Translations under genes and position numbers: made by a program | Notes under the pieces: generated by a model | What the model was told of the DNA's origin: nothing | Seen by the model: only the letters and a program-made list of their open reading frames with translations | Database searches by the model: none | Shown here: positions 1 to 64,000 of the stretch, piece after piece | Position numbering within the stretch: position 1 is the first letter of the stretch | Layout of the letters: each line of letters opens with the position of its first letter | DNA from: Escherichia coli | Lineage (GTDB): Bacteria > Pseudomonadota > Gammaproteobacteria > Enterobacterales > Enterobacteriaceae | Length of the DNA stretch: 64,000 nucleotides | Direction: 5' to 3' (one strand) | Assembly (NCBI RefSeq): GCF_013315695.1 | Contig: NZ_CP054353.1

Positions 1-533
1 GCGCGAAGATCATCCACGATCCACGTCTCTCCTGGAACACCGTTGATGTGGTGACTGCCGCAGGCGGCACCCCGGTAATGTCGAAAACCGGACACGCCTT
101 TATTAAAGAACGTATGCGCAAGGAAGACGCTATCTACGGTGGCGAAATGAGCGCCCACCATTACTTCCGTGATTTCGCTTACTGCGACAGCGGCATGATC
201 CCGTGGCTGCTGGTCGCCGAACTGGTGTGCCTGAAAGGAAAAACGCTGGGCGAACTGGTGCGCGACCGGATGGCGGCGTTTCCGGCAAGCGGTGAGATCA
301 ACAGCAAACTGGCGCAACCCGTTGAGGCGATTAACCGCGTGGAACAGCATTTTAGCCGTGAGGCGCTGGCGGTGGATCGCACCGATGGCATCAGCATGAC
401 CTTTGCCGACTGGCGCTTTAACCTGCGCTCCTCCAACACCGAACCGGTGGTGCGGTTGAATGTGGAATCGCGCGGTGATGTGCCGCTGATGGAAGCGCGA
501 ACGCGAACTCTGCTGACGTTGCTGAACGAGTAA
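1..533 (+). CDS. cpsG: phosphomannomutase, 3' part (gene begins upstream of window)
   Basis: ORF open to window edge; C-terminal sequence typical of phosphomannomutase; immediately upstream of wcaJ as in the colanic acid cluster. Confidence 0.8.
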
Positions 534-587
534 TGTCGGATCTTCCCTTACCCCACTGCGGGTAAGGGGCTAATAACAGGAACAACG

Positions 588-1982
588 ATGACAAATCTAA
601 AAAAGCGCGAGCGAGCGAAAACCAATGCATCGTTAATCTCTATGGTGCAACGCTTTTCAGATATCACCATCATGTTTGCCGGGCTATGGCTGGTTTGCGA
701 AGTGAGCGGACTGTCATTCCTCTACATGCACCTGTTGGTGGCGCTGATTACGCTGGTGGTGTTCCAGATGCTGGGCGGCATCACCGATTTTTATCGCTCA
801 TGGCGCGGTGTTCGGGCAGCGACAGAATTTGCCCTGCTGCTACAAAACTGGACCTTAAGCGTGATTTTCAGCGCCGGACTGGTGGCGTTCAACAATGATT
901 TCGACACGCAACTGAAAATCTGGCTGGCGTGGTATGGGCTGACCAGTATCGGACTGGTGGTTTGCCGTTCATGTATTCGCATTGGGGCGGGCTGGCTGCG
1001 TAATCATGGCTATAACAAGCGCATGGTCGCCGTAGCGGGGGATTTAGCCGCCGGACAAATGCTGATGGAGAGCTTCCGTAATCAGCCGTGGTTAGGGTTT
1101 GAAGTGGTGGGCGTATACCACGACCCAAAACCGGGCGGCGTTTCTAACGACTGGGCGGGCAATCTGCAACAACTGGTCGAGGATGCGAAAGCGGGCAAGA
1201 TTCATAACGTCTATATCGCGATGCAGATGTGCGACGGCGCGCGAGTGAAAAAACTGGTCCATCAACTGGCGGACACCACCTGTTCGGTGCTGCTGATCCC
1301 CGATGTCTTTACCTTCAACATTCTCCATTCACGCCTCGAAGAGATGAATGGCGTACCGGTGGTGCCGCTGTATGACACGCCGCTTTCCGGGGTTAACCGC
1401 CTGCTCAAACGTGCGGAAGACATTGTGCTGGCGACGCTTATCCTGCTGCTGATCTCCCCGGTGCTGTGCTGCATTGCGCTGGCGGTGAAACTGAGCTCAC
1501 CGGGGCCGGTTATTTTCCGCCAGACTCGCTACGGCATGGATGGCAAACCGATCAAAGTGTGGAAGTTCCGATCCATGAAAGTGATGGAGAACGACAAAGT
1601 GGTGACTCAGGCGACGCAGAACGATCCGCGCGTCACCAAAGTGGGGAACTTTCTGCGCCGCACCTCGCTGGACGAATTGCCGCAGTTTATCAATGTGCTG
1701 ACTGGCGGGATGTCGATTGTCGGTCCACGTCCGCACGCGGTGGCGCATAACGAACAGTATCGACAGCTCATTGAAGGCTACATGCTGCGCCATAAGGTGA
1801 AACCGGGCATTACCGGCTGGGCGCAGATTAATGGCTGGCGTGGCGAAACCGACACGCTGGAGAAAATGGAAAAACGCGTCGAGTTCGACCTTGAGTACAT
1901 CCGCGAATGGAGCGTCTGGTTCGATATCAAAATCGTTTTCCTGACGGTATTCAAGGGCTTCGTTAACAAAGCGGCATATTGA
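588..1982 (+). CDS. wcaJ: UDP-glucose:undecaprenyl-phosphate glucose-1-phosphate transferase (colanic acid)
   Basis: 464-aa ORF; membrane N-terminus plus sugar transferase C-domain (PRPHAVAHNEQY motif region); matches remembered K-12 WcaJ. Confidence 0.9.
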   Translation: MTNLKKRERAKTNASLISMVQRFSDITIMFAGLWLVCEVSGLSFLYMHLLVALITLVVFQMLGGITDFYRSWRGVRAATEFALLLQNWTLSVIFSAGLVAFNNDFDTQLKIWLAWYGLTSIGLVVCRSCIRIGAGWLRNHGYNKRMVAVAGDLAAGQMLMESFRNQPWLGFEVVGVYHDPKPGGVSNDWAGNLQQLVEDAKAGKIHNVYIAMQMCDGARVKKLVHQLADTTCSVLLIPDVFTFNILHSRLEEMNGVPVVPLYDTPLSGVNRLLKRAEDIVLATLILLLISPVLCCIALAVKLSSPGPVIFRQTRYGMDGKPIKVWKFRSMKVMENDKVVTQATQNDPRVTKVGNFLRRTSLDELPQFINVLTGGMSIVGPRPHAVAHNEQYRQLIEGYMLRHKVKPGITGWAQINGWRGETDTLEKMEKRVEFDLEYIREWSVWFDIKIVFLTVFKGFVNKAAY

Positions 1983-1983
1983 T

Positions 1984-3462
1984 ATGAGCTTACGTGAAAA
2001 AACCATCAGCGGCGCGAAGTGGTCGGCGATTGCCACGGTGATCATCATCGGCCTCGGGCTGGTGCAGATGACCGTGCTGGCGCGGATTATCGACAACCAC
2101 CAGTTCGGCCTGCTTACCGTGTCGCTGGTGATTATCGCGCTGGCAGATACGCTTTCTGACTTCGGTATCGCTAACTCGATTATTCAGCGAAAAGAAATCA
2201 GTCACCTGGAACTTACCACGTTGTACTGGCTGAACGTCGGGCTGGGGCTTGTGGTGTGCGTGGCGGTGTTTTTGTTGAGTGATCTCATTGGTGACGTGCT
2301 GAACAACCCAGACCTGGCACCGTTGATTAAAATATTGTCGCTGGCGTTTGTGGTGATCCCCCACGGACAGCAGTTCCGCGCGTTGATGCAAAAAGAGCTG
2401 GAGTTCAACAAAATCGGCATGATCGAAACCAGCGCGGTGCTGGCGGGCTTCACTTTTACGGTGGTTAGCGCCCATTTCTGGCCACTGGCGATGACCGCGA
2501 TCCTCGGTTATCTGGTCAATAGTGCGGTAAGAACGCTGCTGTTTGGCTACTTTGGTCGCAAAATTTATCGCCCCGGTCTGCATTTCTCGCTGGCGTCGGT
2601 GGCACCGAACTTACGCTTTGGTGCCTGGCTGACGGCGGACAGCATCATCAACTATCTCAATACCAACCTTTCAACGCTGGTGCTGGCGCGTATTCTCGGC
2701 GCGGGCGTGGCAGGGGGATACAACCTGGCGTACAACGTGGCCGTTGTGCCGCCGATGAAGCTGAACCCAATCATCACCCGCGTGTTGTTTCCGGCATTTG
2801 CCAAAATTCAGGACGACACCGAAAAGCTGCGCGTTAACTTCTACAAGCTGCTGTCGGTAGTGGGGATTATCAACTTTCCGGCGCTGCTGGGGCTGATGGT
2901 GGTGTCGAATAACTGTGTACCGCTGGTCTTTGGTGAGAAGTGGAACAGCATTATTCCGGTGCTGCAATTGCTGTGTGTGGTGGGGCTGCTGCGCTCAGTG
3001 GGGAACCCGATTGGTTCGCTGCTGATGGCGAAAGCGCGGGTCGATATCAGCTTTAAATTCAACGTATTCAAAACCTTTATGTTTATTCCGGCGATTGTTA
3101 TTGGTGGGCAGATGGCGGGCGCAATCGGCGTCACGCTTGGTTTCCTGCTGGTGCAGATTATCAACACCATTCTGAGCTATTTCGTGATGATTAAACCGGT
3201 GCTCGGTTCCAGTTATCGTCAGTACATCCTGAGTTTGTGGCTGCCGTTTTATCTCTCGCTGCCGACACTGGTGGTCAGTTATGCGCTGGGCCTATTGCTG
3301 AAAGGGCAACTGGCGCTGGGGATGCTGCTGGCGGTGCAAATAGCCGCGGGCGTGCTGGCGTTTGTGGTGATGATTGTGCTGTCGCGCCATCCGCTGGTGG
3401 TGGAAGTGAAGCGTCAGTTTTGTCGCAGCGAAAAAATGAAAATGCTTTTACGGGCGGGGTGA
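1984..3462 (+). CDS. wzxC: colanic acid repeat-unit flippase (Wzx family)
   Basis: 492-aa polytopic membrane ORF directly after wcaJ; matches remembered WzxC. Confidence 0.9.
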   Translation: MSLREKTISGAKWSAIATVIIIGLGLVQMTVLARIIDNHQFGLLTVSLVIIALADTLSDFGIANSIIQRKEISHLELTTLYWLNVGLGLVVCVAVFLLSDLIGDVLNNPDLAPLIKILSLAFVVIPHGQQFRALMQKELEFNKIGMIETSAVLAGFTFTVVSAHFWPLAMTAILGYLVNSAVRTLLFGYFGRKIYRPGLHFSLASVAPNLRFGAWLTADSIINYLNTNLSTLVLARILGAGVAGGYNLAYNVAVVPPMKLNPIITRVLFPAFAKIQDDTEKLRVNFYKLLSVVGIINFPALLGLMVVSNNCVPLVFGEKWNSIIPVLQLLCVVGLLRSVGNPIGSLLMAKARVDISFKFNVFKTFMFIPAIVIGGQMAGAIGVTLGFLLVQIINTILSYFVMIKPVLGSSYRQYILSLWLPFYLSLPTLVVSYALGLLLKGQLALGMLLAVQIAAGVLAFVVMIVLSRHPLVVEVKRQFCRSEKMKMLLRAG

Positions 3463-3491
3463 ATGGCTATCCCCGTAAGGTCGTGCGCATT

Positions 3492-3535
3492 TTCCCCCTC
3501 ACCCTAACCCTCTCCCCAGGGGGCGAGGGGACTGA
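3492..3535. repeat. REP-like imperfect palindromic extragenic element (tcccc..gagggga)
   Basis: Intergenic C/G-rich imperfect palindrome after wzxC; produces the spurious PLTLTLSPGGEG ORF typical of such repeats. Confidence 0.4.
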
Positions 3536-3623
3536 TCGAGCACAGCTTTGAATATGTCACCGGTTTAACTCTTAATCATCAACCATAGCACCGACGCAAT
3601 TTAGAACTCCTTTTGAGGTCATA

Positions 3624-4904
3624 ATGAAATTACTTATTCTGGGCAACCACACTTGCGGCAATCGTGGCGACAGCGCCATCCTGCGCGGCTTACTTGATGC
3701 CATCAACATCCTCAATCCACACGCCGAAGTGGACGTGATGAGCCGCTATCCGGTCAGTTCTTCCTGGCTGCTCAACCGCCCGGTAATGGGCGATCCGCTG
3801 TTCCTGCAAATGAAAAAACACAACAGCGCGGCGGGCGTTGTCGGGCGCGTTAAAAAAGTCCTCCGTCGCCGCTATCAGCATCAGGTATTGCTCTCACGCG
3901 TCACCGACACTGGCAAGCTGCGTAATATCGCCATCGCCCAGGGATTCACTGACTTCGTGCGCCTGCTGTCAGGTTACGACGCCATTATTCAGGTCGGCGG
4001 ATCGTTTTTTGTCGATCTCTACGGCGTGCCGCAGTTTGAACACGCGCTTTGCACTTTCATGGCGAAAAAGCCGCTATTTATGATTGGTCACAGCGTTGGT
4101 CCATTCCAGGATGAGCAATTTAACCAACTGGCGAACTACGTTTTTGGTCACTGCGACGCGCTGATCCTGCGCGAATCGGTCAGCCTTGAACTGATGAAAC
4201 GCAGCAATATCACCACCGCAAAAGTCGAACATGGCGTCGATACTGCGTGGCTGGTCGATCACCACACAGAAGACTTCACCGCCAGCTATGCCGTTCAACA
4301 CTGGCTGGACGTTGCCGCACAACAGAAAACGGTAGCAATTACCCTGCGCGAACTGGCACCGTTCGACAAACGTCTCGGCACCACTCAGCAAGCGTATGAA
4401 AAAGCCTTTGCCGGGGTGGTCAATCGCATTCTCGACGAAGGGTATCAGGTGATTGCGCTTTCCACCTGTACGGGCATCGACAGCTATAACAAAGACGACC
4501 GCATGGTGGCGCTCAATCTTCGCCAGCACATCAGCGATCCTGCCCGTTACCACGTGGTGATGGATGAACTCAACGATCTGGAAATGGGCAAAATTCTGGG
4601 GGCCTGTGAACTCACCGTCGGTACGCGCCTGCACTCTGCCATTATCTCGATGAACTTTGCCACTCCGGCGATTGCCATCAACTATGAACATAAATCCGCC
4701 GGGATTATGCAACAACTGGGGCTACCAGAGATGGCAATTGATATCCGTCATTTATTAGACGGCAGCCTGCAAGCGATGGTTGCGGATACCTTAGGCCAGC
4801 TTCCGGCACTGAACACGCGACTTAACGAAGCCGTCAGTCGCGAACGTCAGACGGGAATGCAGATGGTGAAATCTGTGCTTGAACGCATCGGGGAGGCGAA
4901 ATGA
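3624..4904 (+). CDS. wcaK: colanic acid biosynthesis pyruvyl transferase
   Basis: 426-aa ORF, N-terminus MKLLILGNHTCGNRGDSAILRGL matches remembered WcaK; synteny. Confidence 0.85.
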   Translation: MKLLILGNHTCGNRGDSAILRGLLDAINILNPHAEVDVMSRYPVSSSWLLNRPVMGDPLFLQMKKHNSAAGVVGRVKKVLRRRYQHQVLLSRVTDTGKLRNIAIAQGFTDFVRLLSGYDAIIQVGGSFFVDLYGVPQFEHALCTFMAKKPLFMIGHSVGPFQDEQFNQLANYVFGHCDALILRESVSLELMKRSNITTAKVEHGVDTAWLVDHHTEDFTASYAVQHWLDVAAQQKTVAITLRELAPFDKRLGTTQQAYEKAFAGVVNRILDEGYQVIALSTCTGIDSYNKDDRMVALNLRQHISDPARYHVVMDELNDLEMGKILGACELTVGTRLHSAIISMNFATPAIAINYEHKSAGIMQQLGLPEMAIDIRHLLDGSLQAMVADTLGQLPALNTRLNEAVSRERQTGMQMVKSVLERIGEAK

Positions 4905-6121
4905 AGGTCGGCTTCTTTTTACTGAAATTTCCACTGTCGTCGGAAACCTTCGTCCTCAATCAAATTACCGCGTTTATTGATATGGGCTTTGAGGTGGAGA
5001 TTGTCGCGCTGCAAAAAGGCGACACACAAAACACCCACGCGGCATGGACAAAATATAACCTTGCCGCCAGAACCCGCTGGTTACAGGACGAGCCACAAGG
5101 CAAAGTGGCGAAACTGCGCCACCGCGCCAGCCAGACGTTGCGCGGTATTCATCGTAAAAATACCTGGCAGGCGCTTAACCTCAAACGCTATGGTGCTGAG
5201 TCGCGGAACCTGATTTTGTCTGCCATTTGCGGCCAGGTCGCAACACCGTTTCATGCCGATGTGTTTATCGCTCATTTTGGCCCTGCTGGGGTAACCGCGG
5301 CAAAACTACGCGAACTGGGTGTCATTCGCGGCAAAATTGCCACTATCTTCCACGGTATTGATATCTCCAGTCGGGAAGTGCTCAACCACTACACTCCCGA
5401 ATATCAACAACTGTTTCGCCGTGGCGACCTGATGTTACCAATAAGCAATCTGTGGGCCGGAAGGCTGCAAAAAATGGGCTGCCCGAGGGAAAAAATCGCC
5501 GTATCGCGCATGGGCGTGGACATGACGCGTTTTAGCCCGCGTCCGGTGAAAGCGCCCGCAACGCCGCTGGAAATCATCTCCGTCGCACGCTTAACCGAGA
5601 AAAAAGGCCTGCATGTGGCGATTGAAGCCTGCCGCCAGTTGAAAGAGCAGGGCGTGGCATTTCGCTATCGCATCCTCGGCATTGGCCCGTGGGAACGACG
5701 CCTGCGCACCCTCATCGAACAATATCAACTGGAAGATGTGATAGAGATGCCGGGCTTTAAACCGAGCCATGAAGTGAAAGCGATGCTCGATGACGCGGAT
5801 GTCTTCCTGTTGCCATCGGTTACAGGTGCGGATGGCGATATGGAAGGTATTCCGGTGGCGCTAATGGAAGCGATGGCGGTTGGCATTCCGGTTGTTTCTA
5901 CTCTGCACAGCGGAATACCGGAACTGGTGGAGGCCGATAAATCCGGTTGGCTGGTGCCTGAGAACGATGCCTGTGCACTGGCGCAACGACTGGCGGCGTT
6001 TAGCCAACTGGACACCGACGAACTTACTACGGTTGTCAAACGTGCGCGCGAAAAAGTCGAACACGATTTTAACCAGCAGGTGATCAATCGAGAACTCGCC
6101 AGCTTGCTGCAGGCTTTATAG
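4901..6121 (+). CDS. wcaL: colanic acid glycosyltransferase (GT1/GT4-like)
   Basis: 406-aa ORF overlapping wcaK stop by 4 nt; GT-B type C-terminal domain; synteny. Confidence 0.85.
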
Positions 6122-6131
6122 AGGAGAACGT

Positions 6132-7526
6132 ATGCCATTTAAAAAACTCTCCCGACGCACCTTCCTGACGGCAAGCTCGGCGCTTGCCTTCCTCCATACC
6201 CCTTTCGCTCGCGCGCTTCCCGCCCGACAAATCGTTAACATTAACGACTACAACCCACACGACTGGATCGCCTCATTTAAACAAGCCTTCAGCGAAGGGC
6301 AAACGGTCGTCGTGCCTGCCGGATTCGTTTGTGAAAATATCAACACCGGCATCTTCATTCCTCCTGGCAAAACGTTGCACATCCTTGGAAGCCTGCGCGG
6401 CAACGGCAGAGGGCGTTTTGTCTTACAAGACGGCAGCCAGGTGACAGGGGAGAAGGGCGGCCGTATGCATAACATCACCCTGGATGTGCGCGGTTCTGAC
6501 TGCATCATCAAAGGGTTGGCGATGAGCGGTTTTGGCCCGGTAACGCAGATTTATATCGGCGGCAAAAATAAACGCGTCATGCGCAACTTGACCATCGATA
6601 ACCTGACCGTCAGCCACGCTAATTACGCCATTTTACGCCAGGGATTTCATAACCAGATTATCGGTGCCAACATCACCAATTGTAAGTTCAGCGACTTACA
6701 GGGCGACGCCATTGAATGGAATGTAGCAATCAATGATCGCGACATTTTGATATCCGACCATGTCATCGAGCGCATCAACTGTACTAACGGCAAAATCAAC
6801 TGGGGTATTGGCATAGGACTGGCAGGAAGTACTTACGATAATAATTATCCGGAAAACCAGGCAGTGAAAAACTTTGTCGTTGCGAATATCACGGGATCAG
6901 ATTGTCGGCAACTGATCCATGTTGAAAATGGTAAACATTTTGTTATCCGTAATATCAAAGCTCGTAATATCACGCCGGATTTCAGTAAGAAAGCAGGTAT
7001 TGATAACGCCACAGTTGCTATTTATGGTTGTGACAACTTTGTGATTGATAATATTGAAATGATTAATAGTGCCGGGATGTTAATCGGCTATGGGGTAATT
7101 AAAGGCAAATATCTCTCGATACCGCAGAATTTCCGAGTGAATGATATTCAACTGGATAATACTCATCTTGCTTATAAATTGCGCGGCATCCAAATCTCCG
7201 CCGGGAATGCTGTCTCCTTTGTGGCGCTGACTAACATTGAGATGAAGCGTGCGTCGCTGGAGTTACACAACAAACCGCAACATCTTTTTATGCGAAATAT
7301 CAATGTGATGCAGGAATCCTCAGTTGGACCCGCATTGAGCATGAACTTTGACATGCGCAAAGACGTTCGCGGCGTGTTTATGGCGAAAAAAGAAACACTG
7401 CTGTCTCTTGCAAATGTTCATGCGGTGAATGAAAAAGGACAAATCTCCGTCGATATCGACAGGATTAATCACCATATTGTTAATGTGGAGAAGATTAACT
7501 TTAGATTGCCAGAACGGAGGGAGTAG
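6132..7526 (+). CDS. wcaM: colanic acid biosynthesis protein WcaM (signal-peptide protein, beta-helix-like)
   Basis: 464-aa ORF with N-terminal signal-like sequence; last gene of the wca cluster before galF. Confidence 0.85.
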
Positions 7527-7700
7527 ATTTGCGACCATTCCTGGAAAAATGGAGTCATACTTAGGAACAATGCTACTGCAATCCACAACGAAGCGGCGTA
7601 ACATCACAAGTAATTCAGTAATCAATTCAGGGTAATTGATGCTGGCGAAAAAAATCGAACAAGCTATAATTCAGCAACCATTTTACAGGTGGATGAAATA

Positions 7701-8594
7701 ATGACGAATTTAAAAGCAGTTATTCCTGTAGCGGGTCTTGGGATGCATATGTTGCCTGCCACTAAGGCGATTCCCAAAGAGATGCTACCGATCGTCGACA
7801 AGCCAATGATTCAGTACATCGTTGACGAGATTGTGGCTGCAGGGATCAAAGAAATCCTCCTGGTAACTCACGCTTCCAAGAACGCGGTCGAAAACCACTT
7901 CGACACCTCTTATGAATTAGAATCTCTCCTTGAACAGCGCGTGAAGCGTCAACTGCTGGCGGAAGTACAGTCCATTTGCCCGCCGGGCGTGACAATTATG
8001 AACGTGCGTCAGGGCGAACCTTTAGGTTTGGGCCACTCCATTTTATGTGCACGACCTGCCATTGGTGACAATCCATTTGTCGTGGTGCTGCCAGACGTTG
8101 TGATCGACGACGCCAGCGCCGACCCGCTGCGCTACAACCTTGCTGCCATGATTGCGCGCTTCAACGAAACGGGCCGCAGCCAGGTGCTGGCAAAACGTAT
8201 GCCGGGTGACCTCTCTGAATACTCTGTCATCCAGACCAAAGAGCCGCTGGACCGCGAAGGTAAAGTCAGCCGCATTGTTGAATTCATCGAAAAACCGGAT
8301 CAGCCGCAGACGCTGGACTCAGACATCATGGCCGTTGGTCGCTATGTGCTTTCTGCCGATATTTGGCCGGAACTGGAACGCACGCAGCCTGGTGCATGGG
8401 GGCGTATTCAGCTGACTGATGCCATTGCCGAACTGGCGAAAAAACAGTCCGTTGATGCCATGCTGATGACCGGCGACAGCTACGACTGCGGTAAAAAAAT
8501 GGGTTATATGCAAGCGTTCGTGAAGTATGGACTACGCAACCTCAAAGAAGGGGCGAAGTTCCGTAAAGGGATTGAGAAGCTGTTAAGCGAATAA
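7701..8594 (+). CDS. galF: UTP-glucose-1-phosphate uridylyltransferase paralogue (regulatory subunit)
   Basis: ORF 7689..8594; ATG at 7701 gives [30 protein letters not shown], matching remembered GalF. Confidence 0.92.
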
Positions 8595-8852
8595 TGAAAA
8601 TCTGACCGGATGTAACGGTTGATAAGAAAATTATAACGGCAGTGAAGATTAGCGGCGAAAGTAATTTGTCGCGAATTTTCCTGCCGTTGTTTTATATAAA
8701 CAATCAGAATAACAACGACTTAGCAATAGGATTTTAGTCAAAGTTTTCCAGGATTTTCCTTGTTTCCAGAGCGGATTGGTAAGACAATTAGCGCTTGAAT
8801 TTTTCGAGTTAAGCGCGAGTGGGTAACGCTCGTCACATCGTAGGAATGCATG

Positions 8853-8891
8853 CAGTGCTCTGGTAGCTGTAAAGCCAGGGGCGGTAGCGTG
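8853..8891 (+). promoter_or_regulatory. JUMPStart element with ops site (GGCGGTAGCGTG) for RfaH-dependent antitermination
   Basis: cagtgctctggtagctgtaaagccaggggcggtagcgtg about 75 bp upstream of rmlB; ops 12-mer at 8880..8891. Confidence 0.8.
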
Positions 8892-8966
8892 CATTAATAC
8901 CTCTATTAATCAAACTGAGAGCCGCTTATTTCACAGCATGCTCTGAAGTAATATGGAATAAATTAA

Positions 8967-10052
8967 GTGAAGATACTTGTTACTGGGGGCGCAGGATTTA
9001 TTGGTTCTGCTGTAGTTCGTCACATTATAAATAATACGCAGGATAGTGTTGTTAATGTCGATAAATTAACGTACGCCGGAAACCTGGAATCACTTGCTGA
9101 TGTTTCTGACTCTGAACGCTATGTTTTTGAACATGCGGATATTTGCGATGCTGCTGCAATGGCGCGGATTTTTGCTCAGCATCAGCCGGATGCAGTGATG
9201 CACCTGGCTGCTGAAAGCCATGTGGATCGTTCAATTACAGGCCCTGCGGCATTTATTGAAACCAATATTGTTGGTACTTATGTCCTTTTGGAAGCGGCTC
9301 GCAATTACTGGTCTGCTCTTGATGGCGACAAGAAAAATAGCTTCCGTTTTCATCATATTTCTACTGACGAAGTCTATGGTGATTTGCCTCATCCTGACGA
9401 AGTAAATAATAAAGAACAATTACCCCTCTTTACTGAGACGACAGCTTACGCGCCTAGTAGTCCTTATTCCGCATCAAAAGCATCCAGCGATCATTTAGTC
9501 CGCGCGTGGAAACGTACCTATGGTTTACCGACTATTGTGACTAACTGTTCGAATAACTACGGTCCTTATCACTTTCCGGAAAAATTGATTCCACTAGTAA
9601 TTCTTAATGCTCTGGAAGGTAAGGCATTACCTATTTATGGCAAAGGGGATCAAATTCGTGACTGGCTGTATGTTGAAGATCATGCGCGTGCGTTATATAC
9701 CGTAGTTACTGAAGGTCAAGCGGGTGAAACCTATAACATTGGCGGACACAACGAAAAGAAAAACATCGATGTTGTGCTGACTATTTGTGATTTGTTGGAC
9801 GAGATAGTCCCGAAAGAGAAATCTTATCGTGAGCAAATTACTTATGTTGCTGATCGCCCAGGGCATGATCGCCGTTATGCGATTGATGCTGAGAAGATTG
9901 GTCGCGAATTGGGATGGAAACCACAGGAAACGTTTGAGAGTGGGATTCGTAAAACGGTGGAATGGTATTTGGCTAATGCAAAATGGGTTGATAATGTGAA
10001 AAGTGGTGCCTATCAATCGTGGATTGAACAGAACTATGAGGGCCGCCAGTAA
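8967..10052 (+). CDS. rmlB: dTDP-glucose 4,6-dehydratase
   Basis: 361-aa ORF, GTG start, [14 protein letters not shown]ossmann N-terminus; first gene of the O-antigen cluster. Confidence 0.95.
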
Positions 10053-10951
10053 TGAATATCCTCCTTTTTGGCAAAACAGGGCAGGTAGGTTGGGAACTAC
10101 AGCGTGCTCTGGCACCTCTGGGTAATTTGATTGCTCTTGATGTTCACTCCACTGATTACTGTGGTGATTTTAGTAACCCTGAAGGTGTGGCTGAAACAGT
10201 CAAAAGAATTCGACCTGATGTTATTGTTAATGCTGCGGCTCACACCGCAGTAGATAAGGCTGAGTCAGAACCCGAATTTGCACAATTACTCAATGCGACT
10301 AGCGTTGAATCAATTGCAAAAGCGGCAAATGAAGTTGGGGCTTGGGTAATTCATTACTCAACTGACTACGTATTCCCTGGAAATGGCGACACGCCATGGC
10401 TGGAGATGGATGCAACCGCACCGCTAAATGTTTACGGTGAAACCAAGTTAGCTGGAGAAAAAGCATTACAAGAGCATTGTGCGAAGCACCTAATTTTCCG
10501 TACCAGCTGGGTCTATGCAGGTAAAGGAAATAATTTCGCCAAAACGATGTTGCGTCTGGCAAAAGAGCGTGAAGAACTAGCCGTTATTAATGATCAGTTT
10601 GGTGCGCCAACAGGTGCTGAACTGCTGGCTGATTGTACGGCACATGCCATTCGTGTCGCACTGAATAAACCGGATGTCGCAGGCTTGTACCATTTGGTAG
10701 CCAGTGGTACCACAACCTGGTACGATTATGCTGCGCTGGTTTTTGAAGAGGCGCGCAATGCAGGCATTCCTCTTGCACTCAACAAGCTCAACGCAGTACC
10801 AACAACTGCCTATCCTACACCAGCTCGTCGTCCACATAACTCTCGCCTTAATACAGAAAAATTTCAGCAGAATTTTGCGCTTGTATTGCCTGACTGGCAG
10901 GTTGGTGTGAAACGCATGCTCAACGAATTATTTACGACTACAGCAATTTAA
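10052..10951 (+). CDS. rmlD: dTDP-4-dehydrorhamnose reductase
   Basis: 299-aa ORF starting [20 protein letters not shown]; canonical rmlBDAC order. Confidence 0.95.
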   Translation: MNILLFGKTGQVGWELQRALAPLGNLIALDVHSTDYCGDFSNPEGVAETVKRIRPDVIVNAAAHTAVDKAESEPEFAQLLNATSVESIAKAANEVGAWVIHYSTDYVFPGNGDTPWLEMDATAPLNVYGETKLAGEKALQEHCAKHLIFRTSWVYAGKGNNFAKTMLRLAKEREELAVINDQFGAPTGAELLADCTAHAIRVALNKPDVAGLYHLVASGTTTWYDYAALVFEEARNAGIPLALNKLNAVPTTAYPTPARRPHNSRLNTEKFQQNFALVLPDWQVGVKRMLNELFTTTAI

Positions 10952-11008
10952 TAGTTTTTGCATCTTGTTCGTGATGGTGGAGCAAGATGAATTAAAAGGA
11001 ATGATGAA

Positions 11009-11887
11009 ATGAAAACGCGTAAAGGTATTATTTTAGCGGGTGGTTCTGGTACTCGTCTTTATCCTGTGACTATGGTCGTCAGTAAACAGCTATTACCTAT
11101 ATATGATAAACCGATGATCTATTATCCGCTTTCTACACTGATGTTAGCGGGTATTCGCGATATTCTGATTATTAGTACGCCACAGGATACTCCTCGTTTT
11201 CAACAACTGCTGGGTGACGGTAGCCAGTGGGGCCTGAATCTTCAGTACAAAGTGCAACCGAGTCCGGATGGTCTTGCGCAGGCATTTATTATCGGTGAAG
11301 AGTTTATTGGTGGTGATGATTGTGCTTTGGTACTTGGTGATAATATCTTCTACGGTCACGACCTGCCTAAGTTAATGGATGCCGCTGTTAACAAAGAAAG
11401 TGGTGCAACGGTATTTGCCTATCACGTTAATGATCCTGAACGCTATGGTGTCGTTGAGTTTGATAAAAACGGTACGGCGATCAGCCTGGAAGAAAAACCG
11501 CTACAACCAAAAAGTAATTATGCGGTAACCGGGCTTTATTTTTATGATAACGACGTTGTCGAAATGGCGAAAAATCTTAAGCCTTCTGCCCGCGGTGAAC
11601 TGGAAATTACCGATATTAACCGTATCTATATGGAACAAGGGCGTTTATCTGTTGCCATGATGGGGCGTGGTTATGCGTGGTTAGACACGGGGACACATCA
11701 GAGCCTGATTGAGGCAAGCAACTTTATTGCAACAATTGAAGAGCGTCAGGGGCTGAAAGTTTCCTGCCCGGAAGAAATTGCTTACCGTAAAGGGTTTGTT
11801 GATGCTGAGCAGGTGAAAGTATTAGCTGAACCTCTGAAAAAAAATGCTTATGGTCAGTATCTGCTGAAAATGATTAAAGGTTATTAA
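11009..11887 (+). CDS. rmlA: glucose-1-phosphate thymidylyltransferase
   Basis: 292-aa [22 protein letters not shown] motif. Confidence 0.95.
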
Positions 11888-11891
11888 TAAA

Positions 11892-12440
11892 ATGAACGTA
11901 ATTAAAACAGAAATTCCTGATGTACTGATTTTTGAACCGAAAGTTTTTGGTGATGAGCGTGGTTTCTTTTTTGAGAGCTTTAACCAGAAGGTTTTTGAGG
12001 AAGCTGTAGGCCGCAAAGTTGAATTTGTTCAGGATAACCATTCGAAGTCTAGTAAAGGTGTTTTACGCGGGCTGCATTATCAGTTGGAACCTTATGCACA
12101 AGGAAAATTGGTGCGTTGCGTTGTCGGTGAAGTTTTTGACGTAGCTGTTGATATTCGTAAATCGTCATCGACTTTTGGCAAATGGGTTGGGGTGAATTTA
12201 TCTGCTGAGAATAAGCGGCAATTGTGGATTCCTGAGGGATTTGCACATGGTTTTTTAGTGCTGAGTGAGACGGCGGAGTTTTTGTATAAGACGACAAATT
12301 ATTATCATCCTCAGAGTGATAGAGGAATAAAATGGGATGATCCAAGCATCAATATTTCATGGCCAGTCGATTCACAAGTGCTGCTATCAGCTAAAGATAA
12401 TAAGCATCCTCCATTAACAAAGATTGAAATGTATAGTTAA
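11892..12440 (+). CDS. rmlC: dTDP-4-dehydrorhamnose 3,5-epimerase
   Basis: 182-aa ORF, cupin-type RmlC sequence (FFESFNQ..RGLHYQ). Confidence 0.95.
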   Translation: MNVIKTEIPDVLIFEPKVFGDERGFFFESFNQKVFEEAVGRKVEFVQDNHSKSSKGVLRGLHYQLEPYAQGKLVRCVVGEVFDVAVDIRKSSSTFGKWVGVNLSAENKRQLWIPEGFAHGFLVLSETAEFLYKTTNYYHPQSDRGIKWDDPSINISWPVDSQVLLSAKDNKHPPLTKIEMYS

Positions 12441-13710
12441 GATCACGATAAATCTTGGAAGGGTTGCAAAATTGAATAAAATAGTGAGCAAAAGTGAAAT
12501 AAGGAACGTAATCCACAATGCTGGCTATATGATGATTACTCAGATAGCTTTATATGTTGCACCATTATTTATACTGAGTTATCTGTTAAAAACACTGGGG
12601 GTTGCACAGTTTGGTAATTATGCCTTAATACTATCAATCGTTGCATATTTACAGATTATAACGGATTATGGTTTTTCTTTTAGTGCAAGTCGTGCGATCT
12701 CACAGAATAGAGAGGACAAAGAATATATATCAAAAATTTATCTGTCAACTATGACTATCAAGTTGGCGATATGCGCTTTCTTATTCTTATTGCTCATGCT
12801 ATTTTTAAATCTTTTGCCTGTGCAAGCTGAATTAAAACAAGGAATATTATATGGATATCTTCTTGTAATAGGAAATACTTTCCAACCACAATGGTTTTTC
12901 CAAGGTATCGAAAAATTAAAAATCATAGCCCTTTCTAATGTTATATCAAGATGCGCCGCGTGTTTACTTGTATTTATCTATGTGAGGAATAGCGAGGATT
13001 TACAAAAAGCACTTTTAGTACAGTCACTTCCATTAGTAATTTCTGCGATTGGATTAAATATATTTATATTGAAATATATCAATATTATTTTTCCGGAAAA
13101 AAAATTATTTAAGGTAATTTTAAAAGAAGGTAAGGATTTTTTTCTTGCATCACTTTATTCTGTTATTCTCAATAATAGTGGCATTTTTCTATTAGGGATT
13201 TTTACTAATCCTGTTATTGTTGGTGTATATGCCGCCGCTGAAAAGATAGTCAAGGCCGTATTGTCGCTATTTACACCACTGACGCAAGCTATATATCCTT
13301 ATAATTGTCGTAAGTTTTCACTATCCGTATTTGACGGCATTGAGGCAGCAAAAAAAACTGGTATACCAATTATAATTTTAGCATTTATAGCTGCTGTTAT
13401 CGTTGCAATTACCTTACCTGTTGCAATCGACTATCTTAATTTTCCAAAAGAAACAATTTTTGTAGGTCAAATATTAAGTGCATGGATCTTTTTTGGTGTT
13501 CTTAATAATGTATTCGGCATTCAGATATTGAGTGCATCAGGAAGAAGTAAAATATATAGTAGGATGGTATTCGTATCAGCGCTTATAACATTACTTTTGA
13601 TTACTCTATTATTGCAGTTTTGTAACGCCACTGGAGTGGCATGTGCAATATTATTGGGTGAAATGTTCTTATCAATATTGTTACTTAAGCGATATAAAAA
13701 AATAATTTAA
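12424..13710 (+). CDS. wzx: O-antigen flippase (Wzx family); true start may lie at a downstream Met
   Basis: 428-aa very AT-rich polytopic membrane ORF after rmlC; Wzx-like hydropathy. Confidence 0.8.
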   Translation: MKCIVKITINLGRVAKLNKIVSKSEIRNVIHNAGYMMITQIALYVAPLFILSYLLKTLGVAQFGNYALILSIVAYLQIITDYGFSFSASRAISQNREDKEYISKIYLSTMTIKLAICAFLFLLLMLFLNLLPVQAELKQGILYGYLLVIGNTFQPQWFFQGIEKLKIIALSNVISRCAACLLVFIYVRNSEDLQKALLVQSLPLVISAIGLNIFILKYINIIFPEKKLFKVILKEGKDFFLASLYSVILNNSGIFLLGIFTNPVIVGVYAAAEKIVKAVLSLFTPLTQAIYPYNCRKFSLSVFDGIEAAKKTGIPIIILAFIAAVIVAITLPVAIDYLNFPKETIFVGQILSAWIFFGVLNNVFGIQILSASGRSKIYSRMVFVSALITLLLITLLLQFCNATGVACAILLGEMFLSILLLKRYKKII

Positions 13711-13719
13711 GGAATAGTT

Positions 13720-14847
13720 ATGAAGAAGTTATTATTAGTGTTCGGTACTAGGCCTGAAGCAATAAAGATGGCCTCTATCATTGAATTATTAAAAAAAGAT
13801 TGTAGATTCGAATATAAAATATGTGTGACAGGCCAACATAAAGAGATGCTTGATCAAGTTATGCAAGTATTTGATGTTAAACCTGATTATAATTTACGGA
13901 TTATGCAGCCTGGGCAAACATTAGTATCTGTAGCAACAAATATACTCTCACGGTTAAGTGAAGTTTTAATTATAGAAAAGCCAGATATTATACTTGTGCA
14001 TGGGGATACAACGACTACCCTTGCTGCTACTTTAGCTGGGTATTACCACCAAATAAAAGTTTGTCATGTGGAAGCAGGATTAAGAACAGGGGATATTTAC
14101 TCTCCTTGGCCTGAAGAGGGCAATCGTAAAGTTACAGGGGCATTAGCATGTATTCATTTCGCCCCAACAGAGAGATCAAAAGATAATCTCCTGAGGGAGG
14201 GTGTCAAAGTAAATAATATATTTGTAACGGGTAATACCGTCATCGACTCTTTATTTATTGCAAAAGATATCATAGATAATGACCCTAATATAAAGAACGC
14301 TTTACATAATAAATTTAATTTTCTTGATAAAAGCCGACGAGTAGTACTTATAACAGGTCATCGAAGAGAAAATTTCGGGAAAGGTTTTGAAGATATATGC
14401 TTTGCAATAAAGGAATTAGCTTTCATTTATCCTAATGTAGATTTTATTTATCCGGTGCATCTTAATCCCAATGTAATGGAACCAGTACATCGTATATTAG
14501 ATAATATATGTAATATTTACCTTATTGAGCCCTTGGATTATTTGCCTTTTGTTTATTTAATGAATGAGTCATATTTAATATTGACTGATTCAGGGGGGAT
14601 ACAAGAAGAAGCGCCTTCGTTAGGTAAACCGGTTTTGGTTATGCGTGATACTACTGAACGCCCTGAGGCGGTTGAGGCTGGTACTGTTGTATTAGTGGGG
14701 ACTTCTAAGATAAAAATAGTAAATAAAGTAACGGAGCTATTAAACAATGCTGATATCTACAATGCTATGTCTCTGTTACATAATCCATATGGCGATGGAA
14801 CAGCTGCTCAAAAAATTCTTAATGTGCTCGCCCAAGAGCTAATTTAA
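13720..14847 (+). CDS. mnaA: UDP-N-acetylglucosamine 2-epimerase (non-hydrolysing; UDP-ManNAc synthesis)
   Basis: 375-aa ORF, MKKLLLVFGTRPEAIKMA N-terminus and HVEAGLRT motif typical of WecB/MnaA epimerases. Confidence 0.85.
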   Translation: MKKLLLVFGTRPEAIKMASIIELLKKDCRFEYKICVTGQHKEMLDQVMQVFDVKPDYNLRIMQPGQTLVSVATNILSRLSEVLIIEKPDIILVHGDTTTTLAATLAGYYHQIKVCHVEAGLRTGDIYSPWPEEGNRKVTGALACIHFAPTERSKDNLLREGVKVNNIFVTGNTVIDSLFIAKDIIDNDPNIKNALHNKFNFLDKSRRVVLITGHRRENFGKGFEDICFAIKELAFIYPNVDFIYPVHLNPNVMEPVHRILDNICNIYLIEPLDYLPFVYLMNESYLILTDSGGIQEEAPSLGKPVLVMRDTTERPEAVEAGTVVLVGTSKIKIVNKVTELLNNADIYNAMSLLHNPYGDGTAAQKILNVLAQELI

Positions 14848-14861
14848 TTTAAGCTAAAAAT

Positions 14862-15926
14862 ATGTTATTAATTATTGCTGATTATCCAAACGAAATGAAT
14901 ATGCGCGAGGGAGCTATGCAACGAATAGATGCGATAGACTCTCTCATTCGAGATCGCAAGCGAGTGTATTTGAATATTTCATTCAAAAAGCATCTAGTTC
15001 GCTCAAATAGTTCCTTTAATAATGTTATAGTTGAAAATCTAAATGCAATTATTCACAGAAACATCATAAAACAGTACATGCAAAAATCAACAACTATATA
15101 TGTTCATTCTGTTTATAATTTATTAAAGGTTATAACGCTCATTGATCTAAAAAAAACAATTCTTGATATACATGGTGTTGTACCGGAAGAACTTTTGGCA
15201 GATAATAAAAAATTACTTAGTAAAGTATATAACATGGTGGAAAAAAAAGGTGTCCTTGGATGCAAAAAATTAATACACGTCAGTACAGAAATGCAAAAAC
15301 ACTATGAAGCAAAATATGGAGTAAACTTGGCTGAAAGGTCAATAGTGCTCCCGATTTTTGAATATAAAAATATAACCCAATCGCAAAACAAATGGACAGA
15401 AAATAAAATACGAAGTATCTATCTTGGAGGATTACAAACATGGCAAAATATTGATAAAATGATTCAAATTTGTGATGACACAGTGATAAACAATGAAGCA
15501 GGTAAGTATGAATTCAACTTTTTCATCCCACAGAGTAACTTGGAAGGGTTTATAGATAAATATTCGTTAAAATTACATAATATCAATGCTAATGCATCTA
15601 CGCTATCACGTGATGAAGTAATTCCCTTTCTAAAAGAATGTCATATTGGTTTTGTATTGCGCGATGATATAATAGTAAACAGAGTTGCGTGCCCTACAAA
15701 ATTGGTTGAATATTTAGAGTGTGGTGTCGTTCCAGTTGTGCTCTCCCCACTTATAGGTGATTTTTATTCGATGGGATATCAATACATTACTACAGAGGAA
15801 ATGGCTAACAGAAGTATAAGTTTGTTGGATCTTGAAAAAATGGCTGCACATAATTTACAAATTTTGACTTCTTATCAGAAGAGAACCTACAAGGCACAGA
15901 AAGAACTTATTGCTCAACTGTGCTGA
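14862..15926 (+). CDS. putative O-antigen glycosyltransferase (GT-B-like)
   Basis: 354-aa AT-rich ORF inside the O-antigen cluster; fold assignment by composition and position only. Confidence 0.55.
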   Translation: MLLIIADYPNEMNMREGAMQRIDAIDSLIRDRKRVYLNISFKKHLVRSNSSFNNVIVENLNAIIHRNIIKQYMQKSTTIYVHSVYNLLKVITLIDLKKTILDIHGVVPEELLADNKKLLSKVYNMVEKKGVLGCKKLIHVSTEMQKHYEAKYGVNLAERSIVLPIFEYKNITQSQNKWTENKIRSIYLGGLQTWQNIDKMIQICDDTVINNEAGKYEFNFFIPQSNLEGFIDKYSLKLHNINANASTLSRDEVIPFLKECHIGFVLRDDIIVNRVACPTKLVEYLECGVVPVVLSPLIGDFYSMGYQYITTEEMANRSISLLDLEKMAAHNLQILTSYQKRTYKAQKELIAQLC

Positions 15927-15977
15927 ATTTTTTACATATATAAAATTATGTAAGCATATCGCGGGTCAGGTAATTGT

Positions 15978-16982
15978 ATGCGTATCAAATATAAAGATAA
16001 CGGTTATATATTATGTTTTCTATTATGTTTCATTTTGAGCTACTTAGTTTTACTCAAATCTGACTACTTTCCTGCTGATTTTCTGCCATATACAGAAATA
16101 TACGATGGGACATACGGAGAAATCAATAATATTGAGCCTGCCTTTTTATATTTAACACGGTTGTTTCATTATTTAAATTTCCCCTATATATTTTTTGCAA
16201 TGTTAGTTTGTGCCTTATGTTTAAGTTGGAAAATAAAATATGCAAGAAAAATAATTAAAGATAGTTATATATATTTATTCTTGTATGTATATGTATCATT
16301 TTATGTGTTTTTGCATGAAATGACTCAATTGCGCATAGCAATTGCAGTCACTATGTGCTATGTGTCGGTTTATTATTACTTTTATAAAAATTGTATTAAA
16401 CATGCACTGCCATGGATGGTGTTGGCTATTTTGTTTCATTACAGCGCCTTGCTTTTATTTATGTCATTATTTATATACAGTTATAGGAGGTTATTAATAG
16501 TAATTATAGGGTTTGTAATATGTATGAGCTTTTTAAACGTGTATGCAGATACAATTGCACTATATTTGCCAAATGAAAAAATAGTAAATTATTTATATAG
16601 TATTTCATCATCATTAGACAATAGAAATGATTTGGCAATATTCAACCTGAATAATATAATATTTTTATCAATATTTATTTTGATCTTTTATCTTAGCCGA
16701 TATATAAAATTAAATGATAATGAGGCGAAGTTTATTAAGTATGTGCAATGTTCAGGAATATTAGCCTTTTGTATTTTCTTTCTGGCTAGTGGAGTCCCGG
16801 TCATTGCTTATCGAACTGCAGAGTTGCTGCGAATATTTTATCCGATGGCTTTAGTATTAATCCTTTCGCATATAAAAAATAATAATATGCGTTATTTTAT
16901 TGCAGTCATTATAGTTATCCTTTCAGGCTTAATGTTGTTTATAACACTAAGGGCTGTATCAATAGTTGGTCAAGGATTATAA
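15978..16982 (+). CDS. wzy: O-antigen polymerase (Wzy family)
   Basis: 334-aa highly hydrophobic, Tyr/Phe/Leu/Ile-rich multi-TM ORF with low codon adaptation, typical of Wzy. Confidence 0.7.
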   Translation: MRIKYKDNGYILCFLLCFILSYLVLLKSDYFPADFLPYTEIYDGTYGEINNIEPAFLYLTRLFHYLNFPYIFFAMLVCALCLSWKIKYARKIIKDSYIYLFLYVYVSFYVFLHEMTQLRIAIAVTMCYVSVYYYFYKNCIKHALPWMVLAILFHYSALLLFMSLFIYSYRRLLIVIIGFVICMSFLNVYADTIALYLPNEKIVNYLYSISSSLDNRNDLAIFNLNNIIFLSIFILIFYLSRYIKLNDNEAKFIKYVQCSGILAFCIFFLASGVPVIAYRTAELLRIFYPMALVLILSHIKNNNMRYFIAVIIVILSGLMLFITLRAVSIVGQGL

Positions 16983-17943
16983 AATGAATGTTGCTATTTT
17001 GTTGTCTACGTATAATGGCGAAAAATATTTAGAGGAACAACTGGATTCATTGCTGCTTCAAAGTTATCAGGATTTTGTAGTGTATATCCGTGATGACGGA
17101 TCATCTGATAGAACTGTAAATATAATAAACCAATACGTAATGAAAGATAACAGATTTATTAACGTGGGTAATTCAGAAAATCTTGGTTGTGCTGCTTCGT
17201 TTATTAATTTATTAAGAAATGCTTCAGCCGATATTTATATGTTTTGTGACCAAGATGATTATTGGCTTCCGAATAAATTACAGCGTGCTGTGGATTATTT
17301 TTCGGCTATTGATCCTTTACAACCTACCTTGTATCATTGCGATCTAAGCGTTGTTGATGAAAAACTTAATATTATACAAAATTCATTTTTGCAGCATCAG
17401 AAAATGTCAGCGTATGATTCAATGAGAAAAAATAATCTTTTCATACAAAATTTTGTTGTTGGTTGTTCATGTGCTGTTAATGCTTCACTTGCGGAATTTG
17501 TTCTTTCGCGAATTGGAGAGCAGCATGTAAAAATGATAGCTATGCATGACTGGTGGTTAGCCGTGACTGCAAAACTTTTTGGTCGAATCCATTTTGATAA
17601 TACTCAAACGATTCTTTATCGACAACATCAGGGCAATGTATTAGGTGCAAAATCATCAGGTATGATGCGTTTTATTCGATTAGGATTAAATGGGCAAGGG
17701 ATTTCGCGAGTAGTATCTTTTAGAAAAAAAGTTTGTGCGCAAAATAAGCTTCTTTTAGATGTCTATGATAAAGATTTAAATCTTGAGCAAAAAAAATCTA
17801 TCAGGCTTGTAATTGAGGGCCTTAAAGAGAACTCTTCAATTGCTGACCTTTTAAAATGTTTCTATCATGGTAGCTATATGCAAGGTTTTAAACGTAATCT
17901 TGCCTTAATATATTCAGTTCTTTACACAAAAAAAAGAAGATAG
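16966..17943 (+). CDS. glycosyltransferase family 2 (probable rhamnosyltransferase)
   Basis: 325-aa ORF, N-terminal VAILLSTYNGEKYLEEQLDSLLLQ..DDGSSD GT-A motif. Confidence 0.8.
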   Translation: MVKDYKMNVAILLSTYNGEKYLEEQLDSLLLQSYQDFVVYIRDDGSSDRTVNIINQYVMKDNRFINVGNSENLGCAASFINLLRNASADIYMFCDQDDYWLPNKLQRAVDYFSAIDPLQPTLYHCDLSVVDEKLNIIQNSFLQHQKMSAYDSMRKNNLFIQNFVVGCSCAVNASLAEFVLSRIGEQHVKMIAMHDWWLAVTAKLFGRIHFDNTQTILYRQHQGNVLGAKSSGMMRFIRLGLNGQGISRVVSFRKKVCAQNKLLLDVYDKDLNLEQKKSIRLVIEGLKENSSIADLLKCFYHGSYMQGFKRNLALIYSVLYTKKRR

Positions 17944-17952
17944 TGTATCCTT

Positions 17953-19017
17953 ATGAAAAAAATTGCTATTATCGGTACTGTTGGCATACCAGCATCATAT
18001 GGCGGATTTGAAACATTAGTTGAAAATTTAACAAGATACAATTCCTCGGGAGTTGAATATAATGTTTTTTGTTCATCGTTTCACTACAAATCCCACCAAA
18101 AAAAACATAATGGGGCCCGTTTAATTTATATTCCGCTTAAAGCCAATGGATGGCAGAGCATTGCGTATGACATAATTTCGTTAGCATATTCTATTTTTTT
18201 GAAGCCTGATGTGATTCTGATTTTAGGGGTTTCTGGTTGTTCATTTTTGCCTTTCTTCAAACTCTTAACACGCGCTAAGTTTATTACTAATATTGATGGC
18301 CTGGAATGGCGAAGAGATAAATGGAATTCAAAAGTGAAACGTTTCTTAAAATTTTCAGAAAAAATCGCAGTTCAATATTCGGATGTCGTTATTACGGATA
18401 ATGAGGCAATTTCTGAGTACGTTTTTAACGAGTATAATAAAGATAGCCGAGTTATTGCCTATGGAGGGGATCATGCATGGTTAAATACTGAGGATGTATT
18501 TACAACAAGAAATTATAAAAGCGATTACTACCTTTCTGTATGTCGTATCGAACCCGAAAACAATGTAGAATTAATTTTAAAAACATTTTCAAAGCTAAAA
18601 TATAAAATAAAATTTATTGGAAATTGGAATGGCAGCGAGTTTGGAAAGAAACTTAGGCTGCATTATTCTAACTATCCAAATATTGAAATGATTGATCCGA
18701 TTTATGATCTTCAACAATTATTTCACTTACGAAATAATTGCATAGGATATATACATGGTCATTCGGCTGGAGGAACAAACCCTTCTTTAGTCGAGGCAAT
18801 GCATTTTAGTAAACCTATATTTGCATATGATTGTAAGTTTAATAGGTACACTACTGAAAATGAAGCATGTTATTTTTCTAATGAATCTGACCTCGCAGAG
18901 AAAATCATAATGCATTGTGAGCTATCATTAGGTGTCTCTGGCACGAAAATGAAAGAAATTGCTAACCAGAAATACACTTGGAGACGAATAGCAGAAATGT
19001 ATGAGGATTGCTATTAA
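17953..19017 (+). CDS. glycosyltransferase (DUF1972/GT1-type)
   Basis: 354-aa ORF, N-terminal KKIAIIGTVGIPASYGGFET motif; last gene before gnd. Confidence 0.75.
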   Translation: MKKIAIIGTVGIPASYGGFETLVENLTRYNSSGVEYNVFCSSFHYKSHQKKHNGARLIYIPLKANGWQSIAYDIISLAYSIFLKPDVILILGVSGCSFLPFFKLLTRAKFITNIDGLEWRRDKWNSKVKRFLKFSEKIAVQYSDVVITDNEAISEYVFNEYNKDSRVIAYGGDHAWLNTEDVFTTRNYKSDYYLSVCRIEPENNVELILKTFSKLKYKIKFIGNWNGSEFGKKLRLHYSNYPNIEMIDPIYDLQQLFHLRNNCIGYIHGHSAGGTNPSLVEAMHFSKPIFAYDCKFNRYTTENEACYFSNESDLAEKIIMHCELSLGVSGTKMKEIANQKYTWRRIAEMYEDCY

Positions 19018-19121
19018 CTCTGTTAAACTTCAAATCTTTTACAATATATGGCATGACTATAAGCGCATTAATTGTTTTTCAAGCCGCTCTCGCGGTGACC
19101 ACCCCCTGACAGGAGTAAACA

Positions 19122-20528
19122 ATGTCAAAGCAACAGATCGGCGTCGTCGGTATGGCAGTGATGGGGCGCAACCTTGCGCTCAACATCGAAAGCCGTGGTT
19201 ATACCGTCTCTATTTTCAACCGTTCCCGTGAAAAGACGGAAGAAGTGATTGCCGAAAATCCAGGCAAGAAACTGGTTCCTTACTATACGGTGAAAGAGTT
19301 TGTTGAATCTCTGGAAACGCCTCGTCGCATCCTGTTAATGGTGAAAGCAGGTGCAGGCACGGATGCTGCTATTGATTCCCTCAAACCATATCTCGATAAA
19401 GGTGACATCATCATTGATGGTGGCAATACCTTCTTCCAGGACACCATTCGTCGTAACCGTGAACTTTCTGCCGAAGGCTTTAACTTCATTGGTACCGGTG
19501 TCTCCGGTGGTGAAGAAGGCGCGCTGAAAGGTCCTTCTATTATGCCTGGTGGGCAGAAAGATGCCTATGAACTGGTTGCACCAATCCTGACCAAAATCGC
19601 CGCAGTAGCTGAAGACGGGGAGCCATGCGTTACCTATATTGGTGCCGATGGCGCAGGCCATTATGTGAAGATGGTTCACAACGGTATTGAATACGGCGAT
19701 ATGCAGCTGATTGCTGAAGCCTATTCTCTGCTTAAAGGTGGCTTGAACCTTTCCAACGAAGAACTGGCGCAGACCTTTACCGAGTGGAATAACGGTGAAC
19801 TGAGCAGCTACCTGATTGACATCACTAAAGACATCTTCACTAAAAAAGATGAAGACGGTAACTACCTGGTTGATGTGATTCTGGATGAAGCGGCTAACAA
19901 AGGTACCGGTAAATGGACCAGCCAGAGCGCGCTGGATCTCGGTGAACCGCTGTCGCTGATTACCGAGTCTGTGTTTGCACGTTATATCTCTTCTCTGAAA
20001 GATCAGCGTGTTGCCGCATCTAAAGTTCTCTCTGGCCCGCAAGCGCAGCCAGCAGGCGATAAAGATGAGTTCATCGAAAAAGTTCGCCGTGCACTGTATC
20101 TGGGCAAAATCGTTTCTTACGCTCAGGGCTTCTCTCAACTGCGTGCGGCGTCTGAAGAGTACAACTGGGATCTGGACTACGGCGAAATCGCGAAGATTTT
20201 CCGTGCTGGCTGCATCATCCGTGCGCAGTTCCTGCAGAAAATCACCGATGCTTATGCCGAAAATCCGCAGAGCGCTAACCTGCTGCTGGCTCCGTACTTC
20301 AAGCAAATCGCCGATGACTACCAGCAGGCGCTGCGCGATGTCGTCGCTTACGCGGTACAGAACGGTATCCCGGTTCCGACCTTCGCCGCTGCGGTTGCCT
20401 ATTATGACAGCTACCGCGCCGCTGTTCTGCCTGCGAACCTGATCCAGGCACAGCGTGACTATTTCGGTGCGCATACTTATAAGCGCATTGATAAAGAAGG
20501 TGTGTTCCATACCGAATGGCTGGATTAA
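19122..20528 (+). CDS. gnd: 6-phosphogluconate dehydrogenase, decarboxylating
   Basis: 468-aa [25 protein letters not shown]-terminus; conserved location next to the O-antigen cluster. Confidence 0.97.
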
Positions 20529-20555
20529 TCTGATTTAATCAACAATAAAATTGAG

Positions 20556-20585
20556 GCCCGGCGTATATTATGCCGGGTTTTTTTT
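20556..20585 (+). terminator. rho-independent terminator of gnd
   Basis: gcccggc..gccggg hairpin followed by a T8 run 28 bp after the gnd stop. Confidence 0.8.
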
Positions 20586-20766
20586 ACCAATTATCTTATA
20601 GACTAAATTTCACTGCTTAATATTAACTTAATAAATATCAGCTATTCTTATAAAGAAATTCTGAATTGTTTTTCGTTGCGTTGACCATCTTACAACGTAG
20701 CGTTAAAACTTTTAACTCTTATCAGGATGCTAAAAACATCATGATTCACAGTTAAGTTAATTCTGA

Positions 20767-21942
<1,176 letters not shown>

Positions 21943-22087
21943 CATCCTGTTATCAGGGCTATTTACGCCCTGATTGTCTTTTGTTACTTGCGTAACAATT
22001 CATTATTTTTATCAATTATCCTATAGCATTCATGAGGATTATCGCTAAACTATGCGGACTTGGAAATTTCCGTCAGTTAGGGTAATG

Positions 22088-23068
22088 ATGAGAGTAGAAA
22101 ATAATAATGTTTCTGGGCAAAACCATGACCCGGAACAGATTGATTTGATTGATTTACTAGTGCAGTTGTGGCGTGGCAAGATGACAATCATCATTTCCGT
22201 CATTGTGGCTATTGCCCTGGCTATTGGATATTTGGCAGTAGCGAAGGAGAAATGGACGTCAACAGCAATTATCACTCAGCCCGATGTGGGGCAAATTGCT
22301 GGCTATAACAATGCCATGAATGTTATCTATGGTCAGGCTGCACCGAAAGTATCGGATTTGCAGGAGACGTTAATTGGTCGCTTCAGTTCTGCCTTCTCTG
22401 CATTAGCAGAAACGCTGGATAATCAGGAAGAACCAGAAAAACTTACCATCGAACCTTCTGTTAAGAACCAGCAATTACCATTGACTGTTTCTTATGTTGG
22501 GCAAACTGCAGAGGGCGCACAAATGAAGTTGGCCCAATACATTCAGCAAGTTGACGATAAAGTGAATCAAGAGTTAGAAAAGGATCTCAAGGACAACATT
22601 GCTCTGGGACGGAAAAACTTGCAGGACTCTTTAAGAACGCAGGAAGTGGTTGCGCAGGAGCAGAAAGATCTGCGTATCCGTCAGATTCAGGAAGCGTTGC
22701 AGTATGCGAATCAGGCGCAGGTGACAAAACCGCAGATTCAACAGACTGGCGAAGATATCACACAAGATACGTTGTTCCTTTTGGGGAGCGAAGCGCTGGA
22801 GTCGATGATTAAGCATGAGGCGACCCGTCCGTTGGTGTTCTCACCAAACTACTATCAGACTCGTCAAAACCTGCTTGATATCGAAAGCTTAAAGGTTGAT
22901 GATCTTGATATTCATGCTTACCGCTATGTAATGAAACCGACGTTACCTATTCGTCGTGATAGCCCGAAAAAGGCAATTACCTTGATTCTGGCGGTGCTGC
23001 TGGGTGGCATGGTTGGCGCGGGGATTGTGCTGGGGCGTAATGCTCTACGCAATTACAACGCGAAGTAA
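22088..23068 (+). CDS. wzzB: O-antigen chain-length determinant (Wzz)
   Basis: ORF 22052..23068; internal Met gives MRVENNNVSGQNHDPEQIDLIDLL as in remembered WzzB; two TM segments. Confidence 0.9.
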   Translation: MRVENNNVSGQNHDPEQIDLIDLLVQLWRGKMTIIISVIVAIALAIGYLAVAKEKWTSTAIITQPDVGQIAGYNNAMNVIYGQAAPKVSDLQETLIGRFSSAFSALAETLDNQEEPEKLTIEPSVKNQQLPLTVSYVGQTAEGAQMKLAQYIQQVDDKVNQELEKDLKDNIALGRKNLQDSLRTQEVVAQEQKDLRIRQIQEALQYANQAQVTKPQIQQTGEDITQDTLFLLGSEALESMIKHEATRPLVFSPNYYQTRQNLLDIESLKVDDLDIHAYRYVMKPTLPIRRDSPKKAITLILAVLLGGMVGAGIVLGRNALRNYNAK

Positions 23069-23089
23069 TCTTTTCGGTTTTAAAGAAAA

Positions 23090-23122
23090 AGGGCAGGGTG
23101 GTGACACCTTGCCCGTTTTTTT
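23090..23122. terminator. bidirectional hairpin terminator between convergent wzzB and hisI
   Basis: gggcagggtggtgacaccttgccc hairpin flanked by an A-run on the left and a T7 run on the right. Confidence 0.7.
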
Positions 23123-23163
23123 GCCGGATGCGGCAACAATATCGCATCCGCTTACCCCGCAAC

Positions 23164-23768
23164 TCACTGATGCCGTTTACGCAGGTTCTCAATTACCGTC
23201 GTTAAATCCAGCCCCTGATCCTGCAACAACACCAGCAGGTGATACATCAAATCAGATGCCTCGTTGGTCAGCTCAAAGCGGTCATGTACCGTCGCGGCCA
23301 GCGCGGTTTCCACGCCTTCTTCGCCTACTTTCTGCGCAATGCGTTTGGTGCCGCTGGCATACAGTTTGGCAGTGTAGGAGGTTTCCGGGTCGGCAGATTT
23401 ACGTTCGGCGAGCAGTTGTTCCAGTTGATACAGGAACAGCCACTGGTGAGCGGTGTCGCCGAAGCAGCTGCTGGTGCCTTTGTGGCAGGTTGGCCCGATG
23501 GGATTCGCCAGCACCAGTAACGTGTCGTTGTCGCAGTCCGGGGCAATACTCACCACATTGAGAAAATTGCCCGACGTTTCGCCTTTGGTCCACAGTCGCT
23601 GTTTAGTGCGCGAGAAGAAGGTGACTTTGCCGCTTTCGAGGGTTTTGTCCAGAGCTTCCGGGTTCATATAGCCCAGCATTAGCACTTCGCCGGATACCGC
23701 ATGTTGCACAATCACCGGCATCAGTCCGTCGGTTTTTTCCCAGTCCAGTTCGCGACGTTGTTGTTCTG

Positions 23769-23775
<7 letters not shown>
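23164..23775 (-). CDS. hisI: bifunctional phosphoribosyl-AMP cyclohydrolase / phosphoribosyl-ATP pyrophosphatase
   Basis: 203-aa ORF; last gene of the his operon. Confidence 0.95.
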
Positions 23776-25853
<2,078 letters not shown>

Positions 25854-25854
<1 letters not shown>

Positions 25855-26920
25855 TACAGCACTCCTTTCGACGAGGGCAGGGTGTCGCCTTCCACGCGGA
25901 TGGCCTGGCGTAGGGTGCGGCCAAACGCTTTGAACAGGCTCTCTACACGGTGATGATCGTTTTTACCTTTGGTTTTCAGGTGCAGCGTCACGCCCATGGT
26001 GTAAGAGAGTGAGCGGAAGAAGTGTTCGATCATTTCAGTGCTGAGATCGCCCACACGCTGGTAGGTAAATTCAGCTTTATATTCCAGATGCGGGCGACCA
26101 GAGATATCCAGCGCGCAGCGGGCAAGGCATTCGTCCATCGGCAGCACAAAACCGAAGCGGCAAATACCGCGTTTGTCGCCAAGAGCTATTTTTAACGCTT
26201 CGCCCAGCGCCAGACCGGTATCTTCGACGGTGTGGTGATCGTCGATATAGAGGTCGCCTTTGACGTTGATTTCCATACGGAAACCGCCGTGGGTAGCGAT
26301 CTGATCCAGCATGTGATCAAAGAAGCCAACGCCGGTGTTAATCTTGCTGCCACCTTCGCGATCCAGCCACACCTGGACGTCAATTTGCGTCTCTTTGGTG
26401 TTGCGCACTACATGGGCGTAACGGTCTCGTTTCGTGAGTTGCTCGCCAATCATCGGCCAGTTCAGGATTTCGCGGTCGTAGCGTAAACCATTAATGCCCA
26501 TGTTTTCAGCGAGTTGAATATCGGTCGCGCGATCGCCAATCACATAACTATTGGCACGATCCATCGCTTGCTCAGCGAGATAACGCTCCACCAGTTTTAC
26601 TTTCGGCTTACGGCAGTCGCACTCATCGGCGGGCAGGTGCGGACAAATCAGCACTTCATCAAACTGCACGCCTTGCGAGGTGAAGATCTGCATCATCAGG
26701 TTGTGCGGGCCATCAAAATCCGCCTGCGGGAAACTTTGTGTTCCCAGACCATCCTGATTAGTGATCATCACCAGCTTGTAGCCCGCTTTTTGCAGCTTCA
26801 GCAGCTCCGGGATCACGCCTGGTTCAAAGGCGAGTTTGTCAAAACGGTCCACCTGAAAATCACTCGGCGGTTCGCTAATCAGGGTTCCATCGCGATCGAT
26901 AAAAAGATACTTCTGACTCA

Positions 26921-26921
<1 letters not shown>
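25854..26921 (-). CDS. hisB: bifunctional histidinol-phosphatase / imidazoleglycerol-phosphate dehydratase
   Basis: ORF 25854..26924; [16 protein letters not shown]-terminus. Confidence 0.95.
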
Positions 26922-29292
<2,371 letters not shown>

Positions 29293-29297
29293 GGCGA

Positions 29298-30197
29298 TCA
29301 CTCCATCATCTTCTCAATCGGCAGGACCAGGATTGAACTGGCACCCAACGCTTTCAGTTTTTCCATCGTTTCCCAGAACAGGGTTTCGCTACTCACCATG
29401 TGCATCGCTACGCGCTGTTGGTCACCCGCCAGCGGCAGAATGGTTGGGCGTTCGGCACCTGGCAGCAGGGCGATGACTTCATCCAGGCGTTCGGTCGGTG
29501 CGTGCATCATGATGTATTTTGATTCGCGCGCCTGGATCACACCCTGAATACGGGTCAGCAGTTTGTCGATCAGTTGCTGTTTGGATTCTTCCATTTCGCC
29601 ATCGCGCTGGATCAGGCAGGCTTTCGAGCGGTAGATAACTTCGACTTCGCGCAGGCCGTTAGCTTCCAGCGTGGCACCGGTGGAAACCAGATCGCAAATC
29701 GCATCCGCCAGTCCGGCACGCGGCGCAACTTCGACAGAACCGTTCAGTAAGCAGGATTTAAAAGAGATACCTTTCTGATCGAGATAACGCTTGAGCAGGT
29801 GAGGATAAGAGGTGGCGATACGTTTACCGTTTAAGGAGAGCGGACCGTCCCAGGCTTCATCAACCGGCGTTGCCAGTGAAAGTCGGCAGCCGCCGAAATC
29901 CAGACGACGCAGGGTAAAGTAGCGCGGATCTTCACCCTGGGCTCGGCGGTTAAGCAGCTCTTCTTCCAGCACGTTTTCGCCGATAATCCCAAGGTCTACC
30001 ACGCCGTCCATTACCAGACCGGGAATGTCGTCGTCACGCACGCGCAGAATATCAATCGGCATGTTTTCTGCCATCGCGATCAGGCGCTGGGTGTGAAGAT
30101 TGATTTTAATGCCACAGCGCGCCAGTAATTCGCGTGAGTCATCACTTAAACGGCCGGATTTCTGCATAGCTATGCGTAAACGAGTGTTGTCTGTCAT
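29298..30197 (-). CDS. hisG: ATP phosphoribosyltransferase
   Basis: ORF 29298..30236; ATG at 30197 gives [20 protein letters not shown] (299 aa). Confidence 0.95.
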
Positions 30198-30242
30198 TTT
30201 CTTATTCCTCTTTAAACCTGTCTGAACCGTTATCAACCGCGC

Positions 30243-30279
30243 AATAAAAAAGCCCCCGGAAGGTGATCTTCCGGGGGCT
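30243..30279 (-). terminator. his operon attenuator terminator
   Basis: agcccccggaag..cttccgggggct hairpin followed on the minus strand by a U-run, between hisL and hisG. Confidence 0.85.
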
Positions 30280-30342
30280 TTCTCATGCGTTCATGCACCA
30301 CTGGAAGATCTGAATGTCTTCCAGCACACATCGCCTGAAAGA

Positions 30343-30393
30343 CTAGTCAGGATGATGGTGATGATGGTGGTGTTTAAATTGAACGCGTGTCAT
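30343..30393 (-). CDS. hisL: his operon leader peptide (MTRVQFKHHHHHHHPD)
   Basis: 16-codon minus-strand ORF with seven consecutive His codons upstream of the attenuator hairpin. Confidence 0.9.
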   Translation of the reverse strand: MTRVQFKHHHHHHHPD

Positions 30394-30675
30394 AAAAGTC
30401 TCTGTGAATGTTTATTCAACTGATGTCTTTTAACCTAAACCACTTTCACGTTAGAAAGCAAGGGCTTTTTTATATATTTTATGGCGATAGATTTGTTTAA
30501 TGAATGAGCGGGGAAAGAAGGGGGCTAAGAGGACTGTCCTCTAACTTGACAGCACCAAAAAGAGCAAAGTCTGATTTTTCGTCTCGCTGACAATGTCTTG
30601 ATCTACAAACTAATTAATAAATAGTTAATTAACACCCATCATTGTACAATGAACTGTACAAAAGAGGAGATTGAC

Positions 30676-30927
30676 ATGCGTACAATTAGCTACAGCGAAG
30701 CGCGTCAGAATTTGTCGGCAACAATGATGAAAGCCGTTGAAGATCATGCCCCGATCCTCATTACTCGTCAGAATGGAGAGGCTTGTGTTCTGATGTCACT
30801 CGAAGAATACAACTCGCTGGAAGAGACGGCTTATCTACTGCGTTCCCCCGCTAACGCCCGGAGATTGATGGACTCAATCGATAGCCTGAAATCAGGCAAA
30901 GGAACGGAAAAGGACATTATTGAGTGA
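30676..30927 (+). CDS. yefM: YefM antitoxin (type II TA)
   Basis: ORF 30649..30927; ATG at 30676 gives [31 protein letters not shown] (83 aa). Confidence 0.92.
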
Positions 30928-31178
30928 AACTAATCTGGTCTGAGGAATCATGGGATGATTATCTGTACTGGCAGGAAACAGATAAGCGAATTGTTAAAAA
31001 GATCAATGAACTTATCAAAGATACCCGCAGAACACCATTTGAAGGTAAGGGGAAACCAGAACCCCTGAAACATAATTTGTCAGGTTTCTGGTCCCGACGC
31101 ATTACAGAGGATCACCGTCTGGTATACGCGGTTACTGATGATTCACTGCTCATTGCAGCATGTCGTTATCATTATTGA
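30924..31178 (+). CDS. yoeB: YoeB toxin (RelE-family mRNA interferase)
   Basis: 84-aa ORF overlapping yefM stop by 4 nt; [22 protein letters not shown]. Confidence 0.92.
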
Positions 31179-31260
31179 AGAGATTCATTCATAGAATGAA
31201 TTGTCAGTTTTGATACGCTAGCGTAGCCTTATAGATCTAAGGTGTATCAGGAGATAACGG

Positions 31261-32085
31261 ATGAAAAAGGTCGCAATTGTCGGGTTAGGGTGGTTAGGCA
31301 TGCCGCTGGCGATGTCACTTTCAGCGCGAGGCTGGCAAGTCACCGGGAGTAAAACCACACAAGATGGTGTCGAAGCGGCCCGAATGAGTGGCATTGACAG
31401 CTATCTGCTTCGCATGGAGCCTGAGTTAGTTTGCGATTCTGACGATCTGGATGCCCTGATGGATGCCGATGCGCTGGTCATTACGCTTCCGGCACGTCGT
31501 AGCGGCCCCGGCGATGAGTTCTATTTACAAGCGGTACAAGAGTTAGTGGATAGCGCGCTGGCCCATCGTATTCCCCGAATTATTTTTACCAGCTCAACGT
31601 CTGTCTATGGCGACGCGCAAGGCACGGTGAAAGAAACCACCCCGCGTAATCCGGTAACCAACAGTGGACGAGTATTAGAAGAACTCGAAGACTGGCTGCA
31701 CAATTTACCCGGTACTTCGGTCGATATTCTGCGTCTTGCGGGTCTTGTCGGACCGGGACGTCATCCCGGACGCTTCTTTGCCGGAAAAACCGCCCCTGAT
31801 GGTGAACATGGTGTTAATTTAGTCCATTTAGAAGATGTTATTGGCGCTATCACTCTGTTGTTACAGGCACCTAAAGGCGGACACATCTATAATATATGTG
31901 CGCCAGCTCACCCTGCGCGTAATGTTTTCTATCCGCAGATGGCCCGTTTACTGGGGCTGCAACCTCCGCAGTTCAGAAATAGTCTGGACAGCGGCAAAGG
32001 TAAGATTATTGATGGCAGTCGGATTTGTAATGAACTGGGATTTGAATACCAGTATCCCGATCCGCTGGTAATGCCGCTGGAGTAA
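31261..32085 (+). CDS. yeeZ: NAD(P)-binding epimerase-like protein YeeZ
   Basis: 274-aa ORF, MKKVAIVGLGWLG Rossmann N-terminus; synteny. Confidence 0.9.
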   Translation: MKKVAIVGLGWLGMPLAMSLSARGWQVTGSKTTQDGVEAARMSGIDSYLLRMEPELVCDSDDLDALMDADALVITLPARRSGPGDEFYLQAVQELVDSALAHRIPRIIFTSSTSVYGDAQGTVKETTPRNPVTNSGRVLEELEDWLHNLPGTSVDILRLAGLVGPGRHPGRFFAGKTAPDGEHGVNLVHLEDVIGAITLLLQAPKGGHIYNICAPAHPARNVFYPQMARLLGLQPPQFRNSLDSGKGKIIDGSRICNELGFEYQYPDPLVMPLE

Positions 32086-32130
32086 ACGATCACGCCAGCA
32101 GGACGCCGCATGCACTGCAAGGGGGCGTGT

Positions 32131-33060
32131 ATGAAACCACTGCTGGATGTGTTGATGATCCTCGATGCCTTAGAAAAAGAAGGCAGTTTTGCGGCGGCGT
32201 CGGCCAAACTCTACAAGACGCCGTCCGCTCTGAGTTACACCGTTCACAAGCTGGAAAGCGACCTTAATATTCAATTGCTTGATCGTAGCGGACACCGCGC
32301 TAAATTCACCCGCACCGGAAAAATGTTATTAGAGAAAGGGCGGGAAGTTCTGCATACCGTGCGAGAACTGGAAAAGCAGGCGATCAAACTGCACGAAGGC
32401 TGGGAAAACGAGCTGGTGATTGGCGTGGACGACACGTTTCCTTTTTCTCTGCTTGCGCCACTCATTGAAGCTTTTTATCAACATCATAGCGTGACGCGCC
32501 TGAAGTTTATCAATGGCGTACTCGGTGGTTCCTGGGATGCCCTGACTCAGGGGCGAGCGGATATTATTGTTGGCGCGATGCATGAGCCACCATCTTCCAG
32601 TGAGTTTGGTTTCTCGCGGTTAGGCGATCTGGAACAAGTCTTTGCGGTCGCGCCTCATCATCCGTTAGCCCTGGAAGAAGAACCGTTAAACCGTCGTATC
32701 ATTAAGCGATATCGGGCGATTGTGGTGGGGGATACCGCGCAGGCAGGCGCTTCTACGGCCTCACAACTTCTCGACGAACAAGAAGCTATTACCGTTTTCG
32801 ATTTTAAAACCAAGCTGGAGCTGCAAATTAGCGGCCTCGGCTGCGGCTATTTACCCCGTTATCTGGCGCAACGTTTTCTCGATAGTGGCGCGTTAATCGA
32901 GAAGAAAGTAGTCGCCCAAACTCTCTTTGAACCCGTCTGGATTGGCTGGAACGAACAGACCGCAGGGCTTGCCAGCGGCTGGTGGCGAGATGAAATTTTA
33001 GCAAATAGTGCGATCGCCGGTGTTTATGCAAAATCTGATGACGGAAAATCAGCCATTTAA
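32131..33060 (+). CDS. yeeY: LysR-family transcriptional regulator
   Basis: ORF 32110..33060; ATG at 32131 gives MKPLLDVLMILDALEKEGSF; N-terminal HTH. Confidence 0.9.
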   Translation: MKPLLDVLMILDALEKEGSFAAASAKLYKTPSALSYTVHKLESDLNIQLLDRSGHRAKFTRTGKMLLEKGREVLHTVRELEKQAIKLHEGWENELVIGVDDTFPFSLLAPLIEAFYQHHSVTRLKFINGVLGGSWDALTQGRADIIVGAMHEPPSSSEFGFSRLGDLEQVFAVAPHHPLALEEEPLNRRIIKRYRAIVVGDTAQAGASTASQLLDEQEAITVFDFKTKLELQISGLGCGYLPRYLAQRFLDSGALIEKKVVAQTLFEPVWIGWNEQTAGLASGWWRDEILANSAIAGVYAKSDDGKSAI

Positions 33061-33326
33061 AGAAAAATTATTATGACAAGCCTCTCATTCTCTTGTCATT
33101 TCCCCCCCATTTAGGCACAATGCGCCGCTGTCAAAAAATGACTAAAAACCGACGTTTAATTAGCGTCGGTTATTTTTTGCTTCAAACCAATCATTCATAC
33201 CAAGAGGCCGGGCTTCGTACCGGATAGATATTTACTAAAAATCGACAGTTGTTGTCGCTGAGGAATCCAAAAAAATGGGGCAATTTTTTGCTTACGCGAC
33301 GGTTATCACCGTAAAGGAGAATGACC

Positions 33327-34685
33327 ATGTCGCATAACGTTACTCCAAACACCTCTCGCGTGGAATTGCGTAAAACGCTTACGTTAGTTCCGGTTGTAAT
33401 GATGGGTCTAGCCTATATGCAGCCGATGACGCTGTTTGATACATTTGGTATCGTTTCAGGCCTCACGGATGGTCATGTGCCGACAGCCTATGCGTTCGCA
33501 TTGATTGCGATCCTGTTTACGGCTCTGAGCTACGGGAAGCTGGTTCGCCGCTATCCTTCTGCTGGCTCTGCATACACTTACGCCCAGAAATCCATTAGCC
33601 CGACTGTCGGCTTTATGGTGGGTTGGTCTTCTCTGCTCGACTATCTGTTCGCGCCGATGATCAACATTCTGCTGGCGAAAATCTATTTTGAAGCTCTGGT
33701 GCCTTCCATTCCATCGTGGATGTTTGTGGTGGCGCTGGTGGCCTTTATGACCGCCTTTAACCTGCGTAGTCTGAAATCCGTAGCGAACTTCAACACTGTA
33801 ATCGTCGTGTTGCAGGTAGTGCTGATCGCGGTGATTCTGGGCATGGTTGTTTATGGCGTATTTGAAGGTGAAGGCGCTGGTACGCTGGCGAGCACTCGTC
33901 CGTTCTGGTCTGGCGATGCGCATGTTATCCCGATGATTACCGGGGCGACAATCCTGTGCTTCTCCTTTACCGGCTTTGACGGCATCAGCAACCTGTCGGA
34001 AGAAACCAAAGATGCAGAGCGCGTGATCCCGCGTGCGATTTTCCTGACTGCGCTGATCGGCGGCATGATCTTCATCTTTGCAACTTACTTCCTGCAGCTG
34101 TACTTCCCGGATATCTCTCGCTTTAAAGATCCGGATGCGTCACAGCCTGAAATCATGCTGTACGTTGCGGGTAAAGCGTTCCAGGTTGGCGCGCTGATCT
34201 TCTCCACCATTACCGTACTGGCGTCCGGTATGGCGGCGCACGCGGGCGTTGCGCGTCTGATGTACGTAATGGGGCGTGACGGTGTGTTCCCGAAAAGCTT
34301 CTTCGGTTATGTACACCCGAAATGGCGTACTCCGGCAATGAACATCATCCTGGTTGGCGCGATTGCCTTGCTGGCAATCAACTTCGACCTGGTAATGGCT
34401 ACGGCGCTGATTAACTTTGGTGCGCTGGTGGCGTTCACCTTCGTTAACCTGTCGGTTATTTCGCAGTTCTGGATCCGTGAGAAGCGTAACAAGACGCTGA
34501 AAGATCACTTCCAGTATCTGTTCCTGCCGATGTGTGGTGCGCTGACTGTAGGTGCGCTGTGGGTTAACCTGGAAGAGAGCTCAATGGTTCTGGGTCTGAT
34601 CTGGGCTGCTATCGGTCTGATTTACCTGGCTTGCGTAACCAAGAGTTTCCGTAACCCGGTTCCGCAGTACGAAGACGTAGCATAA
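33327..34685 (+). CDS. plaP: putrescine importer (APC family permease)
   Basis: ORF 33321..34685; [33 protein letters not shown]; 12-TM permease. Confidence 0.92.
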
Positions 34686-34863
34686 TCATCTTTTCTAATA
34701 ATAAACCGGAGTCGAATGAACATTTGGCTCCGGTTTTTTTATTCTTTTTTATCGAAATCCTCATTAATAACCATTTGTTCTAATTTAGATAATTTGGTTA
34801 TTGGTCTGCATTCCACCAGTCATGAATAGTTTCCCCATTAACATTCATCTGGTTAATTAATTT

Positions 34864-35922
34864 ATGTTTTCAATGATATTAAGCGGGCTAATTTGTGGTG
34901 CTCTGCTGGGATTTGTCATGCAGCGTGGGCGTTTTTGCCTGACTGGTGGTTTTCGCGATATGTATATCGCGAAAAATAATCGCATGTTTTACGCCTTGCT
35001 GATTGCAATTTCGGTACAAAGCGTGGGGGTTTTTGCGTTAATTCAGGCGGGCCTACTGACTTACGAAGCCGGGGCGTTCCCGTGGCTTGGTACTGTTATA
35101 GGTGGGTATCTTTTCGGGCTGGGAATTGTTCTGGCGGGTGGATGTGCCACCGGGACCTGGTATCGCGCGGGTGAGGGATTGATCGGCAGTTGGATCGCGC
35201 TTTTCACTTATATGGTGATGAGTGCGGTGATGCGTTCTCCACACGCCAGTGGTTTAAATCAAACCTTGCAGCACTACACTACTGAACATAACTCTATTGC
35301 TGATACTTTTAATTTGTCTGTGTGGCCGTTGGTTGCCGTTTTGCTGGTGATAACGCTCTGGGTGGTGATGAAAGAGTTGAAGAAGCCAAAACTCAAAGTC
35401 GCGACCTTACCGCCGCGCCGAACCGGGATCGCTCATATTCTGTTTGAAAAACGCTGGCATCCCTTTGTCACAGCTGTACTCATCGGTTTGATTGCGCTTT
35501 TAGCCTGGCCCCTGAGTGAAGCAACCGGACGTATGTTTGGGTTAGGCATCACTTCCCCAACGGCCAATATTCTGCAATTTCTGGTCGCGGGTGACGTGAA
35601 ATACATTAACTGGGGCGTTTTCCTGGTGTTAGGGATCTTCGTGGGGTCATTTATTGCCGCCAAAGCGAGCCGTGAGTTCCGCGTTCGCGCTGCTGATGCA
35701 CAAACAACATTACGTAGCGGGTTAGGTGGTGTACTGATGGGCTTCGGTGCCAGCATTGCAGGTGGTTGCTCTATCGGTAATGGACTGGTCATGACTGCAA
35801 TGATGACCTGGCAGGGCTGGATTGGCCTTGTATTTATGATTCTCGGAGTCTGGACTGCGTCCTGGCTTGTGTATGTTCGACCGCAGCGTAAGGCGCGACT
35901 GGCAACTGCTGCGGCAAATTAA
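34864..35922 (+). CDS. yeeE: thiosulfate transporter YeeE/TsuA
   Basis: 352-aa membrane ORF with duplicated GGCxxG-type motifs (..LAGGCATGT.., ..IAGGCSIGN..). Confidence 0.9.
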   Translation: MFSMILSGLICGALLGFVMQRGRFCLTGGFRDMYIAKNNRMFYALLIAISVQSVGVFALIQAGLLTYEAGAFPWLGTVIGGYLFGLGIVLAGGCATGTWYRAGEGLIGSWIALFTYMVMSAVMRSPHASGLNQTLQHYTTEHNSIADTFNLSVWPLVAVLLVITLWVVMKELKKPKLKVATLPPRRTGIAHILFEKRWHPFVTAVLIGLIALLAWPLSEATGRMFGLGITSPTANILQFLVAGDVKYINWGVFLVLGIFVGSFIAAKASREFRVRAADAQTTLRSGLGGVLMGFGASIAGGCSIGNGLVMTAMMTWQGWIGLVFMILGVWTASWLVYVRPQRKARLATAAAN

Positions 35923-35935
35923 GTAAGGTGTAAAG

Positions 35936-36163
35936 ATGGCGATTAAAAAGCTGGATGTGGTGACGCAGGTCTGTCCGTTTCCACTCATAGAAGCAAAAGC
36001 AGCACTGGCAGAAATGGCCAGCGGCGATGAGTTGGTAATTGAGTTTGATTGCACCCAGGCAACTGAAGCAATCCCACAGTGGGCGGCAGAAGAAGGACAT
36101 GCCATCACCGATTATCAGCAGATTGGCGATGCAGCGTGGAGCATCACCGTTCAAAAAGCCTGA
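35936..36163 (+). CDS. yeeD: TusA-like sulfur carrier YeeD/TsuB
   Basis: 75-aa ORF with CPFP motif (VCPFPLIEAK) immediately after yeeE. Confidence 0.9.
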   Translation: MAIKKLDVVTQVCPFPLIEAKAALAEMASGDELVIEFDCTQATEAIPQWAAEEGHAITDYQQIGDAAWSITVQKA

Positions 36164-36205
36164 CTCAAAATTGTCCTCCGCCGTACCAGCGGCGGAGGCT
36201 TCACA

Positions 36206-37633
36206 TTAGACAATCTCTTGCGCGTACTGCCAAAGCGCTTTTAACAGCGCCACTTTCTCTTTGTCATCGGCATACTGTTGTGCCAGCATCTGCAATTCAT
36301 CAGCGTAGCCCTGCAAAAACTCTGGCGTGAAGACCTGGCGGCGGTGCTCAAGCCAGCGTTGCTGCTCGGCATAATCCAGCGTCCCCGGGAAGTTGCGCGC
36401 TCGATAATTGAACAACAGTTTTTCAATTCGTTTATCAACAAAAGTGATATCCAGTGCCGGTAAATTACGCGGCTCGGTTTCCAGCACAATTTTCATTGCT
36501 GCACGATCGGCGTCACTGAAAAAGCCATTATAAAGCTGTGCATCCACGTTATCTGAAGGCGTAAACGGTTCGGCTTCCGCGAATATCGCCACCACTTTTT
36601 CACGCACTTGCGGATTTTCACGCAGAATTTTTAGGTTATCGAGGCAATGCTGACGATTAATTCCCAGTCGGTCGGCATCTTCCGGGCGTAGCGTATTCGC
36701 CTGGGCCAGTACCGGACATTTATTGATATGCACCAGCTTAACCGGAACGGCGGCGTTATCGCCAAGATCGGCTCTTGCGGTATATAAACGCTCGCGCAAT
36801 GTGTCGCTATCCAGCTCCAGTAATGGCGAAATGTCTCCTGCCAAATCCACCATAATTACGGCATTGCGATTTTCAGGATGCCACGCCAGCGGTGCCACCC
36901 AGCTGGTATTGCCGCGCCATGCCCCAAACATTCCGGAAACGTGAACCAGGGGTTTCATCTGCGGAACATCAATCAACGCCATCAGTTTGTGTTTATTACG
37001 ATGGGTAAAGAGATAATCAAACAGGCGTGGCTGACGCGTTTTTACCAGTTTCGCCATCGCAATAGTGGCGTACACATCAGCCATCGCATCGTGGGCGTTG
37101 CTATGTTCAATACCATTCGCTTTGGTTAAATGCTCAAGGCGAAAGCTCGGTAGACCGTCATCATTTTCAGGCCAGTTTATTCCTTCCGGGCGTAGGGCAT
37201 AACAGGCACGCATAACATCCAGTAAATCCCAGCGCGAGTTATCATGCTGCCAGCTCCAGGCGTAAGGATCGTAGAAATTACGATAAAAAACGTTGCGTGT
37301 GACTTCGTCGTCGAAACGCACATTGTTGTAGCCCAGAATACAGGTCTTCGGTACGGTAAAAAGCGAGTGAATACGGGCGGCAAATGCGGCTTCGTTTTCT
37401 CCTTTCGCCCGAGCTTCCTGCGGGGTAATACCGGTAATTAATACTGCTCCAGGCTGGGGTAAATAGTCATCCGCGGGCTTGCAGTAAAAGACTTCGGGTT
37501 CGCCGATGACATTGAATTCGCTATCGGTGCGAATGGCTGCGAACTGTGCAGGGCGATCTAACGCGGGGTGCGTGCCAAAGGTTTCGTAATCGTGAAACAA
37601 AAAGGTAGATTGTTGCTTACCGTCATTCATCAT
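36206..37633 (-). CDS. sbcB: exodeoxyribonuclease I
   Basis: ORF 36206..37681; internal ATG gives MMNDGKQQSTFLFHDYETFG (475 aa), DEDDh exonuclease. Confidence 0.95.
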   Translation of the reverse strand: MMNDGKQQSTFLFHDYETFGTHPALDRPAQFAAIRTDSEFNVIGEPEVFYCKPADDYLPQPGAVLITGITPQEARAKGENEAAFAARIHSLFTVPKTCILGYNNVRFDDEVTRNVFYRNFYDPYAWSWQHDNSRWDLLDVMRACYALRPEGINWPENDDGLPSFRLEHLTKANGIEHSNAHDAMADVYATIAMAKLVKTRQPRLFDYLFTHRNKHKLMALIDVPQMKPLVHVSGMFGAWRGNTSWVAPLAWHPENRNAVIMVDLAGDISPLLELDSDTLRERLYTARADLGDNAAVPVKLVHINKCPVLAQANTLRPEDADRLGINRQHCLDNLKILRENPQVREKVVAIFAEAEPFTPSDNVDAQLYNGFFSDADRAAMKIVLETEPRNLPALDITFVDKRIEKLLFNYRARNFPGTLDYAEQQRWLEHRRQVFTPEFLQGYADELQMLAQQYADDKEKVALLKALWQYAQEIV

Positions 37634-37835
37634 TAGGTTAAATCCGTTGTTTCTGCTGTCTGCCAGAGTATCAAATATCACCGTGCTAATCAGCTTTAGC
37701 GCGACAATTTGGCAGCGAGTGGCAACAGATCATGTCAGATAAAAATGAGAGGGTAGTCACATTTTCTTGCACTTTATTCCAGCCAGTTCATAAGTATTTC
37801 CGTAAAAAGAACAGCTATTTGAAACTCCTGAGGGT

Positions 37836-39008
37836 TTGCTGTTGAAACGCCGTCTTATTATTGCTGCTTCTTTGTTCGTTTTTAATTTATCGTCTGGTTT
37901 TGCGGCGGAAAACATTCCTTTTTCACCTCAACCTCCAGAGATTCATGCCGGGTCCTGGGTATTGATGGATTACACCACCGGTCAGATTCTCACCGCGGGT
38001 AATGAGCATCAACAGCGCAATCCCGCCAGCCTGACAAAGCTGATGACGGGCTATGTCGTGGATCGCGCTATCGATAGTCATCGCATTACGCCAGACGATA
38101 TTGTCACCGTGGGGCGTGATGCGTGGGCGAAAGATAATCCGGTGTTTGTCGGTTCTTCACTGATGTTTTTGAAAGAGGGCGATCGCGTATCGGTACGTGA
38201 TTTAAGCCGTGGTTTAATTGTGGATTCCGGAAATGACGCTTGTGTTGCACTGGCTGACTATATTGCCGGTGGGCAACGGCAGTTTGTTGAAATGATGAAC
38301 AACTATGCCGAGAAGCTGCATCTCAAGGATACGCATTTTGAAACAGTGCATGGTCTGGATGCACCTGGCCAGCATAGCTCGGCTTATGATTTAGCTGTGC
38401 TTTCTCGCGCTATCATCCACGGCGAGCCCGAGTTTTATCATATGTACAGTGAGAAAAGCCTCACCTGGAACGGTATCACCCAGCAAAACCGTAACGGGTT
38501 ATTGTGGGATAAAACCATGAATGTTGACGGCCTGAAAACGGGTCATACTTCTGGTGCCGGGTTTAATCTCATTGCTTCGGCTGTAGATGGGCAGCGTCGT
38601 CTCATTGCAGTGGTAATGGGGGCTGACAGCGCAAAAGGTCGTGAGGAAGAGGCAAGAAAATTACTGCGTTGGGGTCAACAAAACTTTACTACGGTGCAAA
38701 TTTTGCACCGTGGGAAAAAGGTTGGTACGGAACGCATCTGGTATGGCGATAAAGAAAATATCGCCCTGGGAACGGAACAAGAGTTCTGGATGGTGCTACC
38801 GAAAGCCGAAATTCCACATATCAAAGCCAAATATACCCTTGATGGTAAAGAACTCACCGCGCCAATTAGCGCCCATCAGCGGGTAGGGGAAATTGAACTT
38901 TACGACCGTGATAAACAGGTGGCGCACTGGCCGCTGGTTACCCTGGAATCTGTCGGGGAAGGCAGCATGTTTTCCCGGCTGAGTGATTATTTCCACCATA
39001 AGGACTGA
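37836..39008 (+). CDS. dacD: D-alanyl-D-alanine carboxypeptidase (PBP6b)
   Basis: 390-aa ORF with TTG start; signal peptide; SLTK (SxxK) active-site motif. Confidence 0.9.
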   Translation: MLLKRRLIIAASLFVFNLSSGFAAENIPFSPQPPEIHAGSWVLMDYTTGQILTAGNEHQQRNPASLTKLMTGYVVDRAIDSHRITPDDIVTVGRDAWAKDNPVFVGSSLMFLKEGDRVSVRDLSRGLIVDSGNDACVALADYIAGGQRQFVEMMNNYAEKLHLKDTHFETVHGLDAPGQHSSAYDLAVLSRAIIHGEPEFYHMYSEKSLTWNGITQQNRNGLLWDKTMNVDGLKTGHTSGAGFNLIASAVDGQRRLIAVVMGADSAKGREEEARKLLRWGQQNFTTVQILHRGKKVGTERIWYGDKENIALGTEQEFWMVLPKAEIPHIKAKYTLDGKELTAPISAHQRVGEIELYDRDKQVAHWPLVTLESVGEGSMFSRLSDYFHHKD

Positions 39009-39092
39009 CCTTTCTTTTGCAGCAGACTGGCAGGAGTGCGAGTCTGCTCGCATAATCAACACTCATTCCTTGTGGTTTTAATATTGCAACTA

Positions 39093-39106
39093 TACTGTAT
39101 ATAAAA
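39093..39106 (+). promoter_or_regulatory. left half of a split LexA box (TACTGT + spacer ATATAAAA) with the overlapping candidate sbmC promoter -10 TATACT
   Basis: Joined to 40992..41005 it reconstitutes TACTGTATATAAAAACAGTA (CTGT-N8-ACAG). Confidence 0.7.
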
Positions 39107-39205
39107 GGGTCTTCCCCTGTTGTGGTGGGTGGTACATAATTGAGTGATTTTCAAACACCACACAGTACCTTTATGGTGTCTCTTTTTACATGAGAGGGAA
39201 TTCTT

Positions 39206-39724
39206 ATGAGTGTGCCGCAAACAAAAGCTGAACTGCTTTTAGCTATTGATAAAAATTTTAGTAAATTAATTAGTTACCTCAACACAATCCCACCAGAAAT
39301 TACTTCAGATAAATCAATGGACGGACACGCCAAAGGAACGGAGATGAGTGTTCGTGATCTCGTTTCGTATCTGCTTGGATGGAATGCTCTTGTTGTAAAG
39401 TGGATCGCTTCTGATGCTAAAGGTCTGCCTGTCGATTTTCCGGAAACTGGCTATAAATGGAATCAGCTTGGCCTTCTTGCTCAAAAATTTTACTCAGATT
39501 ACAGTGAGTTAAGTTATGAGTTGTTAGTAGCTGAACTTCAGACTGTAAAAAATGAGATTGTGAACCTTATTAATGATCGTACCGATGATATTTTGTATGG
39601 AAGACCATGGTACACAAAATGGACGATGGGGAGAATGATCTCATTTAACACATCTTCGCCTTACGCCAACGCTAATGGAAGATTAAGAAAGTGGGCAAAA
39701 AATAATAATATCAGTTTAAAGTAA
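39206..39724 (+). CDS. ClbS/DfsB-like (DUF1706) protein, putative colibactin/DNA-damage self-protection protein; passenger gene of the ISL3 element
   Basis: 172-aa ORF with good RBS (gagaggga); shares with remembered ClbS the motifs HAKGT, VSYLxGW, LGxLAQKFY, YGxPWYxKWTxGRMIxFNTxSPYxNAxGRL. Confidence 0.6.
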   Translation: MSVPQTKAELLLAIDKNFSKLISYLNTIPPEITSDKSMDGHAKGTEMSVRDLVSYLLGWNALVVKWIASDAKGLPVDFPETGYKWNQLGLLAQKFYSDYSELSYELLVAELQTVKNEIVNLINDRTDDILYGRPWYTKWTMGRMISFNTSSPYANANGRLRKWAKNNNISLK

Positions 39725-39742
39725 GCTTCAGAATGAAATTAT

Positions 39743-40963
39743 ATGGACGAAAAATCCCTCTATGCCCATATCCTTAACCTGACTGCACCATGGCAGGTTA
39801 AATCCCTTACCCTCGATGAAAATGCAGGTTCCGTTACTGTTACAGTCGGAATTGCTGAAAATACTCAGTTAACCTGTCCGACCTGCAGGAAATCCTGTTC
39901 TGTTCACGATCACCGACATCGTAAATGGCGCCACCTTGATACCTGCCAGTTCATGACATTAGTAGAAGCCGATGTTCCCCGCGTTATGTGCCCGGAGCAT
40001 GGCTGCCAGACTCTGCCTGTACCGTGGGCAGGTTCCGGCAGTCGGTACACTCTGCTGTTCGAATCGTTCGTGCTCTCATGGCTTAAAATCAGCACCGTTG
40101 ATGCGGTCAGAAAACAACTTAAACTTAGCTGGAATGCCGTTGACGGCATCATGACCCGCGCGGTTAAGCGAGGCCTGTCGCGGATTAAAAAGCCTTTATC
40201 AGTGCGTCATATGAATGTAGACGAAGTCGCCTTTAAAAAAGGGCATAGGTATATAACCGTGGTATCTGATCGCGACGGGCGGGCACTGGCATTAACCGAT
40301 GATCGTGGCACAGAGAGTCTTGCCAGCTATCTCCGTTCGCTTACTGACAGTCAGTTGTTGGCCATCAAAACACTGTCGATGGACATGAATGCGGGCTATA
40401 TAAGAGCAGCGCGTATCCATTTACCCAATGCGGTCGAGAAAATCGCCTTCGATCGCTTCCATGTGGCGAAGCAACTGGGCGAAGTGGTTGATAAAACCCG
40501 CCAGAATGAACATCCGCACCTCCCTGTTGAAAGTCGTCGTCAGGCCAAAGGTACCCGCTTCCTGTGGCAGTACAGCGACAAATGGATGACTGAGTCCCGG
40601 CAGGAAAAGCTGATGTGGTTGCGGGAACAGATGCAACAGACAAGCCAGTGCTGGACACTGAAAGAGCTGGCAAAAAATATCTGGGATCGCCCCTGGAGCA
40701 CAGAACGCAGGAATGACTGGTTGCAGTGGATATCGCTGGCGTCTGAATGTGATGTGCCGATGATGAAAAACGCAGCGAAAACCATTAAAAAACGGTTATA
40801 CGGAATACTGAATGCAATGCGTCATCGCGTCTCGAATGGAAATGCGGAGGCGCTGAACAGCAAGATCAGACTGCTGAGGATAAAGGCCAGGGGATACCGA
40901 AACCGGGAACGCTTTAAACTGGGAGTTATGTTCCACTATGGGAAACTGAATATGGCGTACTGA
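39743..40963 (+). CDS. ISL3-family transposase
   Basis: 406-aa ORF; N-terminal Cys-rich zf-ISL3-like region ([14 protein letters not shown]) followed by a DDE_Tnp_ISL3-like domain; stop codon abuts the right inverted repeat. Confidence 0.85.
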
Positions 40964-40991
40964 GTCTTCCCACCATGATCGGGGAAGACCC

Positions 40992-41005
40992 ATATAAAAA
41001 CAGTA
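40992..41005 (+). promoter_or_regulatory. right half of the split LexA box (duplicated spacer ATATAAAA + ACAGTA) upstream of sbmC
   Basis: Sits 15 bp upstream of the sbmC ATG; see 39093..39106. Confidence 0.7.
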
Positions 41006-41019
41006 TTAATGGGGGCGTC

Positions 41020-41493
41020 ATGAACTACGAGATTAAGCAGGAAGATAAACGTACCGTTGCAGGTTTCCATCTCGTTGGCCCGTGGGAACAGACGGTAAAG
41101 AAAGGCTTTGAGCAGTTGATGATGTGGATAGATAGCAAAAATATTGTGCCGAAGGAGTGGGTTGCTGTCTATTACGACAATCCAGATGAAACACCCGCCG
41201 AAAAATTACGCTGCGACACCGTCGTGACGGTGCCGAATAACTTTACGCTCCCCGAAAACAGTGAGGGCGTCATTCTGACAGAAATTTCAGGTGGTCAGTA
41301 TGCGGTGGCGGTGGCTCGTGTAGTCGGTGATGATTTTGCTAAACCCTGGTATCAGTTCTTTAATAGCCTCTTGCAGGACAGTGCCTATGAAATGTTACCA
41401 AAGCCCTGCTTCGAGGTTTACTTGAACAATGGCGCGGAAGATGGGTACTGGGATATCGAAATGTATGTTGCGGTGCAGCCAAAACATCACTAA
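41020..41493 (+). CDS. sbmC: DNA gyrase inhibitor SbmC (GyrI)
   Basis: ORF 40975..41493; ATG at 41020 gives [24 protein letters not shown] (157 aa). Confidence 0.92.
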
Positions 41494-41690
41494 TTCATCT
41501 CAGGGCGGTGTGTTGACGCGAAGACCACTCTTTTTTTGAAAGCGAAAAGAGTAAGATGCGCCTTTCAAATTTTTCGCTCCTGCCGGGAAATTACACTGTT
41601 CCCGGTATGTCCGTCGGATAACTCAGAGGCGCGCCTTCTGGCCGACAGATGTGTTATGAGCGCTTTTAATCTTCATTACGGAGTTTCTGC

Positions 41691-42749
41691 GTGCGTGCCG
41701 ATAAGTCATTAAGCCCGTTTGAAATCCGGGTATACCGCCATTACCGCATTGTGCATGGTACTCGGGTCGCGCTGGCATTCCTGCTCACTTTTCTCATTAT
41801 CCGCCTGTTTACTATCCCGGAAAGCACCTGGCCGCTGGTCACCATGGTGGTGATTATGGGGCCAATCTCGTTCTGGGGGAACGTTGTCCCTCGTGCCTTC
41901 GAACGTATTGGCGGTACGGTGTTGGGTTCGATTTTAGGTCTTATCGCTCTGCAACTGGAGTTAATTTCGTTACCGCTGATGTTAGTCTGGTGCGCGGCGG
42001 CGATGTTTCTTTGCGGTTGGCTGGCGCTGGGCAAGAAACCGTATCAAGGATTATTGATTGGGGTGACGCTGGCAATTGTTGTGGGTTCCCCGACAGGTGA
42101 AATTGATACGGCGTTATGGCGAAGCGGCGATGTGATCCTCGGCTCTTTACTGGCAATGTTGTTTACCGGTATCTGGCCACAACGGGCGTTCATCCACTGG
42201 CGCATTCAACTGGCGAAAAGTCTGACCGAGTATAATCGGGTCTATCAATCTGCATTCTCACCGAACTTACTCGAACGCCCACGTCTGGAAAGCCATCTAC
42301 AAAAACTGCTGACCGATGCCGTGAAAATGCGTGGGCTGATTGCGCCCGCCAGCAAAGAAACCCGTATTCCCAAATCGATATATGAAGGTATCCAGACCAT
42401 TAATCGCAATCTGGTTTGTATGCTGGAGTTGCAAATCAATGCATACTGGGCCACGCGCCCCAGCCATTTCGTGTTATTGAACGCGCAAAAACTTCGTGAT
42501 ACCCAGCACATGATGCAGCAAATACTGCTGAGCCTTGTTCATGCGCTGTACGAAGGTAATCCGCAGCCGGTTTTTTCCAATACGGAAAAATTGAACGATG
42601 CTGTGGAAGAGCTGCGTCAGTTGCTCGATAACCACCATGACCTGAAAGTCGTGGAAACACCAATCTATGGTTATGTGTGGCTGAACATGGAAACGGCACA
42701 TCAGCTTGAGTTGCTATCGAATCTGATTTGCCGGGCCTTGCGCAAATAA
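41691..42749 (+). CDS. yeeA: FUSC-family inner membrane protein YeeA
   Basis: 352-aa membrane ORF; synteny sbmC-yeeA-yeeX. Confidence 0.85.
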   Translation: MRADKSLSPFEIRVYRHYRIVHGTRVALAFLLTFLIIRLFTIPESTWPLVTMVVIMGPISFWGNVVPRAFERIGGTVLGSILGLIALQLELISLPLMLVWCAAAMFLCGWLALGKKPYQGLLIGVTLAIVVGSPTGEIDTALWRSGDVILGSLLAMLFTGIWPQRAFIHWRIQLAKSLTEYNRVYQSAFSPNLLERPRLESHLQKLLTDAVKMRGLIAPASKETRIPKSIYEGIQTINRNLVCMLELQINAYWATRPSHFVLLNAQKLRDTQHMMQQILLSLVHALYEGNPQPVFSNTEKLNDAVEELRQLLDNHHDLKVVETPIYGYVWLNMETAHQLELLSNLICRALRK

Positions 42750-42920
42750 TTCCTGAACTTCAGAATCATCTTGCTGCTGCTTCGATTCAGCAAGGATAAA
42801 GGGTATGATAGTGAAAAGGGATAAAAGCATTGTCATCTGCGGCAGCTATGAGTAATGTTGGCCCTAACGAATAGCGGTTGCTTAAACGAATCCGACTCTC
42901 ACATTATCAGGGGTATAAAA

Positions 42921-43250
42921 ATGGAAACTACCAAGCCTTCATTCCAGGACGTACTGGAATTTGTTCGTCTGTTCCGTCGTAAGAACAAACTGCAACGTGA
43001 AATTCAGGACGTTGAGAAAAAGATCCGTGACAACCAGAAGCGCGTCCTGTTGCTGGACAACCTGAGCGATTACATCAAGCCAGGGATGAGCGTTGAAGCA
43101 ATCCAGGGCATCATCGCCAGCATGAAAGGTGACTATGAAGATCGCGTTGACGATTACATCATCAAAAATGCCGAGCTCTCCAAAGAACGCCGCGATATCT
43201 CCAAAAAGCTGAAAGCTATGGGCGAAATGAAAAACGGCGAAGCGAAGTAA
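42921..43250 (+). CDS. yeeX: UPF0265/DUF496 protein YeeX
   Basis: ORF 42855..43250; internal Met gives [28 protein letters not shown] (109 aa). Confidence 0.9.
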
Positions 43251-43263
43251 TTCCCGTTTTATT

Positions 43264-43292
43264 CAATGAGGGTTGCCCGGCAACCCTCATTG
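43264..43292. terminator. 12-bp-stem hairpin after yeeX (no clear U-tract)
   Basis: caatgagggttg-cccgg-caaccctcattg perfect inverted repeat 14 bp after the yeeX stop. Confidence 0.4.
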
Positions 43293-43350
43293 CTCATTGA
43301 TTCTTATCTGTGTATCACCGTCATCATTCTCATCTGAGAACCAATCGAAA

Positions 43351-43575
43351 TTAACAACAGCCTTCTTCTGTATGCAGCAAGGCAAAAAGTTCTGTAACTC
43401 CATTGTTATTAACTGCACTGGTTACTAACACGTTGTGCGCTCCAGCTTCCCGTAACCAACTTTTCACCAAAGATATTTGTTCCATGCTGGCTAAATCTGC
43501 TTTGGTTACTACTCCAATGACCGGGTGATTCATGGCCCGGTAGGGCGTTTTTACCTCTAATTCCTGCTTCAGCGC
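43351..43575 (-). pseudogene. 3' remnant of a small EutP/PduV-family GTPase gene (G4 TKxD and G5 SA motifs only)
   Basis: Minus-strand ORF C-terminus ..NHPVIGVVTKADLASMEQISLVKSWLREAGAHNVLVTSAVNNNGVTELFALL; the upstream part of the ORF call is antisense to an IS66 fragment and not credible. Confidence 0.35.
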
Positions 43576-43589
43576 TGAGATTCCTGCTT

Positions 43590-43733
43590 GTTGCCGGAAA
43601 AGCAGGCACCTGCCGTCTGAACGGTATCGATCCGGAAGCGTATCTGCGCCATATTCTGAGCATACTGCCGGAATGGCCCTCCAACCGTGTTGACGAACTC
43701 CTGCCATGGAACGTAGTTCTCACCAATAAATAA
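43590..43733 (+). mobile_element. IS66-family transposase C-terminal fragment
   Basis: Translates to ..AGKAGTCRLNGIDPEAYLRHILSILPEWPSNRVDELLPWNVVLTNK*, the conserved C-terminal motif of IS66-family TnpC; no intact upstream ORF. Confidence 0.55.
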
Positions 43734-44147
43734 GCGTCAATACGGTGCTCCGTTGACGCTTACTTTAATCCGTTTTCTGAGCTTAGATTTTTCTGTTCCT
43801 ACCCAGACCGTGGATTTGGAATTCATTTTTTGTCAGGTCAATGCTAATCGTTAAAACGGCCATAACGCACCTCCACTGGAAGGTTTATCAGTAATATCCT
43901 ACCGTTGCTTCATGGTCGGGGCGTCCATTCCATTATTATCGGTTTTCCTTTCTGTTTATAAATGAAAACGCCAGCTGTATTCAGGCTGGCGTCAGGGGAA
44001 ATGAAGCCTGTTGAGTGAGATTCACCGGTTCTGGTGCAGAAGCTGCAGATGGCGCAGGGTAAGGACATCTTCTCTTGCCTGCTTAATACAGGACAACAGT
44101 GCTGTTTCTGTGGTTAATGGCACTATACCCTGTATCACTGCATTGTC

Positions 44148-44342
44148 TTACAGCAACTGGTGAGGGCTGGCATAAGTTGCCGGTGTTTCGGTAGAGTCAC
44201 GGCCATCCACCACGCGGAGTGAATAACCGTTTTCAGCGGCCTTATTAATCAGTTCAGTGATATTAACACCATCAATGTCAACGACAATGTGCCCCATATC
44301 CAGCGCCTGTACGTTAACGCTGTCGGCTTCCAGTGTCATCAT
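44148..44342 (-). CDS. yeeW: CP4-44-type prophage protein YeeW
   Basis: 64-aa ORF overlapping the cbtA stop; matches remembered YeeW. Confidence 0.7.
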   Translation of the reverse strand: MMTLEADSVNVQALDMGHIVVDIDGVNITELINKAAENGYSLRVVDGRDSTETPATYASPHQLL

Positions 44343-44713
44343 TTCGCCTCCGGATACTTACCCAGGGTAATGTTATTTACCGTTCTGTAATTGTCGCGGG
44401 TCATCAGGCCGGTCGCCCTGCGAGCCCGGAGGATATCGATGCTGTTTATTAACTGAGAGCGGGTACAGGCGCTGAATCCCGGCTGGTCGGTACGCACCAG
44501 CGCGTATTTTTCCACGAGAAAGTTCACCGCATCACACAGTGAAATGCCTGCCTCAATATGCTGCTCAATCACACGTTCATCGGCAAACGGTGTGTCATTC
44601 AGTGTGAGGCCGTAGTGCTGGTCCAGCAGTCGGGACAGCAGTATCTGCCAGATTTCAACAGGAGACGGGCGAGAACTGGCCGCCTGCCCGGGTAATACAG
44701 GTAATGTTTTCAT
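44339..44713 (-). CDS. cbtA: CbtA toxin (cytoskeleton-binding toxin, YeeV family)
   Basis: 124-aa ORF MKTLPVLPGQAASSRPSPVEIWQILLSRLLDQHYGLTLNDTPFADE.. matches remembered CbtA. Confidence 0.92.
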   Translation of the reverse strand: MKTLPVLPGQAASSRPSPVEIWQILLSRLLDQHYGLTLNDTPFADERVIEQHIEAGISLCDAVNFLVEKYALVRTDQPGFSACTRSQLINSIDILRARRATGLMTRDNYRTVNNITLGKYPEAK

Positions 44714-44801
44714 ACTGAAGATTTTCCTGATATGCAGATATAAAAATGGGAAAGTGGCGTGGTGAAAACACCAGGCCGTAGCAGAAGGCTATTCTGGAGA
44801 G

Positions 44802-45170
44802 TTAATTTTTCATTTCGGGCGTCGGATAAACAGCCAGATAAACGTAACCACAACTGCTGAGGGTATCGGCTTCACAGGCCAGCCCCTTCGCATACAGCGT
44901 GACGGTATGCTGAGTGCGGGGATTCAGTTCACCGCTGGTGAGCATGAGTTCCAGTTGTTTCATCAGCAGCGGAAAGGCCTGGTCCAGGGGGTACGCATCT
45001 GCATCGCTGGACAGGCCTCTGATACCGGCGCGGTCGGCAAGGTAATGCAACCGGTTACCCTCCTGCACCAGACGTGCCCCGAAACAGGGCGTCACGGTGC
45101 AGGGCAGCCCCCACTAGGGGCGGTCGTGATTGTCGTCGGGAAGTGTTGTCCCGGGGAGTGTGTCTGACAC
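44802..45170 (-). pseudogene. cbeA: CbeA (YeeU) antitoxin gene with premature amber codon at codon 19
   Basis: From GTG 45170: VSDTLPGTTLPDDNHDRP-TAG-WGLPCTVTPCFGARLVQEG..; TAG at 45114..45116 where I remember Trp in K-12; longest ORF 44802..45095 would need internal GTG reinitiation. Confidence 0.8.
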
Positions 45171-45243
45171 GATAAAATCCTTACAGAAAATCGGTTAAGA
45201 ATGGTCCGGTGGTGGCGATAATTCTGCTCATCAGAATTCCCAC

Positions 45244-45465
45244 TCAGTTCAGGGTGACGCTCATCAGTCGGACATACGGGCCAAAACTGTCCTTACGGCG
45301 TTCAGCAAACACGGCCAGCACACCGGGAATATCCTGCACTTCACGACCGGTATACGCTTCAGCACTGCCGTGCCAGCGGTATTTACCGGTACAGAACGGA
45401 AAAAGACGGGATGTCGGATGTTGTTGGTGAATACGCATGGCTTCACCACGGGTGATAATTTTCAT
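45244..45465 (-). CDS. yeeT: DUF987 protein YeeT
   Basis: 73-aa ORF MKIITRGEAMRIHQQHPTSRLFPFCTGKYRWHG.. Confidence 0.85.
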   Translation of the reverse strand: MKIITRGEAMRIHQQHPTSRLFPFCTGKYRWHGSAEAYTGREVQDIPGVLAVFAERRKDSFGPYVRLMSVTLN

Positions 45466-45527
45466 AATGGGATACCTCTGAAGACAGAAGATAAAAGTGA
45501 AAACAGGTGTGATGTGGTTGTGACGGG

Positions 45528-45974
45528 TTAAAGCAGACCATGTTCGGCAAAGGAGAAAACCTGGCTGCCACCGACTATCAGATGGTCCGGCACCCGGATA
45601 TCCACCAGGCCCAGTGCCTGTACCAGACGTTCCGTGATAAGGCGGTCTGCCTTGCTGGGTGTGACTTCACCGGACGGGTGATTGTGTGCCAGCACCACGG
45701 CAGCGGCATTGTGGTACAGGGCGCGTTTAATCACTTCCCGGGGATGGACTTCCGTGCGGTTGATGGTGCCGGTGAAGAGGGTTTCACCGGCAATCAGCTG
45801 ATTCTGGTTATTCAGATACAGCACCCGGAATTCTTCACGCTCCAGTCCCGCCATGTTCAGAATCAGCCATTCCCGTGCCGCACGGGTGGAGGTGAAGGCC
45901 ACGCCGGGTTCATGAAGATGGCGGTCCAGGGTTTTCAGGGCCCGCTGAATGAGGCTGCGCTCGCCGGGCGTCAT
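45528..45974 (-). CDS. yeeS: RadC-like JAB-domain protein YeeS (start uncertain; alternative starts at 46004 and 46019)
   Basis: ORF 45528..46019 with HNHPSG JAMM-like motif. Confidence 0.8.
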   Translation of the reverse strand: MTPGERSLIQRALKTLDRHLHEPGVAFTSTRAAREWLILNMAGLEREEFRVLYLNNQNQLIAGETLFTGTINRTEVHPREVIKRALYHNAAAVVLAHNHPSGEVTPSKADRLITERLVQALGLVDIRVPDHLIVGGSQVFSFAEHGLL

Positions 45975-46019
45975 CTCTCCGGGCAGAAAGGAAAGCTGCT
46001 GCATTGTCCCTGCCTCCAT

Positions 46020-46484
46020 TCAGTCGATGATGCGCATAATGGCGCTGCATTCCGGATGCTGCAGGGCATAATCCCGCAGCCGGTAATAATGAACCGTCAT
46101 GGCATAATTCTCTGTACGACAGGCGTGATGGCTGTACGCCATCAGACAGGCGGCAATGCCGGCGGCTTCCGGGCTCATTTCAGCGCGGTTACCGTTCATG
46201 ACGTTAAACAGCACCCATGTTTCGTCATCATCGTCATCCGGTTCGGGTGCCATAAATGCGCCACCGTTGTTCAGGGTGTACAGATTCCAGATACCACCGC
46301 AGTAGTCTTCATACAGACGGTCCATCCAGCCGAAGACCCGGGGCTCCAGGGTCACCCACTGTGGAATGAGGCCAAAATGCTGCGGCCAGAAGCTGATGCG
46401 CTGTTCATCAGGGACTATGGTGGCAACCAGTTGTTGCAGGCCAGTCTCCGGTGCACAGGCCGAAGAGGTGGTGTTCTGAGACAA
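46020..46484 (-). CDS. antirestriction protein (KlcA/ArdB-like); 5' end abuts the IS element, N-terminus possibly altered
   Basis: 154-aa ORF with TTG start only 5 nt from the IS right end; acidic DDDDDE stretch; position equivalent to yfjX/yafX-type genes in CP4-family prophages. Confidence 0.65.
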   Translation of the reverse strand: MSQNTTSSACAPETGLQQLVATIVPDEQRISFWPQHFGLIPQWVTLEPRVFGWMDRLYEDYCGGIWNLYTLNNGGAFMAPEPDDDDDETWVLFNVMNGNRAEMSPEAAGIAACLMAYSHHACRTENYAMTVHYYRLRDYALQHPECSAIMRIID

Positions 46485-46496
46485 TGTTTGTAGTGG

Positions 46497-47747
<1,251 letters not shown>

Positions 47748-47785
47748 GTTTCCTCTGACTCGTGTCAGTCGGTCTCTGGTTGTAT

Positions 47786-47824
47786 CCACGGACCGCACTC
47801 TTGACATAAGAGTGCGGTCCGTGG
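47786..47824. repeat. perfect 17-bp inverted repeat with 5-nt loop
   Basis: ccacggaccgcactctt-gacat-aagagtgcggtccgtgg, 40 bp outside the IS3 end; no adjacent U-tract. Confidence 0.6.
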
Positions 47825-49250
47825 AAAACGGAGTTGAAAAAATGGTGTCTGAAAGAAGGTACCATCATTGCGATGACAAACACTTTGGCGTGGATAATGT
47901 AATTAATTGCTGAAATTGACCGTATATGCGGTAAGACTCATATCAGTATCAGGTCCGGTTAATTGCTGATACTGACATAAACTTTTTACAAAAGGATGAA
48001 TGCAGAAGGTTACTCTAATGGCCAGAGTGATGACAATGATGGTCAGACGTTGACCTGCAGAAACTGCATTTTAATTGGTCTATAAAGTCTGCAAGAGGAA
48101 TCAGGGTCAGATCAGTGAGTCTTATCGCGGCCCGAAGCTATGACTGAAAGAAGGCTGGATACAGAATTGCAACAATTTGGCAATGTCAGAACACAGAAGC
48201 TTTGCAAGCAGGTGAAAGGTTATGTCTAGAAAAAGGAGTATATCAGAATACATCTACTGATGTACAAAACACAACAATAGCTTCATGATATATAAATACG
48301 TGATGACGAGTGGTACTCCGCATGGTTATTTAACTTCTCAGCACCACTAATGATCCTGAGCAACTTCGTATTTGGGCCATTGCCATGGAGTAGAAAGCTG
48401 TGTCTGAGAATGCAGAATTTGAGAAAAGAATTCGCTTTCTTGGAGAGCTTCTGAAAATGGCACGCTAACAACGCTTTGTTAAAAAATGTGAATCACTTGC
48501 CGAGGCTGCATTTTCTATTCGAGGAGAATGTTGACGTAGATATTACAGAAATCTCAGCGCATCAGGATAAACTGCTACCTTAGGTCAACCACCAAAAGAA
48601 AATACAATACGTCCAGTTTGTATGCCTTTAATAACACATCTTTTAAATGTTGAAGAATTATCCCGCCTGCTGAAGAACGTTGCTCTGAGTGTGATAAACC
48701 TTTTTATTCTTGATGATGTCAGCGAGAAGATGGAATATATCCCCGACTGGGTCGTGGTTACCCGGTTAAACATCTGGTGGCGCTAATAAATCTGGCAAGT
48801 CACATTCTGTTGAATGCTGTGACAGTGCCTTACCGAGAGAGCGAAATTGTGGTGTTCTAGTGCATAGTCGCCACCATTCCGGATAATTTTATTGCGTTGT
48901 TTTACAACTTCTTTTACAGCGCAGATCTGTCGCTGACGTTGAATCAATAGCCTGGATTTCAGAACACAATGCCCGTTTGCTGGTTGGTCCGGCAGTAGCA
49001 TTAATTCATTATCTGAATGAAATGTGTCAATCCACAGAAACCGCTGTCAATGACGCATTTTGTCGGACGTTAACACGAGAAAGTCTGGCTATTCCGTAAT
49101 GCCATCTTATTTCGTAATGGATTGAGAATGCTGGATTTTTAATTATATTACGCGCAGTATTAATCGCGTAAATGTTTTGCGGTCAGCAACGGTGGGGGAT
49201 CCATTGCTCTGTTCAATGAATACCATCATACATTTGAATCAGGAGTCGGT

Positions 49251-49796
49251 ATGATGATTTTGGTGACGGGAGGCGCACGGAGCGGGAAGAGTCGCCACGC
49301 AGAGGTGCTTATTGGGGACTCTTCACAGGTTCTGTATATCGCTACCTCGCAAATCCTTGATGATGAGATGGCTGCACGGATAGAACATCATCGGCAAAGC
49401 CGCCCGGAGCACTGGCGCACAGTGGAGCGCTGGCAACATCTTGATGAATTAATTCATGCAGACATTAACCCGAATGAGGCTGTGTTGCTGGAATGCGTTA
49501 CCACAATGGTGACTAATCTGTTGTTTGATTATGGCGGCGATAAAGACCCTGATGAATGGGATTATCAGGCGATGGAACAGGCGATTAATGCTGAGATTCA
49601 GTCGTTGATTGCTGCCTGCCAACGTTGCCCCGCAAAGGTTGTATTAGTGACTAACGAAGTGGGAATGGGGATTGTGCCGGAGAGTCGTCTGGCACGACAT
49701 TTTCGTGATATTGCCGGGCGGGTAAATCAGCAGTTGGCCGCTGCGGCAAATGAAGTATGGCTGGTGGTTTCGGGTATTGGAGTAAAAATCAAATGA
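49251..49796 (+). CDS. cobU: adenosylcobinamide kinase / adenosylcobinamide-phosphate guanylyltransferase
   Basis: 181-aa [18 protein letters not shown]-loop. Confidence 0.93.
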
Positions 49797-50536
49797 GTAA
49801 ATTATTTTGGGCGATGCTCTCATTTATTACGCGTCTGCCTGTACCGCGTCGCTGGTCCCAGGGACTGGATTTCGAGCATTATTCTCGCGGTATTATTACT
49901 TTTCCTTTGATTGGATTATTGCTTGGCGCGATTAGCGGGCTGGTCTTCATGGTGCTGCAGGCATGGTGTGGCGTACCACTGGCGGCACTGTTTAGCGTAC
50001 TTGTGCTGGCGCTGATGACCGGGGGATTCCATCTGGACGGCCTCGCTGATACCTGTGATGGCGTATTTTCTGCACGTAGCCGCGATCGCATGTTGGAAAT
50101 CATGCGTGATAGCCGTTTAGGCACCCACGGCGGTCTGGCATTGATTTTTGTGGTACTGGCAAAGATTCTGGTGTTAAGCGAGTTGGCTCTGCGTGGCGAA
50201 CCGATCCTTGCATCGCTGGCGGCAGCATGTGCGGTCAGCCGCGGGACTGCCGCATTATTGATGTATCGTCATCGTTATGCGCGGGAAGAAGGGCTTGGCA
50301 ATGTGTTCATTGGCAAAATTGATGGGCGACAAACCTGCGTCACACTCGGCTTAGCCGCTATTTTTGCTGCCGTATTATTGCCGGGTATGCATGGTGTGGC
50401 TGCTATGGTGGTGACGATGGTGGCGATTTTCATCCTCGGTCAGCTTCTCAAACGTACGCTGGGCGGGCAAACGGGCGATACGCTGGGAGCAGCCATAGAG
50501 TTTGGTGAACTGGTTTTCCTGCTGGCACTGCTATAA
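49793..50536 (+). CDS. cobS: cobalamin 5'-phosphate synthase
   Basis: ORF 49757..50536; ATG at 49793 overlaps cobU stop (ATGA), [18 protein letters not shown]; membrane protein. Confidence 0.93.
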
Positions 50537-50547
50537 AGAGACGTGAC

Positions 50548-51627
50548 ATGCAAATACTTGCCGATTTACTGAATACGATCCCAGCCATCAATTCTGCCGC
50601 TATGTCGCGTGCACAACGGCATGTTGACGGGTTACTCAAACCTGTTGGTAGCCTGGGAAAGCTGGAGGCGCTTGCCATACAACTGGCAGGAATGCCGGGG
50701 TTGAATGGCATACCGCATGTGGGCAAAAAAGCAGTACTGGTTATGTGTGCCGATCACGGCGTCTGGGAGGAAGGGGTCGCTATTTCTCCAAAAGAAGTGA
50801 CAGCCATACAGGCTGAAAATATGACCCGTGGAACAACCGGCGTGTGTGTGCTGGCAGCACAAGCGGGCGCTAACGTCCACGTAATTGATGTTGGTATTGA
50901 TACTGCTGAGCCTATCCCCGGGCTTATCAACATGCGTGTCGCACGAGGTAGCGGCAATATTGCTTCAGCTCCGGCAATGAGTCGCCGTCAGGCTGAAAAG
51001 TTGCTTTTGGACGTCATATGTTATACGCGGGAGCTGGCAAAAAACGGTGTCACGCTGTTTGGTGTAGGTGAACTGGGGATGGCAAACACGACACCGGCAG
51101 CGGCAATAGTCAGCACAATCACTGGCCGGGATCCTGAAGAAGTGGTTGGGATTGGCGCAAACCTGCCGACAGATAAACTGGCTAATAAAATTGATGTTGT
51201 GCGTCGGGCGATTACGTTGAATCAACCAAATCCTCAGGATGGTGTTGATGTCCTGGCAAAAGTGGGTGGATTTGATTTGGTCGGAATAGCTGGAGTGATG
51301 TTAGGTGCTGCTTCCTGCGGTTTACCCGTGTTGCTGGATGGATTTCTTTCTTATGCTGCTGCGCTCGCAGCCTGCCAGATGTCTCCTGCAATCAAACCGT
51401 ATCTCATTCCTTCTCACTTGTCGGCAGAAAAAGGCGCGCGTATAGCGCTCTCGCATTTGGGGCTGGAGCCTTATCTCAATATGGATATGCGTTTAGGTGA
51501 GGGGAGTGGTGCAGCTCTGGCGATGTCCATCATCGAAGCTGCTTGTGCGATATACAACAACATGGGCGAACTTGCTGCCAGTAATATTGTTCTACCGGGG
51601 AATACGACTTCTGATTTGAACAGCTAA
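50548..51627 (+). CDS. cobT: nicotinate-nucleotide--dimethylbenzimidazole phosphoribosyltransferase
   Basis: 359-aa ORF following cobS. Confidence 0.93.
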
Positions 51628-51691
51628 AAACGAAAAGTCTGATAAAAGCTATACTTATCGGATAGTATTCGCGACTTAGGAAAGGGACATG

Positions 51692-52624
51692 ATGCGTCGT
51701 GTAAATATTCTTTGCTCATTTGCTCTGCTTTTTGCCAGCCAAAATAGCCTGGCGGTAACTTATCCATTACCTCCAGAGGGTAGCCGTTTAGTGGGGCAGT
51801 CGCTTACTGTAACTGTTCCTGATCACAATACTCAGCCGCTGGAGACTTTTGCCGCACAATACGGGCAAGGGTTAAGTAATATGCTGGAAGCGAATCCGGG
51901 CGCTGATGTTTTTTTGCCGAAGCCTGGCTCACAACTCACCATTCCGCAGCAACTGATTTTGCCCGCCACTGTTCGTAAAGGGATTGTGGTTAACGTCGCT
52001 GAAATGCGTCTTTATTACTATCCGCCAGACAGTAATACAGTGGAAGTCTTTCCTATTGGTATCGGCCAGGCTGGGCGAGAAACCCCGCGTAACTGGGTGA
52101 CTACCGTTGAACGTAAACAAGAAGCACCAACCTGGACGCCAACGCCGAACACCCGGCGCGAATATGCGAAACGAGGGGAGAGTTTGCCCGCATTTGTTCC
52201 TGCGGGGCCCGATAACCCCATGGGGCTGTACGCGATTTATATTGGCAAGTTGTATGCCATCCACGGTACCAATGCCAATTTTGGTATTGGGCTCCGTGTA
52301 AGTCAGGGCTGTATTCGTCTGCGTAATGACGATATCAAATATCTGTTTGATAATGTTCCTGTAGGCACTCGTGTACAAATTATTGATCAGCCAGTGAAAT
52401 ACACAACGGAACCGGATGGTTCAAAGTGGCTGGAAGTTCATGAGCCGCTGTCGCGCAATCGTGCAGAATATGAGTCTGACCGAAAAGTGCCATTGCCGGT
52501 AACCCCATCTTTGCGGGCGTTTATCAACGGGCAAGAAGTTGATGTAAATCGCGCAAATGCTGCGTTGCAACATCGATCGGGAATGCCTGTGCAAATTAGT
52601 TCTGGTTCAAGACAGATGTTTTAA
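51692..52624 (+). CDS. ldtA: L,D-transpeptidase (ErfK/LdtA)
   Basis: ORF 51689..52624; [16 protein letters not shown] signal peptide; YkuD-domain. Confidence 0.9.
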
Positions 52625-52649
52625 GAGCGTTGGTAATTAGAAAGTAAAA

Positions 52650-52675
52650 AGCCTGCTCGAAAGCAGGCTTTTTTG
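52650..52675. terminator. bidirectional terminator between ldtA and tRNA-Asn
   Basis: agcctgct-cgaa-agcaggct hairpin flanked by an A-run and a T6 run. Confidence 0.8.
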
Positions 52676-52679
52676 AATT

Positions 52680-52755
52680 TGGCTCCTCTGACTGGACTCG
52701 AACCAGTGACATACGGATTAACAGTCCGCCGTTCTACCGACTGAACTACAGAGGA
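52680..52755 (-). tRNA. asnV: tRNA-Asn (GUU)
   Basis: 76-nt reverse complement of TCCTCTGTAGTTCAGTCGGTAGAACGGCGGACTGTTAATCCGTATGTCACTGGTTCGAGTCCAGTCAGAGGAGCCA; anticodon loop CUGUUAA; symbol by K-12 synteny. Confidence 0.95.
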
Positions 52756-53081
52756 ATCGTGTGAACGGGGCGCATATTAATGGCAGTGCATGGTGATGTC
52801 AAAGGGTGAAATGCATTTTTTTGTTTGTTTGCTGACAATTTCAACAAAGTGGTGAGCTTTCAATCTTATTGGGTAATGAACCATCGTGGTGCATACCCCC
52901 CTTTTATAGGGCAGGTGAATGCGACTGCTGATAAAAAGGGCCAATGACGAATCTATCATAATCTCTTATTTGACAGTTGGTTAGCTTGCGCATCAACGCT
53001 AAAATAGAACTGGCAAGCATCTTGCATTCTGGTTGTAAGTAATGGCGGCACTTGGGCCGATTCTTAAAAACCGGAGGCAAC

Positions 53082-53999
53082 ATGAACTTCAGACGCCTGA
53101 AATACTTCGTAAAAATTGTAGATATTGGTAGCCTGACCCAGGCTGCTGAAGTATTGCATATCGCACAACCAGCGCTCAGCCAGCAGGTTGCCACACTGGA
53201 AGGTGAGTTAAATCAACAGCTTTTGATTCGCACAAAACGGGGCGTTACGCCAACAGGCGCCGGAAAAATTCTCTATACCCATGCACGGGCCATTTTACGT
53301 CAGTGTGAGCAGGCCCAACTGGCGGTGCATAACGTTGGTCAGTCATTATCGGGGCAAGTCTCGATTGGCTTTGCGCCAGGAACCGCTGCGTCATCCATCA
53401 CCATGCCCTTATTACAGGCGGTTCGCGCTGAATTCCCGGAGGTCGTTATCTATCTTCATGAAAATAGTGGTGCAGTGCTTAACGAAAAACTGATAAATCA
53501 CCAACTCGATATGGCGGTGATTTATGAGCATTCCCCTGTGGCTGGGGTATCCAGTCAGGCTTTGCTGAAAGAAGATCTTTTCCTGGTAGGAACTCAAGAT
53601 TGCCCGGGGCAAAGCGTTGATGTTAATGCTATTGCGCAAATGAACCTTTTTCTCCCCAGTGATTACAGCGCTGTTAGACTTCGTGTTGATGAGGCTTTTT
53701 CCCTACGGCGGCTCACGGCAAAAGTCATTGGTGAAATTGAGTCTATTGCCACGCTTACTGCAGCGATTGCCAGCGGCATGGGCGTTGCAGTATTACCTGA
53801 ATCGGCTGCGCGTTCGTTATGTGGCGCAGTAAATGGGTGGATGTCACGCATTACCACTCCTTCAATGAGTCTCTCTTTGTCCTTAAATTTACCCGCCAGA
53901 GCAAACTTGTCACCACAGGCACAGGCAGTGAAAGAGTTGTTAATGTCAGTGATTAGTTCTCCAGTGATGGAAAAAAGGCAGTGGCAATTGGTGAGCTAA
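53082..53999 (+). CDS. nac: nitrogen assimilation control protein (LysR family)
   Basis: ORF 53052..53999; ATG at 53082 gives MNFRRLKYFVKIVDIGSLTQAAEVLHIAQPALSQQV. Confidence 0.92.
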   Translation: MNFRRLKYFVKIVDIGSLTQAAEVLHIAQPALSQQVATLEGELNQQLLIRTKRGVTPTGAGKILYTHARAILRQCEQAQLAVHNVGQSLSGQVSIGFAPGTAASSITMPLLQAVRAEFPEVVIYLHENSGAVLNEKLINHQLDMAVIYEHSPVAGVSSQALLKEDLFLVGTQDCPGQSVDVNAIAQMNLFLPSDYSAVRLRVDEAFSLRRLTAKVIGEIESIATLTAAIASGMGVAVLPESAARSLCGAVNGWMSRITTPSMSLSLSLNLPARANLSPQAQAVKELLMSVISSPVMEKRQWQLVS

Positions 54000-54100
54000 G
54001 CGTTATATCGGGATGGAATAAGATGCGGGTTTTTATTATTTGTTATGCCGGGCATTAGACTTTAACAATAACGGGATATCTGAACTGCCCGGAGTTTACC

Positions 54101-55051
54101 GTGAATTTCCAACAACTAAAGATAATCCGCGAGGCTGCACGTCAGGATTACAACCTGACAGAGGTTGCGAATATGCTTTTTACCTCACAGTCAGGCGTTA
54201 GCCGTCATATTCGGGAACTGGAGGATGAACTTGGCATCGAAATATTTGTTCGACGAGGTAAGCGACTGCTGGGCATGACTGAACCGGGCAAAGCATTACT
54301 GGTCATTGCAGAACGCATTCTGAATGAAGCCAGTAATGTTCGTCGGCTCGCAGACCTGTTTACCAACGATACGTCTGGCGTTCTCACTATTGCAACGACG
54401 CATACTCAGGCACGTTATAGCTTGCCTGAGGTCATTAAAGCTTTTCGCGAACTTTTCCCGGAGGTTCGGCTGGAGCTAATCCAGGGTACACCACAGGAAA
54501 TTGCGACGTTGTTGCAAAATGGCGAAGCTGATATTGGTATCGCCAGCGAGCGTTTGAGTAATGACCCGCAGCTCGTCGCCTTCCCGTGGTTTCGTTGGCA
54601 CCATAGTTTGCTTGTTCCACTCGATCATCCCTTGACGCAAATTACACCGTTGACGCTGGAATCAATAGCGAAGTGGCCGTTAATTACTTACCGACAGGGA
54701 ATTACGGGGCGCTCACGCATTGATGACGCATTTGCCCGCAAAGGTTTGCCGGCAGATATTGTATTAAGTGCACAGGATTCTGCTGTCATTAAAACCTATG
54801 TTGCTCTTGGGCTTGGGATCGGATTAGTTGCCGAACAATCCAGCGGCGAACAAGAGGAAAAGAATTTAATCCGCCTGGATACGCGGCATCTTTTCGATGC
54901 TAATACTGTCTGGTTGGGACTGAAGCGAGGGCAACTTCAGCGTAACTATGTCTGGCGCTTTCTGGAACTTTGTAATGCAGGACTGTCAGTTGAGGATATC
55001 AAGCGCCAGGTGATGGAAAACAGTGAAGAGGAAATTGATTATCAGATATAG
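54101..55051 (+). CDS. cbl: CysB-like LysR-family regulator Cbl
   Basis: 316-aa ORF MNFQQLKIIREAARQDYNLTEVANMLFTSQSGVSRHIRELE. Confidence 0.92.
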   Translation: MNFQQLKIIREAARQDYNLTEVANMLFTSQSGVSRHIRELEDELGIEIFVRRGKRLLGMTEPGKALLVIAERILNEASNVRRLADLFTNDTSGVLTIATTHTQARYSLPEVIKAFRELFPEVRLELIQGTPQEIATLLQNGEADIGIASERLSNDPQLVAFPWFRWHHSLLVPLDHPLTQITPLTLESIAKWPLITYRQGITGRSRIDDAFARKGLPADIVLSAQDSAVIKTYVALGLGIGLVAEQSSGEQEEKNLIRLDTRHLFDANTVWLGLKRGQLQRNYVWRFLELCNAGLSVEDIKRQVMENSEEEIDYQI

Positions 55052-55054
55052 CAA

Positions 55055-55080
55055 AAAGCCCGCTATAAAAGCGGGCTTTT
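55055..55080. terminator. bidirectional terminator between cbl and tRNA-Asn
   Basis: aagcccgc-tataaa-gcgggctttt hairpin. Confidence 0.75.
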
Positions 55081-55088
55081 CAGAAATT

Positions 55089-55164
55089 TGGCTCCTCTGA
55101 CTGGACTCGAACCAGTGACATACGGATTAACAGTCCGCCGTTCTACCGACTGAACTACAGAGGA
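55089..55164 (-). tRNA. asnU: tRNA-Asn (GUU)
   Basis: Identical 76-nt tRNA-Asn sequence on the minus strand. Confidence 0.95.
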
Positions 55165-55324
55165 ATCGCTGTTGAGGCACATCTTAACGGCGAAAAATAT
55201 TTTGTCAAACCCGATTTTTAAATTTCCCAACTGTTTGCCGTTTCTATCAACAGTTTGTTGCATTTGCAGACAATTTGTTGGCGAAAATCTTTGCAGCTTT
55301 GCTGATTCTCCCTCATCATTTGAA

Positions 55325-56812
55325 ATGTGGTTTCACTTTCTGCAATTAAGGTCGGCTTTGAATATCTCCTCTGCTTTACGCCAGGTTGTTCACGGCACTC
55401 GCTGGCACTCTAAACGCAAGAGCTACAAAGTGTTGTTCTGGCGCGAGATAACCCCGCTTGCTGTTCCTATCTTCATGGAGAACGCCTGTGTCCTGTTGAT
55501 GGGGGTCCTGAGCACTTTTCTGGTCAGCTGGCTGGGAAAAGATGCGATGGCCGGCGTGGGGTTGGCGGACAGCTTCAATATGGTCATTATGGCTTTTTTT
55601 GCAGCTATCGATCTTGGTACTACTGTCGTTGTAGCATTTAGTCTCGGTAAGCGAGATCGACGACGAGCGAGGGTGGGGACGCGGCAGTCATTGGTGATCA
55701 TGACGTTGTTTGCCGTACTGTTGGCAACGCTAATTCATCATTTTGGCGAACAAATTATTGATTTCGTCGCGGGTGATGCCACGACAGACGTTAAAGCACT
55801 GGCGTTGACTTATCTGGAGCTGACCGTACTCAGTTATCCAGCAGCTGCCATCACTCTTATTGGTAGCGGGGCACTTCGTGGTGCAGGGAATACGAAAATA
55901 CCGCTACTGATTAACGGTAGCCTGAATATTCTTAATATTATTATTAGCGGCATATTGATTTACGGCCTTTTCTCCTGGCCGGGACTGGGATTTGTCGGGG
56001 CTGGGTTGGGTTTAACCATTTCTCGTTATATTGGCGCAGTTGCAATTTTGTGGGTGCTGGCGATTGGTTTTAATCCTGCGCTAAGGATTTCATTAAAGAG
56101 CTATTTTAAACCGCTGAATTTTAGCATTATCTGGGAAGTCATGGGGATTGGTATTCCAGCGAGTGTCGAATCAGTGCTATTTACCAGTGGTCGGTTATTA
56201 ACCCAAATGTTCGTTGCCGGGATGGGGACCAGCGTTATTGCCGGAAATTTTATCGCGTTTTCAATTGCGGCTCTTATCAACTTACCCGGAAGTGCGCTCG
56301 GTTCTGCTTCTACGATCATTACAGGCCGAAGGTTGGGGGTAGGGCAGATAGCGCAAGCAGAGATTCAGTTGCGGCATGTGTTCTGGCTGTCCACTCTTGG
56401 ATTAACGGCCATCGCCTGGCTAACGGCTCCCTTTGCCGGGGTTATGGCATCGTTTTACACCCAGGATCCACAGGTTAAACACGTCGTTGTGATTCTGATT
56501 TGGCTAAATGCTTTATTTATGCCTATTTGGTCCGCCTCATGGGTGCTACCCGCTGGATTTAAGGGTGCTCGTGATGCCCGTTACGCCATGTGGGTTTCTA
56601 TGTTGAGCATGTGGGGTTGCCGGGTTGTAGTCGGTTATGTGCTGGGAATCATGCTTGGCTGGGGTGTGGTTGGTGTCTGGATGGGAATGTTTGCCGACTG
56701 GGCTGTGCGGGCCGTGCTGTTTTACTGGCGAATGGTTACTGGACGTTGGCTGTGGAAATACCCTCGACCCGAGCCGCAAAAGTGTGAAAAAAAGCCAGTT
56801 GTGTCGGAATAA
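55325..56812 (+). CDS. yeeO: MATE-family efflux transporter YeeO
   Basis: ORF 55172..56812; ATG at 55325 gives MWFHFLQLRSALNISSALRQVVHG (495 aa); 12-TM MATE. Confidence 0.9.
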   Translation: MWFHFLQLRSALNISSALRQVVHGTRWHSKRKSYKVLFWREITPLAVPIFMENACVLLMGVLSTFLVSWLGKDAMAGVGLADSFNMVIMAFFAAIDLGTTVVVAFSLGKRDRRRARVGTRQSLVIMTLFAVLLATLIHHFGEQIIDFVAGDATTDVKALALTYLELTVLSYPAAAITLIGSGALRGAGNTKIPLLINGSLNILNIIISGILIYGLFSWPGLGFVGAGLGLTISRYIGAVAILWVLAIGFNPALRISLKSYFKPLNFSIIWEVMGIGIPASVESVLFTSGRLLTQMFVAGMGTSVIAGNFIAFSIAALINLPGSALGSASTIITGRRLGVGQIAQAEIQLRHVFWLSTLGLTAIAWLTAPFAGVMASFYTQDPQVKHVVVILIWLNALFMPIWSASWVLPAGFKGARDARYAMWVSMLSMWGCRVVVGYVLGIMLGWGVVGVWMGMFADWAVRAVLFYWRMVTGRWLWKYPRPEPQKCEKKPVVSE

Positions 56813-56912
56813 ACGACAAAGTGCAGATTATTTCAGCAAACGATTTCAAATTTAAAAAACAGGCTTTGACATTGTGGATGGGCATCGCTAATATTCGCCT
56901 CGTTCTCACGAT

Positions 56913-56988
56913 TCCTCTGTAGTTCAGTCGGTAGAACGGCGGACTGTTAATCCGTATGTCACTGGTTCGAGTCCAGTCAGAGGAGCCA
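56913..56988 (+). tRNA. asnW: tRNA-Asn (GUU)
   Basis: TCCTCTGTAGTTCAGTCGGTAGAACGGCGGACTGTTAATCCGTATGTCACTGGTTCGAGTCCAGTCAGAGGAGCCA on the plus strand. Confidence 0.95.
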
Positions 56989-57441
56989 AATTTTAGTTTT
57001 GAGACATCTCTATGAGTCTCAGGACAGTTAAAAAATAAAAATTATTTTTACCCGGTCACTTTGTAAAAAAGTGGCCGGGTTTTTGATTTCTGTGTTTCGT
57101 GCGCTTAATCGAGTCTCACGCTTCAGTGAGCAAATTGCCCCTCCCCAACAGACATCACGATTCACAAGGTCAAAAATTCTGTTCCATGAAGTACCGTACA
57201 AAGATAAAGAGAAAAATGCCTTATGCGGGATGTAGCTGTCGCGTCTTTATCGGGAAACTATACGTAATTGCCACTTTGTCTTCGGTAATCAGAAAAAGAA
57301 GACCTGCCATTTTAATAAATATTATTTCTCTGGGAACGGGGATTTTTTATAAGCAATATGACGAGTTAAACATTATATTTTTATAAGGATTATATGAGAT
57401 TAAAGAAATCTGCCATAAAGACAGATTTCTTTAACATATAA

Positions 57442-58158
57442 TTAGAGATTTGCGACGTTATGATAAACTTTTTGTACATCGTCGTCATCTTCAAGGGCAT
57501 CAACAAGCCCTTCAAAGATTTCTAAATCTTCTGGGGAAAGCTCAACTTCAGATTGAGCAATCATTTCTAATTCTGTTGTTGAGAACTCAGTGATTCCAGC
57601 TGCTTTTAGCGCCGCGATTCCTTTATGAAGGTCAGTAGGTTCAGTATAAATAACAATATTACCTTCTTCTTCAGTTACATCACGAACATCAATTTCAGCT
57701 TCAAGCAAAATTTCAAAAATATGGTCAGGGTCTGTTCCTTTAAATACAATCACCCCCGTATTGTCAAACATATAGCTGACAGAACCTGCCGCTCCGATAT
57801 TGCCGCCTTTTTTATTGAAAATTGTGCGAACGTTAGCAATCGTACGGTTAACATTTGAAGTCAATGTCTCAGCAATAATCATTGAGCCATTAGGACCAAA
57901 GCCTTCATAACGTCCCTGTACGAACGTTTCATCTCCACCGCCTTTGGCTTTATCAATTGCTTTATCAATAACGTGCTTTGGAACTTGTGCCTGCTTTGCA
58001 CGTTCAATAACGAATTTTAAAGATGTGTTTAATTCTGGATCGGGTTCACCTTGTTTGGCAGCAGCATAGATTTCTACACCGAATTTTGCATAAATTTTAG
58101 ACGTTGCACCGTCTTTAGCCGTTTTTTTAGCAACAATATTGGCCCATTTACGTCCCAC
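57442..58158 (-). CDS. yeeN: YebC/PmpR-family transcriptional regulator YeeN
   Basis: 238-aa [30 protein letters not shown].. Confidence 0.9.
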
Positions 58159-58500
58159 TGGAATGATCTCCTCGAAAATTTATTTACATTACTGGTAAAT
58201 CGTTAACATGTGTTAATTCGGCATATTATATCATAACAGGAAAAATCTCGTCTATTAGAAATAAAAATATTCTAAATCCATAATTTTATATTTAATTTTA
58301 TAAAAAATAATGTTGTTGGCGGGATTTTTTATAATTGTGTTTTGAAAGCATACTTGCTTTTAATATGTGGAAATCATTAAGACGATAATAAAACTCGCAT
58401 CTGCCCAAGGAAGCAAACAGCCAGCGTTTATTGCAGGCTATTTGCCAGATGTCTTACTTAATCCTTCACATCTATTTCTGATAAGAAGGTTCATAACTTA

Positions 58501-64000: not shown

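What the first reader, a model, noticed from the sequence alone, without database searches (positions are those of the whole stretch)
12424..19017. O-antigen cluster with rmlBDAC plus mnaA; gene content resembles serogroup O1
Between the JUMPStart/ops element and gnd the cluster is rmlB-rmlD-rmlA-rmlC-wzx-(UDP-GlcNAc 2-epimerase)-GT-wzy-GT2-GT1, which implies a repeat unit containing L-rhamnose and ManNAc. This is the gene order I recall for E. coli O1 and differs from K-12 O16. The wzx-to-GT1 section is strongly AT-rich, typical of horizontally acquired serotype-specific genes. Only three glycosyltransferases are present for a unit that would need more linkages.
Basis: partly seen in the sequence, partly recalled or inferred. 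Interest (0 to 1): 0.35.

Follow-up and report, generated by a model that had tools for sequence, protein, structure and literature searches.

The report
E. coli O1A O-antigen gene cluster
This is the ordinary, already catalogued gene cluster that makes the O1A surface sugar antigen of Escherichia coli, essentially identical to the one in the species type strain and in O1:K1:H7 bloodstream and poultry isolates.

Summary
The observation and the interpretation both hold. Window 8967-19017 carries rmlB-rmlD-rmlA-rmlC-wzx-mnaA-wekM-wzy-wekN-wekO. It lies between galF with a JUMPStart/ops element (8853-8891) and gnd. The serotype-specific part (12424-19017) is 99.9-100% identical to 91 complete E. 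coli genomes. These include the type strain ATCC 11775 (= U5/41, the O1 reference; 3 differences in 6594 bases) and strains named O1:K1:H7. RefSeq names the flippase and polymerase "O1 family". This is subtype O1A, because the published non-A O1 clusters are only 41-55% identical to the reference. GC is 28-36% against 43-55% in the flanks.

The remark about three glycosyltransferases is correct: the published O1A unit needs four transfers after WecA. It is also already noted in the literature, which proposes that one enzyme makes both Rha-Rha bonds.

New here, by inference only, is an assignment of the three enzymes:
- WekO (DUF1972, GacB/WchF-like) makes Rha-β1,4-GlcNAc.
- WekN (GT2) makes both Rha-α1,3-Rha bonds.
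- WekM (GT-B fold, no Pfam hit) adds the β1,2-ManNAc.

wzx-mnaA-wekM recurs in four of the six other loci examined, from four genera.

Verdict: already known; low interest.

The parts
7701..8594 (+). galF, the upstream boundary gene of the O-antigen locus
   Evidence: RefSeq annotation of the collinear ATCC 11775 locus, transferred by an offset of 6423. The window and that locus differ at 6 positions over 7689-23068.
8853..8891 (+). JUMPStart-type 39-base element containing ops (GGCGGTAGCGTG at 8880-8891), the RfaH-dependent antitermination signal
   Evidence: Sequence read directly. The ops sequence is unique in the window and absent from 100 shuffles. The role in RfaH antitermination comes from established knowledge and was not tested here.
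8967..10052 (+). rmlB (rfbB), dTDP-glucose 4,6-dehydratase
10052..10951 (+). rmlD (rfbD), dTDP-4-dehydrorhamnose reductase
11009..11887 (+). rmlA (rfbA), glucose-1-phosphate thymidylyltransferase
11892..12440 (+). rmlC (rfbC), dTDP-4-dehydrorhamnose 3,5-epimerase
12484..13710 (+). wzx, O1 O-unit flippase. The start shown is the RefSeq GTG at 12484; the longest ORF starts at TTG 12424.
   Evidence: PF01943 4e-41. RefSeq names it 'O1 family O-antigen flippase'. Start codons.
13720..14847 (+). mnaA (wecB paralogue), non-hydrolysing UDP-GlcNAc 2-epimerase that makes UDP-ManNAc
   Evidence: PF02350 4e-120; TIGR00236 503.7 bits against a cut-off of 210
14862..15926 (+). wekM, a GT-B fold glycosyltransferase. 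Inferred to be the β1,2-ManNAc transferase acting on the terminal rhamnose.
   Evidence: No Pfam or NCBIfam hit of its own. 508 homologues. 21 of 48 aligned homologues hit Glyco_transf_4. AlphaFold model pLDDT 94.9. GT-B matches in the PDB. The gene lies directly downstream of an Epimerase_2 gene in 6 of 6 homologue loci.
15978..16982 (+). wzy, O1A O-antigen polymerase
   Evidence: EpsG 1e-30. RefSeq names it 'O1 family O-antigen polymerase'. The protein is identical to that of ATCC 11775, because the one nucleotide difference is synonymous.
16984..17943 (+). wekN, a family 2 (GT-A, inverting) glycosyltransferase. Inferred to be the α1,3-rhamnosyltransferase that makes both Rha-Rha bonds.
   Evidence: PF00535 2e-24. 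Homologue loci carry rml genes and a DUF1972 transferase in 3 of 3 cases. That one enzyme makes two Rha-Rha bonds in O1 is proposed in PMC7685785.
17953..19017 (+). wekO, a DUF1972 + GT1-type glycosyltransferase. Inferred to be the retaining β1,4-rhamnosyltransferase acting on GlcNAc-PP-undecaprenol.
   Evidence: DUF1972 5e-34. NCBIfam Cps2T β1-4 rhamnosyltransferase 5e-68, 229.6 bits, below the equivalog cut-off of 500. GGTNPSLVE motif at residue 273, against GGTNP(G/S)LLE in GacB/WchF (PMC6802508).
19122..20528 (+). gnd, the downstream boundary gene
22088..23068 (+). wzzB, the O-antigen chain-length regulator. It lies outside the cluster but belongs to the pathway.
   Evidence: RefSeq annotation transferred; ORF

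Best explanation
This is an intact Wzx/Wzy-dependent O-antigen gene cluster of E. coli serogroup O1, subtype O1A, between galF and gnd.

Inferred pathway:
1. Transcription reads through from upstream of the JUMPStart/ops element.
2. RmlBDAC make dTDP-L-rhamnose and MnaA makes UDP-ManNAc.
3. WecA, encoded elsewhere, provides GlcNAc-PP-undecaprenol.
4. WekO adds the first rhamnose in a β1,4 bond. This retains the donor's configuration, as in GacB/WchF.
5. WekN adds the next two rhamnoses in α1,3 bonds, so one enzyme is used twice.
6. WekM caps the last rhamnose with β1,2-ManNAc.
7. Wzx flips the pentasaccharide. Published work shows this flippase requires the ManNAc.
8. Wzy polymerises the units, WzzB sets chain length, and WaaL ligates the polymer to the core.

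Shown here: the identity of the cluster, its intactness, its gene content and the protein families. Inferred only: which transferase makes which bond.
For: Identity:
- 100% coverage at 99.3-100% identity in 91 complete genomes, annotated 'O1 family' wzx and wzy. They include ATCC 11775 = U5/41 and named O1:K1:H7 strains.
- 3 differences in 6594 bases against ATCC 11775.
- Non-A O1 clusters are only 41-55% identical to the U5-41 reference (PMC5293828).
- Strains carrying this operon were shown by NMR to make O1a (PMC11237799).

Structure: ManNAc-β1,2-Rha-α1,3-Rha-α1,3-Rha-β1,4-GlcNAc (PMC6436433).

WekO: DUF1972 domain, Cps2T-like at 5e-68, and the GGTNPSLVE motif. GacB is a retaining β1,4-rhamnosyltransferase acting on GlcNAc-PP-Und (PMC6802508).

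WekN: family 2. Its homologues sit with rml genes and a DUF1972 transferase in Photobacterium, Aeromonas and Pseudomonas loci that show no Epimerase_2 gene in the 19 kb examined. The review lists O1 among clusters in which one transferase probably makes two Rha-Rha bonds.

WekM: GT-B fold. Its homologues lie immediately after a UDP-GlcNAc 2-epimerase gene in 6 of 6 loci from six genera. Three of those loci show no rml genes in the stretch examined.
Against: - No biochemical assignment of WekM, WekN or WekO was found in the searchable literature. Only two papers mention the names.
- WekM's nearest solved structures are all retaining GT-B enzymes, whereas a β-ManNAc bond from UDP-α-ManNAc needs inversion.
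- WekO scores below the NCBIfam equivalog cut-off.
- The neighbourhood samples are small: 6 and 3 loci.
- Carrying the cluster does not prove expression. About 15% of genotypic O1 blood isolates did not react with O1a antiserum (PMC11237799).
- wecA and waaL are outside the window.
Confidence: 0.93

Rival explanations
1. The cluster belongs to a different O1 subtype (O1B, O1C or another non-A form) or to another serogroup that also uses rhamnose and ManNAc, and only resembles O1A in gene order.
For: Non-A O1 clusters have the same gene order (PMC5293828). A Salmonella locus and a Rahnella locus have a similar layout.
Against: Those relatives are far more distant. Non-A O1 clusters are 41-55% identical at nucleotide level. 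The Salmonella and Rahnella Wzx are 46-49% and WekM 45-49% identical at protein level. The window differs from the O1A reference strain at 3 of 6594 bases.
Confidence: 0.01
2. The transferase roles are swapped: WekN (family 2, inverting) adds the β-ManNAc, and WekM adds the two α1,3-rhamnoses.
For: Both reactions invert the donor configuration, so stereochemistry alone does not separate them. WekN's sequence matches are generic family 2 hits with no donor information.
Against: WekM homologues follow the epimerase gene in all six loci, including Aeromonas, Comamonas and Pedobacter loci with no rml genes in view. WekN homologues sit with rml genes and a DUF1972 transferase in three loci that show no epimerase gene.
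Confidence: 0.12
3. The cluster is genetically O1A, but the strain does not display O1A antigen. The strain could be rough or the antigen modified, because of defects or modifying genes outside the window.
For: About 15% of in silico O1 blood isolates did not react with O1a antiserum (PMC11237799). IS-disrupted O1A clusters exist in other genomes.
Against: All ten genes in the window are full length. Their proteins are identical or nearly identical to those of the reference, and no IS element lies inside the cluster. wzzB is intact.
Confidence: 0.1

Closest known systems
E. coli O1A O-antigen gene cluster of reference strain G1632/U5-41 (GenBank GU299791; ATCC 11775 chromosome NZ_CP033092.2, 1947746-1957796)
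   Same: Same genes, same order and same flanks. There are 3 substitutions in the 6594-base specific part and 6 across the 15.4 kb from galF to wzzB.
   Different: One amino-acid difference, Ile203 here against Val in ATCC 11775 WekM. This appears to be the known I202V polymorphism, allowing for an offset of one in the numbering.
Non-A O1 clusters (strains CB11070, CB13533, CB14293, A47; Delannoy et al. 2017)
   Same: The same layout rmlBDAC-wzx-mnaA-GT-... and a shared ManNAc-Rha epitope (PMC5293828).
   Different: Only 41-55% nucleotide identity to the O1A reference. The backbone contains galactose in place of one rhamnose (PMC11237799).
Streptococcal rhamnose-polysaccharide initiation by GacB and S. 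pneumoniae WchF/Cps2T
   Same: WekO shares the DUF1972 + GT1 architecture and the GGTNPS-L-V/L-E motif. The bond it is expected to make, L-Rha-β1,4-GlcNAc on undecaprenyl diphosphate, is the one GacB makes.
   Different: WekO is a distant relative (229.6 bits against an equivalog cut-off of 500). It works in a Gram-negative Wzx/Wzy O-unit pathway, and its activity is untested.
E. coli K-12 O16 cluster
   Same: Same chromosomal site and the same rmlBDAC genes at the 5' end.
   Different: Downstream of rmlC, K-12 has rfbX-glf-wbbH-wbbI-wbbJ-wbbK-wbbL::IS5. It has no mnaA and no wek genes.

Membership tests
E. coli O1A O-antigen gene cluster | Located between galF and gnd, downstream of a JUMPStart/ops element | tested here: met
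   galF 7701-8594, ops 8880-8891, gnd 19122-20528
E. coli O1A O-antigen gene cluster | Gene content and order rmlB-rmlD-rmlA-rmlC-wzx-mnaA-wekM-wzy-wekN-wekO, about 10.05 kb | tested here: met
   The span 8967-19017 is 10,051 bases, against 10.05 kb in PMC11237799.
E. coli O1A O-antigen gene cluster | wzx and wzy sequences match the O1 reference strain U5-41 rather than any other serogroup | tested here: met
   The Wzy protein is identical and the specific part differs at 3 of 6594 bases from ATCC 11775 = U5/41. RefSeq uses 'O1 family' names.
E. coli O1A O-antigen gene cluster | The strain agglutinates with O1 antiserum, or makes the O1A repeat unit chemically | not testable with these tools
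   This needs the strain. Published NMR on strains with this operon gives O1a (PMC11237799).
Wzx/Wzy-dependent O-antigen pathway | Flippase, polymerase and chain-length regulator genes are present | tested here: met
   PF01943 (wzx) and EpsG (wzy); wzzB annotated
Wzx/Wzy-dependent O-antigen pathway | Initiation by WecA on undecaprenyl phosphate and ligation by WaaL | not tested
   wecA and waaL lie outside the 64 kb window
dTDP-L-rhamnose pathway (RmlBDAC) | All four enzymes are present and full length | tested here: met
   Four strong Pfam matches. The RefSeq proteins have the same lengths.
Non-hydrolysing UDP-GlcNAc 2-epimerase (WecB/MnaA) | Score above the curated equivalog cut-off | tested here: met
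   TIGR00236 503.7 bits against a cut-off of 210.15
GacB/WchF-type β1,4-rhamnosyltransferase (WekO) | N-terminal DUF1972 domain plus C-terminal GT1-type domain | tested here: met
   PF09314 5e-34 over residues 1-173; PF00534 over residues 186-319
GacB/WchF-type β1,4-rhamnosyltransferase (WekO) | Conserved GGTNP(G/S)LLE motif | tested here: met
   GGTNPSLVE at residue 273, one conservative change (motif from PMC6802508)
GacB/WchF-type β1,4-rhamnosyltransferase (WekO) | Reaches the NCBIfam Cps2T equivalog cut-off | tested here: not met
   229.6 bits against 500. WekO is a relative, not an equivalog.
GacB/WchF-type β1,4-rhamnosyltransferase (WekO) | Transfers L-Rha from dTDP-Rha with retention to make a β1,4 bond | not testable with these tools
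   Needs an enzyme assay
CAZy GT4-type retaining GT-B transferases (WekM) | GT-B two-Rossmann-domain fold | tested here: met
   Model pLDDT 94.9. Foldseek matches to GlgM, glycogen synthase, BshA, OtsA, MshA and WaaG at E 5e-12 to 1e-9.
CAZy GT4-type retaining GT-B transferases (WekM) | Pfam Glyco_transf_4 or Glycos_transf_1 above the gathering score | tested here: not met
   16.3 bits against 28.5. 21 of 48 homologues match Glyco_transf_4 at E up to 0.001.
CAZy GT4-type retaining GT-B transferases (WekM) | E-x7-E motif in the C-terminal domain | tested here: not met
   The family alignment has invariant E283, but a nearly invariant Val at the position 8 residues upstream (V275). The motif definition is from my own knowledge of GT4.
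Glycosyltransferase family 2 (WekN) | Pfam Glycos_transf_2 domain above the gathering score | tested here: met
   86.7 bits against 23.3

The most novel reading that the evidence does not exclude
WekM stands for an uncharacterised family of GT-B transferases that add β-ManNAc by inversion, on a scaffold whose nearest solved relatives all retain configuration.

The published O1A unit has one retaining bond and three inverting bonds. The cluster has two GT4-like GT-B proteins and one family 2 protein. So if WekO is the GacB-like retaining enzyme, WekM must invert whichever bond it makes.

The gene travels with mnaA in all six homologue loci examined, and with a related wzx in four of them (Salmonella, Rahnella, Acinetobacter, Pedobacter). 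The three genes may therefore form a portable cassette that supplies a ManNAc cap together with the flippase that requires it.
Probability: 0.45. Interest if true: 0.3.

Novelty: already known. Interest (0 to 1): 0.1.

Why it matters
O1A is one of the commonest O antigens of invasive E. coli (ST95 O1:K1:H7) and a component of glycoconjugate vaccine candidates. Recognising it types the strain and marks it as a likely extraintestinal pathogen lineage. Nothing about the cluster itself is new.

The small residue of interest is that the three O1A glycosyltransferases have no experimental assignment in the literature I could search. The genome-context evidence gathered here gives a testable assignment. 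It also points to a possibly unclassified family of β-ManNAc transferases.

Tried and rejected
- **Direct domain searches on WekM.** Pfam at E up to 10, NCBIfam, and PDB sequence searches with the single protein and with a 48-sequence profile all gave nothing usable. Only the homologue set and the predicted fold resolved it.
- **Foldseek against afdb50.** This library was not available.
- **Donor specificity of WekN.** PDB and NCBIfam gave only generic family 2 hits. The names sources give to its homologues are mostly generic, with a few 'rhamnosyltransferase' labels of unknown basis.
- **Missing self-hit.** The listing did not return the identical full-length WekN. The tool scores only the 8000 candidates that share the most words, so I treat this as an artefact of the cap.
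- **One neighbourhood look-up** found no record.
- **Promoter and terminator scan of 8500-20700.** Counts were no better than shuffles (47 against 42.4; 8 against 8.2), so it says nothing about operon structure.
- **Literature searches.** No open paper assigns functions to WekM, WekN or WekO. The A. baumannii K-locus paper gave no linkage assignment for the WekM homologue. The original structure paper, PMC207532, is not held.
- **Another serogroup or a non-A O1 subtype.** I considered and rejected this.


Full report
**What is in the sequence.** ORF listing and domain searches confirm a co-directional run of ten genes on the + strand:

| Gene | Coordinates | Evidence |
|---|---|---|
| rmlB | 8967-10052 | GDP_Man_Dehyd/Epimerase |
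| rmlD | 10052-10951 | RmlD_sub_bind |
| rmlA | 11009-11887 | NTP_transferase |
| rmlC | 11892-12440 | dTDP_sugar_isom |
| wzx | 12484-13710 | Polysacc_synt |
| mnaA | 13720-14847 | Epimerase_2; TIGR00236 503.7 bits, cut-off 210 |
| wekM | 14862-15926 | 354 aa, no domain hit |
| wzy | 15978-16982 | EpsG-type |
| wekN | 16984-17943 | family 2 transferase |
| wekO | 17953-19017 | DUF1972 + GT1-type transferase |

The longest wzx ORF starts at 12424 (TTG).

Upstream lie galF and a 39-base JUMPStart-type sequence at 8853-8891. Its ops core, GGCGGTAGCGTG, is unique in the window and absent from 100 shuffles. Downstream come gnd, ugd, wzzB and the his operon. GC falls to 0.28-0.36 from wzx to wekO, against 0.39-0.46 in the rml genes and 0.46-0.55 in gnd.

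**Which serogroup.**
- A megablast of 12424-19017 against 5,426 complete E. coli genomes finds 101 genomes. In 91 of them the match is full length at 99.3-100% identity. Their genes are annotated 'O1 family O-antigen flippase' and 'O1 family O-antigen polymerase'.
- They include strains named O1:K1:H7 and O1:H42, and ATCC 11775 = DSM 30083. The title of its genome paper identifies that strain as U5/41 (PMC4334874). Delannoy et al. give U5-41 as the O1 reference strain (GenBank GU299791).
- Against ATCC 11775 the window has 6 substitutions from galF to wzzB. Three fall in the specific part: two are synonymous and one is Ile/Val at WekM residue 203.
- The non-A O1 clusters share the gene order but are only 41-55% identical to the reference. 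Strains carrying this operon ('rmlB through wekO', 10.05 kb, with genes named wekM, wekN and wekO) were shown by NMR to make O1a. Here rmlB to wekO spans 10,051 bases. The cluster is O1A.
- K-12 O16 differs from rmlC onwards.

**The third gene.**
- WekM has no Pfam or NCBIfam match. Its best Pfam score is 16.3 bits for Glyco_transf_4, against a cut-off of 28.5. It has no PDB sequence match, even with a profile. RefSeq labels it either 'glycosyl transferase family 2' or 'glycosyltransferase family protein'.
- It has 508 homologues. Of 48 aligned, 21 match Glyco_transf_4 and 9 match Glycos_transf_1.
- An AlphaFold model (pLDDT 94.9) is a two-domain GT-B fold. It matches GlgM, glycogen synthase, BshA, OtsA, MshA and WaaG at 10-13% identity.
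- It is therefore a GT-B transferase, and the 'family 2' label looks wrong.

**Three transferases, four bonds.** The published O1A unit is ManNAc-β1,2-Rha-α1,3-Rha-α1,3-Rha-β1,4-GlcNAc-PP-Und (PMC6436433). It is not new. The E. coli O-antigen review lists O1 among clusters in which one transferase probably forms the bonds between rhamnoses (PMC7685785).

**Proposed assignment (inference).**
- **WekO.** It carries DUF1972, scores 5e-68 against the Cps2T β1-4 rhamnosyltransferase model (below the equivalog cut-off), and has GGTNPSLVE where GacB/WchF have GGTNP(G/S)LLE. GacB makes exactly Rha-β1,4-GlcNAc-PP-Und, with retention of configuration.
- **WekN.** It is family 2, which inverts, as an α-L-rhamnose bond made from dTDP-β-L-rhamnose requires. 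Its homologues in Photobacterium, Aeromonas hydrophila and Pseudomonas sit with rml genes and a DUF1972 transferase. No epimerase gene appears in those loci.
- **WekM.** Its homologues lie directly downstream of a UDP-GlcNAc 2-epimerase gene in 6 of 6 loci: Salmonella, Rahnella, Aeromonas, Comamonas, Acinetobacter and Pedobacter. Three of these show no rml genes.
- This supports WekO for the first rhamnose, WekN for both α1,3 rhamnoses and WekM for the ManNAc cap. I put this assignment at about 0.7. The swapped assignment is the main rival.

**A small oddity.** The O1A unit has one retaining bond and three inverting ones, while the cluster has two GT4-like GT-B proteins and one family 2 protein. 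If WekO is the retaining enzyme, WekM must invert. Yet its nearest solved relatives all retain, and its family lacks the first Glu of the E-x7-E motif: V275 is nearly invariant and E283 is invariant. WekM may belong to an unclassified family of inverting GT-B enzymes.

**A recurring trio.** Protein comparisons show that wzx, mnaA and wekM recur together in four of the six other loci: Salmonella, Rahnella, Acinetobacter and Pedobacter. Identities are Wzx 30-49%, MnaA 55-67% and WekM 35-49%. The wzy, wekN and wekO genes do not travel with them. This fits the published finding that the O1A Wzx will not flip the unit without ManNAc, and that the Salmonella O42 Wzx flips the O1A unit.

**Context.** The window is collinear with the UK blood isolate AF3 at 99.98-100% identity, but it lacks AF3's IS1 insertion in wcaM.

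**Verdict.** Both the observation and the interpretation are supported. The feature is the known O1A cluster, intact and ordinary.

Noticed in passing
window 14862-15926: RefSeq names this protein 'glycosyl transferase family 2' (WP_000924431.1) in many genomes. Its predicted fold and its homologues are GT-B/GT4-like, so the product name looks like a misnomer.
   Followed up: yes
window 12424-12484: The wzx start is ambiguous. The longest ORF starts at TTG 12424 and overlaps rmlC by 17 bases, while RefSeq uses GTG 12484. Residue 181 is Leu only when counted from the long ORF, which matches the 'L181I' numbering of the published O1a comparison.
   Followed up: partly
L002 12932-15103 (isolate AF3), corresponding to window 6132-7526: The nearest genome, AF3, has an IS1A insertion that splits the colanic acid gene wcaM. 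The window has an intact 464-aa wcaM.
   Followed up: yes
L009 10351-12528 (isolate CRECJHTL34, NZ_CM192843.1): This is an O1A-type cluster in which an IS1 element sits where rmlC, wzx, mnaA, wekM, wzy and the 5' part of wekN should be. Only the 3' part of wekN and wekO remain, so this blood isolate is presumably rough.
   Followed up: partly
one search hits H19 (NZ_CM127582.1) and H5 (NZ_CP146670.1): H19 carries an ISApl1 (IS30-like) transposase inside its O1A cluster, so the match is split into two pieces. H5 matches over 6593 rather than 6594 bases, and its wzx loses the 'O1 family' name, which suggests a one-base indel.
   Followed up: no
window 39206-41493: An ISL3-family ISEc53 transposase gene (39743-40963) sits between a ClbS/DfsB-family four-helix-bundle gene (39206-39724) and sbmC. 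Annotation was transferred from AF3.
   Followed up: partly
window about 43350-47700: There is a remnant of a CP4-44-like element: cbtA/yeeU toxin-antitoxin, yeeW, yeeT, yeeS and an antirestriction gene. An IS3-family transposase and truncated transposase and cobalamin gene fragments lie beside it.
   Followed up: no
window 52680-52755, 55089-55164, 56913-56988: The window has three tRNA-Asn (GTT) genes with only nac, cbl and yeeO between them. No large island is inserted at any of them within the window.
   Followed up: partly
window 30676-31178: The yefM-yoeB toxin-antitoxin pair lies just beyond the his leader. Annotation was transferred from AF3.
   Followed up: no
L003 9068-9884 (Salmonella enterica GCA_051416955.1): In the related Salmonella cluster there is a gap of about 800 bases with no called gene between the wekM homologue and wzy.
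   Followed up: no
L011-L013: The WekN-like family 2 transferases in the Photobacterium, Aeromonas and Pseudomonas loci are accompanied by a pyruvyl transferase gene (PS_pyruv_trans) as well as by rml genes and a DUF1972 transferase. This suggests a recurrent pyruvylated rhamnan-type locus.
   Followed up: no

Follow-up and report, generated by a model that had tools for sequence, protein, structure and literature searches.

ISEc53 is an insertion sequence from an ISL3 clade that normally targets LexA operators. In the window (the whole 64-kb stretch of Escherichia coli DNA analysed), an ISEc53 copy splits the operator of sbmC, and the former upstream control region of this gene now points into the element. 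A single-locus insertion thereby becomes a rule, namely that copies of the ISEc53 clade land in SOS operators. Operator splitting and promoter redirection would consequently be general properties of these elements. We did not find this target preference described previously; the literature search was thin on subscription journals and ISfinder, so a prior report is possible. Taken as a whole, the picture of a clade that targets LexA boxes, a predicted rewiring of sbmC, and a favoured direct read-out of the palindrome by the transposase is likely to be correct.

The window DNA was 100% identical to that of E. coli Nissle 1917 and ATCC 25922 (ST73-like). Alignment with the uninterrupted site of E. 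coli W (L001), which carries the intact box TACTGTATATAAAAACAGT, revealed an insertion of 1,885 bp (Table 1). The sbmC LexA box, TACTGT-ATATAAAA-ACAGTA, is cut at its centre by ISEc53, and its 8-bp spacer is duplicated as a direct repeat bordering the insertion. The terminal inverted repeats GGGTCTTCCCC/GGGGAAGACCC occurred at two places only in the 64-kb window, both at the ISEc53 ends (0.01 expected). The right inverted repeat lies within a local hairpin, in which 40961-40971 pairs with 40982-40992 and which is not followed by a T-run. ISEc53 is co-directional with sbmC, whose ATG has moved 1,893 bp away from the old control region while retaining the ribosome-binding site (RBS) and the right half-box. 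Both the window and ST73 genomes have an uninterrupted sbmC ORF. The CRP-S site, TTGTGG, TATACT, and the left half-box of sbmC are now directed into ISEc53. The preliminary description had placed TTGTGG, TATACT, and the left half-box where we find them, and had proposed a split operator with one half-site on each side, a control region facing the element, and a displaced sbmC; sequence, empty-site alignment, and weight matrix agreed with it on each of these points.

Table 1. Features of the sbmC locus and of the inserted element (positions are those of the window)
Feature	Position	Strand	Basis
dacD, upstream neighbour	37836..39008	+	ORF list; RefSeq annotation of identical genomes
CRP-S site TGCGAGTCTGCTCGCA	39037..39052, centre 39044.5	.	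motif search; published CRP/Sxy dependence (PMC1635313)
Candidate -35 TTGTGG, 3/6 matches, 15-bp spacer	39070..39075	+	sequence; relaxed scan 8/12; weak element of the assignment
Candidate -10 TATACT, 5/6 matches, overlaps left LexA half-site	39091..39096	+	sequence
Left LexA half-site TACTGT	39093..39098	.	empty-site alignment; weight-matrix scores
Left target-duplication copy ATATAAAA (LexA-box spacer)	39099..39106	.	sequence; empty-site alignment
ISEc53-family ISL3 insertion sequence, 1,885 bp	39107..40991	+	annotation in identical genomes
Left terminal inverted repeat GGGTCTTCCCCTGTTGTGGTGGG	39107..39129	+	inverted-repeat search; motif search
clbS-like/DfsB passenger gene, 172 aa, DUF1706, ATG 39206	39206..39724	+	Pfam PF08020, E 3e-54
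ISL3-family DDE transposase, 406 aa	39743..40963	+	NCBIfam NF033550, 328.3 bits vs cut-off 180
Right terminal inverted repeat CCCACCATGATCGGGGAAGACCC	40969..40991	+	inverted-repeat search
Right target-duplication copy ATATAAAA	40992..40999	.	sequence; empty-site alignment
Right LexA half-site ACAGTA	41000..41005	.	empty-site alignment; weight-matrix scores
sbmC (gyrI), intact, 157 aa, ATG 41020, GGGGG RBS 41011-41015	41020..41493	+	NCBIfam NF007451, 302 bits vs cut-off 179

Published work counts sbmC among the SOS genes. A LexA weight matrix was built from 29 known boxes, which scored 12.5-26.9 bits. The reconstructed sbmC box, TACTGT-N8-ACAGTA, scored 26.1 bits, whereas the 20-mers across the two junctions scored -2.6 bits each, against 12.5 for the weakest of the 29 boxes. 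A complete operator was absent near either junction, the best 20-mer reaching -1.7 bits in 39060-39210 and -2.6 bits in 40900-41030. Judged by these scores, the LexA operator sequence of sbmC is lost at both junctions.

ISEc53 copies found elsewhere differ from the window copy by 0-1 nt. The identical protein cluster of the transposase carries the Pfam domains PF14690, PF13542, and PF01610 (Zn_ribbon_ISL3, HTH_Tnp_ISL3, and DDE_Tnp_ISL3, respectively). A DDE transposase, terminal inverted repeats, an 8-bp duplication, near-identical copies at different loci, and empty sites were all found, as expected of an ISL3 member. The passenger protein is identical to PDB 5COF and aligned with ClbS (6ANR) over 165 residues with an E of 1e-55, Tyr55 matching Tyr55. 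This residue is reportedly catalytic in ClbS, a role said to have been described by Tripathi et al. in 2017. No NCBIfam model was found for the clbS-like protein. By sequence, the gene is a member of the ClbS/DfsB (DUF1706) family and resembles colibactin-immunity genes. Protection against colibactin has been reported for homologues sharing 25-80% identity (PMC8907063), and a link of ISEc53 to clbS-like genes was noted in a 2025 preprint (10.1101/2025.11.17.686825).

Target specificity was evaluated by an unbiased exact-match scan with the left end of the element, which returned 81 occurrences with 32 distinct flanks, some metagenomic ones possibly being non-independent events. In 29 of the 32 flanks, CTGT occupied -12..-9, separated from the element by 8 nt (column counts C30, T31, G32, and T30). 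When the right end was scanned independently, 29 distinct flanks were obtained, of which 26 had ACAG at +9..+12. The remaining three carried ACAT (two) or CCAG (one), and 29/29 fit if both variants are counted. All 17 complete elements of the right-end scan had CTGT-N8 on the left. Beyond this core, the targets fit the LexA matrix at +7.6 bits, compared with -8.0 +/- 5.1 bits for 5,409 background CTGT words. The insertions lie at SOS operators in genomes, plasmids, and prophages, and the neighbouring genes encode UmuD (three sites), DinB, a DinI-like protein, SbmC, DinD, and a pore-forming colicin. Within the genome-species set, the left-end scan yielded only three loci. Intact empty sites are known for three loci and match the modelled ones; they carry the intact box, which ruled out that CTGT and ACAG are part of the element. 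The sbmC box is occupied in either orientation, in ~161 and ~101 of 5,426 E. coli genomes, and both orientations also occur at the L002 box and at a plasmid umu-type box. Relatives with 64-88% transposase identity, bearing other cargo or none, show the same LexA-box insertion, with umuDC, tisB, and uvrD as neighbouring genes. The ends of distant relatives were read by eye, and Achromobacter relatives at 46% transposase identity showed no clear target pattern. The 8-bp staggered cuts of the clade fall exactly between the arms of CTGT-N8-ACAG; the AT-rich spacer is thereby duplicated, and the operator is left as two half-sites.

ISL3 elements generally prefer AT-rich 8-bp targets, and an AT-preferring element could have met a LexA box by chance. 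The flank scans on both sides refute this explanation, to which we give almost no credence: CTGT at a fixed offset is expected at ~0.4% per site, ACAG is equally fixed on the right, and the sbmC box was hit independently in both orientations. The accidental location assumed in the preliminary description has therefore to be replaced, the operator being the normal target of the clade. As to how the operator is found, our provisional preference is for a symmetric transposase complex that itself reads the palindrome, rather than for one recruited by LexA bound to the operator. Under the recruitment model, the transposase would capture bent operators occupied by a LexA dimer and cut the exposed spacer without reading the sequence. 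The agreement with the LexA motif outside CTGT/ACAG suits that model, as do the choice of real SOS-gene operators rather than random CTGT-N8-ACAG words and the use of the LexA-tolerated variants CCAG and CTGG. The cuts also coincide with the borders of the segment left uncontacted by LexA in the LexA-operator crystal structure, reportedly that of Zhang, Pigli and Rice from 2010. However, target half-sites favour CTGT over CTGG/CTGA by 36:1, far above the 37:20 of natural E. coli boxes (p = 1e-4), and insertions occurred at off-target sites scoring below any known LexA box (fimB, ATGG-N8-ACAC, 11.2 bits; L089, 5.8 bits; L095, 9.1 bits). The AT-rich preference of ISL3 could by itself account for the spacer match. 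Recruitment by LexA is thus possible but on the unlikely side. Only tentatively, then, can the clade be regarded as landing on LexA bound at operators; its transposase would in that case be directed by a global transcription factor, a bacterial example of SOS-coupled transposition. If this were true, SOS genes (mutagenic polymerases, colicins, toxins, and sbmC) would be systematically uncoupled from LexA, and a genotoxin-immunity gene would spread via the SOS operators of conjugative plasmids and prophages.

The promoter of sbmC was assessed by motif scans and published data. A consensus scan returned three promoter-like sites (3.8 +/- 2.2 in shuffled sequences); the TTGTGG/TATACT pair was not among them because its 15-bp spacer is outside the scan range of 16-18 bp. 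In a relaxed scan the pair scored 8/12, level with several others. As the hexamers are no better than chance, support for the promoter comes from geometry and the literature. The CRP-S site, TGCGA-N6-TCGCA, is the sole match in the 64-kb window (0.11 expected), and its centre lies 61.5 bp upstream of 39106, the last base before the insertion. No hexamer other than TATACT combines A2 and T6 with a placement suited to a start at ~39103-39106. Such a start fits the CRP-S spacing and is consistent with the published assignment of sbmC as a class I CRP/Sxy-dependent CRP-S promoter, from which the CRP-S motif definition was also taken (PMC1635313). In a genome-wide start-site set for K-12, the only sbmC start is a two-read one 571 nt upstream, inside dacD (PMC3415461; Kim 2012), and sbmC was listed without a predicted sigma-70 promoter (Culyba 2018). 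Since only 28 nt (40992-41019, RBS included) remain between the insertion and the start codon of sbmC, at least the -35 and the activator site of the promoter must be located left of the insertion. The relaxed scan detected no outward promoter at either ISEc53 end. A hybrid promoter at either junction was also considered and dropped, no candidate scoring high enough. Inside the element leader, two weak promoter-like pairs (39112-39140 and 39150-39177) reached 8/12. A possible RNA fold of the 5' leader around the start of the clbS-like gene is not significant (z = -1.7), nor is the fold of the leader at the other junction (z = -0.7); neither served as evidence.

The left side would thus keep an intact sbmC control region, in which the CRP-S site is followed by a weak -35, by TATACT as the -10, and by a start at ~39103-39106. 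Freed from LexA repression, the old sbmC promoter would read into the left end and over the clbS-like gene and the transposase gene. Transcription probably reaches sbmC, because no terminator-like site was predicted on the + strand within ISEc53. sbmC would then stand at the end of an SOS-blind transcript that depends on CRP/Sxy and stationary phase, and its output would probably be weaker than from its own promoter. LexA-independent reading of the clbS-like and transposase genes, with sbmC depending on read-through, is accordingly a prediction from the arrangement of the locus. Ciprofloxacin proteomics reported SbmC as strongly RecA-dependent only in isolate FI 24; SbmC is not listed for the ST73 strains ATCC 25922 and FI 4, while DinI and YebG are (PMC11039860). 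This contrast is a weak hint that bears on the loss of SOS control of sbmC. The supplementary data of the proteomics study on ATCC 25922 make no mention of SbmC, and the literature search found no paper naming both sbmC and Nissle.

Two other readings of the locus were weighed against read-through. Transcripts from the old promoter may be weak or useless, the element's own weak promoters driving the clbS-like and transposase genes and sbmC being switched off and tolerated. The internal promoter-like pairs and the leader fold suggest that read-through may add little. Likewise, sbmC is separated from its promoter in the ~101 genomes with the inverted element, where the clbS-like gene must use an internal promoter or stay unexpressed, and one ETEC clade bearing the same insertion shares an sbmC frameshift; expression of sbmC may therefore be lost rather than rewired. 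Natively expressed, close clbS-like homologues are also protective in E. albertii (PMC8907063). Against this reading, the stretch from the promoter to sbmC is free of terminator-like structures, the promoter, activator site, and initial transcribed A-run are untouched, and the window as well as ST73 genomes have kept sbmC intact; we consider an isolated element of this kind conceivable but rather improbable. Far less probable still, to the point of being negligible, is a native promoter right of the insertion that leaves sbmC under normal LexA regulation. Nothing was found in its favour; the short RBS-containing stretch before the ATG, the negative score of the right junction as a LexA box, and the lack of any promoter-like pair above 7/12 ahead of sbmC in the relaxed scan all speak against it. 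We therefore retain read-through from the old promoter as the predicted arrangement.

sbmC modulates the poisoning of gyrase by quinolones and microcin B17. Each copy of the clade would release one gene or operon from LexA and either cut it off from a damage-inducible promoter or link it to one anew. The genes affected include those for the error-prone polymerases (umuDC and dinB), colicins, the TisB toxin (tisB), and sbmC, and insertions could shift mutagenesis, persistence, and drug responses among otherwise similar strains. The sbmC operator is occupied in ~5% of complete E. coli genomes, including the widely used Nissle 1917 and ATCC 25922; sbmC-based SOS read-outs in these two strains should hence not be taken to match those in K-12. 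Conjugative plasmids and prophages also carry LexA boxes and so offer the element a route for horizontal spread, which fits the reported plasmid-borne spread of a clbS-like colibactin-immunity gene. How the transposase finds the operator is directly testable with simple genetics.

The window copy is identical to, or 1 nt different from, copies annotated as belonging to the family of ISEc53, the element that interrupts fimB in E. coli ST131. It shares with ISEc53 a DDE transposase of the ISL3 type (zinc-ribbon and HTH domains), imperfect ~23-bp terminal inverted repeats, and an AT-rich 8-bp duplication. The fimB site is itself a degenerate box, ATGG-ATATATAT-ACAC. In contrast to our reading, the ISEc53 preprint (10.1101/2025.11.17.686825) terms the neighbours 'otherwise unrelated genes'; none of the sources searched states the LexA-box location of ISEc53. 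As in ClbS, by which the pks island provides self-protection against colibactin, the passenger protein is a DUF1706 four-helix bundle; the window gene, however, is on a transposable element and not in a pks cluster, and the PDB 5COF entry assigns it no function.

Several known elements share part of this behaviour. IS1397 and ISKpn1 (IS3 family) insert into REP/BIME palindromes. Like them, the ISEc53 clade uses a short, dispersed, palindromic host motif with a fixed insertion position and many safe sites per genome. It differs in its transposase family, in a target that is common on conjugative plasmids and prophages, and in aiming at the operator of a global repressor, so that each insertion alters SOS-gene regulation. 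DDE elements of the TnGBS and ISLgar5 type insert 15-17 bp upstream of sigma-A promoters. In both cases, DDE transposition is aimed at a class of transcription signals and not at one locus; those elements leave the promoters intact upstream, whereas the ISEc53 clade destroys the operator from inside. Tn7 uses the TnsD/attTn7 and TnsE pathways, and it likewise combines safe chromosomal sites with a preference for sites on mobile DNA. Tn7 depends on target-selector proteins and a single attachment site, whereas ISEc53 has a single-ORF transposase and tens of sites per genome. Promoter capture by insertion sequences is known from IS1/IS5 at bgl, ISAba1 at bla genes, and the outward promoters of the ISL3 member IS1411. 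ISEc53 similarly alters the pairing of promoter and gene, but here transcription is predicted to run from the host promoter into the element, with the host gene shifted downstream.

The LexA box of sbmC in the window is split by ISEc53, an ISL3-family insertion sequence that carries a clbS-like gene and a transposase gene. When the window is aligned with E. coli W, whose locus is uninterrupted and reads ...CAACTATACTGTATATAAAAACAGTGTTAATGG..., the element falls between the two arms of the box (TACTGT-N8-ACAGTA). The 8-bp spacer ATATAAAA is duplicated at 39099-39106 and 40992-40999, and the element ends, GGGTCTTCCCC and GGGGAAGACCC, had no further occurrence in the window in a motif search. A LexA weight matrix was built from a provisional set of 29 E. 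coli boxes, which reportedly go back to Lewis in 1994 and Fernandez de Henestrosa in 2000. The reconstructed sbmC box scored 26.1 bits, compared with -2.6 bits for either junction 20-mer and 12.5 bits for the weakest known box; hence, the operator is destroyed on both sides. The preliminary description had claimed that the insertion splits this operator and that a candidate sbmC promoter now points into the element. All of its hexamers, half-sites, and distances were located when the sequence was re-read, and the alignment, coordinates, and box scores confirmed the structure and geometry. Its interpretation is supported in part, and its statements on expression stay predictions.

Features of the dacD-sbmC locus in the window
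Feature	Coordinates	Source
dacD	37836-39008	ORF list
Element, 1,885 bp	39107-40991	sequence and ORFs
172-aa ORF (clbS-like) in element	39206-39724	ORF list
406-aa ORF (transposase) in element	39743-40963	ORF list
sbmC	41020-41493	ORF list

A 2.2-kb query across the locus matched ST73-type genomes, among them Nissle 1917 and ATCC 25922, at 100% identity. There, the genes are annotated as dacD, 'ClbS/DfsB family four-helix bundle protein', 'ISL3-like element ISEc53 family transposase', and sbmC. The 406-aa transposase passed the NCBIfam ISL3 model (328 bits; cut-off 180), and SbmC passed its NCBIfam equivalog (302 bits; cut-off 179). The 172-aa protein belongs to DUF1706 (E 3e-54), is identical to PDB 5COF, and matches ClbS 6ANR (E 1e-55) with the position of ClbS Tyr55 conserved. 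Colibactin protection by ClbS-like proteins has already been published (PMC8907063).

Other copies of the element also lie in LexA boxes, and the insertion site is no accident. A chromosomal E. coli copy occupies AACTGT-ACATTCAT-ACAGCA ahead of an alpha/beta hydrolase gene, and a plasmid copy occupies TGCTGT-ATGTATAT-ACAGTA ahead of a dinI-like/umuDC operon; the modelled empty boxes were intact, at 100% identity, in 2,599 E. coli genomes and 2,218 plasmids, respectively. The 23-nt left end alone, with the flank unconstrained, was then searched in viral contigs, one genome per species, and metagenome contigs. The 81 occurrences had 32 distinct left flanks, 29 of which carried CTGT exactly at -12 to -9. 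The other three were a CGGT flank with ACAG on the opposite side, the well-known ISL3 insertion at ST131 fimB (loci L004, L026, and L068; degenerate box ATGG-ATATATAT-ACAC, 11.2 bits), and a flank without a box (locus L051). Column counts over the 32 flanks were C30, T31, G32, and T30, with the spacer consensus ATATATAT. An independent right-end scan of viral contigs gave 29 distinct right flanks with ACAG (26), ACAT (2), or CCAG (1) at +9 to +12, and CTGT-N8 stood on the left of all 17 elements lying wholly within a contig. At the eight sites where both flanks were available and the duplications matched each other exactly, the reconstructed boxes scored 13.4-26.8 bits. The likeness of the targets to LexA boxes extends past the core: their non-core score was +7.6 bits, compared with -8.0 ± 5.1 bits for 5,409 other CTGT words in the same DNA, and their spacers held 7.0 A/T of 8, compared with 3.9 of 8. 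The genes starting beside the boxes are SOS genes; they encode UmuD (at three different sites), DNA polymerase IV, a DinI-like protein, SbmC, and several small phage proteins; a DinD N-terminus adjoins one box, and a protein with a colicin pore-forming domain adjoins another.

The site recovered most often was the operator of the dinI-like/umuDC operon on conjugative plasmids (L003 and 36 further metagenome contigs), where the insertion parts a mutagenic polymerase operon from its promoter. One 14-kb metagenome contig (Ga0209903_1000498, L020) holds two copies in two different boxes, one of them ahead of umuD. L051 is the only canonical-element insertion without a recognisable box; CGGTGA-TTATAGTG lies about 40 nt left of its element end. 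In L004, an AT dinucleotide is missing from the right-hand duplication. In four loci (L026, L064, L068, and L135), the two flanks of one element derive from two different LexA boxes, either because copies recombined, with inversion or deletion, or because the assembly is chimeric at the repeat.

Two mechanisms of target finding fit the data. We lean towards a symmetric transposase complex that would read the palindrome itself; capture of LexA-occupied operators, with LexA as the guide, is less likely. CTGT outnumbered CTGG/CTGA by 36:1 in the targets, against 37:20 in natural E. coli boxes (p = 1e-4), and occasional insertion sites score below any known LexA box (fimB, 11.2 bits; L089, 5.8 bits; L095, 9.1 bits). 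Both arguments for direct reading are soft: the set of reference boxes is provisional, and strong boxes would also be the most occupied ones.

The preference extends to relatives of the element. E. coli copies differ by 0-1 nt, which points to recent spread. A 1,849-bp sister element in Enterobacter bugandensis (L083-L088; 87% transposase identity) carries, in place of the clbS-like gene, an ORF of 146 aa that encodes a signal peptide and a cupin-like core, and lies in boxes at umuDC and tisB and in one box of the CTGG type. Prophage contigs (L108-L138) frequently hold elements of 1,315-1,316 bp that have no cargo, always in boxes; P0048, a 69%-identical transposase from a 1,315-bp element, was taken as a member of this group. 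A Providencia element (64% identity) lies in one perfect box and one half box, and ISSoEn4 of Sodalis (71% identity) adjoins uvrD behind CTGG-N8. No clear target pattern was seen in relatives at 46% identity. Since relatives with other or no cargo behave alike, the target preference is a property of the transposase clade, not of the cargo.

The sbmC box has taken at least two insertions, in both orientations. The window orientation, with the right end beside sbmC, was found in 161 of 5,426 complete E. coli genomes, and the inverted orientation, with the right end beside dacD, in 101 complete genomes and two metagenome contigs. The inverted loci include L050, L062, and L082 (strain 266917_2; 2690-2710 and 4570-4600); the left-end terminal base of L082 is T, not C, which might immobilise this copy. 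Junction queries with the left-end 100 nt returned fewer genomes (80 vs 161 and 27 vs 101); the left junction was normal in five inspected genomes, and the lower numbers were treated as unexplained undercounts. Both orientations also occur at the hydrolase box and at the plasmid umu-type box, and across sites the regulated gene adjoins the left end about as often as the right end. The element genes are not systematically placed behind the SOS promoter, and the window is the co-directional case.

Four genomes with the window orientation (E. coli 504838, AR_0069, TW10590, and 90-9281) share a 1-nt deletion at sbmC nt 311 that leads to a stop at codon 135, which may reflect decay of a promoter-deprived gene. 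Strain 504838 also has an IS66-family element inside the ISEc53 transposase gene and an IS3-family element in the sbmC 3' end. sbmC is intact in the window, ETEC-2265, strain 266917_2, and E. coli W; in ETEC-2265, the clbS-like gene is frameshifted.

Hexamers by themselves prove nothing about the sbmC promoter. A consensus scan listed no more promoter-like sites than shuffled sequence and missed the TTGTGG/TATACT pair because its spacer is 15 bp; in a relaxed scan, the pair matched 8 of 12 positions, tied with several others. Only 28 nt, GGGGG ribosome-binding site included, separate the insertion point from the sbmC ATG, which leaves no room for a promoter there. A perfect CRP-S motif (TGCGA-N6-TCGCA; TGCGAGTCTGCTCGCA) lies at 39037-39052 in the dacD-sbmC spacer, the sole match in 64 kb, and sbmC is reported to depend on CRP and Sxy via a CRP-S site by a class I mechanism (PMC1635313). 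The centre of the motif is 61.5 bp from 39106, the final base before the element, which is the canonical class I distance for a putative start in the A-run 39103-39106. In the relaxed scan, no hexamer other than TATACT (5 of 6) had the conserved A2 and T6 in place for this start; TATACT also overlaps the left half-box, an arrangement common to many SOS promoters. For a predicted sbmC promoter left of the insertion, the -10 and activator-site assignments are well supported; the -35 TTGTGG is weak, which fits a CRP- and stationary-phase-dependent promoter. In one K-12 start-site data set, the only start for sbmC had two reads and lay inside dacD (PMC3415461). The CRP-S site falls within a 12-nt inverted repeat (39021-39032 with 39037-39048), which could double as a hairpin at the 3' end of dacD, one that lacks a T-run.

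After the insertion, the sbmC control region faces the left end of the element, with 110 nt from the -10 to the clbS-like ATG, and the predicted CRP-S activator site would serve the element, not sbmC. No terminator-like structure was predicted on the + strand across the whole element, and a hairpin in its right end lacks a T-run. No promoter candidate upstream of sbmC exceeded 7 of 12 in the relaxed scan. Judged from these features, the most likely outcome is a LexA-independent transcript over the clbS-like and transposase genes that would reach sbmC by read-through. Weak promoter-like pairs lie inside the element (39112-39140 and 39150-39177; relaxed scan), so the old sbmC promoter may supply only part of this transcription. 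The sole external hint on sbmC regulation, a weak one, is ciprofloxacin proteomics of wild type and recA deletion strains: SbmC was listed as strongly RecA-dependent only for isolate FI 24 (ST not retrieved), and the strongly RecA-dependent lists of the ST73 strains ATCC 25922 and FI 4 include DinI and YebG, with SbmC absent (PMC11039860).

A preprint (10.1101/2025.11.17.686825) describes the clbS-like gene of E. coli as travelling, on plasmids as well as chromosomes, in the company of one ISL3 transposase and 'near otherwise unrelated genes'. No statement of SOS-gene neighbours or LexA-box location was found in the literature searched, which excluded ISfinder and most subscription journals; an earlier description of LexA-box targeting is improbable. 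The rewiring of sbmC, with its predicted effect on expression, is one case of what this insertion-sequence clade does in general, a habit that is apparently undescribed. The nearest concepts are IS1397 and ISKpn1 in REP palindromes, TnGBS upstream of sigma-A promoters, and the safe-site logic of Tn7. Distinct from these, the target class of this target-specific transposition is the operator of a repressor.

Follow-up and report, generated by a model that had tools for sequence, protein, structure and literature searches.

Why does a mobile element in Escherichia coli lie exactly in the spacer of the LexA operator of sbmC, a gene described as SOS-induced, and is this position an accident of a single insertion or the usual choice of the element? 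The question was raised by a window of 64,000 nucleotides, the whole stretch of DNA that was analyzed, in which the element separates sbmC from its left neighbor dacD.

Identity and ends of the element

The 1885-bp unit at 39107..40991 was found to be a complete copy of ISEc53, on the + strand, an insertion sequence of the ISL3 family, to which it is identical over all 1885 bp. The name was assigned by near-identity, over the full length, to copies so named by NCBI's annotation pipeline. A first-pass annotation of this DNA had already placed the element in the ISL3 family, and the match of the transposase to the model NF033550, at 328 bits against a cut-off of 180, agrees with this. The same annotation had described an 1885-bp unit with imperfect inverted repeats, flanked by an 8-bp direct repeat, and both features were confirmed: the terminal inverted repeats of ISEc53 match at 19 of 23 positions, the first 11 being perfect, and ATATAAAA is present on both sides of the unit (39099..39106 and 40992..40999) and once in the empty site. 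The coordinates of all features are given in Table 1.

We also asked whether the unit recurs elsewhere with the same ends and cargo. It was present at full length and at least 99% identity in 656 complete genomes, in which the ends corresponding to 39107 and 40991 and the cargo recur. Among the ISEc53 copies in complete genomes the two ends are constant, the flanks differ, and each copy has its own 8-bp duplication. The insertion of ISEc53 at sbmC was also found in Nissle 1917 and ATCC 25922. A scan for the left inverted repeat in one genome per species returned only three loci, too few to describe a host range. The "clbS-like transposon" of plasmids and chromosomes, a clbS-like gene with one ISL3 transposase beside it (bioRxiv 10.1101/2025.11.17.686825), is ISEc53, and the disruption of fimB in ST131 has been credited to ISEc53 (bioRxiv 10.1101/2022.05.07.487787). 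The papers that mention ISEc53 are population-genomic or resistance surveys, and in those consulted it figures solely as an entry in a gene list or as the insertion at fimB.

Table 1. Features of the dacD-sbmC region in the window, with strand and the basis of each assignment
Feature	Coordinates	Strand	Basis
dacD, left neighbor	37836..39008	+	ORF; matching stretch annotated dacD in complete genomes
Putative sbmC promoter -10 (CTATACT, sigma-S/sigma-70 type)	39090..39096	+	Reading of the sequence
Left half of split sbmC LexA operator (TACTGT)	39093..39098		Box in Table 4, PMC3009722
Target-site duplication, left copy, ATATAAAA	39099..39106		Equals N8 spacer of sbmC operator
Left terminal inverted repeat, GGGTCTTCCCCTGTTGTGGTGGG	39107..39129	+	Element positions 1-25 common to ISKox3
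Cargo module, 611 bp, element positions 26-636	39132..39742	+	blastn against ISKox3 and Yersinia relative
Passenger, ClbS/DfsB-family (DUF1706) protein, 172 aa	39206..39724	+	Pfam PF08020, E = 3e-54
ISL3-family DDE transposase, 406 aa	39743..40963	+	NF033550, 328 bits (cut-off 180)
Right terminal inverted repeat, CCCACCATGATCGGGGAAGACCC	40969..40991	-	End comparison
Target-site duplication, right copy, ATATAAAA	40992..40999		Sequence
Right half of split sbmC LexA operator (ACAGTA)	41000..41005		Box in Table 4, PMC3009722
sbmC (gyrI), DNA gyrase inhibitor	41020..41493	+	NF007451, 302 bits, residues 1-157

The empty site and the split operator

The duplicated target had been claimed to be the spacer of the sbmC LexA operator itself. 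When the unit and one repeat copy are removed, the flanks join to give TACTGTATATAAAAACAGTA, from which the sbmC start codon (41020) lies 14 bp downstream, and this sequence is the intact sbmC LexA box as published, identical to that of umuD (Table 4, PMC3009722); the claim was therefore correct. The reconstructed empty site of 601 bp had an unbroken match of 100% identity in no fewer than 21 complete E. coli genomes, and unbroken matches to 80% or more of its length were present in 5128 of the 5426 complete E. coli genomes, in which the locus is annotated as dacD followed by sbmC. A reading in which CTGT and ACAG belong to the element was rejected because the empty sites hold both contiguously.

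The reconstructed box TACTGTATATAAAAACAGTA is a CTGT-N8-ACAG palindrome with a spacer of pure A+T, and it fits the gamma-proteobacterial consensus TACTG(TA)5CAGTA. Its LexA-box score of 27.2 bits is the second highest among 18 published K-12 boxes, and only one of the approximately 62,000 20-mers in the window, the sbmC box itself, scores at or above the weakest of these 18. In the split operator the two junctions read CTGT-N8-GGGT and ACCC-N8-ACAG. The box was occupied by ISEc53 in forward orientation in 79 genomes, by ISKox3 in forward orientation in 81, and by ISEc53 in reverse orientation in 27. The sbmC box has been hit at least three separate times, by ISEc53 in both orientations and by ISKox3.

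The passenger gene and the relationship to ISKox3

The first-pass annotation had noticed one passenger ORF beside the transposase gene, and this ORF was shown to encode a DUF1706 protein of the ClbS/DfsB family, whose match to PF08020 (E = 3e-54) covers profile positions 1-166 of 166, the full length of the profile. An NCBIfam scan of the passenger matched no model. The protein is 100% identical to PDB 5COF, deposited as an "uncharacterized protein", and its residues 1-165 align with ClbS (PDB 6ANR) with E = 1e-55, a clear match over the full length. ClbS is a colibactin self-protection protein whose catalytic residue is Tyr55, and this residue is conserved in the passenger as the aligned Y55 in the motif LVSYL. 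The passenger thus shares the DUF1706 fold family with ClbS and is a distinct member of it, identical instead to 5COF. Judged by its family, the cargo of ISEc53 is a putative colibactin-resistance-like gene; according to bioRxiv 10.1101/2025.11.17.686825, activity of the clbS-like protein against colibactin calls for experimental proof. The ISEc53 name and wide spread, the ClbS-like passenger, and operator targeting as the norm go beyond the first-pass annotation.

Pfam analysis of the transposase gave DDE_Tnp_ISL3, HTH_Tnp_ISL3 and Zn_ribbon_ISL3 (PF01610, PF13542, PF14690), just the three standard ISL3 domains with no added module. ISKox3, another member of the ISL3 family (1316 bp), has the same inverted-repeat tips as ISEc53, and the transposase genes of the two are 84.5% identical in nucleotide sequence. 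Like ISEc53, ISKox3 makes an 8-bp duplication, uses CTGT-N8-ACAG targets and occupies the identical position in the sbmC box. Unlike ISEc53, it has no passenger: a 42-nt leader stands where ISEc53, between its left inverted repeat and the start codon of the transposase, has its 611-bp cargo module. By this comparison, ISEc53 is an ISKox3-type backbone, consisting of the inverted repeats and the DDE transposase, plus a 611-bp cargo module.

Target sites of ISEc53 and its relatives

The target-site census comprised 72 distinct flanks of ISEc53, the cargo-less ISKox3 and relatives with protein identity as low as 64%, drawn from independent datasets (metagenome contigs, complete genomes, assemblies and viral contigs); target choice is thereby inferred from insertions surviving in genomes. 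CTGT was found at positions -12..-9, exactly 8 bp from the element tip, in 66 of the 72 left flanks (binomial P about 1e-151). Among the 37 sites verified by their duplication, 28 read as a perfect CTGT-N8-ACAG and 33 as CTG-N10-CAG, and the N8 spacer of the target sites was 88% A+T. LexA-box scores at or above that of the weakest of the 18 published K-12 boxes were obtained for 23 of 28 insertion sites. Deviant sites were those at fimB in ST131 (GATGG-N8-ACAC), one site rich in G+C (L076) and, in Providencia, a half-palindrome (CTGT..TCAT). Of three left flanks of an Achromobacter relative (46% identity), two carried CTG[TG]-N8, a result that concerns the left side alone. Both orientations were present at sbmC and at dinD, as is expected of a palindromic target.

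The occupied operators include those of sbmC, umuDC, dinD, tisB/istR, symE, dinI and uvrD, with the insertion adjoining dinI in Yersinia and uvrD in Sodalis. Further occupied sites were found in plasmid umuD-like (polymerase V-type) operons and in prophages, and the plasmid neighbors of the insertions included operons for DinI-like proteins, S24 peptidases and Y-family polymerases. ISKox3, which has no cargo, adjoined an SOS gene in all eight of eight evenly sampled copies. An insertion between entD and ybdK lies in what we take to be the published hokE box; no hokE ORF was found in its right flank. Taken together, these data show that the position at sbmC is not due to chance, because LexA binding sites are nearly the only places where ISEc53 and its relatives insert.

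Expected effect on sbmC and cargo expression

LexA binds as a dimer and needs both half-sites of its operator. Because only half-sites remain at the junctions, LexA binding is expected to be lost at the split sbmC operator. The putative -10 element CTATACT overlaps the left half-site, lies on the left flank and points into the element. An alternative candidate for the -10 element, TATAAA at 39100-39105, is also located on the left flank. A consensus-based promoter scan of 38900-41200 called no strong sigma-70 promoter inside the element or at the sbmC box, so that the case for promoter capture depends on the reading of CTATACT or TATAAA. Between the stop codon of the transposase gene and sbmC the + strand has no predicted terminator, and inspection of the right end of the element by eye gave no convincing outward-facing or hybrid promoter.

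On this arrangement sbmC would now be 1.9 kb from its own putative promoter, from which transcription, no longer under LexA, probably runs through the clbS-like gene and the transposase gene into sbmC. With the promoter on the left flank and LexA binding lost, sbmC and the cargo would thus escape from SOS control.

Explanations for the target choice

We consider it very probable that the locus as a whole is explained by an intact ISEc53 in the sbmC LexA operator, with CTGT-N8-ACAG as the normal target of the element. ISEc53, ISKox3 and the relatives in Yersinia, Sodalis and Providencia would choose CTGT, an A+T-rich N8 and ACAG, which is the gamma-proteobacterial SOS box, and the transposase would cut the two strands 8 bp apart, precisely at the boundaries of the N8 spacer, so that the spacer is duplicated and one half-site is left at each junction. 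That an ordinary ISL3 element, loosely attracted to A+T-rich 8-mers, merely landed in one operator spacer can hardly be credited: an 8-bp duplication is what is generally described for ISL3 elements and the sbmC spacer happens to be pure A+T, but such a coincidence is refuted by the CTGT at the same offset in nearly all flanks of the census and by the three or more separate hits on the same 8 bp at sbmC, and CTGT-N8-ACAG is expected by chance at only about 75 sites in 5 Mb. It is also very improbable that random or A+T-biased insertion was followed by selection for SOS derepression or for a cargo placed behind an SOS promoter. Derepressed umuDC, sbmC or cargo could plausibly be advantageous, and the insertions that we observe are survivors only; selection, however, cannot set a base-pair register, and in 28 to 33 of the 37 sites the duplication coincides with the N8 spacer. 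Moreover, the same boxes are occupied in both orientations, the cargo-less ISKox3 shows the same pattern, and so do prophage and plasmid sites beside unrelated genes.

If CTGT-N8-ACAG is the normal target, the transposase most likely reads both half-sites directly and symmetrically in the synaptic complex, by analogy with other DDE elements whose hot spots are palindromes. LexA could instead guide the insertion, in that LexA on the operator, or the operator just after LexA cleavage, recruits the transposase, and this would tie transposition to the SOS state of the host. We regard such guidance as unlikely. It would account for the base frequencies at the insertion sites, which are nearly identical to those of real LexA boxes with the flanking T and A included, and for the fact that most occupied sites are genuine SOS-gene operators. 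In its preference for T over G at the fourth half-site position the element is not significantly stricter than LexA boxes (P = 0.059), and this preference therefore does not separate direct from LexA-guided recognition. Against guidance by LexA, insertions are found at sequences without a CTG/CAG core, which LexA should not bind (fimB GATGG..ACAC, L076 and the Providencia CTGT..TCAT), the transposase adds no module to the usual three ISL3 domains, and LexA bound as a dimer lies over the positions to be cut. None of these points is decisive, and the data fit direct reading and recruitment by LexA alike because all sampled hosts share one LexA motif.

A broader proposal, which we make tentatively and hold to be rather unlikely, is that for a whole enterobacterial ISL3 clade (ISEc53, ISKox3, ISSoEn4 and relatives) the LexA operator is a dedicated landing pad to which access is set by the SOS state, DNA damage being the trigger of transposition. 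The operator would be vacated on LexA cleavage, or marked by bound LexA. If so, every transposition would take one promoter out of the SOS regulon for good, one orientation would capture a de-repressed SOS promoter for the transposase, and in ISEc53 the captured promoter would also serve the genotoxin-resistance gene.

Significance and comparison with known systems

The element itself is already known as ISEc53, and its systematic targeting of LexA boxes appears to be unreported. No link between ISEc53 or ISKox3 and LexA boxes was found in the literature searched, a scope outside which any curator remarks in ISfinder lie, and the same search gave no paper on ISKox3 together with LexA or on sbmC together with Nissle, and nothing relevant on ISL3 elements with respect to LexA boxes or target sites. 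Neither bioRxiv 10.1101/2025.11.17.686825 nor 10.1101/2022.05.07.487787 mentions sbmC, LexA boxes or a target preference.

The SOS regulon governs polymerase V (umuDC), which is mutagenic, the tisB and symE toxins, the gyrase inhibitor encoded by sbmC and error-prone polymerases carried by plasmids, and insertion sequences specific for LexA operators would constitute a natural and recurrent rewiring of it. E. coli strains of clinical and industrial importance are affected, among them Nissle 1917 (a probiotic), ATCC 25922 (a reference strain), IAI39 and CE10, as are plasmids with S24-peptidase/umuD-like operons; reference strains used in SOS or quinolone tests may have altered sbmC regulation. 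Targeting of LexA boxes would explain why ISKox3 and ISEc53 are frequently annotated beside umuD, dinD, sbmC and tisB, and split operators of this kind escape LexA-box scans. Because plasmids and prophages carry LexA-controlled genes, targets would always be at hand on mobile vehicles. The transposase, a DDE enzyme whose target is a 16-bp palindrome, is also open to study or engineering.

ISPpu12, the precedent named in the first-pass annotation, and other ISL3 elements carry extra ORFs along with an ISL3 transposase inside their inverted repeats. The cargo of these passenger-bearing elements differs from that of ISEc53, and we know of no operator-specific targeting by any of them. IS30 is directed to palindromic hot spots and Tn7 to attTn7. 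Insertion into REP palindromes has been described for IS1397, ISKpn1 and others (PMC1525189). Like IS1397/ISKpn1, IS30 and Tn7, ISEc53 uses a short, conserved, often palindromic and mostly intergenic landing site, which limits the damage to genes. Unlike theirs, the targets of ISEc53 are also found on plasmids and prophages that carry SOS-controlled genes, and the element lands in the operator of a global repressor, so that each insertion would drop one promoter from the SOS regulon.

The insertion at sbmC

Inspection of the sequence showed that the element spans 1885 bp, with GGGTCTTCCCCTGTTGTGGTGGG as its left end and GGGTCTTCCCCGATCATGGTGGG as its right end (given as the reverse complement), and that these inverted repeats are identical at 19 of 23 positions, the first 11 being perfect. 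The direct repeat ATATAAAA borders it on both sides. The unit, its ends, its repeats and the duplication agree exactly with those of the first-pass annotation. When the element and one repeat copy were removed, the rebuilt empty site read ...AACTATACTGTATATAAAAACAGTATTAATGGGGGCGTCATG, in which the ATG is the start of sbmC. A 601-bp reconstruction of this site was searched against 5426 complete E. coli genomes: at least 21 have the whole of it uninterrupted at 100% identity, and 5128 have an unbroken match to at least 80% of its length, where the annotation reads dacD–sbmC. The uninterrupted operator exists in other genomes, and copies of the unit elsewhere have the same two ends, so the insertion withstood both of the refuting checks that the annotation had proposed.

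About 290 genomes lacked a contiguous empty site, which fits the counts of occupied boxes. ISEc53 was in the sbmC box in the window orientation, with the same dacD–ISEc53–sbmC junction, in 79 genomes (including Nissle 1917 and ATCC 25922) and in the opposite orientation in 27 (including IAI39 and CE10); ISKox3, its cargo-less sibling, occupied the box in the window orientation in 81. The same 8 bp has thus received at least three independent insertions, which makes the sbmC box a hot spot.

An Rfam scan of the entire window found nothing beyond features ordinary for this part of the chromosome, namely a JUMPstart element, the histidine operon leader, the sRNAs STnc240 and isrC, and three equally scoring tRNA genes. 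Between 52 and 64 kb the window carries conserved genes of the chromosome (yeeO, amn, shiA) and matches strain MSB1_4I at 100% identity.

Features of the sbmC locus and Rfam matches in the window
Feature	Coordinates	Remarks
ISEc53	39107..40991	
Direct repeat, left copy	39099..39106	
Direct repeat, right copy	40992..40999	
Candidate sbmC -10, CTATACT	39090-39096	left flank, pointing into element
Candidate sbmC -10, TATAAA	39100-39105	left flank, pointing into element
Passenger ORF (clbS-like)	39206..39724	172 aa, full-length DUF1706 protein, Pfam E = 3e-54
Transposase ORF, ISL3	39743..40963	406 aa, NF033550, 328 bits
sbmC (GyrI-like)	41020-41493	
Rfam matches	8853-8891, 30244-30367, 33106-33180, 47556-47678, 52683-52755, 55092-55164, 56913-56985	

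Build and distribution of the element

The NF033550 match of the transposase, which has the Pfam domains Zn_ribbon_ISL3, HTH_Tnp_ISL3 and DDE_Tnp_ISL3, confirmed the suggested ISL3 family, and the one extra ORF noticed earlier proved to encode a DUF1706 protein 100% identical to PDB 5COF. A search with the unit, as had been proposed, recovered full-length copies (at least 99% identity) on chromosomes and plasmids of 656 of the 5426 genomes, and the well-known fimB insertion of ST131 is one of these.

We compared ISEc53 with the 1316-bp element that the NCBI pipeline labels ISKox3. The left inverted repeat (positions 1-25) has its homologue in ISKox3, and so, at 84.5% identity, does the stretch that begins with the transposase start codon and runs into the right inverted repeat (positions 637-1885); positions 26-636 have no counterpart. 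Judged by this comparison, ISEc53 is thus an ISKox3-type element with a 611-bp clbS-like module in place of a 42-nt leader.

Target sites across copies and relatives

We collected ISEc53 flanks from 50 metagenome contigs, viral contigs, three species-representative genomes, public assemblies and complete genomes. Almost every independent site read CTGT-[8-bp duplication]-ACAG, and the genes beside these sites belong to the SOS response. By far the commonest, in gut metagenomes, was a plasmid operon of DinI-like, S24-peptidase and Y-family-polymerase genes; others were umuD (TACTGT TTTTATAT ACAGTA, in IAI39 and one more strain), dinD in both orientations, symE, a site between dinI and umuDC, Mu-like and lambdoid prophages, and the sbmC box in the orientation opposite to the window. 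All eight ISKox3 copies picked at even steps along the BLAST ranking lay at SOS genes, namely tisB/istR, umuD, sbmC (twice), dinD (both orientations) and plasmid umuD-like operons (twice). On the plasmids pGSH8M-2-4 (46 kb) and pCFSAN061762, the box taken by ISKox3 lies upstream of S24-peptidase/umuD-like operons. On the former, IS26 adjoins a short S24-peptidase gene (118 aa), an arrangement which we take to resemble one described for IncX3 carbapenemase plasmids.

A Yersinia relative (73% protein identity) had CTGT-N8-ACAG sites in four of four copies, one of them upstream of dinI; Sodalis ISSoEn4 (71%) was located upstream of uvrD, and a Providencia relative (64%) had one perfect site and one half-palindrome. 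The ISSoEn4 copy in Sodalis pierantonius SOPE is 1712 bp long with near-perfect long inverted repeats and carries, on the other strand, an additional ORF of 98 aa, which makes it a second passenger-bearing member of the clade. In a distant Achromobacter relative (transposase 46% identical), compared at its left end, two of three flanks kept the 8-bp offset and read CTG[TG] there, a hint that the rule may extend outside Enterobacterales.

Viral contigs were also scanned with a degenerate form of the left inverted repeat, which gave 34 more distinct flanks, 32 of them with CTGT. In total, CTGT stood at -12..-9 in 66 of 72 distinct left flanks (binomial P ~1e-151). Among 37 duplication-verified sites, CTGT-N8-ACAG was perfect in 28 and CTG-N10-CAG was present in 33; the spacers were 88% A+T.

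These sites were compared with the 18 K-12 LexA boxes of PMC3009722 (Table 4), where sbmC and umuD share one and the same 20-mer box, TACTGTATATAAAAACAGTA, and the dinD and istR2/tisB boxes are further sequences split by elements of this type. With a weight matrix derived from the 18 boxes, 23 of 28 insertion sites scored at least as high as the weakest real box, a score reached by only one of ~62,000 20-mers in the window, the sbmC box itself. Base frequencies at each position were nearly equal in insertion sites and LexA boxes. CTGT-N8-ACAG is expected by chance ~75 times per 5-Mb genome, or about once per window, and the window holds none besides the sbmC box. The position of the element in that box is no coincidence.

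Exceptions and recombinant copies

The only clear off-target event among the 37 verified sites is an ISEc53 copy in GCA_052770305.1, upstream of pspA and a pspF-type sigma-54 activator gene. The site is G+C-rich, does not resemble a LexA box and is duplicated cleanly over 8 bp (CGATAAGC). The main non-LexA site is fimB of ST131-type genomes (L051, L062, L065, L066, L102 and L105), with the flanks GATGG ATATATAT–element–TATATACAC and no clean duplication. The recombinant copies L015 and L042 have ATATATATACAC on the right, against which the right flank at fimB is short by 3 nt; slippage within the TA run could account for the mismatch, as could a small deletion.

Several copies had left and right flanks from different LexA boxes: L008, L015, L037 and L042 on metagenome contigs, L125 and L141 on viral contigs, and L104 (NZ_OZ546911.1), which reads dinD–ISEc53–PerC-family gene. 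Since their flanks share no duplication, they imply recombination between copies at different SOS loci, which would produce inversions or deletions between operators.

Target cuts and proposed recognition of the operator

The duplication equals the operator spacer exactly, which places the cuts at the CTGT|N8 and N8|ACAG boundaries, and one and the same box can hold the element in either orientation. Random insertion followed by selection cannot explain this pattern, as a base-exact register is beyond the reach of selection, and so is the same pattern in ISKox3, which has no cargo. We propose that the transposase complex would read both half-sites symmetrically, like other DDE elements with palindromic hot spots. 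LexA itself may instead recruit the transposase, a less likely alternative that the sampled hosts do not separate from direct reading, as one LexA motif is common to all of them. However, insertions where LexA should not bind (GATGG..ACAC at fimB, the one GC-rich site and the half-palindrome) argue weakly against recruitment, and the transposase has no extra domain, which weakly favors direct reading. In the use of T versus G at position four of the half-site, insertion sites did not differ significantly from LexA boxes (P = 0.059), so this comparison favors neither reading.

Predicted effect on sbmC

After insertion the junctions read CTGT-N8-GGGT and ACCC-N8-ACAG, leaving no intact operator, and from the known dimer requirement of LexA we infer that it should not bind there. 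Stationary-phase induction of sbmC has been reported and an alternative sigma factor suspected; the candidate CTATACT is of the sigma-S type and consistent with both. The clbS-like gene, the transposase gene (18 bp apart) and sbmC are co-directional, and a terminator scan at the locus predicted none on the + strand ahead of sbmC. A single LexA-independent transcript, running from the promoter through clbS-like and transposase to sbmC, is thus likely, with clbS-like and sbmC co-transcribed. In the opposite orientation (IAI39, CE10), the promoter would be severed from sbmC.

ClbS is a cyclopropane hydrolase, and the passenger, directly upstream of the GyrI-like sbmC, belongs to the same family. 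GyrI-like proteins other than SbmC are reported in PMC5684135 to hydrolyse cyclopropanoid DNA alkylators. Given the targeting rule, this pairing is probably a coincidence.

Relation to known elements

The element, its cargo and the sbmC insertion are already in databases, since 79 public genomes share the junction. A 2025 preprint (bioRxiv 10.1101/2025.11.17.686825) described the 'clbS-like transposon' and its spread, and makes no mention of target sites, sbmC or LexA. Papers that name ISEc53 are population-genomic or resistance surveys, and in those consulted it figures solely as a listed gene or as the fimB insertion. No paper combining 'ISKox3' with 'LexA' was returned by a literature search, whose scope of about 8 million full texts excluded ISfinder and subscription journals, and other queries on targeting gave nothing relevant. 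Operator-specific targeting by the ISEc53/ISKox3 clade therefore appears to be undescribed. Like the target-specific insertion sequences already known, ISEc53 has a characteristic landing site, in its case the operator bound by a global repressor.

Follow-up and report, generated by a model that had tools for sequence, protein, structure and literature searches.

ClbS (WP_000290498; PDB 6ANR) is a cyclopropane hydrolase in which Tyr55 is critical, and cells carrying the Y55F protein are unprotected (bioRxiv 10.1101/431098). All ten of the ClbS-like proteins tested by Silpe et al. (2022), which come from bacteria without pks and are 27-80% identical to ClbS, protect, the readout being that colibactin-induced SOS and prophage induction were blocked (PMC8907063); further ClbS homologues protect too, according to a honeybee-gut study (PMC12990990). 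The proteins tested by Silpe et al. include one from Dickeya dadantii and a 172-aa E. coli protein ('E. coli 69', QDM73539), listed at 52.41% and 180 bits against ClbS, and WP_000115885.1 appears in Supplementary Table 1 of the same study (PMC8907063). Another member of the family is EcDfsB of E. coli UTI89 (PDB 5COF), whose fold was read by Taylor et al. (2016) as non-enzymatic and related to DfsB (PMC4773401). The bacteriocin-precursor interpretation of 2016 is older than the work on ClbS as a hydrolase. More recently, Mäklin et al. (2025) described a 'clbS-like transposon', in which a clbS-like (dfsB, DUF1706) gene has one ISL3 transposase beside it; the unit is carried by chromosomes and by pUTI89-like plasmids and was reported in ST131, ST69 and ST95, also in pks+ isolates, and at the DNA level clbS and the clbS-like gene differ at about 225 of 522 sites (bioRxiv 10.1101/2025.11.17.686825).

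We have analysed a 64,000-nucleotide stretch of Escherichia coli DNA (the window) in which a gene of this kind lies close to sbmC. Our overall account, which we consider very probable, is that positions 39107-40991 are the insertion sequence ISEc53 with a captured clbS-like gene, a probable colibactin inactivator, and that the element was targeted to a LexA operator (Table 1). Annotation and publications already cover the gene, the structure of its protein and the unit of clbS-like gene and ISL3 element, and what the passenger finding itself adds is one more strain, together with the same insertion in Nissle 1917 and ATCC 25922.

Table 1. Features of the ISEc53 insertion and of its surroundings, in positions of the window.
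Feature	Position	Strand	Evidence
dacD, left chromosomal neighbour	37842..39008	+	RefSeq annotation of identical record NZ_LR898874.1; ORF list
Left half (TACTGT) of split sbmC LexA operator	39093..39098		Empty site in N44; PMC3009722 Table 4
Left copy of 8-bp target duplication ATATAAAA, the N8 spacer of the LexA box	39099..39106		
ISEc53, ISL3-family insertion sequence, 1,885 bp, one passenger gene	39107..40991	+	Inverted repeats, identical copies elsewhere, RefSeq name
Left inverted repeat GGGTCTTCCCCTGTTGTGGTGGG	39107..39129	+	Sequence read directly and repeat search
Leader, probably captured with the passenger	39131..39205	+	Homologous to upstream region of Citrobacter freundii chromosomal clbS-like gene
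clbS-like / EcDfsB gene, 172 aa, WP_000115885.1	39206..39724	+	ORF list, Pfam, PDB match, ClbS alignment
ISL3-family DDE transposase, 406 aa, apparently intact	39743..40963	+	NF033550 E=6e-98
Right inverted repeat (…CCCACCATGATCGGGGAAGACCC)	40969..40991	-	Sequence and repeat search
Right copy of 8-bp target duplication ATATAAAA	40992..40999		
Right half (ACAGTA) of split sbmC LexA operator	41000..41005		Empty site in N44; PMC3009722 Table 4
sbmC (gyrI), SOS-regulated DNA gyrase inhibitor	41020..41493	+	NF007451 E=1e-90; annotation
tRNA-Asn (asnW, next to yeeO), usual pks attachment site, unoccupied	56913..56988	+	

The passenger open reading frame begins with ATG and has a GAGGG Shine-Dalgarno sequence about 8 nt upstream. 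An earlier note on this DNA had placed its product in the DUF1706/ClbS family from a series of ClbS motifs, and all of these are present in the 172-aa protein (HAKGT, VSYLLGW, LGLLAQKFY and YGRPWYTKWTMGRMISFNTSSPYANANGRL). The assignment was borne out by profile and structure-sequence searches. The match to the Pfam model of DUF1706, PF08020, is full-length (residues 1-165 against model positions 1-166 of 166, E=3.3e-54, 183.7 bits), and the PDB matches include chain 5COF_A (EcDfsB), which is 100% identical over all 172 residues, the ClbS chain 6ANR (E=1e-55) and the Paenibacillus DfsB chain 5CIV (E=8e-19). The passenger product and the crystallised UTI89 protein do not differ in sequence, and through this identity the DinB-like four-helix-bundle fold described for 5COF_A (PMC4773401) applies to the passenger as well. 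An NCBIfam profile search returned no family for the protein; the library lacks a model for it, and the result does not count against DUF1706 membership.

Aligned with ClbS of Nissle 1917, a protein of nearly equal length, the passenger product is identical at 89 of 166 residues (54%) with a single one-residue gap. Tyr55, the sole catalytic residue compared, is conserved in an ungapped stretch (LVSYLLGW in the passenger product, LVSYLIGW in ClbS). Unlike clbS, however, the passenger is carried by an insertion sequence and lies neither beside clbQ nor beside an island integrase, and its activity is predicted from homology; it is ClbS-like, and not the ClbS of the pks island. The exact protein is present on at least 1,000 contigs, and RefSeq annotation already names both the passenger and the transposase genes.

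Judging by these relationships, colibactin inactivation is the most likely function of WP_000115885.1, and a probable one. The passenger would then encode a ClbS-type enzyme that inactivates colibactin in the cytoplasm, with Tyr55 serving in the hydrolysis of the cyclopropane warhead, and the DNA of the host would be shielded from the colibactin of pks+ neighbours or, where the strain is itself pks+, from its own. The orphan ClbS-like genes of Silpe et al. are comparable in being resistance genes without biosynthetic genes (PMC8907063), but the proteins tested there are relatives of the exact WP_000115885.1 sequence. That sequence is 78% identical to the representative of the D. dadantii cluster, and QDM73539 probably falls in the cluster with 90% identity, as the length, the identity and the bit score against ClbS agree. 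The E. albertii gene of that study differs in another respect, being chromosomal at a conserved locus and not borne on an insertion sequence.

A quite different function would follow if the product were a precursor of a 'sibling lethal factor' bacteriocin of the DfsB type, which is secreted and then processed to a helical cationic peptide, and no colibactin-resistance enzyme. The protein was indeed crystallised and named as a member of the DfsB family, with which it has the fold and a conserved basic and aromatic C-terminal helix in common (PMC4773401), and the match to the Paenibacillus chain is in line with this. However, the identity and E values above place it much nearer to ClbS than to the DfsB of Paenibacillus, it keeps the catalytic tyrosine, and inspection of MSVPQTKAELLLAIDKNF by eye gave no sign of an N-terminal signal peptide. 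Furthermore, Taylor et al. report no evidence of DfsB-like processing of the E. coli protein (PMC4773401), and all ClbS-like proteins tested so far protect against colibactin (PMC8907063; PMC12990990). We therefore regard a bacteriocin precursor as very unlikely.

The claim of the earlier note that this gene is cargo of an insertion sequence proved correct in every respect. The terminal repeats are 23 bp long and imperfect, the first 11 nt matching the right end perfectly and about 19 of the 23 positions matching overall. The transposase scored 328.3 bits against NF033550 (cutoff 180), and in identical copies of ISEc53 it carries the Pfam domains Zn_ribbon_ISL3, HTH_Tnp_ISL3 and DDE_Tnp_ISL3. 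In strain N44 the site is empty, with CTATACTGTATATAAAAACAGTATTAATGGGGGCGTCATG continuous and running into sbmC. Because the repeats bracket both genes and the empty site exists in N44, the clbS-like gene is a passenger inside the element, between the left repeat and the transposase gene. Identical 1,885-bp copies, passenger included, were found in at least seven genomic contexts, and they bear differing 8-bp duplications, at sbmC, dinD, symE, umuDC, the plasmid dinI-umuDC operon and an IS3-family element. In our account ISEc53 moves by means of its DDE transposase and makes an 8-bp duplication as it does so.

Among complete E. coli genomes the cargo segment is present in 674 of 5,426, at 937 places, 677 of them chromosomal and 260 on plasmids. 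It occurs in 215 plasmid records, of which 199 are conjugative, and these include pUTI89 (100% identity). On pUTI89-like plasmids the colibactin-resistance unit sits in the operator of the dinI-umuDC operon.

The closest relatives of ISEc53 that we compared are the ISL3 elements ISKox3 and ISCfr12. They have the same ends (GGGTCTTCCC…GGGGAAGACCC), about 85% DNA identity in the transposase region, an 8-bp duplication and a LexA box as target, but unlike ISEc53 they are 1,316 bp long and have no passenger gene. Where ISKox3 has approximately 45 nt separating the left repeat from the start of its transposase gene, ISEc53 has approximately 620 nt with the clbS-like gene. On the chromosome of C. 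freundii there is a clbS-like gene in a conserved context without an insertion sequence; its protein is 88% identical to that of the passenger, and the homology covers the whole passenger and extends about 75 nt upstream. This points to capture of the passenger from an enterobacterial chromosome. The leader that precedes the gene may hold its native promoter (TTCAAA-16-TATGGT, found by eye); a sigma-70 and terminator scan of positions 38950-41100 gave no convincing promoter in the leader and no plus-strand terminator inside the element.

The gene had also been described as an orphan, in a locus without the pks island, and this description needs to be divided. The tRNA gene asnW sits between yeeO and yeeN, the end of yeeN is 454 bp away and nothing is inserted over this distance, just as the earlier note had it. 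The other two asn tRNA genes in the window (52680-52755 and 55089-55164) are likewise unoccupied. In Nissle 1917 the island integrase and then clbS…clbA come after this tRNA asnW, and the asn-flanked segment is inverted. Positions 41500-64000 and 38700-41300 of the window are 100% identical to MSB1_4I (NZ_LR898874.1) and to one other record. For the rest of the chromosome we used a chimeric query, in which 948 nt of clbR-clbA were appended to a 2.6-kb query of the locus, and the number of matching places per record was compared with and without the added piece. The Nissle records went from 4 to 5 places and the ATCC 25922 records from 3 to 4, as clbR-clbA is present there; MSB1_4I and OZ547117.1 stayed at 3 places, which means that these chromosomes hold no clbR-clbA. 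The strain is pks-negative, at least on the chromosome.

For the element itself the word orphan does not apply. At this locus 41 records show at least 99.8% identity; all but two of them (39) are pks+, and the insertion is the same in Nissle 1917 and ATCC 25922. The insertion sequence and the pks island normally coexist in this lineage, and 'orphan' fits the strain and not the element. Since ISEc53 is common in pks+ strains, protection against foreign colibactin is therefore not its sole benefit.

What appears to be new about this locus is the place of insertion. The start of sbmC is 29 bp past the right end of the element, and the earlier note had remarked on the adjacency to this second DNA-damage protection gene. 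The insertion splits the LexA operator of sbmC exactly, into CTGT, the duplicated ATATAAAA and ACAG. In strain N44 the empty site TACTGTATATAAAAACAGTA is unbroken, and the same 20-mer is the sbmC LexA motif in Table 4 of PMC3009722. Whereas Mäklin et al. speak of neighbours that are 'otherwise unrelated genes' (bioRxiv 10.1101/2025.11.17.686825), the neighbours found here are SOS genes and the insertion point is a LexA operator.

The other copies of ISEc53 repeat this arrangement. The element lies in CTGT ATGTATAT ACAG at the plasmid dinI-umuDC operon, in CTGT ATTAATGT ACAG at the chromosomal umuDC next to dinI, in CTGT ATATAAAC ACAG at dinD and in CTGG ATATATCA TCAG at symE. Inside the IS3-family element the site is CTGT ATTTGTCT CCAG, which we take to be the published dinS box. 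In an E. coli chromosome ISKox3 occupies the umuDC operator, and a single copy of ISCfr12 on a Citrobacter plasmid occupies a umuD operator. The boxes at sbmC, umuD and dinD agree with published LexA motifs (PMC3009722). The insertion sequence was observed in both orientations at three boxes, those of sbmC, dinD and the plasmid umuDC; it follows that insertion took place repeatedly and independently, and that orientation is not constrained. The candidate explanation that CTGT and the following 8 bp belong to the insertion sequence itself was ruled out, as the 8 bp vary by site and the empty sites hold one CTGT-N8-ACAG.

Against selection bias, we took the sequence of the IS end alone as the query for public contigs from metagenomes, genomes and viruses. 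The genome-contig scan gave 3 loci only, and an exact look-up of one ISKox3 transposase variant gave 2 contigs, so that the numbers come from the metagenome and viral scans; some of the metagenome contigs are assembly chimeras with mismatched left and right flanks. For ISEc53, CTGT stood at -12 to -9 in 28 of 32 distinct left flanks, and for ISKox3 in 18 of 19 distinct 16-mer flanks, with CTGG in the remaining one. Pooled, 46 of the 51 distinct flanks had CTGT in register, where the background frequency of CTGT is 0.42% (0.0042), and the binomial tail is 7e-104. Several of these flanks are variants of one operator, so that the independent loci are fewer than 51 and still several dozen. The consensus of the flanks, (T)ACTGTATATATAT, is a LexA half-box followed by an AT-rich spacer, and where right flanks were present they held the duplication and then ACAG, occasionally ACAT, CCAG or TCAG. 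The genes that start beside these boxes encode UmuD-like proteins (three loci), DinB (DNA polymerase IV), a pore-forming colicin, DinI, SbmC, DinD and SymE.

There are exceptions. The ST131 insertion of ISEc53 in fimB lies in ATGG-ATATATAT-ACAC, which is near-cognate, and when compared with fimB of K-12 it has a duplication of 5 bp only; two metagenomic flanks have CGGT and GTGA in place of CTGT; and a relative near iutA, more divergent and decayed, lies outside any LexA box. The fimB site and the two metagenomic flanks make it clear that the targeting is not absolute. Taken together, the flanks show that ISEc53, ISKox3 and ISCfr12 insert almost exclusively into LexA operators, at the exact centre, and duplicate the 8-bp spacer. 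The element lies next to sbmC because ISEc53 is targeted to LexA operators, and the adjacency is not a coincidence of two protection genes. In the full-text literature we found no paper linking ISL3, ISKox3 or ISEc53 to LexA or SOS boxes (ISfinder, TnCentral and subscription journals are outside this scope, so an earlier record is possible), and the preference for LexA operators is apparently unreported. For the box sequences themselves the literature gave lists of LexA motifs and nothing more.

Target-specific mobile elements are known, among them Tn7, which inserts at attTn7, and those insertion sequences that have REP sequences or integron attC sites as their targets. Like these, ISEc53 is found at a short, recurring, conserved genomic motif and in a fixed register; unlike them, its motif is the operator of a global repressor, LexA.

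In this account ISEc53, like the cargo-less ISKox3 and ISCfr12, enters the spacer of CTGT-N8-ACAG and duplicates exactly that spacer. The register is fixed to the base, which is beyond what selection alone could produce, and therefore the transposase complex must choose the site. How it does so can be read in two ways, and we lean towards the view, with the balance somewhat in its favour, that the transposase complex reads the palindrome directly. The full LexA motif in the flanks, including the TA before CTGT, is compatible both with direct readout and with docking on LexA.

The strongest competitor of direct readout is that the transposase docks on operator-bound LexA and does not read the DNA, a tethered targeting by which transposition would be coupled to the SOS state. 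In favour of such a mechanism are the flank consensus, which reproduces the whole LexA motif with TA before CTGT and an alternating AT spacer, the neighbours, since all sites with an identifiable neighbour adjoin a known or plausible SOS gene, and the weaker natural boxes that are used too, such as that of symE (CTGG…TCAG). However, a transposase with the same evolved sequence preference would give identical data, and the two half-sites form a palindrome, which is what one would expect if a dimeric transposase recognised the DNA directly. In addition, the near-cognate site in fimB belongs to a coding sequence for which LexA binding is not known, and the transposase has the standard ISL3 domains only. 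Tethering to LexA is therefore possible, although clearly the less probable of the two.

The ISL3 family is usually said to favour AT-rich targets. It is scarcely credible, all the same, that the sbmC position arose by chance, or by random insertion in AT-rich DNA followed by selection, with a transposase that has no LexA-operator specificity: this would agree with the family's general preference and with the fimB and two other sites that are no LexA boxes, and insertions derepressing or silencing SOS genes might be selected, but selection for operator disruption would accept any position within about 20 bp, whereas 46 of the 51 sites share their register to the base (with the binomial tail given above), the duplication is the N8 spacer, the same register recurs in the cargo-less ISKox3 (on prophage and plasmid contigs) and in ISCfr12, and both orientations are found at the same box.

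With insertion directed to the operator, the consequences at sbmC can be considered. Neither junction of the element retains CTGT-N8-ACAG, and we infer that LexA control at this operator is destroyed. The insertion sequence now stands between sbmC and its upstream region, which points into the element. The clbS-like gene, the transposase gene and sbmC have one orientation, downstream of that region. The clbS-like gene may therefore be transcribed from the captured leader, from the former sbmC promoter without LexA control, or from both, and sbmC may be transcribed by read-through.

On a broader scale we offer a tentative picture, in which the clade of ISEc53, ISKox3 and ISCfr12 would use SOS operators as landing pads, possibly by way of bound LexA, and would systematically rewire SOS promoters (umuDC, dinB, sbmC, dinD, colicins). 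The SOS boxes on conjugative plasmids and prophages would provide routes between cells. Perhaps one member gained an anti-genotoxin gene in this setting, so that a defence against DNA damage rides on a vehicle addressed to the DNA-damage regulon.

The target specificity explains the landing sites of the colibactin-resistance unit, including those on pUTI89-like plasmids. Each insertion destroys a LexA operator and parts an SOS gene from its upstream region, and in carriers translesion polymerases, SbmC, DinD or colicins may be expressed differently. The carriers affected include widely used strains and the many resistance plasmids with ISKox3 (1,676 plasmid records). The use of a short, portable and highly specific target by a simple one-protein DDE transposase would be of interest for the question of target choice, and possibly as a tool.

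The preference for LexA boxes (CTGT-N8-ACAG operators) as insertion targets is common to ISEc53, the 1,885-bp ISL3-family element carrying the clbS-like gene, and its cargo-less relatives ISKox3 (1,316 bp) and ISCfr12, both of which were found splitting umuD-type operators (table below). An in-register CTGT or CTGG was present in all 19 distinct ISKox3 flanks; the sequences compared included viral contigs (L101-L125). ISKox3 was found in 1,676 plasmid records, for the most part of conjugative plasmids.

In several metagenome and viral contigs (L034, L072, L076, L100 and L121) the sequences to the left and to the right of the IS come from different loci, as where a fimB right flank is joined to a dinS-type left flank. 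Such contigs are most likely assembly chimeras across the repeated element. Only left flanks were counted in the target-site statistics.

The chief exception to the LexA-box rule is the insertion in fimB. The fimB::ISL3 insertion of the ST131 type is ISEc53 including its clbS-like passenger (L007:1512-3396, and also L008, L011 and L012), and it occupies the site ATGG-ATATATAT-ACAC, where comparison with the intact K-12 fimB (L126) gave a duplication of only 5 bp, TATAT.

The dacD-IS-sbmC locus is identical in the window strain and in the pks-positive strain Nissle 1917 despite their differing O serogroup. Positions 1-29500 of the window contain the his operon, colanic-acid genes and an O1-type O-antigen cluster whose wzx and wzy are of the O1 family, and from this cluster the O serogroup of the strain therefore differs from that of Nissle 1917. 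The two strains also differ around the asn tRNA genes, as the asn-nac-cbl-asn-yeeO-asnW segment (window 51600-58000) is inverted in Nissle 1917 (L004, L005; record positions 612000-690000), the inversion lying between asn tRNA genes of opposite orientation. Because of this inversion, the pks island at asnW adjoins ldtA in Nissle 1917.

Mäklin et al. (bioRxiv 10.1101/2025.11.17.686825) mention that one pks-negative subclade of ST95 has a clbS-like gene on the chromosome. The pks-negative window strain carries the yersiniabactin high-pathogenicity island (fyuA, ybtE, ybtT, ybtU, irp1). Past tmaR (yeeX), a CP4-44-like element remnant (window 43350-48700) contains yeeW, cbtA, a YeeU-family antitoxin gene, yeeT, yeeS and an antirestriction gene. 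An IS3-family element interrupts this remnant at about 46497-47674, and fragments of IS4 and of cobalamin genes come after the remnant. This exact arrangement is common to only three records.

Elements and islands located in the comparison sequences
Feature	Location	Observation
ISKox3	L089:2434-3749, E. coli strain 1000	umuDC operator split, TSD (target-site duplication) ATATAAAA
ISCfr12	L128, plasmid pOZ172	plasmid umuD operator split
Yersiniabactin island	L003:36860-46501, just past right end of window	irp1 annotated frameshifted

Relatives of the passenger were found in two other settings. Two E. coli contigs (L091:2330-3120 and L092), which also contain AcaB, topoisomerase and ParE-like genes, carry a clbS-like variant with 90% identity to the window protein in surroundings that resemble an ICE or a plasmid. 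An ISEc53-like left repeat, GGGTCTTCCTCTGTTGT, stands before this variant, and a decayed remnant of the transposase start comes after it; the variant is an older, immobilised copy of an ISEc53-type passenger unit, and may correspond to the type named 'ClbS-like 2' or 'E. coli 69'. Citrobacter freundii chromosomes (L093-L098) carry a fixed homologue, with 88% identity to the window protein and without any IS, in a conserved neighbourhood of DUF4310-4312 genes, a LysR regulator and an MFS transporter. Homology between this locus and the ISEc53 cargo segment extends 75 nt upstream of the gene and about 20 nt past the stop codon, and the fixed C. freundii gene is a candidate for the type of source from which the clbS-like gene would have been captured.

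What the first reader, a model, noticed from the sequence alone, without database searches (positions are those of the whole stretch)
43351..43733. Small-GTPase gene remnant next to yeeX, possibly a relic of the lost pdu operon, cut by an IS66 fragment
The minus-strand sequence ..NHPVIGVVTKADLASMEQISLVKSWLREAGAHNVLVTSAVNNNG.. has the G4 (TKxD) and G5 (SA) motifs and the short C-tail of EutP/PduV-type GTPases, but no N-terminal half. Directly upstream lies the C-terminal motif of an IS66-family transposase (..LNGIDPEAYL..LPEWPSNRVDELLPWN). In Salmonella the pdu operon, with pduV near its end, lies between cobU and the yeeX side of this region, which is where E. coli carries CP4-44. The fragment could be a scar of the ancestral pdu/cbi locus.
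Basis: inference. Interest (0 to 1): 0.45.

Follow-up and report, generated by a model that had tools for sequence, protein, structure and literature searches.

The report
Dead pduV gene tail (yoeF)
This is the dead last third of E. coli's own propanediol-microcompartment GTPase gene pduV, already catalogued as yoeF, left beside yeeX/tmaR when a CP4-44-type genomic island replaced the pdu operon, so it is a real but ordinary and already annotated scar.

Summary
Window 43351-43533 (minus strand) encodes the last 60 codons of a PduV GTPase. It has the G4 and G5 motifs but lacks the P-loop and G3. It is 97% identical in DNA to the intact 147-codon pduV of E. coli strains that still carry the pdu operon. 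In those strains pduV sits at the same spot, 100 bp from yeeX/tmaR and convergent with it. The fragment is 58% identical to Salmonella PduV and gives no BLAST alignment to E. coli EutP.

The reading as a relic of a lost pdu locus is supported. About 17.5 kb (the rest of pduV through pduA, then pduF, pocR and the B12 riboswitch) is replaced here by a CP4-44-type island. The other junction lies just upstream of cobU.

One detail is wrong: the IS66 fragment does not cut pduV. Codon 88 of pduV is fused in frame to codons ~40-63 of the island's terminal DUF4942 gene (43534-43604). The IS66 right end (43605-43763, plus strand) lies inside a truncated IS110-family element (43764-43934).

All of this is already annotated in MG1655 as yoeF (b4538) and yoeD (b4642). 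RefSeq names the fragment as a EutP/PduV family protein. It is most likely a non-functional pseudogene, so novelty and interest are low.

The parts
42921..43250 (+). yeeX/tmaR (DUF496), the conserved chromosomal neighbour, convergent with the remnant
   Evidence: ORF list. Annotated tmaR at the matching position in strains 203740, A20 and MG1655.
43264..43292 (.). 29-bp palindrome (13-bp stem) between the convergent yeeX and pduV 3' ends. It is probably the shared transcript-end hairpin and is kept intact.
   Evidence: Self-match in BLAST. RNA fold -21 kcal/mol, z = -5.2. It is also present in pdu-positive strain A20. No canonical U-run was found by the terminator scan.
43351..43533 (-). pduV remnant: codons 88-147 plus the stop codon of the 147-codon Escherichia-type pduV. 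G4 (TKAD) and G5 (TSA) are present. G1 (P-loop) and G3 are missing.
   Evidence: Continuous 99% DNA alignment from yeeA through yeeX to window 43533 against A20 (L001), stopping exactly at 43533. 57 of 59 aa identical to A20 PduV residues 88-146. PF10662 E 5.2e-13. TBLASTN with Salmonella PduV gives 58%, E 4.6e-20.
43534..43604 (-). 5' fragment (codons about 40-63) of the DUF4942 gene that ends CP4-type islands, fused in frame to pduV codon 88. Its first base is the annotated right boundary of CP4-44 in MG1655.
   Evidence: Single-copy in 4180 of 5426 E. coli genomes. In strain 00_3305 the piece extends to a full DUF4942 N-terminus of 61 aa, 60% identical, E 1e-18, to a 280-aa DUF4942 protein. 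The CP4-44 feature ends at MG1655 2078748, which maps to window 43534.
43605..43763 (+). Right end of an IS66-family element: the last 42 codons and stop of the transposase TnpC, then a 30-bp terminus ending in the GTAAGCG-type inverted repeat. This is yoeD in MG1655.
   Evidence: Megablast matches to intact IS66/ISEc23 copies on plasmids all begin at 43605. They end at 43763 in three of the five (H20, H22, H23), at 43765 in H21 and at 43760 in H24. PF13817 E 5.3e-16. Translation. yoeD pseudogene.
43764..43934 (-). Left end of an IS110-family element: 71 bp of upstream end plus the first 100 bp of its transposase pseudogene (ATG at 43863). It is truncated by the IS66 insertion and deletion.
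   Evidence: Strains 00_3305 and 09A19CPO004B carry a 1.37-kb insertion just upstream of the DUF4942 start, relative to an island without it. The PGAP IS110 pseudogene start maps to window 43863. The N-terminal peptide MAVLTISIDLTKNEFQIHG is read from the sequence.
43351..43707 (-). The 118-codon ORF annotated as yoeF. It is a three-part chimera: 35 codons antisense to the IS66 fragment, 23 DUF4942 codons and 60 pduV codons.
   Evidence: ORF list. MG1655 yoeF b4538. The exact sequence is UniProt YOEF_ECOUT.
48955..49114 (+). The other scar: the 3' part of a hypothetical ORF upstream of cobU, where homology to the pdu-positive strain resumes. The island therefore spans 43534-48954.
   Evidence: Megablast of window against A20 L006 resumes at 48955 = L006 6306. 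Junction sequences. TBLASTN of the A20 hypothetical protein gives residues 86-145 at 48944-49114, i.e. starting 11 bases on the island side of the 48955 DNA junction.

Best explanation
The feature is an inactive 3' remnant of the chromosomal pduV gene, the last gene of the Escherichia-type propanediol-utilisation (pdu) microcompartment operon. It is known in K-12 as yoeF. In the ancestor of this lineage the pdu operon ran from pduA to pduV and ended 100 bp from yeeX/tmaR, convergent with it. A CP4-44-type genomic island now takes its place. A deletion joined codon ~63 of the island's last gene (DUF4942) in frame to codon 88 of pduV. Together with a second junction just upstream of cobU, this accounts for the loss of about 17.5 kb: the first 87 codons of pduV, pduU through pduA, pduF, pocR and the B12 riboswitch. 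Later an IS110-family element inserted just upstream of the DUF4942 start. An IS66-family element then inserted into the IS110. A further deletion removed most of both IS elements and DUF4942 codons 1-39. What remains encodes no P-loop and no G3 motif. It also lacks the N-terminal region that, from my own recollection of Parsons et al. 2010 (not checked here), targets PduV to the microcompartment. No pdu genes remain in the window. It therefore cannot act as a GTPase and is most likely a neutral pseudogene. Shown directly: the homologies, the breakpoints, the synteny and the population frequencies. Inferred: the order of events and the lack of function.
For: Identity and position. DNA is collinear with pdu-positive E. 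coli A20 from yeeA to window 43533 at 99% and then stops. In A20 the intact pduV sits 100 bp after tmaR on the opposite strand, followed by pduU-pduA, pduF, pocR, the riboswitch, a hypothetical ORF and cobUST. E. albertii has the same pduV-yeeX adjacency, and Salmonella has pduV-pduW-pduX-yeeX.

Family. PF10662 E 5.2e-13. Identity is 95% to E. coli PduV, 80% to E. albertii, 58% to Salmonella and 18% to EutP. BLASTP finds no EutP alignment, and TBLASTN finds no EutP, PduW or PduX hit in the window.

Fusion partner. DUF4942 N-terminus, 60% identity, E 1e-18, and 77% DNA identity to DUF4942 genes of other CP4-type islands.

IS layers..

Second junction near cobU..

Population. The DUF4942-pduV junction piece occurs once per genome in 4180 of 5426 complete E. 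coli genomes. The exact window arrangement occurs in 3179. Intact pduU-pduV occurs in 644-749.

Existing annotation. yoeF, yoeD and a CP4-44 boundary that falls exactly at my breakpoint. RefSeq names the product a EutP/PduV family protein, and the 118-aa ORF is UniProt YoeF.
Against: No direct expression or function data were examined, so 'non-functional' is inferred from the missing motifs and missing partners. One transposon-sequencing study lists yoeD and yoeF among genes depleted under gentamicin in one of its MG1655 libraries (PMC10879529). That could hint at some role of the locus, but small genes with few insertion sites and polar effects on neighbours are likely explanations. Substitutions among remnant alleles are too few to show relaxed selection (nonsynonymous/synonymous changed codons 3/2 against intact A20 pduV, 2/2 and 6/1 against other remnant alleles). 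No repeats or microhomology were seen at the two island junctions, so the mechanism of the replacement is not established.
Confidence: 0.95

Rival explanations
1. An IS66 insertion directly truncated pduV. The IS would have landed in pduV, and the upstream part would have been lost by an IS-mediated deletion.
For: An IS66 right-end fragment lies only 71 bp from the pduV breakpoint.
Against: The 71 bp between them is part of a DUF4942 gene, not IS66. About 840 genomes share the same pduV breakpoint and the DUF4942 fusion but carry a whole IS110 element and no IS66 fragment there. The pduV truncation is therefore independent of IS66 and most likely predates it.
Confidence: 0.02
2. The fragment is a remnant of a eutP paralogue or of an island- or prophage-borne small GTPase brought in by CP4-44, not of the resident pdu operon.
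For: Several databases label the product 'ethanolamine utilization protein EutP'. MG1655 annotation places part of yoeF inside the CP4-44 feature.
Against: There is no BLASTP alignment to E. coli EutP, and the multiple alignment gives 18% identity. The match to the resident pduV of pdu-positive E. coli is 97% in DNA, continuous with the chromosomal flank and not with the island. The CP4-44 annotated boundary excludes the 183 pduV bases.
Confidence: 0.01
3. The chimeric ORF yoeF (or the 60-codon version) is a live small gene, or the locus has a cis-acting role, for example in ending or modulating tmaR transcription, and is kept by selection.
For: The arrangement is retained at 98-100% identity in 3179 genomes. 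The hairpin between yeeX and the remnant is intact. yoeD and yoeF were depleted in one TraDIS library under gentamicin. EcoCyc and RefSeq now list yoeF as a CDS rather than a pseudogene.
Against: The nucleotide-binding motifs are absent. No promoter-like site above chance lies upstream. By my reading of the sequence, neither candidate ATG has an obvious ribosome-binding site. Other lineages have deleted into or past the remnant (H18 and H19). High identity is expected anyway within one species.
Confidence: 0.03

Closest known systems
yoeF (b4538) and yoeD (b4642) of E. coli K-12 MG1655, at the right end of cryptic prophage CP4-44
   Same: Same locus and the same nested structure. The 183 pduV bases are 100% identical to MG1655. 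The 118-aa ORF is identical to UniProt YOEF_ECOUT. yoeD is the IS66 transposase fragment.
   Different: The 71-bp DUF4942 piece differs from K-12 by one base. The island in this window is much shorter (43534-48954, about 5.4 kb) than the 12.7-kb CP4-44 of K-12, and most of the K-12 island between yeeS and yoeH, which includes flu and yeeR, has no match in the window.
PduV of the Salmonella/Citrobacter pdu operon (EutP/PduV family, Pfam PF10662, a microcompartment-associated small GTPase)
   Same: Homologous over residues 88-147 (58-60% identity, E 4.6e-20). It has the same G4 and G5 motifs and the same chromosomal neighbourhood and orientation relative to yeeX.
   Different: Only the C-terminal 41% of the protein remains. 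G1 and G3 and the N-terminal region are gone. In Salmonella pduW and pduX lie between pduV and yeeX, whereas in Escherichia pduV is the last gene.
Intact pduV of pdu-positive E. coli (e.g. strain A20, AIEC LF82) and E. albertii
   Same: The direct orthologue, 97% DNA identity, at the identical position 100 bp from tmaR.
   Different: The intact gene has 147 codons and sits in a complete pduA-V operon. Here codons 1-87 and the rest of the operon are missing.
EutP of the E. coli eut operon
   Same: Same Pfam/TIGRFAM superfamily (PF10662, TIGR02528).
   Different: No detectable pairwise alignment to the remnant, and 18% identity in the multiple alignment. It lies at a different locus.
DUF4942 terminal gene of CP4-type integrative islands (order RadC - DUF987 - YeeU/CbeA - CbtA - DUF5983 - DUF957 - DUF4942)
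   Same: The 71 bp, and the 203 bp kept in IS110-type strains, match the 5' end of such genes. The gene order upstream is the same.
   Different: Only codons ~40-63 remain here. The Pfam DUF4942 domain itself (residues 87-276) is absent.

Membership tests
EutP/PduV family (Pfam PF10662 / TIGR02528) | Significant match to the family profile | tested here: met
   PF10662 E 5.2e-13, 49.5 bits against a cut-off of 21, profile positions 88-142 of 143 only. TIGR02528 gives 43 bits, below its full-length cut-off of 138, as expected for a fragment. Intact A20 PduV scores 188.5.
EutP/PduV family (Pfam PF10662 / TIGR02528) | G1 P-loop (GxxxxGKT) and G3 (DTPGE) nucleotide-binding motifs | tested here: not met
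   The alignment starts at PduV residue 88. GPSQCGKT (residues 8-15) and DTPGE (42-46) of the intact orthologue have no counterpart. The feature is therefore a gene fragment, not a member able to function.
EutP/PduV family (Pfam PF10662 / TIGR02528) | G4 ((N/T)KxD) and G5 (SA) motifs | tested here: met
   TKAD and TSA are present. K11 and D13 of the remnant are invariant in the alignment with eight PduV/EutP proteins.
PduV orthologue group (as opposed to EutP) | Closer to PduV than to EutP, and located at the 3' end of a pdu operon | tested here: met
   95%, 80% and 58% identity to E. coli, E. albertii and Salmonella PduV against 18% to EutP, with no BLASTP alignment to EutP. The orthologous position is the end of the pdu operon in A20, E. 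albertii and Salmonella. In the window itself the operon is absent.
IS66 family insertion sequence | TnpC C-terminal domain and a terminal inverted repeat beginning GTAAGCG | tested here: met
   PF13817 E 5.3e-16. Matches to intact plasmid copies end at 43760-43765, three of the five at 43763, where the sequence reads GTAAGCG on the outward strand.
IS66 family insertion sequence | Complete element (tnpA, tnpB, DDE core of tnpC, both ends) | tested here: not met
   Only 159 bp remain (43605-43763), and every match to intact copies starts at 43605. It is a dead fragment.
DUF4942 protein of CP4-type islands | Sequence match to a DUF4942 protein and position after DUF957 at the island end | tested here: met
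   Through the longer allele in strain 00_3305: 60% identity, E 1e-18, over the N-terminal 61 aa, and 77% DNA identity. The Pfam domain region itself is deleted, so Pfam gives no match.
IS110 family insertion sequence | IS110-type transposase gene and element boundaries defined by comparison with an empty site | tested here: inconclusive
   Window 43764-43934 equals the first 171 bp of a 1.37-kb insertion that PGAP annotates as a frameshifted IS110 family transposase. The 26-aa N-terminal peptide is too short for a Pfam match. The exact ends were inferred from one empty-site comparison only.

The most novel reading that the evidence does not exclude
The three-part chimeric ORF yoeF (IS66-antisense + DUF4942 + PduV C-terminus), or the yoeD-yoeF DNA itself, has acquired a role. 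It might act as a small protein or as a transcript that affects tmaR or the neighbouring cbtA/cbeA module. That would explain its depletion in one gentamicin TraDIS library.
Probability: 0.03. Interest if true: 0.4.

Novelty: already known. Interest (0 to 1): 0.12.

Why it matters
The fragment has no likely function. Its value is as a dated scar. It shows that the pdu operon was resident at the yeeX-cobU locus in the E. coli lineage and was lost in most strains: about 77% share this one breakpoint, about 12-14% keep the pdu operon, and about 2% carry an independent clean deletion. This bears on claims that pdu-positive E. coli such as AIEC LF82 or dog-associated ST372 'acquired' the operon (PMC9997745). 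It also bears on the older loss-and-reacquisition model for cob/pdu in enteric bacteria (Lawrence and Roth 1996, recalled from memory; the paper could not be read here). The shared breakpoint is a convenient marker for typing the locus. None of this changes current understanding of microcompartments or of E. coli K-12.

Tried and rejected
1. EutP origin: rejected.

2. Relics of pduW, pduX or other pdu genes elsewhere in the window: TBLASTN with 19 proteins (Salmonella and A20 Pdu proteins, PocR, the A20 hypothetical protein and K-12 EutP) found only the pduV tail and, at the other junction, the tail of a hypothetical ORF upstream of cobU.

3. The 71 bp as rearranged pdu DNA or as part of IS66: there was no match to the A20, Salmonella or E. 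albertii pdu loci, and intact IS66 copies do not cover it. It was identified instead as DUF4942.

4. An IS66 inside the IS110 of strain 8GC as the ancestor of the window arrangement: rejected. That IS66 piece lies at another position and does not match the window's fragment.

5. att-like repeats or microhomology at the two island junctions: none found.

6. RNA families or a tRNA fragment at the island end: no Rfam match in 43200-44400.

7. Promoter or terminator evidence for expression: nothing above chance.

8. A test of selection from codon changes: too few differences to be informative.

9. Reading Lawrence and Roth 1996 (PMC1206939): the paper is not held.

10. Pfam on the A20 hypothetical ORF between the riboswitch and cobU: no family.

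Full report
**What the window is.** The stretch is an E. coli chromosome, read in the opposite orientation to MG1655. The gene order is sbmC, yeeA, yeeX/tmaR (42921-43250, plus strand), a short CP4-44-type island, and then cobUST, ldtA and the tRNA-Asn genes. In MG1655 the finding's coordinates correspond to yoeF (b4538, 'putative uncharacterized protein', 357 bp) and yoeD (b4642, pseudogene), at the right end of the feature 'cryptic prophage CP4-44'. RefSeq annotation of a strain identical to the window over 43251-43900 calls the two features 'EutP/PduV family microcompartment system protein' (60 aa) and 'transposase domain-containing protein, incomplete'. The 118-aa ORF is identical to UniProt YOEF_ECOUT and is recorded on at least 1000 contigs.

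**Check of the observation.** Both quoted peptides are present.
- The last 60 residues of the minus-strand ORF match Pfam PF10662 (PduV-EutP) at profile positions 88-142 of 143, with E 5.2e-13, above the curated cut-off.
- The plus-strand peptide matches PF13817 (IS66 C-terminal element) with E 5.3e-16.
- The TKAD (G4) and TSA (G5) motifs are there. K and D of G4 are invariant in an alignment with eight PduV/EutP proteins.
- The P-loop GPSQCGKT and the DTPGE motif of the intact protein have no counterpart.

**PduV, not EutP, and the resident gene.** E. coli strain A20 has a complete pduA-pduV operon. Its 147-codon pduV ends 100 bp from tmaR on the opposite strand. The window aligns to A20 without interruption from yeeA through tmaR, across a 29-bp palindrome and into pduV at 99% identity. 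The alignment stops exactly at window 43533. At protein level the remnant equals A20 PduV residues 88-146, with 57 of 59 identical.

Identity of the remnant to related proteins:

| Protein | Identity |
|---|---|
| E. coli A20 PduV | 95% |
| E. albertii PduV | 80% |
| Citrobacter PduV | 60% |
| Salmonella PduV | 58% |
| A second, island-borne E. coli PduV type | 54% |
| E. coli EutP | 18% |

BLASTP finds no alignment to EutP at all. EutP, PduW and PduX give nothing.

**Synteny.** In Salmonella the order is pduT-pduU-pduV-pduW-pduX, then yeeX (DUF496, convergent), yeeA, sbmC, dacD and phsCBA. In E. albertii and in pdu-positive E. coli, pduV is the last gene and directly faces yeeX. The orientation in the window (yeeX plus, remnant minus) is the same. 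On the far side, A20 continues pduA, pduF, pocR, a cobalamin riboswitch, a 145-aa hypothetical ORF and cobUST. Homology between the window and A20 resumes at 48955, inside that hypothetical ORF and about 300 bp before cobU. Relative to A20, about 17.5 kb is therefore replaced by the island at 43534-48954. The reading 'scar of the lost pdu locus' is supported.

**What actually cuts pduV.** The IS66 match begins at 43605, not at 43534. Every alignment to intact IS66-family copies starts at 43605. They end at 43763 in three of five cases and within 3 bp of it in the other two, where the outward strand reads GTAAGCG. The intervening 71 bp occurs once per genome in 4180 of 5426 complete E. coli genomes.

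In about 840 genomes, such as strain 00_3305, the same pduV breakpoint is present without the IS66 piece. There the ORF is 121 codons long. Its first 61 residues are the N-terminus of a DUF4942 protein: 60% identity, E 1e-18, to a 280-aa DUF4942 protein. The DNA is 74-78% identical to most of the DUF4942 genes that close other CP4-type islands after DUF957.

Codon 88 of pduV is therefore fused in frame to about codon 63 of the island's last gene. The window keeps DUF4942 codons ~40-63 (43534-43604). The MG1655 annotators placed the CP4-44 boundary (2078748) at exactly this base.

**The IS layers.** Compared with an island that has an uninterrupted DUF957-DUF4942 junction, strain 00_3305 carries a 1.37-kb insertion immediately upstream of the DUF4942 start. 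PGAP annotates it as a frameshifted IS110-family transposase. Window 43764-43934 equals the first 171 bp of that element, and the pseudogene's ATG maps to 43863. The IS66 right end (43605-43763, plus strand) abuts it.

The simplest history, which is inferred, is as follows:
1. The DUF4942::pduV fusion arose.
2. The IS110 element inserted.
3. An IS66 element inserted into the IS110.
4. One deletion removed most of the IS66, the rest of the IS110 and DUF4942 codons 1-39.

The ORF called yoeF is thus a three-part chimera: 35 codons antisense to IS66, 23 from DUF4942 and 60 from pduV.

**Function.** The remnant lacks G1 and G3. It also lacks the N-terminal region that targets PduV to the microcompartment, which I recall from Parsons et al. 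2010 and did not check here. No pdu gene remains in the window. No promoter-like site above chance lies upstream, and I see no obvious ribosome-binding site at either ATG. Other strains have deleted further into the remnant (H18 and H19). I conclude that it is a neutral pseudogene. The only contrary hint is one transposon-sequencing table that lists yoeD and yoeF as depleted under gentamicin. Codon-change counts are too small to test selection.

**Population picture.**

| Locus state | Complete genomes (of 5426) |
|---|---|
| Exact window arrangement | 3179 |
| DUF4942-pduV junction piece | 4180 |
| Intact pduU-pduV (including AIEC LF82) | 644-749 |
| Independent clean deletion, longer 98-codon pduV remnant | about 100 |

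In the clean-deletion strains the pduV remnant is joined directly, through 5 bp of microhomology, to the ORF upstream of cobU, with no island.

**Verdict.** The feature is already annotated (yoeF and yoeD; EutP/PduV family), and the y-ome survey still lists yoeF as uncharacterised. It is an ordinary gene remnant of low interest.

Noticed in passing
L010 (E. coli PK8568, NZ_CP080126.1) 6818-7452: A second, independent loss of the pdu operon. A 98-codon pduV remnant is joined directly, through 5 bp of microhomology, to the hypothetical ORF upstream of cobU, with no island. This is a clean deletion of about 17.2 kb, seen in roughly 100 of 5426 genomes.
   Followed up: partly
window 43534-44114; L003 6355-7836; L004 3686-4602; L013 5203-8891: The short stretch between the pduV remnant and the DUF957 gene is a hotspot for insertion sequences. 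Different strains carry IS110, IS66 pieces of two kinds, IS100 and IS1 there (H14).
   Followed up: partly
L006 6040-6477 (A20) and window 48944-49114: In pdu-positive E. coli A20 a 145-aa ORF with no Pfam match sits between the cobalamin riboswitch and cobU, where Salmonella has the cbi genes. Its last ~60 codons survive in the window next to the island junction. I did not test whether it is a cbi relic.
   Followed up: no
L011 and L012 6001-8555: E. coli has a second, divergent pduV type (146 aa, 72% identical to the resident type). It is followed by a pduW-like acetate-kinase-family gene and an IS66 TnpB gene, which suggests a separately acquired, mobile pdu cluster away from yeeX.
   Followed up: partly
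window 43534-48954 compared with L005 8021-20749: The island in this window is about 5.4 kb against 12.7 kb for CP4-44 in MG1655. Most of the K-12 island between yeeS and yoeH, which includes flu (Ag43) and yeeR, has no match in the window. IS5H is absent. The window instead carries an antirestriction-protein ORF (46020-46484) and an IS3-family transposase ORF (46497-47243).
   Followed up: partly
window 43264-43292: A perfect 13-bp-stem hairpin (-21 kcal/mol, z -5.2) lies between the convergent yeeX/tmaR and the pduV remnant. It is conserved in pdu-positive strains. It has no canonical U-run on either strand, so a role as a bidirectional terminator is only a guess.
   Followed up: partly
MG1655 yoeD/yoeF (equivalent to window 43351-43733): A TraDIS study (PMC10879529, Table 2) ranks yoeD and yoeF among the most depleted genes under gentamicin in one MG1655 library. 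This may be noise from tiny genes or a polar effect, but it is unexplained.
   Followed up: no
window 44339-44713: cbtA (the toxin of the CbtA/CbeA pair) is an intact 124-codon ORF in the window. It is annotated as frameshifted in strain 203740, which is otherwise identical over 43251-43900.
   Followed up: no

Follow-up and report, generated by a model that had tools for sequence, protein, structure and literature searches.

A natural Trp19-to-amber allele of the type IV antitoxin gene cbeA in the CP4-44 remnant of Escherichia coli, probably a tolerated methylation-site mutation

In the Escherichia coli DNA analysed here (a stretch of 64,000 nucleotides from contig NZ_CP054353.1, referred to below as the window), the antitoxin gene cbeA of the CP4-44 remnant carried an amber codon in place of Trp19, next to an intact cbtA toxin gene. 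The stop is genuine and is shared by dozens of E. coli genomes; it is not an artefact of this assembly. We consider it likely that this is a natural allele of a type IV antitoxin gene which arose at a methylation hotspot, and that the resulting loss or weakening of the antitoxin is tolerated. Deamination of 5-methylcytosine on the non-coding strand of a CCTGG site would have turned TGG into TAG, and the same hotspot chemistry would have produced this change on several unrelated backgrounds. Translation would end after an 18-residue peptide, perhaps with some restart at GTG26 (97 aa) or de novo binding at TTG41 (82 aa), and a null or strongly hypomorphic effect is the most likely outcome. It would persist through the dispensability of CbeA for viability, the weak transcription of the locus and the paralogous antitoxins elsewhere that can neutralise CbtA. 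Taken as a whole, the case is probably an ordinary one, in which a dispensable antitoxin gene of a decaying prophage remnant carries a nonsense allele that is shared among strains and recurs at a methylation site.

The window region runs his–sbcB–dacD–sbmC–yeeA–tmaR, the CP4-44 remnant and cobUST–ldtA–asnV–nac–cbl–asnU–yeeO–asnW. All features given with coordinates below lie on the minus strand. The cbeA start codon GTG (45170..45168) was preceded by TAAGGA and opened the 5′ fragment of the gene (45114..45170), which by direct reading consisted of 18 sense codons, VSDTLPGTTLPDDNHDRP, followed by TAG at codon 19 (45116..45114). Past the TAG, the same frame continued as WGLPCTVTPCFGARLVQEG and stayed open up to TAA (44804..44802). 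The preliminary description of this DNA had reported the amber and the frame open to the normal C-terminus, and both were found at the positions it gave. Directly upstream of cbeA, direct reading and annotation placed yeeT (DUF987, 45244..45465). Downstream, a spacer of 88 nt (44714..44801), holding cbtA's own ribosome-binding site, separated cbeA from cbtA. The toxin gene (44339..44713, ATG 44713 to TGA 44339) was intact with 124 codons, as had also been described, and its product (RefSeq WP_000854814.1) was identical to K-12 CbtA. The cbtA stop overlapped yeeW (DUF5983, 44148..44342) by 4 nt. No second, paralogous cbeA/cbtA copy was found inside the window.

This arrangement is that of the CbeA/CbtA (YeeU/YeeV) pair of K-12 CP4-44. 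The chromosomal site adjoining tmaR(yeeX)-yeeA-sbmC, the order yeeS-yeeT-cbeA-cbtA-yeeW, the 88-nt spacer and the CbtA protein were all the same, and in K-12 the cbeA-cbtA spacing is also 88 nt (PMC5371832). The layout of the CbeA/YeeU/YfjZ family was thus present, with a cbtA-family toxin 88 nt downstream and yeeS and yeeT upstream; in P4-like islands the antitoxin lies directly upstream of a CbtA-family toxin (PMC5371832). With the stop read as Trp, the window cbeA frame matched K-12 YeeU (PDB 2h28) at E = 2e-78, and residues 18–117 matched positions 1–100 of the 101 of the Pfam model PF06154 (CbeA_antitoxin) at E = 2.4e-50. A tryptophan at codon 19 had been stated for the K-12 protein, and rightly so: K-12 YeeU reads DRPWWGLPC and the K-12 DNA has TGG, whereas the window has TAG. 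Downstream of the stop, the window carried S54, P61, T88, A97, and E99, where K-12 CbeA has F, H, H, T, and K, respectively. Residue 108 was G in the window and in most other sampled alleles, compared with D in K-12. The window island also differed from K-12 CP4-44 in being shortened by an IS3-family element, with Ag43 and yeeR missing.

The search for the allele used a 41-mer with the A of TAG at its middle, which left no 28-nt megablast seed without that base. The TGG>TAG W19 allele was present in 42 of 5,426 complete E. coli genomes, at one chromosomal place in each. As about 3,672 genomes have the cbeA 5′ region, the allele frequency is about 1%. The carriers came from humans, pigs, poultry, giant panda, river water, soil, and a cave. 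In addition, the exact PGAP product of the window's allele was recorded on 282 contigs, and an 82-aa call of older pipelines that starts at TTG41 was recorded on 254 contigs. Isolate AF3 (NZ_OZ547117.1), a blood isolate with a genome of 5.27 Mb that is not K-12, differed from the window by 7 mismatches and 0 gaps over 39,030 bases and was identical at the cbeA locus. AF3, MSB1_4I, FDAARGOS_1373, H22, and JP538 had an identity of 99.8% or more with the window across 1.5 kb, and all carried the amber. A sequencing or assembly error at 45115, which had been offered as one explanation, is therefore extremely improbable and was rejected: 42 complete genomes, sequenced independently in many laboratories and on many platforms, have the same base, and five of them are near-identical to the window. 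The comparison with cbeA alleles of other strains, also suggested at that stage, gave TGG in K-12 and D8 and TAG in these 42 genomes. The other suggestion, a recent inactivation, held in part. The change is a point mutation of the loss type, and the window differed from D8 at 2 sites over 2.5 kb, but the allele is not private and was found on at least three backgrounds.

Around this codon, intact alleles have CGC CCC TGG, and the CCTGG (gene positions 53–57) is a Dcm site. In the window, G56>A had turned it into CCTAG (45114..45118); the partner of the altered base on the other strand is the inner C, the target of methylation. In CCWGG sites, Dcm acts on the second C; when the 5-methylcytosine is deaminated, a T:G mismatch arises, which very-short-patch repair corrects only in part (PMC2715241, PMC3527292). 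If this happened to the inner C of the non-coding strand, CCTGG would become CCTAG, which is exactly the TGG>TAG change. The dcm gene itself does not lie in the window. Control changes were counted by searches built like the W19 41-mer in the same 5,426 complete genomes. W19 TAG, a Dcm-type change, was found in 42 genomes, and W19 TGA, which needs a G>A at the neighbouring G that does not lie opposite a methylated C, was found in none (0 genomes). The other in-frame Dcm amber, Q64 CAG>TAG, was found in 20 genomes; its CCAGG site (44978..44982) was intact in the window. These three counts fit a hotspot. Two further counts do not fit neatly. The synonymous P18 CCC>CCT change, which is Dcm-type at the same site on the other strand, was found in 1 genome, and W20 TAG, which is not Dcm-type, was found in 25 genomes. 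Q64 CAA was unusable as a synonymous benchmark, since the paralogues natively carry CAA at this codon. Two W20-amber genomes (L73 and IMT16316) were read, and both were one base from the TGG strain CP53 over 1.4 kb and shared its 1-nt deletion that already kills cbtA. These two genomes appear to belong to a single lineage, with decay of the toxin first and of the antitoxin later. The W20 count indicates that an early stop can become common without a hotspot. In our reading, the Dcm site would explain the repeated appearance of the W19 amber, with deamination as its putative origin.

The genetic backgrounds were read at the CP4-44 locus, in 17 genomes with the W19 amber and, for comparison, in 5 with TGG. 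The same G>A was present on two distinct CP4-44 cbeA haplotypes. The K-12-like haplotype had F54, H61, H88, T97, and K99 (short form WP_044863316.1), and the D8-like haplotype, which includes the window, AF3, and MS 21-1, had S54, P61, N/T88, A97, and E99. Each haplotype had an intact TGG twin, with 2 sites separating D8 from the window and 5 sites separating W5-6 from E2 over 2.5 kb. Within cbeA, the nearest intact allele (D8) differed from that of the window by two bases, TGG>TAG and AAT>ACT. The sites nearest the stop that separate the two haplotypes lie at −24 and +161 from the start, and all four allele combinations were found. A third background was given by JNEC-KY202, FHI_NMBU_11, and CFIAFB20190167, in which the codon-19 TAG lies in a paralogous island; there, the toxin is another one (WP_001094432.1), the spacer has 46 nt, the antitoxin ends in a different C-terminus, and the downstream genes are full-length. 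Here the nearest distinguishing sites are at +29 and +120. Judged from these sequences, the amber arose on or moved onto at least three backgrounds. In eight genomes the 2.5-kb island was identical although their dacD and sbmC alleles differed; recombination is thus active at the locus, and part of the spread is transfer rather than new mutation.

A single origin, in which the amber arose once and was copied to the other haplotype and to the paralogous island by short gene conversion, is rather unlikely. It would agree with the near-identity of the first ~120 nt of cbeA among haplotypes and paralogues, with the mosaic island and its identical segments on different core backgrounds, and with a 5-site patch in cbtA that resembles a conversion tract. 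The informative sites, however, set narrow limits, as a transfer of the stop needs both breakpoints within 185 bp between the two haplotypes and within 91 bp for the paralogue. An amber/wild-type heteroduplex at a Dcm site is also a substrate of Vsr and is repaired toward wild type, which counts against spread by conversion and could, in addition, make TGG "twins" by reversion. It is the T:G mismatch at the amber site that very-short-patch repair restores to the CCWGG wild type (PMC2715241). A known hotspot is a simpler route than a single origin followed by conversion, although at least three origins and very short conversion tracts are inseparable here. The genome counts themselves mostly mirror descent and hitch-hiking, and this bears on a second alternative, that early truncation or loss of CbeA was positively selected (for example through altered biofilm behaviour) and not merely tolerated. 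At the level of genomes, 42 for the W19 amber and 1 for the synonymous CCC>CCT twin at the same Dcm site is contrary to equal mutation and neutrality; counted as events, the comparison is about 3 or more against 1 and is not significant. The occurrence of the W19 amber on at least three backgrounds, the W20 amber as another early stop in 25 genomes, and the 2- to 4-fold rise in early biofilm on antitoxin deletion in K-12 (PMC5371832) would also agree with selection. Against it, the sampled W20-amber carriers had an already frameshifted toxin and were one base from a TGG strain, as expected under neutral decay, the absence of W19 TGA speaks for biased mutation and not for selection of a stop at codon 19, and the allele is rare overall (42 among about 3,672 genomes with the region). 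We regard such selection as improbable. The same low standing is given to a more specific form of this idea, that the W19 and W20 stops are a recurrently selected down-tuning or remodelling of the antitoxin with the toxin kept, acting through an altered restart protein or through a CbeA loss that shifts FtsZ/MreB and biofilm, with the Dcm site at codons 18–19 as a high-rate switch.

The state of the toxin in the genomes agrees with a tolerated mutation. The toxin was intact in 14 of the 17 sampled CP4-44 W19-amber carriers and in all three of the paralogous-island carriers. The three toxin-defective carriers shared the same cbtA deletion, which was also found with TGG. In two different islands, Q64 amber alleles, flagged by PGAP as 'internal stop', were found next to an intact toxin gene; the presence of an intact toxin is thus no sign that the antitoxin works. 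The closest genomes held 3 to 4 similar loci each. In K-12, strains with the Keio cbeA deletion or the triple cbeA yafW yfjZ deletion showed unaltered growth and viability, the toxicity of CbtA is blocked by YafW and by YfjZ, and the three loci show low transcription compared with relBE, with the operon regulated by neither partner (PMC5371832). The sole phenotype reported for antitoxin deletion in K-12, of one or of all three, was the increase in early biofilm mentioned above (PMC5371832). CbeA acts by stabilising FtsZ/MreB assemblies, whose bundling it promotes, and does not bind CbtA, as described for the full-length K-12 protein (PMC5624674). As the system is type IV and antitoxin deletions leave the growth of K-12 unchanged, a dead antitoxin beside a live toxin is no paradox. 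We infer tolerance in the present strain; dispensability is known from K-12.

The sequence past the stop contains three candidate starts. CTG22 (45105..45107), the start chosen by PGAP, had a poor signal, with an anti-SD duplex energy of −2.7 kcal/mol compared with −5.9 kcal/mol for the native start. GTG26 (45095..45093) lies 18 nt past the stop and opens a frame to the TAA (44802..45095) for a candidate 97-aa restart product. Upstream of it at a spacing of 12 nt is a GGGGG Shine-Dalgarno-like motif (45108..45112, codons W20-G21), with a duplex energy of −8.4 kcal/mol. TTG41 (45048..45050), the candidate start of an 82-aa product and the start used in the older annotations (P0004, 254 contigs), lies 63 nt past the stop. 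It follows a consensus AGGAGG motif (45059..45064) at a spacing of 8 nt, which encodes Q37-E38 of the conserved VQEG and has the strongest signal of the transcript (−10.8 kcal/mol). Among all 20-mers in the transcript, the values for GTG26 and TTG41 correspond to the 5th and 1st percentiles, respectively.

Conservation was read in 24 family members from Escherichia, Enterobacter, Citrobacter, Salmonella, Yersinia, Hafnia, and Erwinia. W20-G21-L22 did not vary, P18 and W19 had a conservation of 90% or more, and residues 1–17 were variable. The GTG26 product is without W20-G21-L22, and the TTG41 product is also without the conserved FGARLVQEG block. The whole domain is thus not encoded in one uninterrupted frame in the window, as TAG stands at codon 19 and a restart at codon 22, 26, or 41 drops invariant residues; the gene belongs to the family as an interrupted allele and not as an intact member. 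No NCBIfam family was found for the 122-, 97-, or 82-aa form, and a literature search on truncated CbeA gave nothing relevant. The predicted structure of full-length CbeA, from the 24-sequence alignment, was poor (mean pLDDT 47) and gives no basis for judging the N-terminus. A crude check for C-rich, G-poor stretches after the stop that might load Rho showed nothing striking. The frame downstream of the stop was intact in 17 of 17 CP4-44-locus carriers read and in 3 of 3 paralogue carriers. Carriers within a haplotype were identical or 1–2 sites apart, which is too little divergence for dN/dS on the downstream frame.

Two alternatives would leave the pair working in spite of the stop. In one of them, an N-terminally shortened CbeA, made by reinitiation at GTG26 or by initiation at TTG41, still protects FtsZ/MreB. 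The preliminary description had raised reinitiation at the GTG at 45095; the Shine-Dalgarno-like motif and the short distance past the stop agree with it, whereas the candidate product lacks the family-invariant W20-G21-L22. The GTG26 and TTG41 signals are stronger than that of the native start, the downstream frame was intact in all sampled carriers and the toxin in most of them, and there is little conservation over the first 17 residues. In lacI and T4 rIIB, translation is known to restart after early nonsense codons, and cbeA resembles these genes in its sequence signals, namely an in-frame GTG with a Shine-Dalgarno-like motif soon after the stop and a TTG with a consensus one. However, the Pfam domain begins at residue 18, and W20-G21-L22, invariant across genera, is absent from the GTG26 product. 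The motifs simply follow from the conserved WG and QEG codons and also stand in intact alleles, and for this reason they give no evidence of adaptation. The Q64 amber, an unambiguous mid-gene null, also coexists with intact toxins, and divergence after the mutation is too small to test purifying selection on a short form. A fully functional short form is possible but would be less likely than a null or hypomorph, and we place this alternative as unlikely, if somewhat above a single origin. The other alternative is readthrough, in which an amber suppressor tRNA (supE-like) or high natural UAG readthrough restores full-length CbeA. A check for supE-type suppressors, proposed with the preliminary description, found none in the window, whose only tRNA genes are three tRNA-Asn. 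The supE44 anticodon change was present in 157 genomes; the 60 matches listed were K-12 laboratory derivatives or constructs, and no amber carrier was among these 60 of 157. The window's clone, that of AF3, is not K-12. Readthrough is accordingly very improbable.

The early stop in cbeA resembles several known cases. The lacI and lambda cI amber hotspots are the classical nonsense hotspots at 5-methylcytosine (Dcm) sites, restrained by Vsr repair. The cbeA allele would share with them the ancestral CCTGG, the transition by deamination of the inner C, the creation of an amber codon, and the recurrence across backgrounds. It differs in being standing natural variation in wild genomes, whereas those hotspots came from laboratory mutant screens, and in going from Trp to amber via the opposite strand, whereas those went from Gln to amber. 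Degenerating toxin-antitoxin modules of cryptic prophages are similar in that related genomes carry the Q64 amber, the W20 amber, or the 1-nt cbtA deletion; unlike these modules, the window allele has no pseudogene flag in RefSeq. The locus offers a clean natural case of a nonsense mutation that probably recurs at a methylation site in wild E. coli, and it indicates that a chromosomal type IV antitoxin can be lost with its toxin intact, consistent with the laboratory deletion data. The connection with a Dcm site, the repeated appearance of the amber in paralogous islands, and its masking by annotation are mildly new; the case carries little weight for biology at large and opens no long-standing question. 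Antitoxin nonsense alleles are common, with 42, 25, and 20 genomes for W19, W20, and Q64, respectively, and annotation treated the W19 and Q64 alleles differently. The Q64 amber was flagged as a pseudogene, and the W19-amber cbeA was restarted by PGAP at CTG22 and recorded, as in AF3, as an intact 101-aa 'YeeU family antitoxin' (WP_128857213.1). This restart hides the W19 amber, so that annotation-based surveys of "intact" toxin-antitoxin pairs miscount such loci.

A single 1-nt deletion, shared by six of the compared cbeA-cbtA loci (L005, L008, L011, L018, L029, and L030), killed cbtA at +678 from the cbeA start, near cbtA codon 74. The haplotype family with this deletion included the intact antitoxin allele TGG (CP53), the W19-amber allele with TAG at codon 19 (E2, Z1323CEC0010, and KGu016), and the W20-amber allele with TAG at codon 20 (L73 and IMT16316). 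As the deletion was common to all three alleles, the sequence comparison places loss of the toxin before at least some of the antitoxin losses.

The 3' part of cbtA also showed five substitutions relative to K-12, clustered in 28 bp (+730..+757). The cluster was present in L003, L004, L006, L007, L009, L010, L013-L016, and L021, and among these L004 and L010 had an extra change at +491. The CbtA protein accession was unchanged in all the loci of this group without the +491 change, so the five changes are synonymous. The appearance of the cluster suggests a short tract of gene conversion, with a paralogue as the donor.

PGAP gave no pseudogene flag to the W19-amber or W20-amber cbeA. The gene was restarted at CTG codon 22 (window 45105..45107, minus strand; L001 3494..3799), a start with a poor ribosome-binding signal, and was labeled as an intact 'YeeU family antitoxin'. 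In contrast, the Q64-amber cbeA, with TAG at codon 64, was marked 'internal stop'. Because of this restart, intact toxin-antitoxin pair tallies taken from RefSeq will be inflated.

The W19-W20 codons of intact cbeA alleles read CCTGGTGG (the ancestral form of window 45111..45118), which matches the Chi sequence GCTGGTGG at 7 of 8 positions and is changed to CCTAGTGG by the W19 amber mutation. This resemblance to Chi is probably coincidental.

The CP4-44 remnant terminates at an IS3-family element with a two-frame transposase (window 46497..47710), which adjoins the antirestriction gene. This remnant lacks Ag43/flu and yeeR, both of which K-12 has. Beyond the element are two fragments, one of IS4 and one of a cobalamin gene, placed at about 48759..49099 by offset from AF3, the near-identical blood isolate.

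Elsewhere in the window, at ~39206..40963 (offset from AF3 positions 349235..350992), dacD and sbmC, which are neighbors in K-12, are separated by an ISEc53 transposase and a four-helix-bundle gene of the ClbS/DfsB family, to which the colibactin self-resistance protein belongs. MS 21-1 has the same insert. Three tRNA-Asn genes are located at the asnV, asnU, and asnW positions (window 52680..52755, 55089..55164, and 56913..56988), and the AF3 annotation showed no island at these positions in this lineage. A second toxin-antitoxin pair, the type II yefM-yoeB, is adjacent to the his operon at window ~30676..31178 (offset from AF3 positions 340705..341207); it is unrelated to cbeA-cbtA and intact according to the AF3 annotation.
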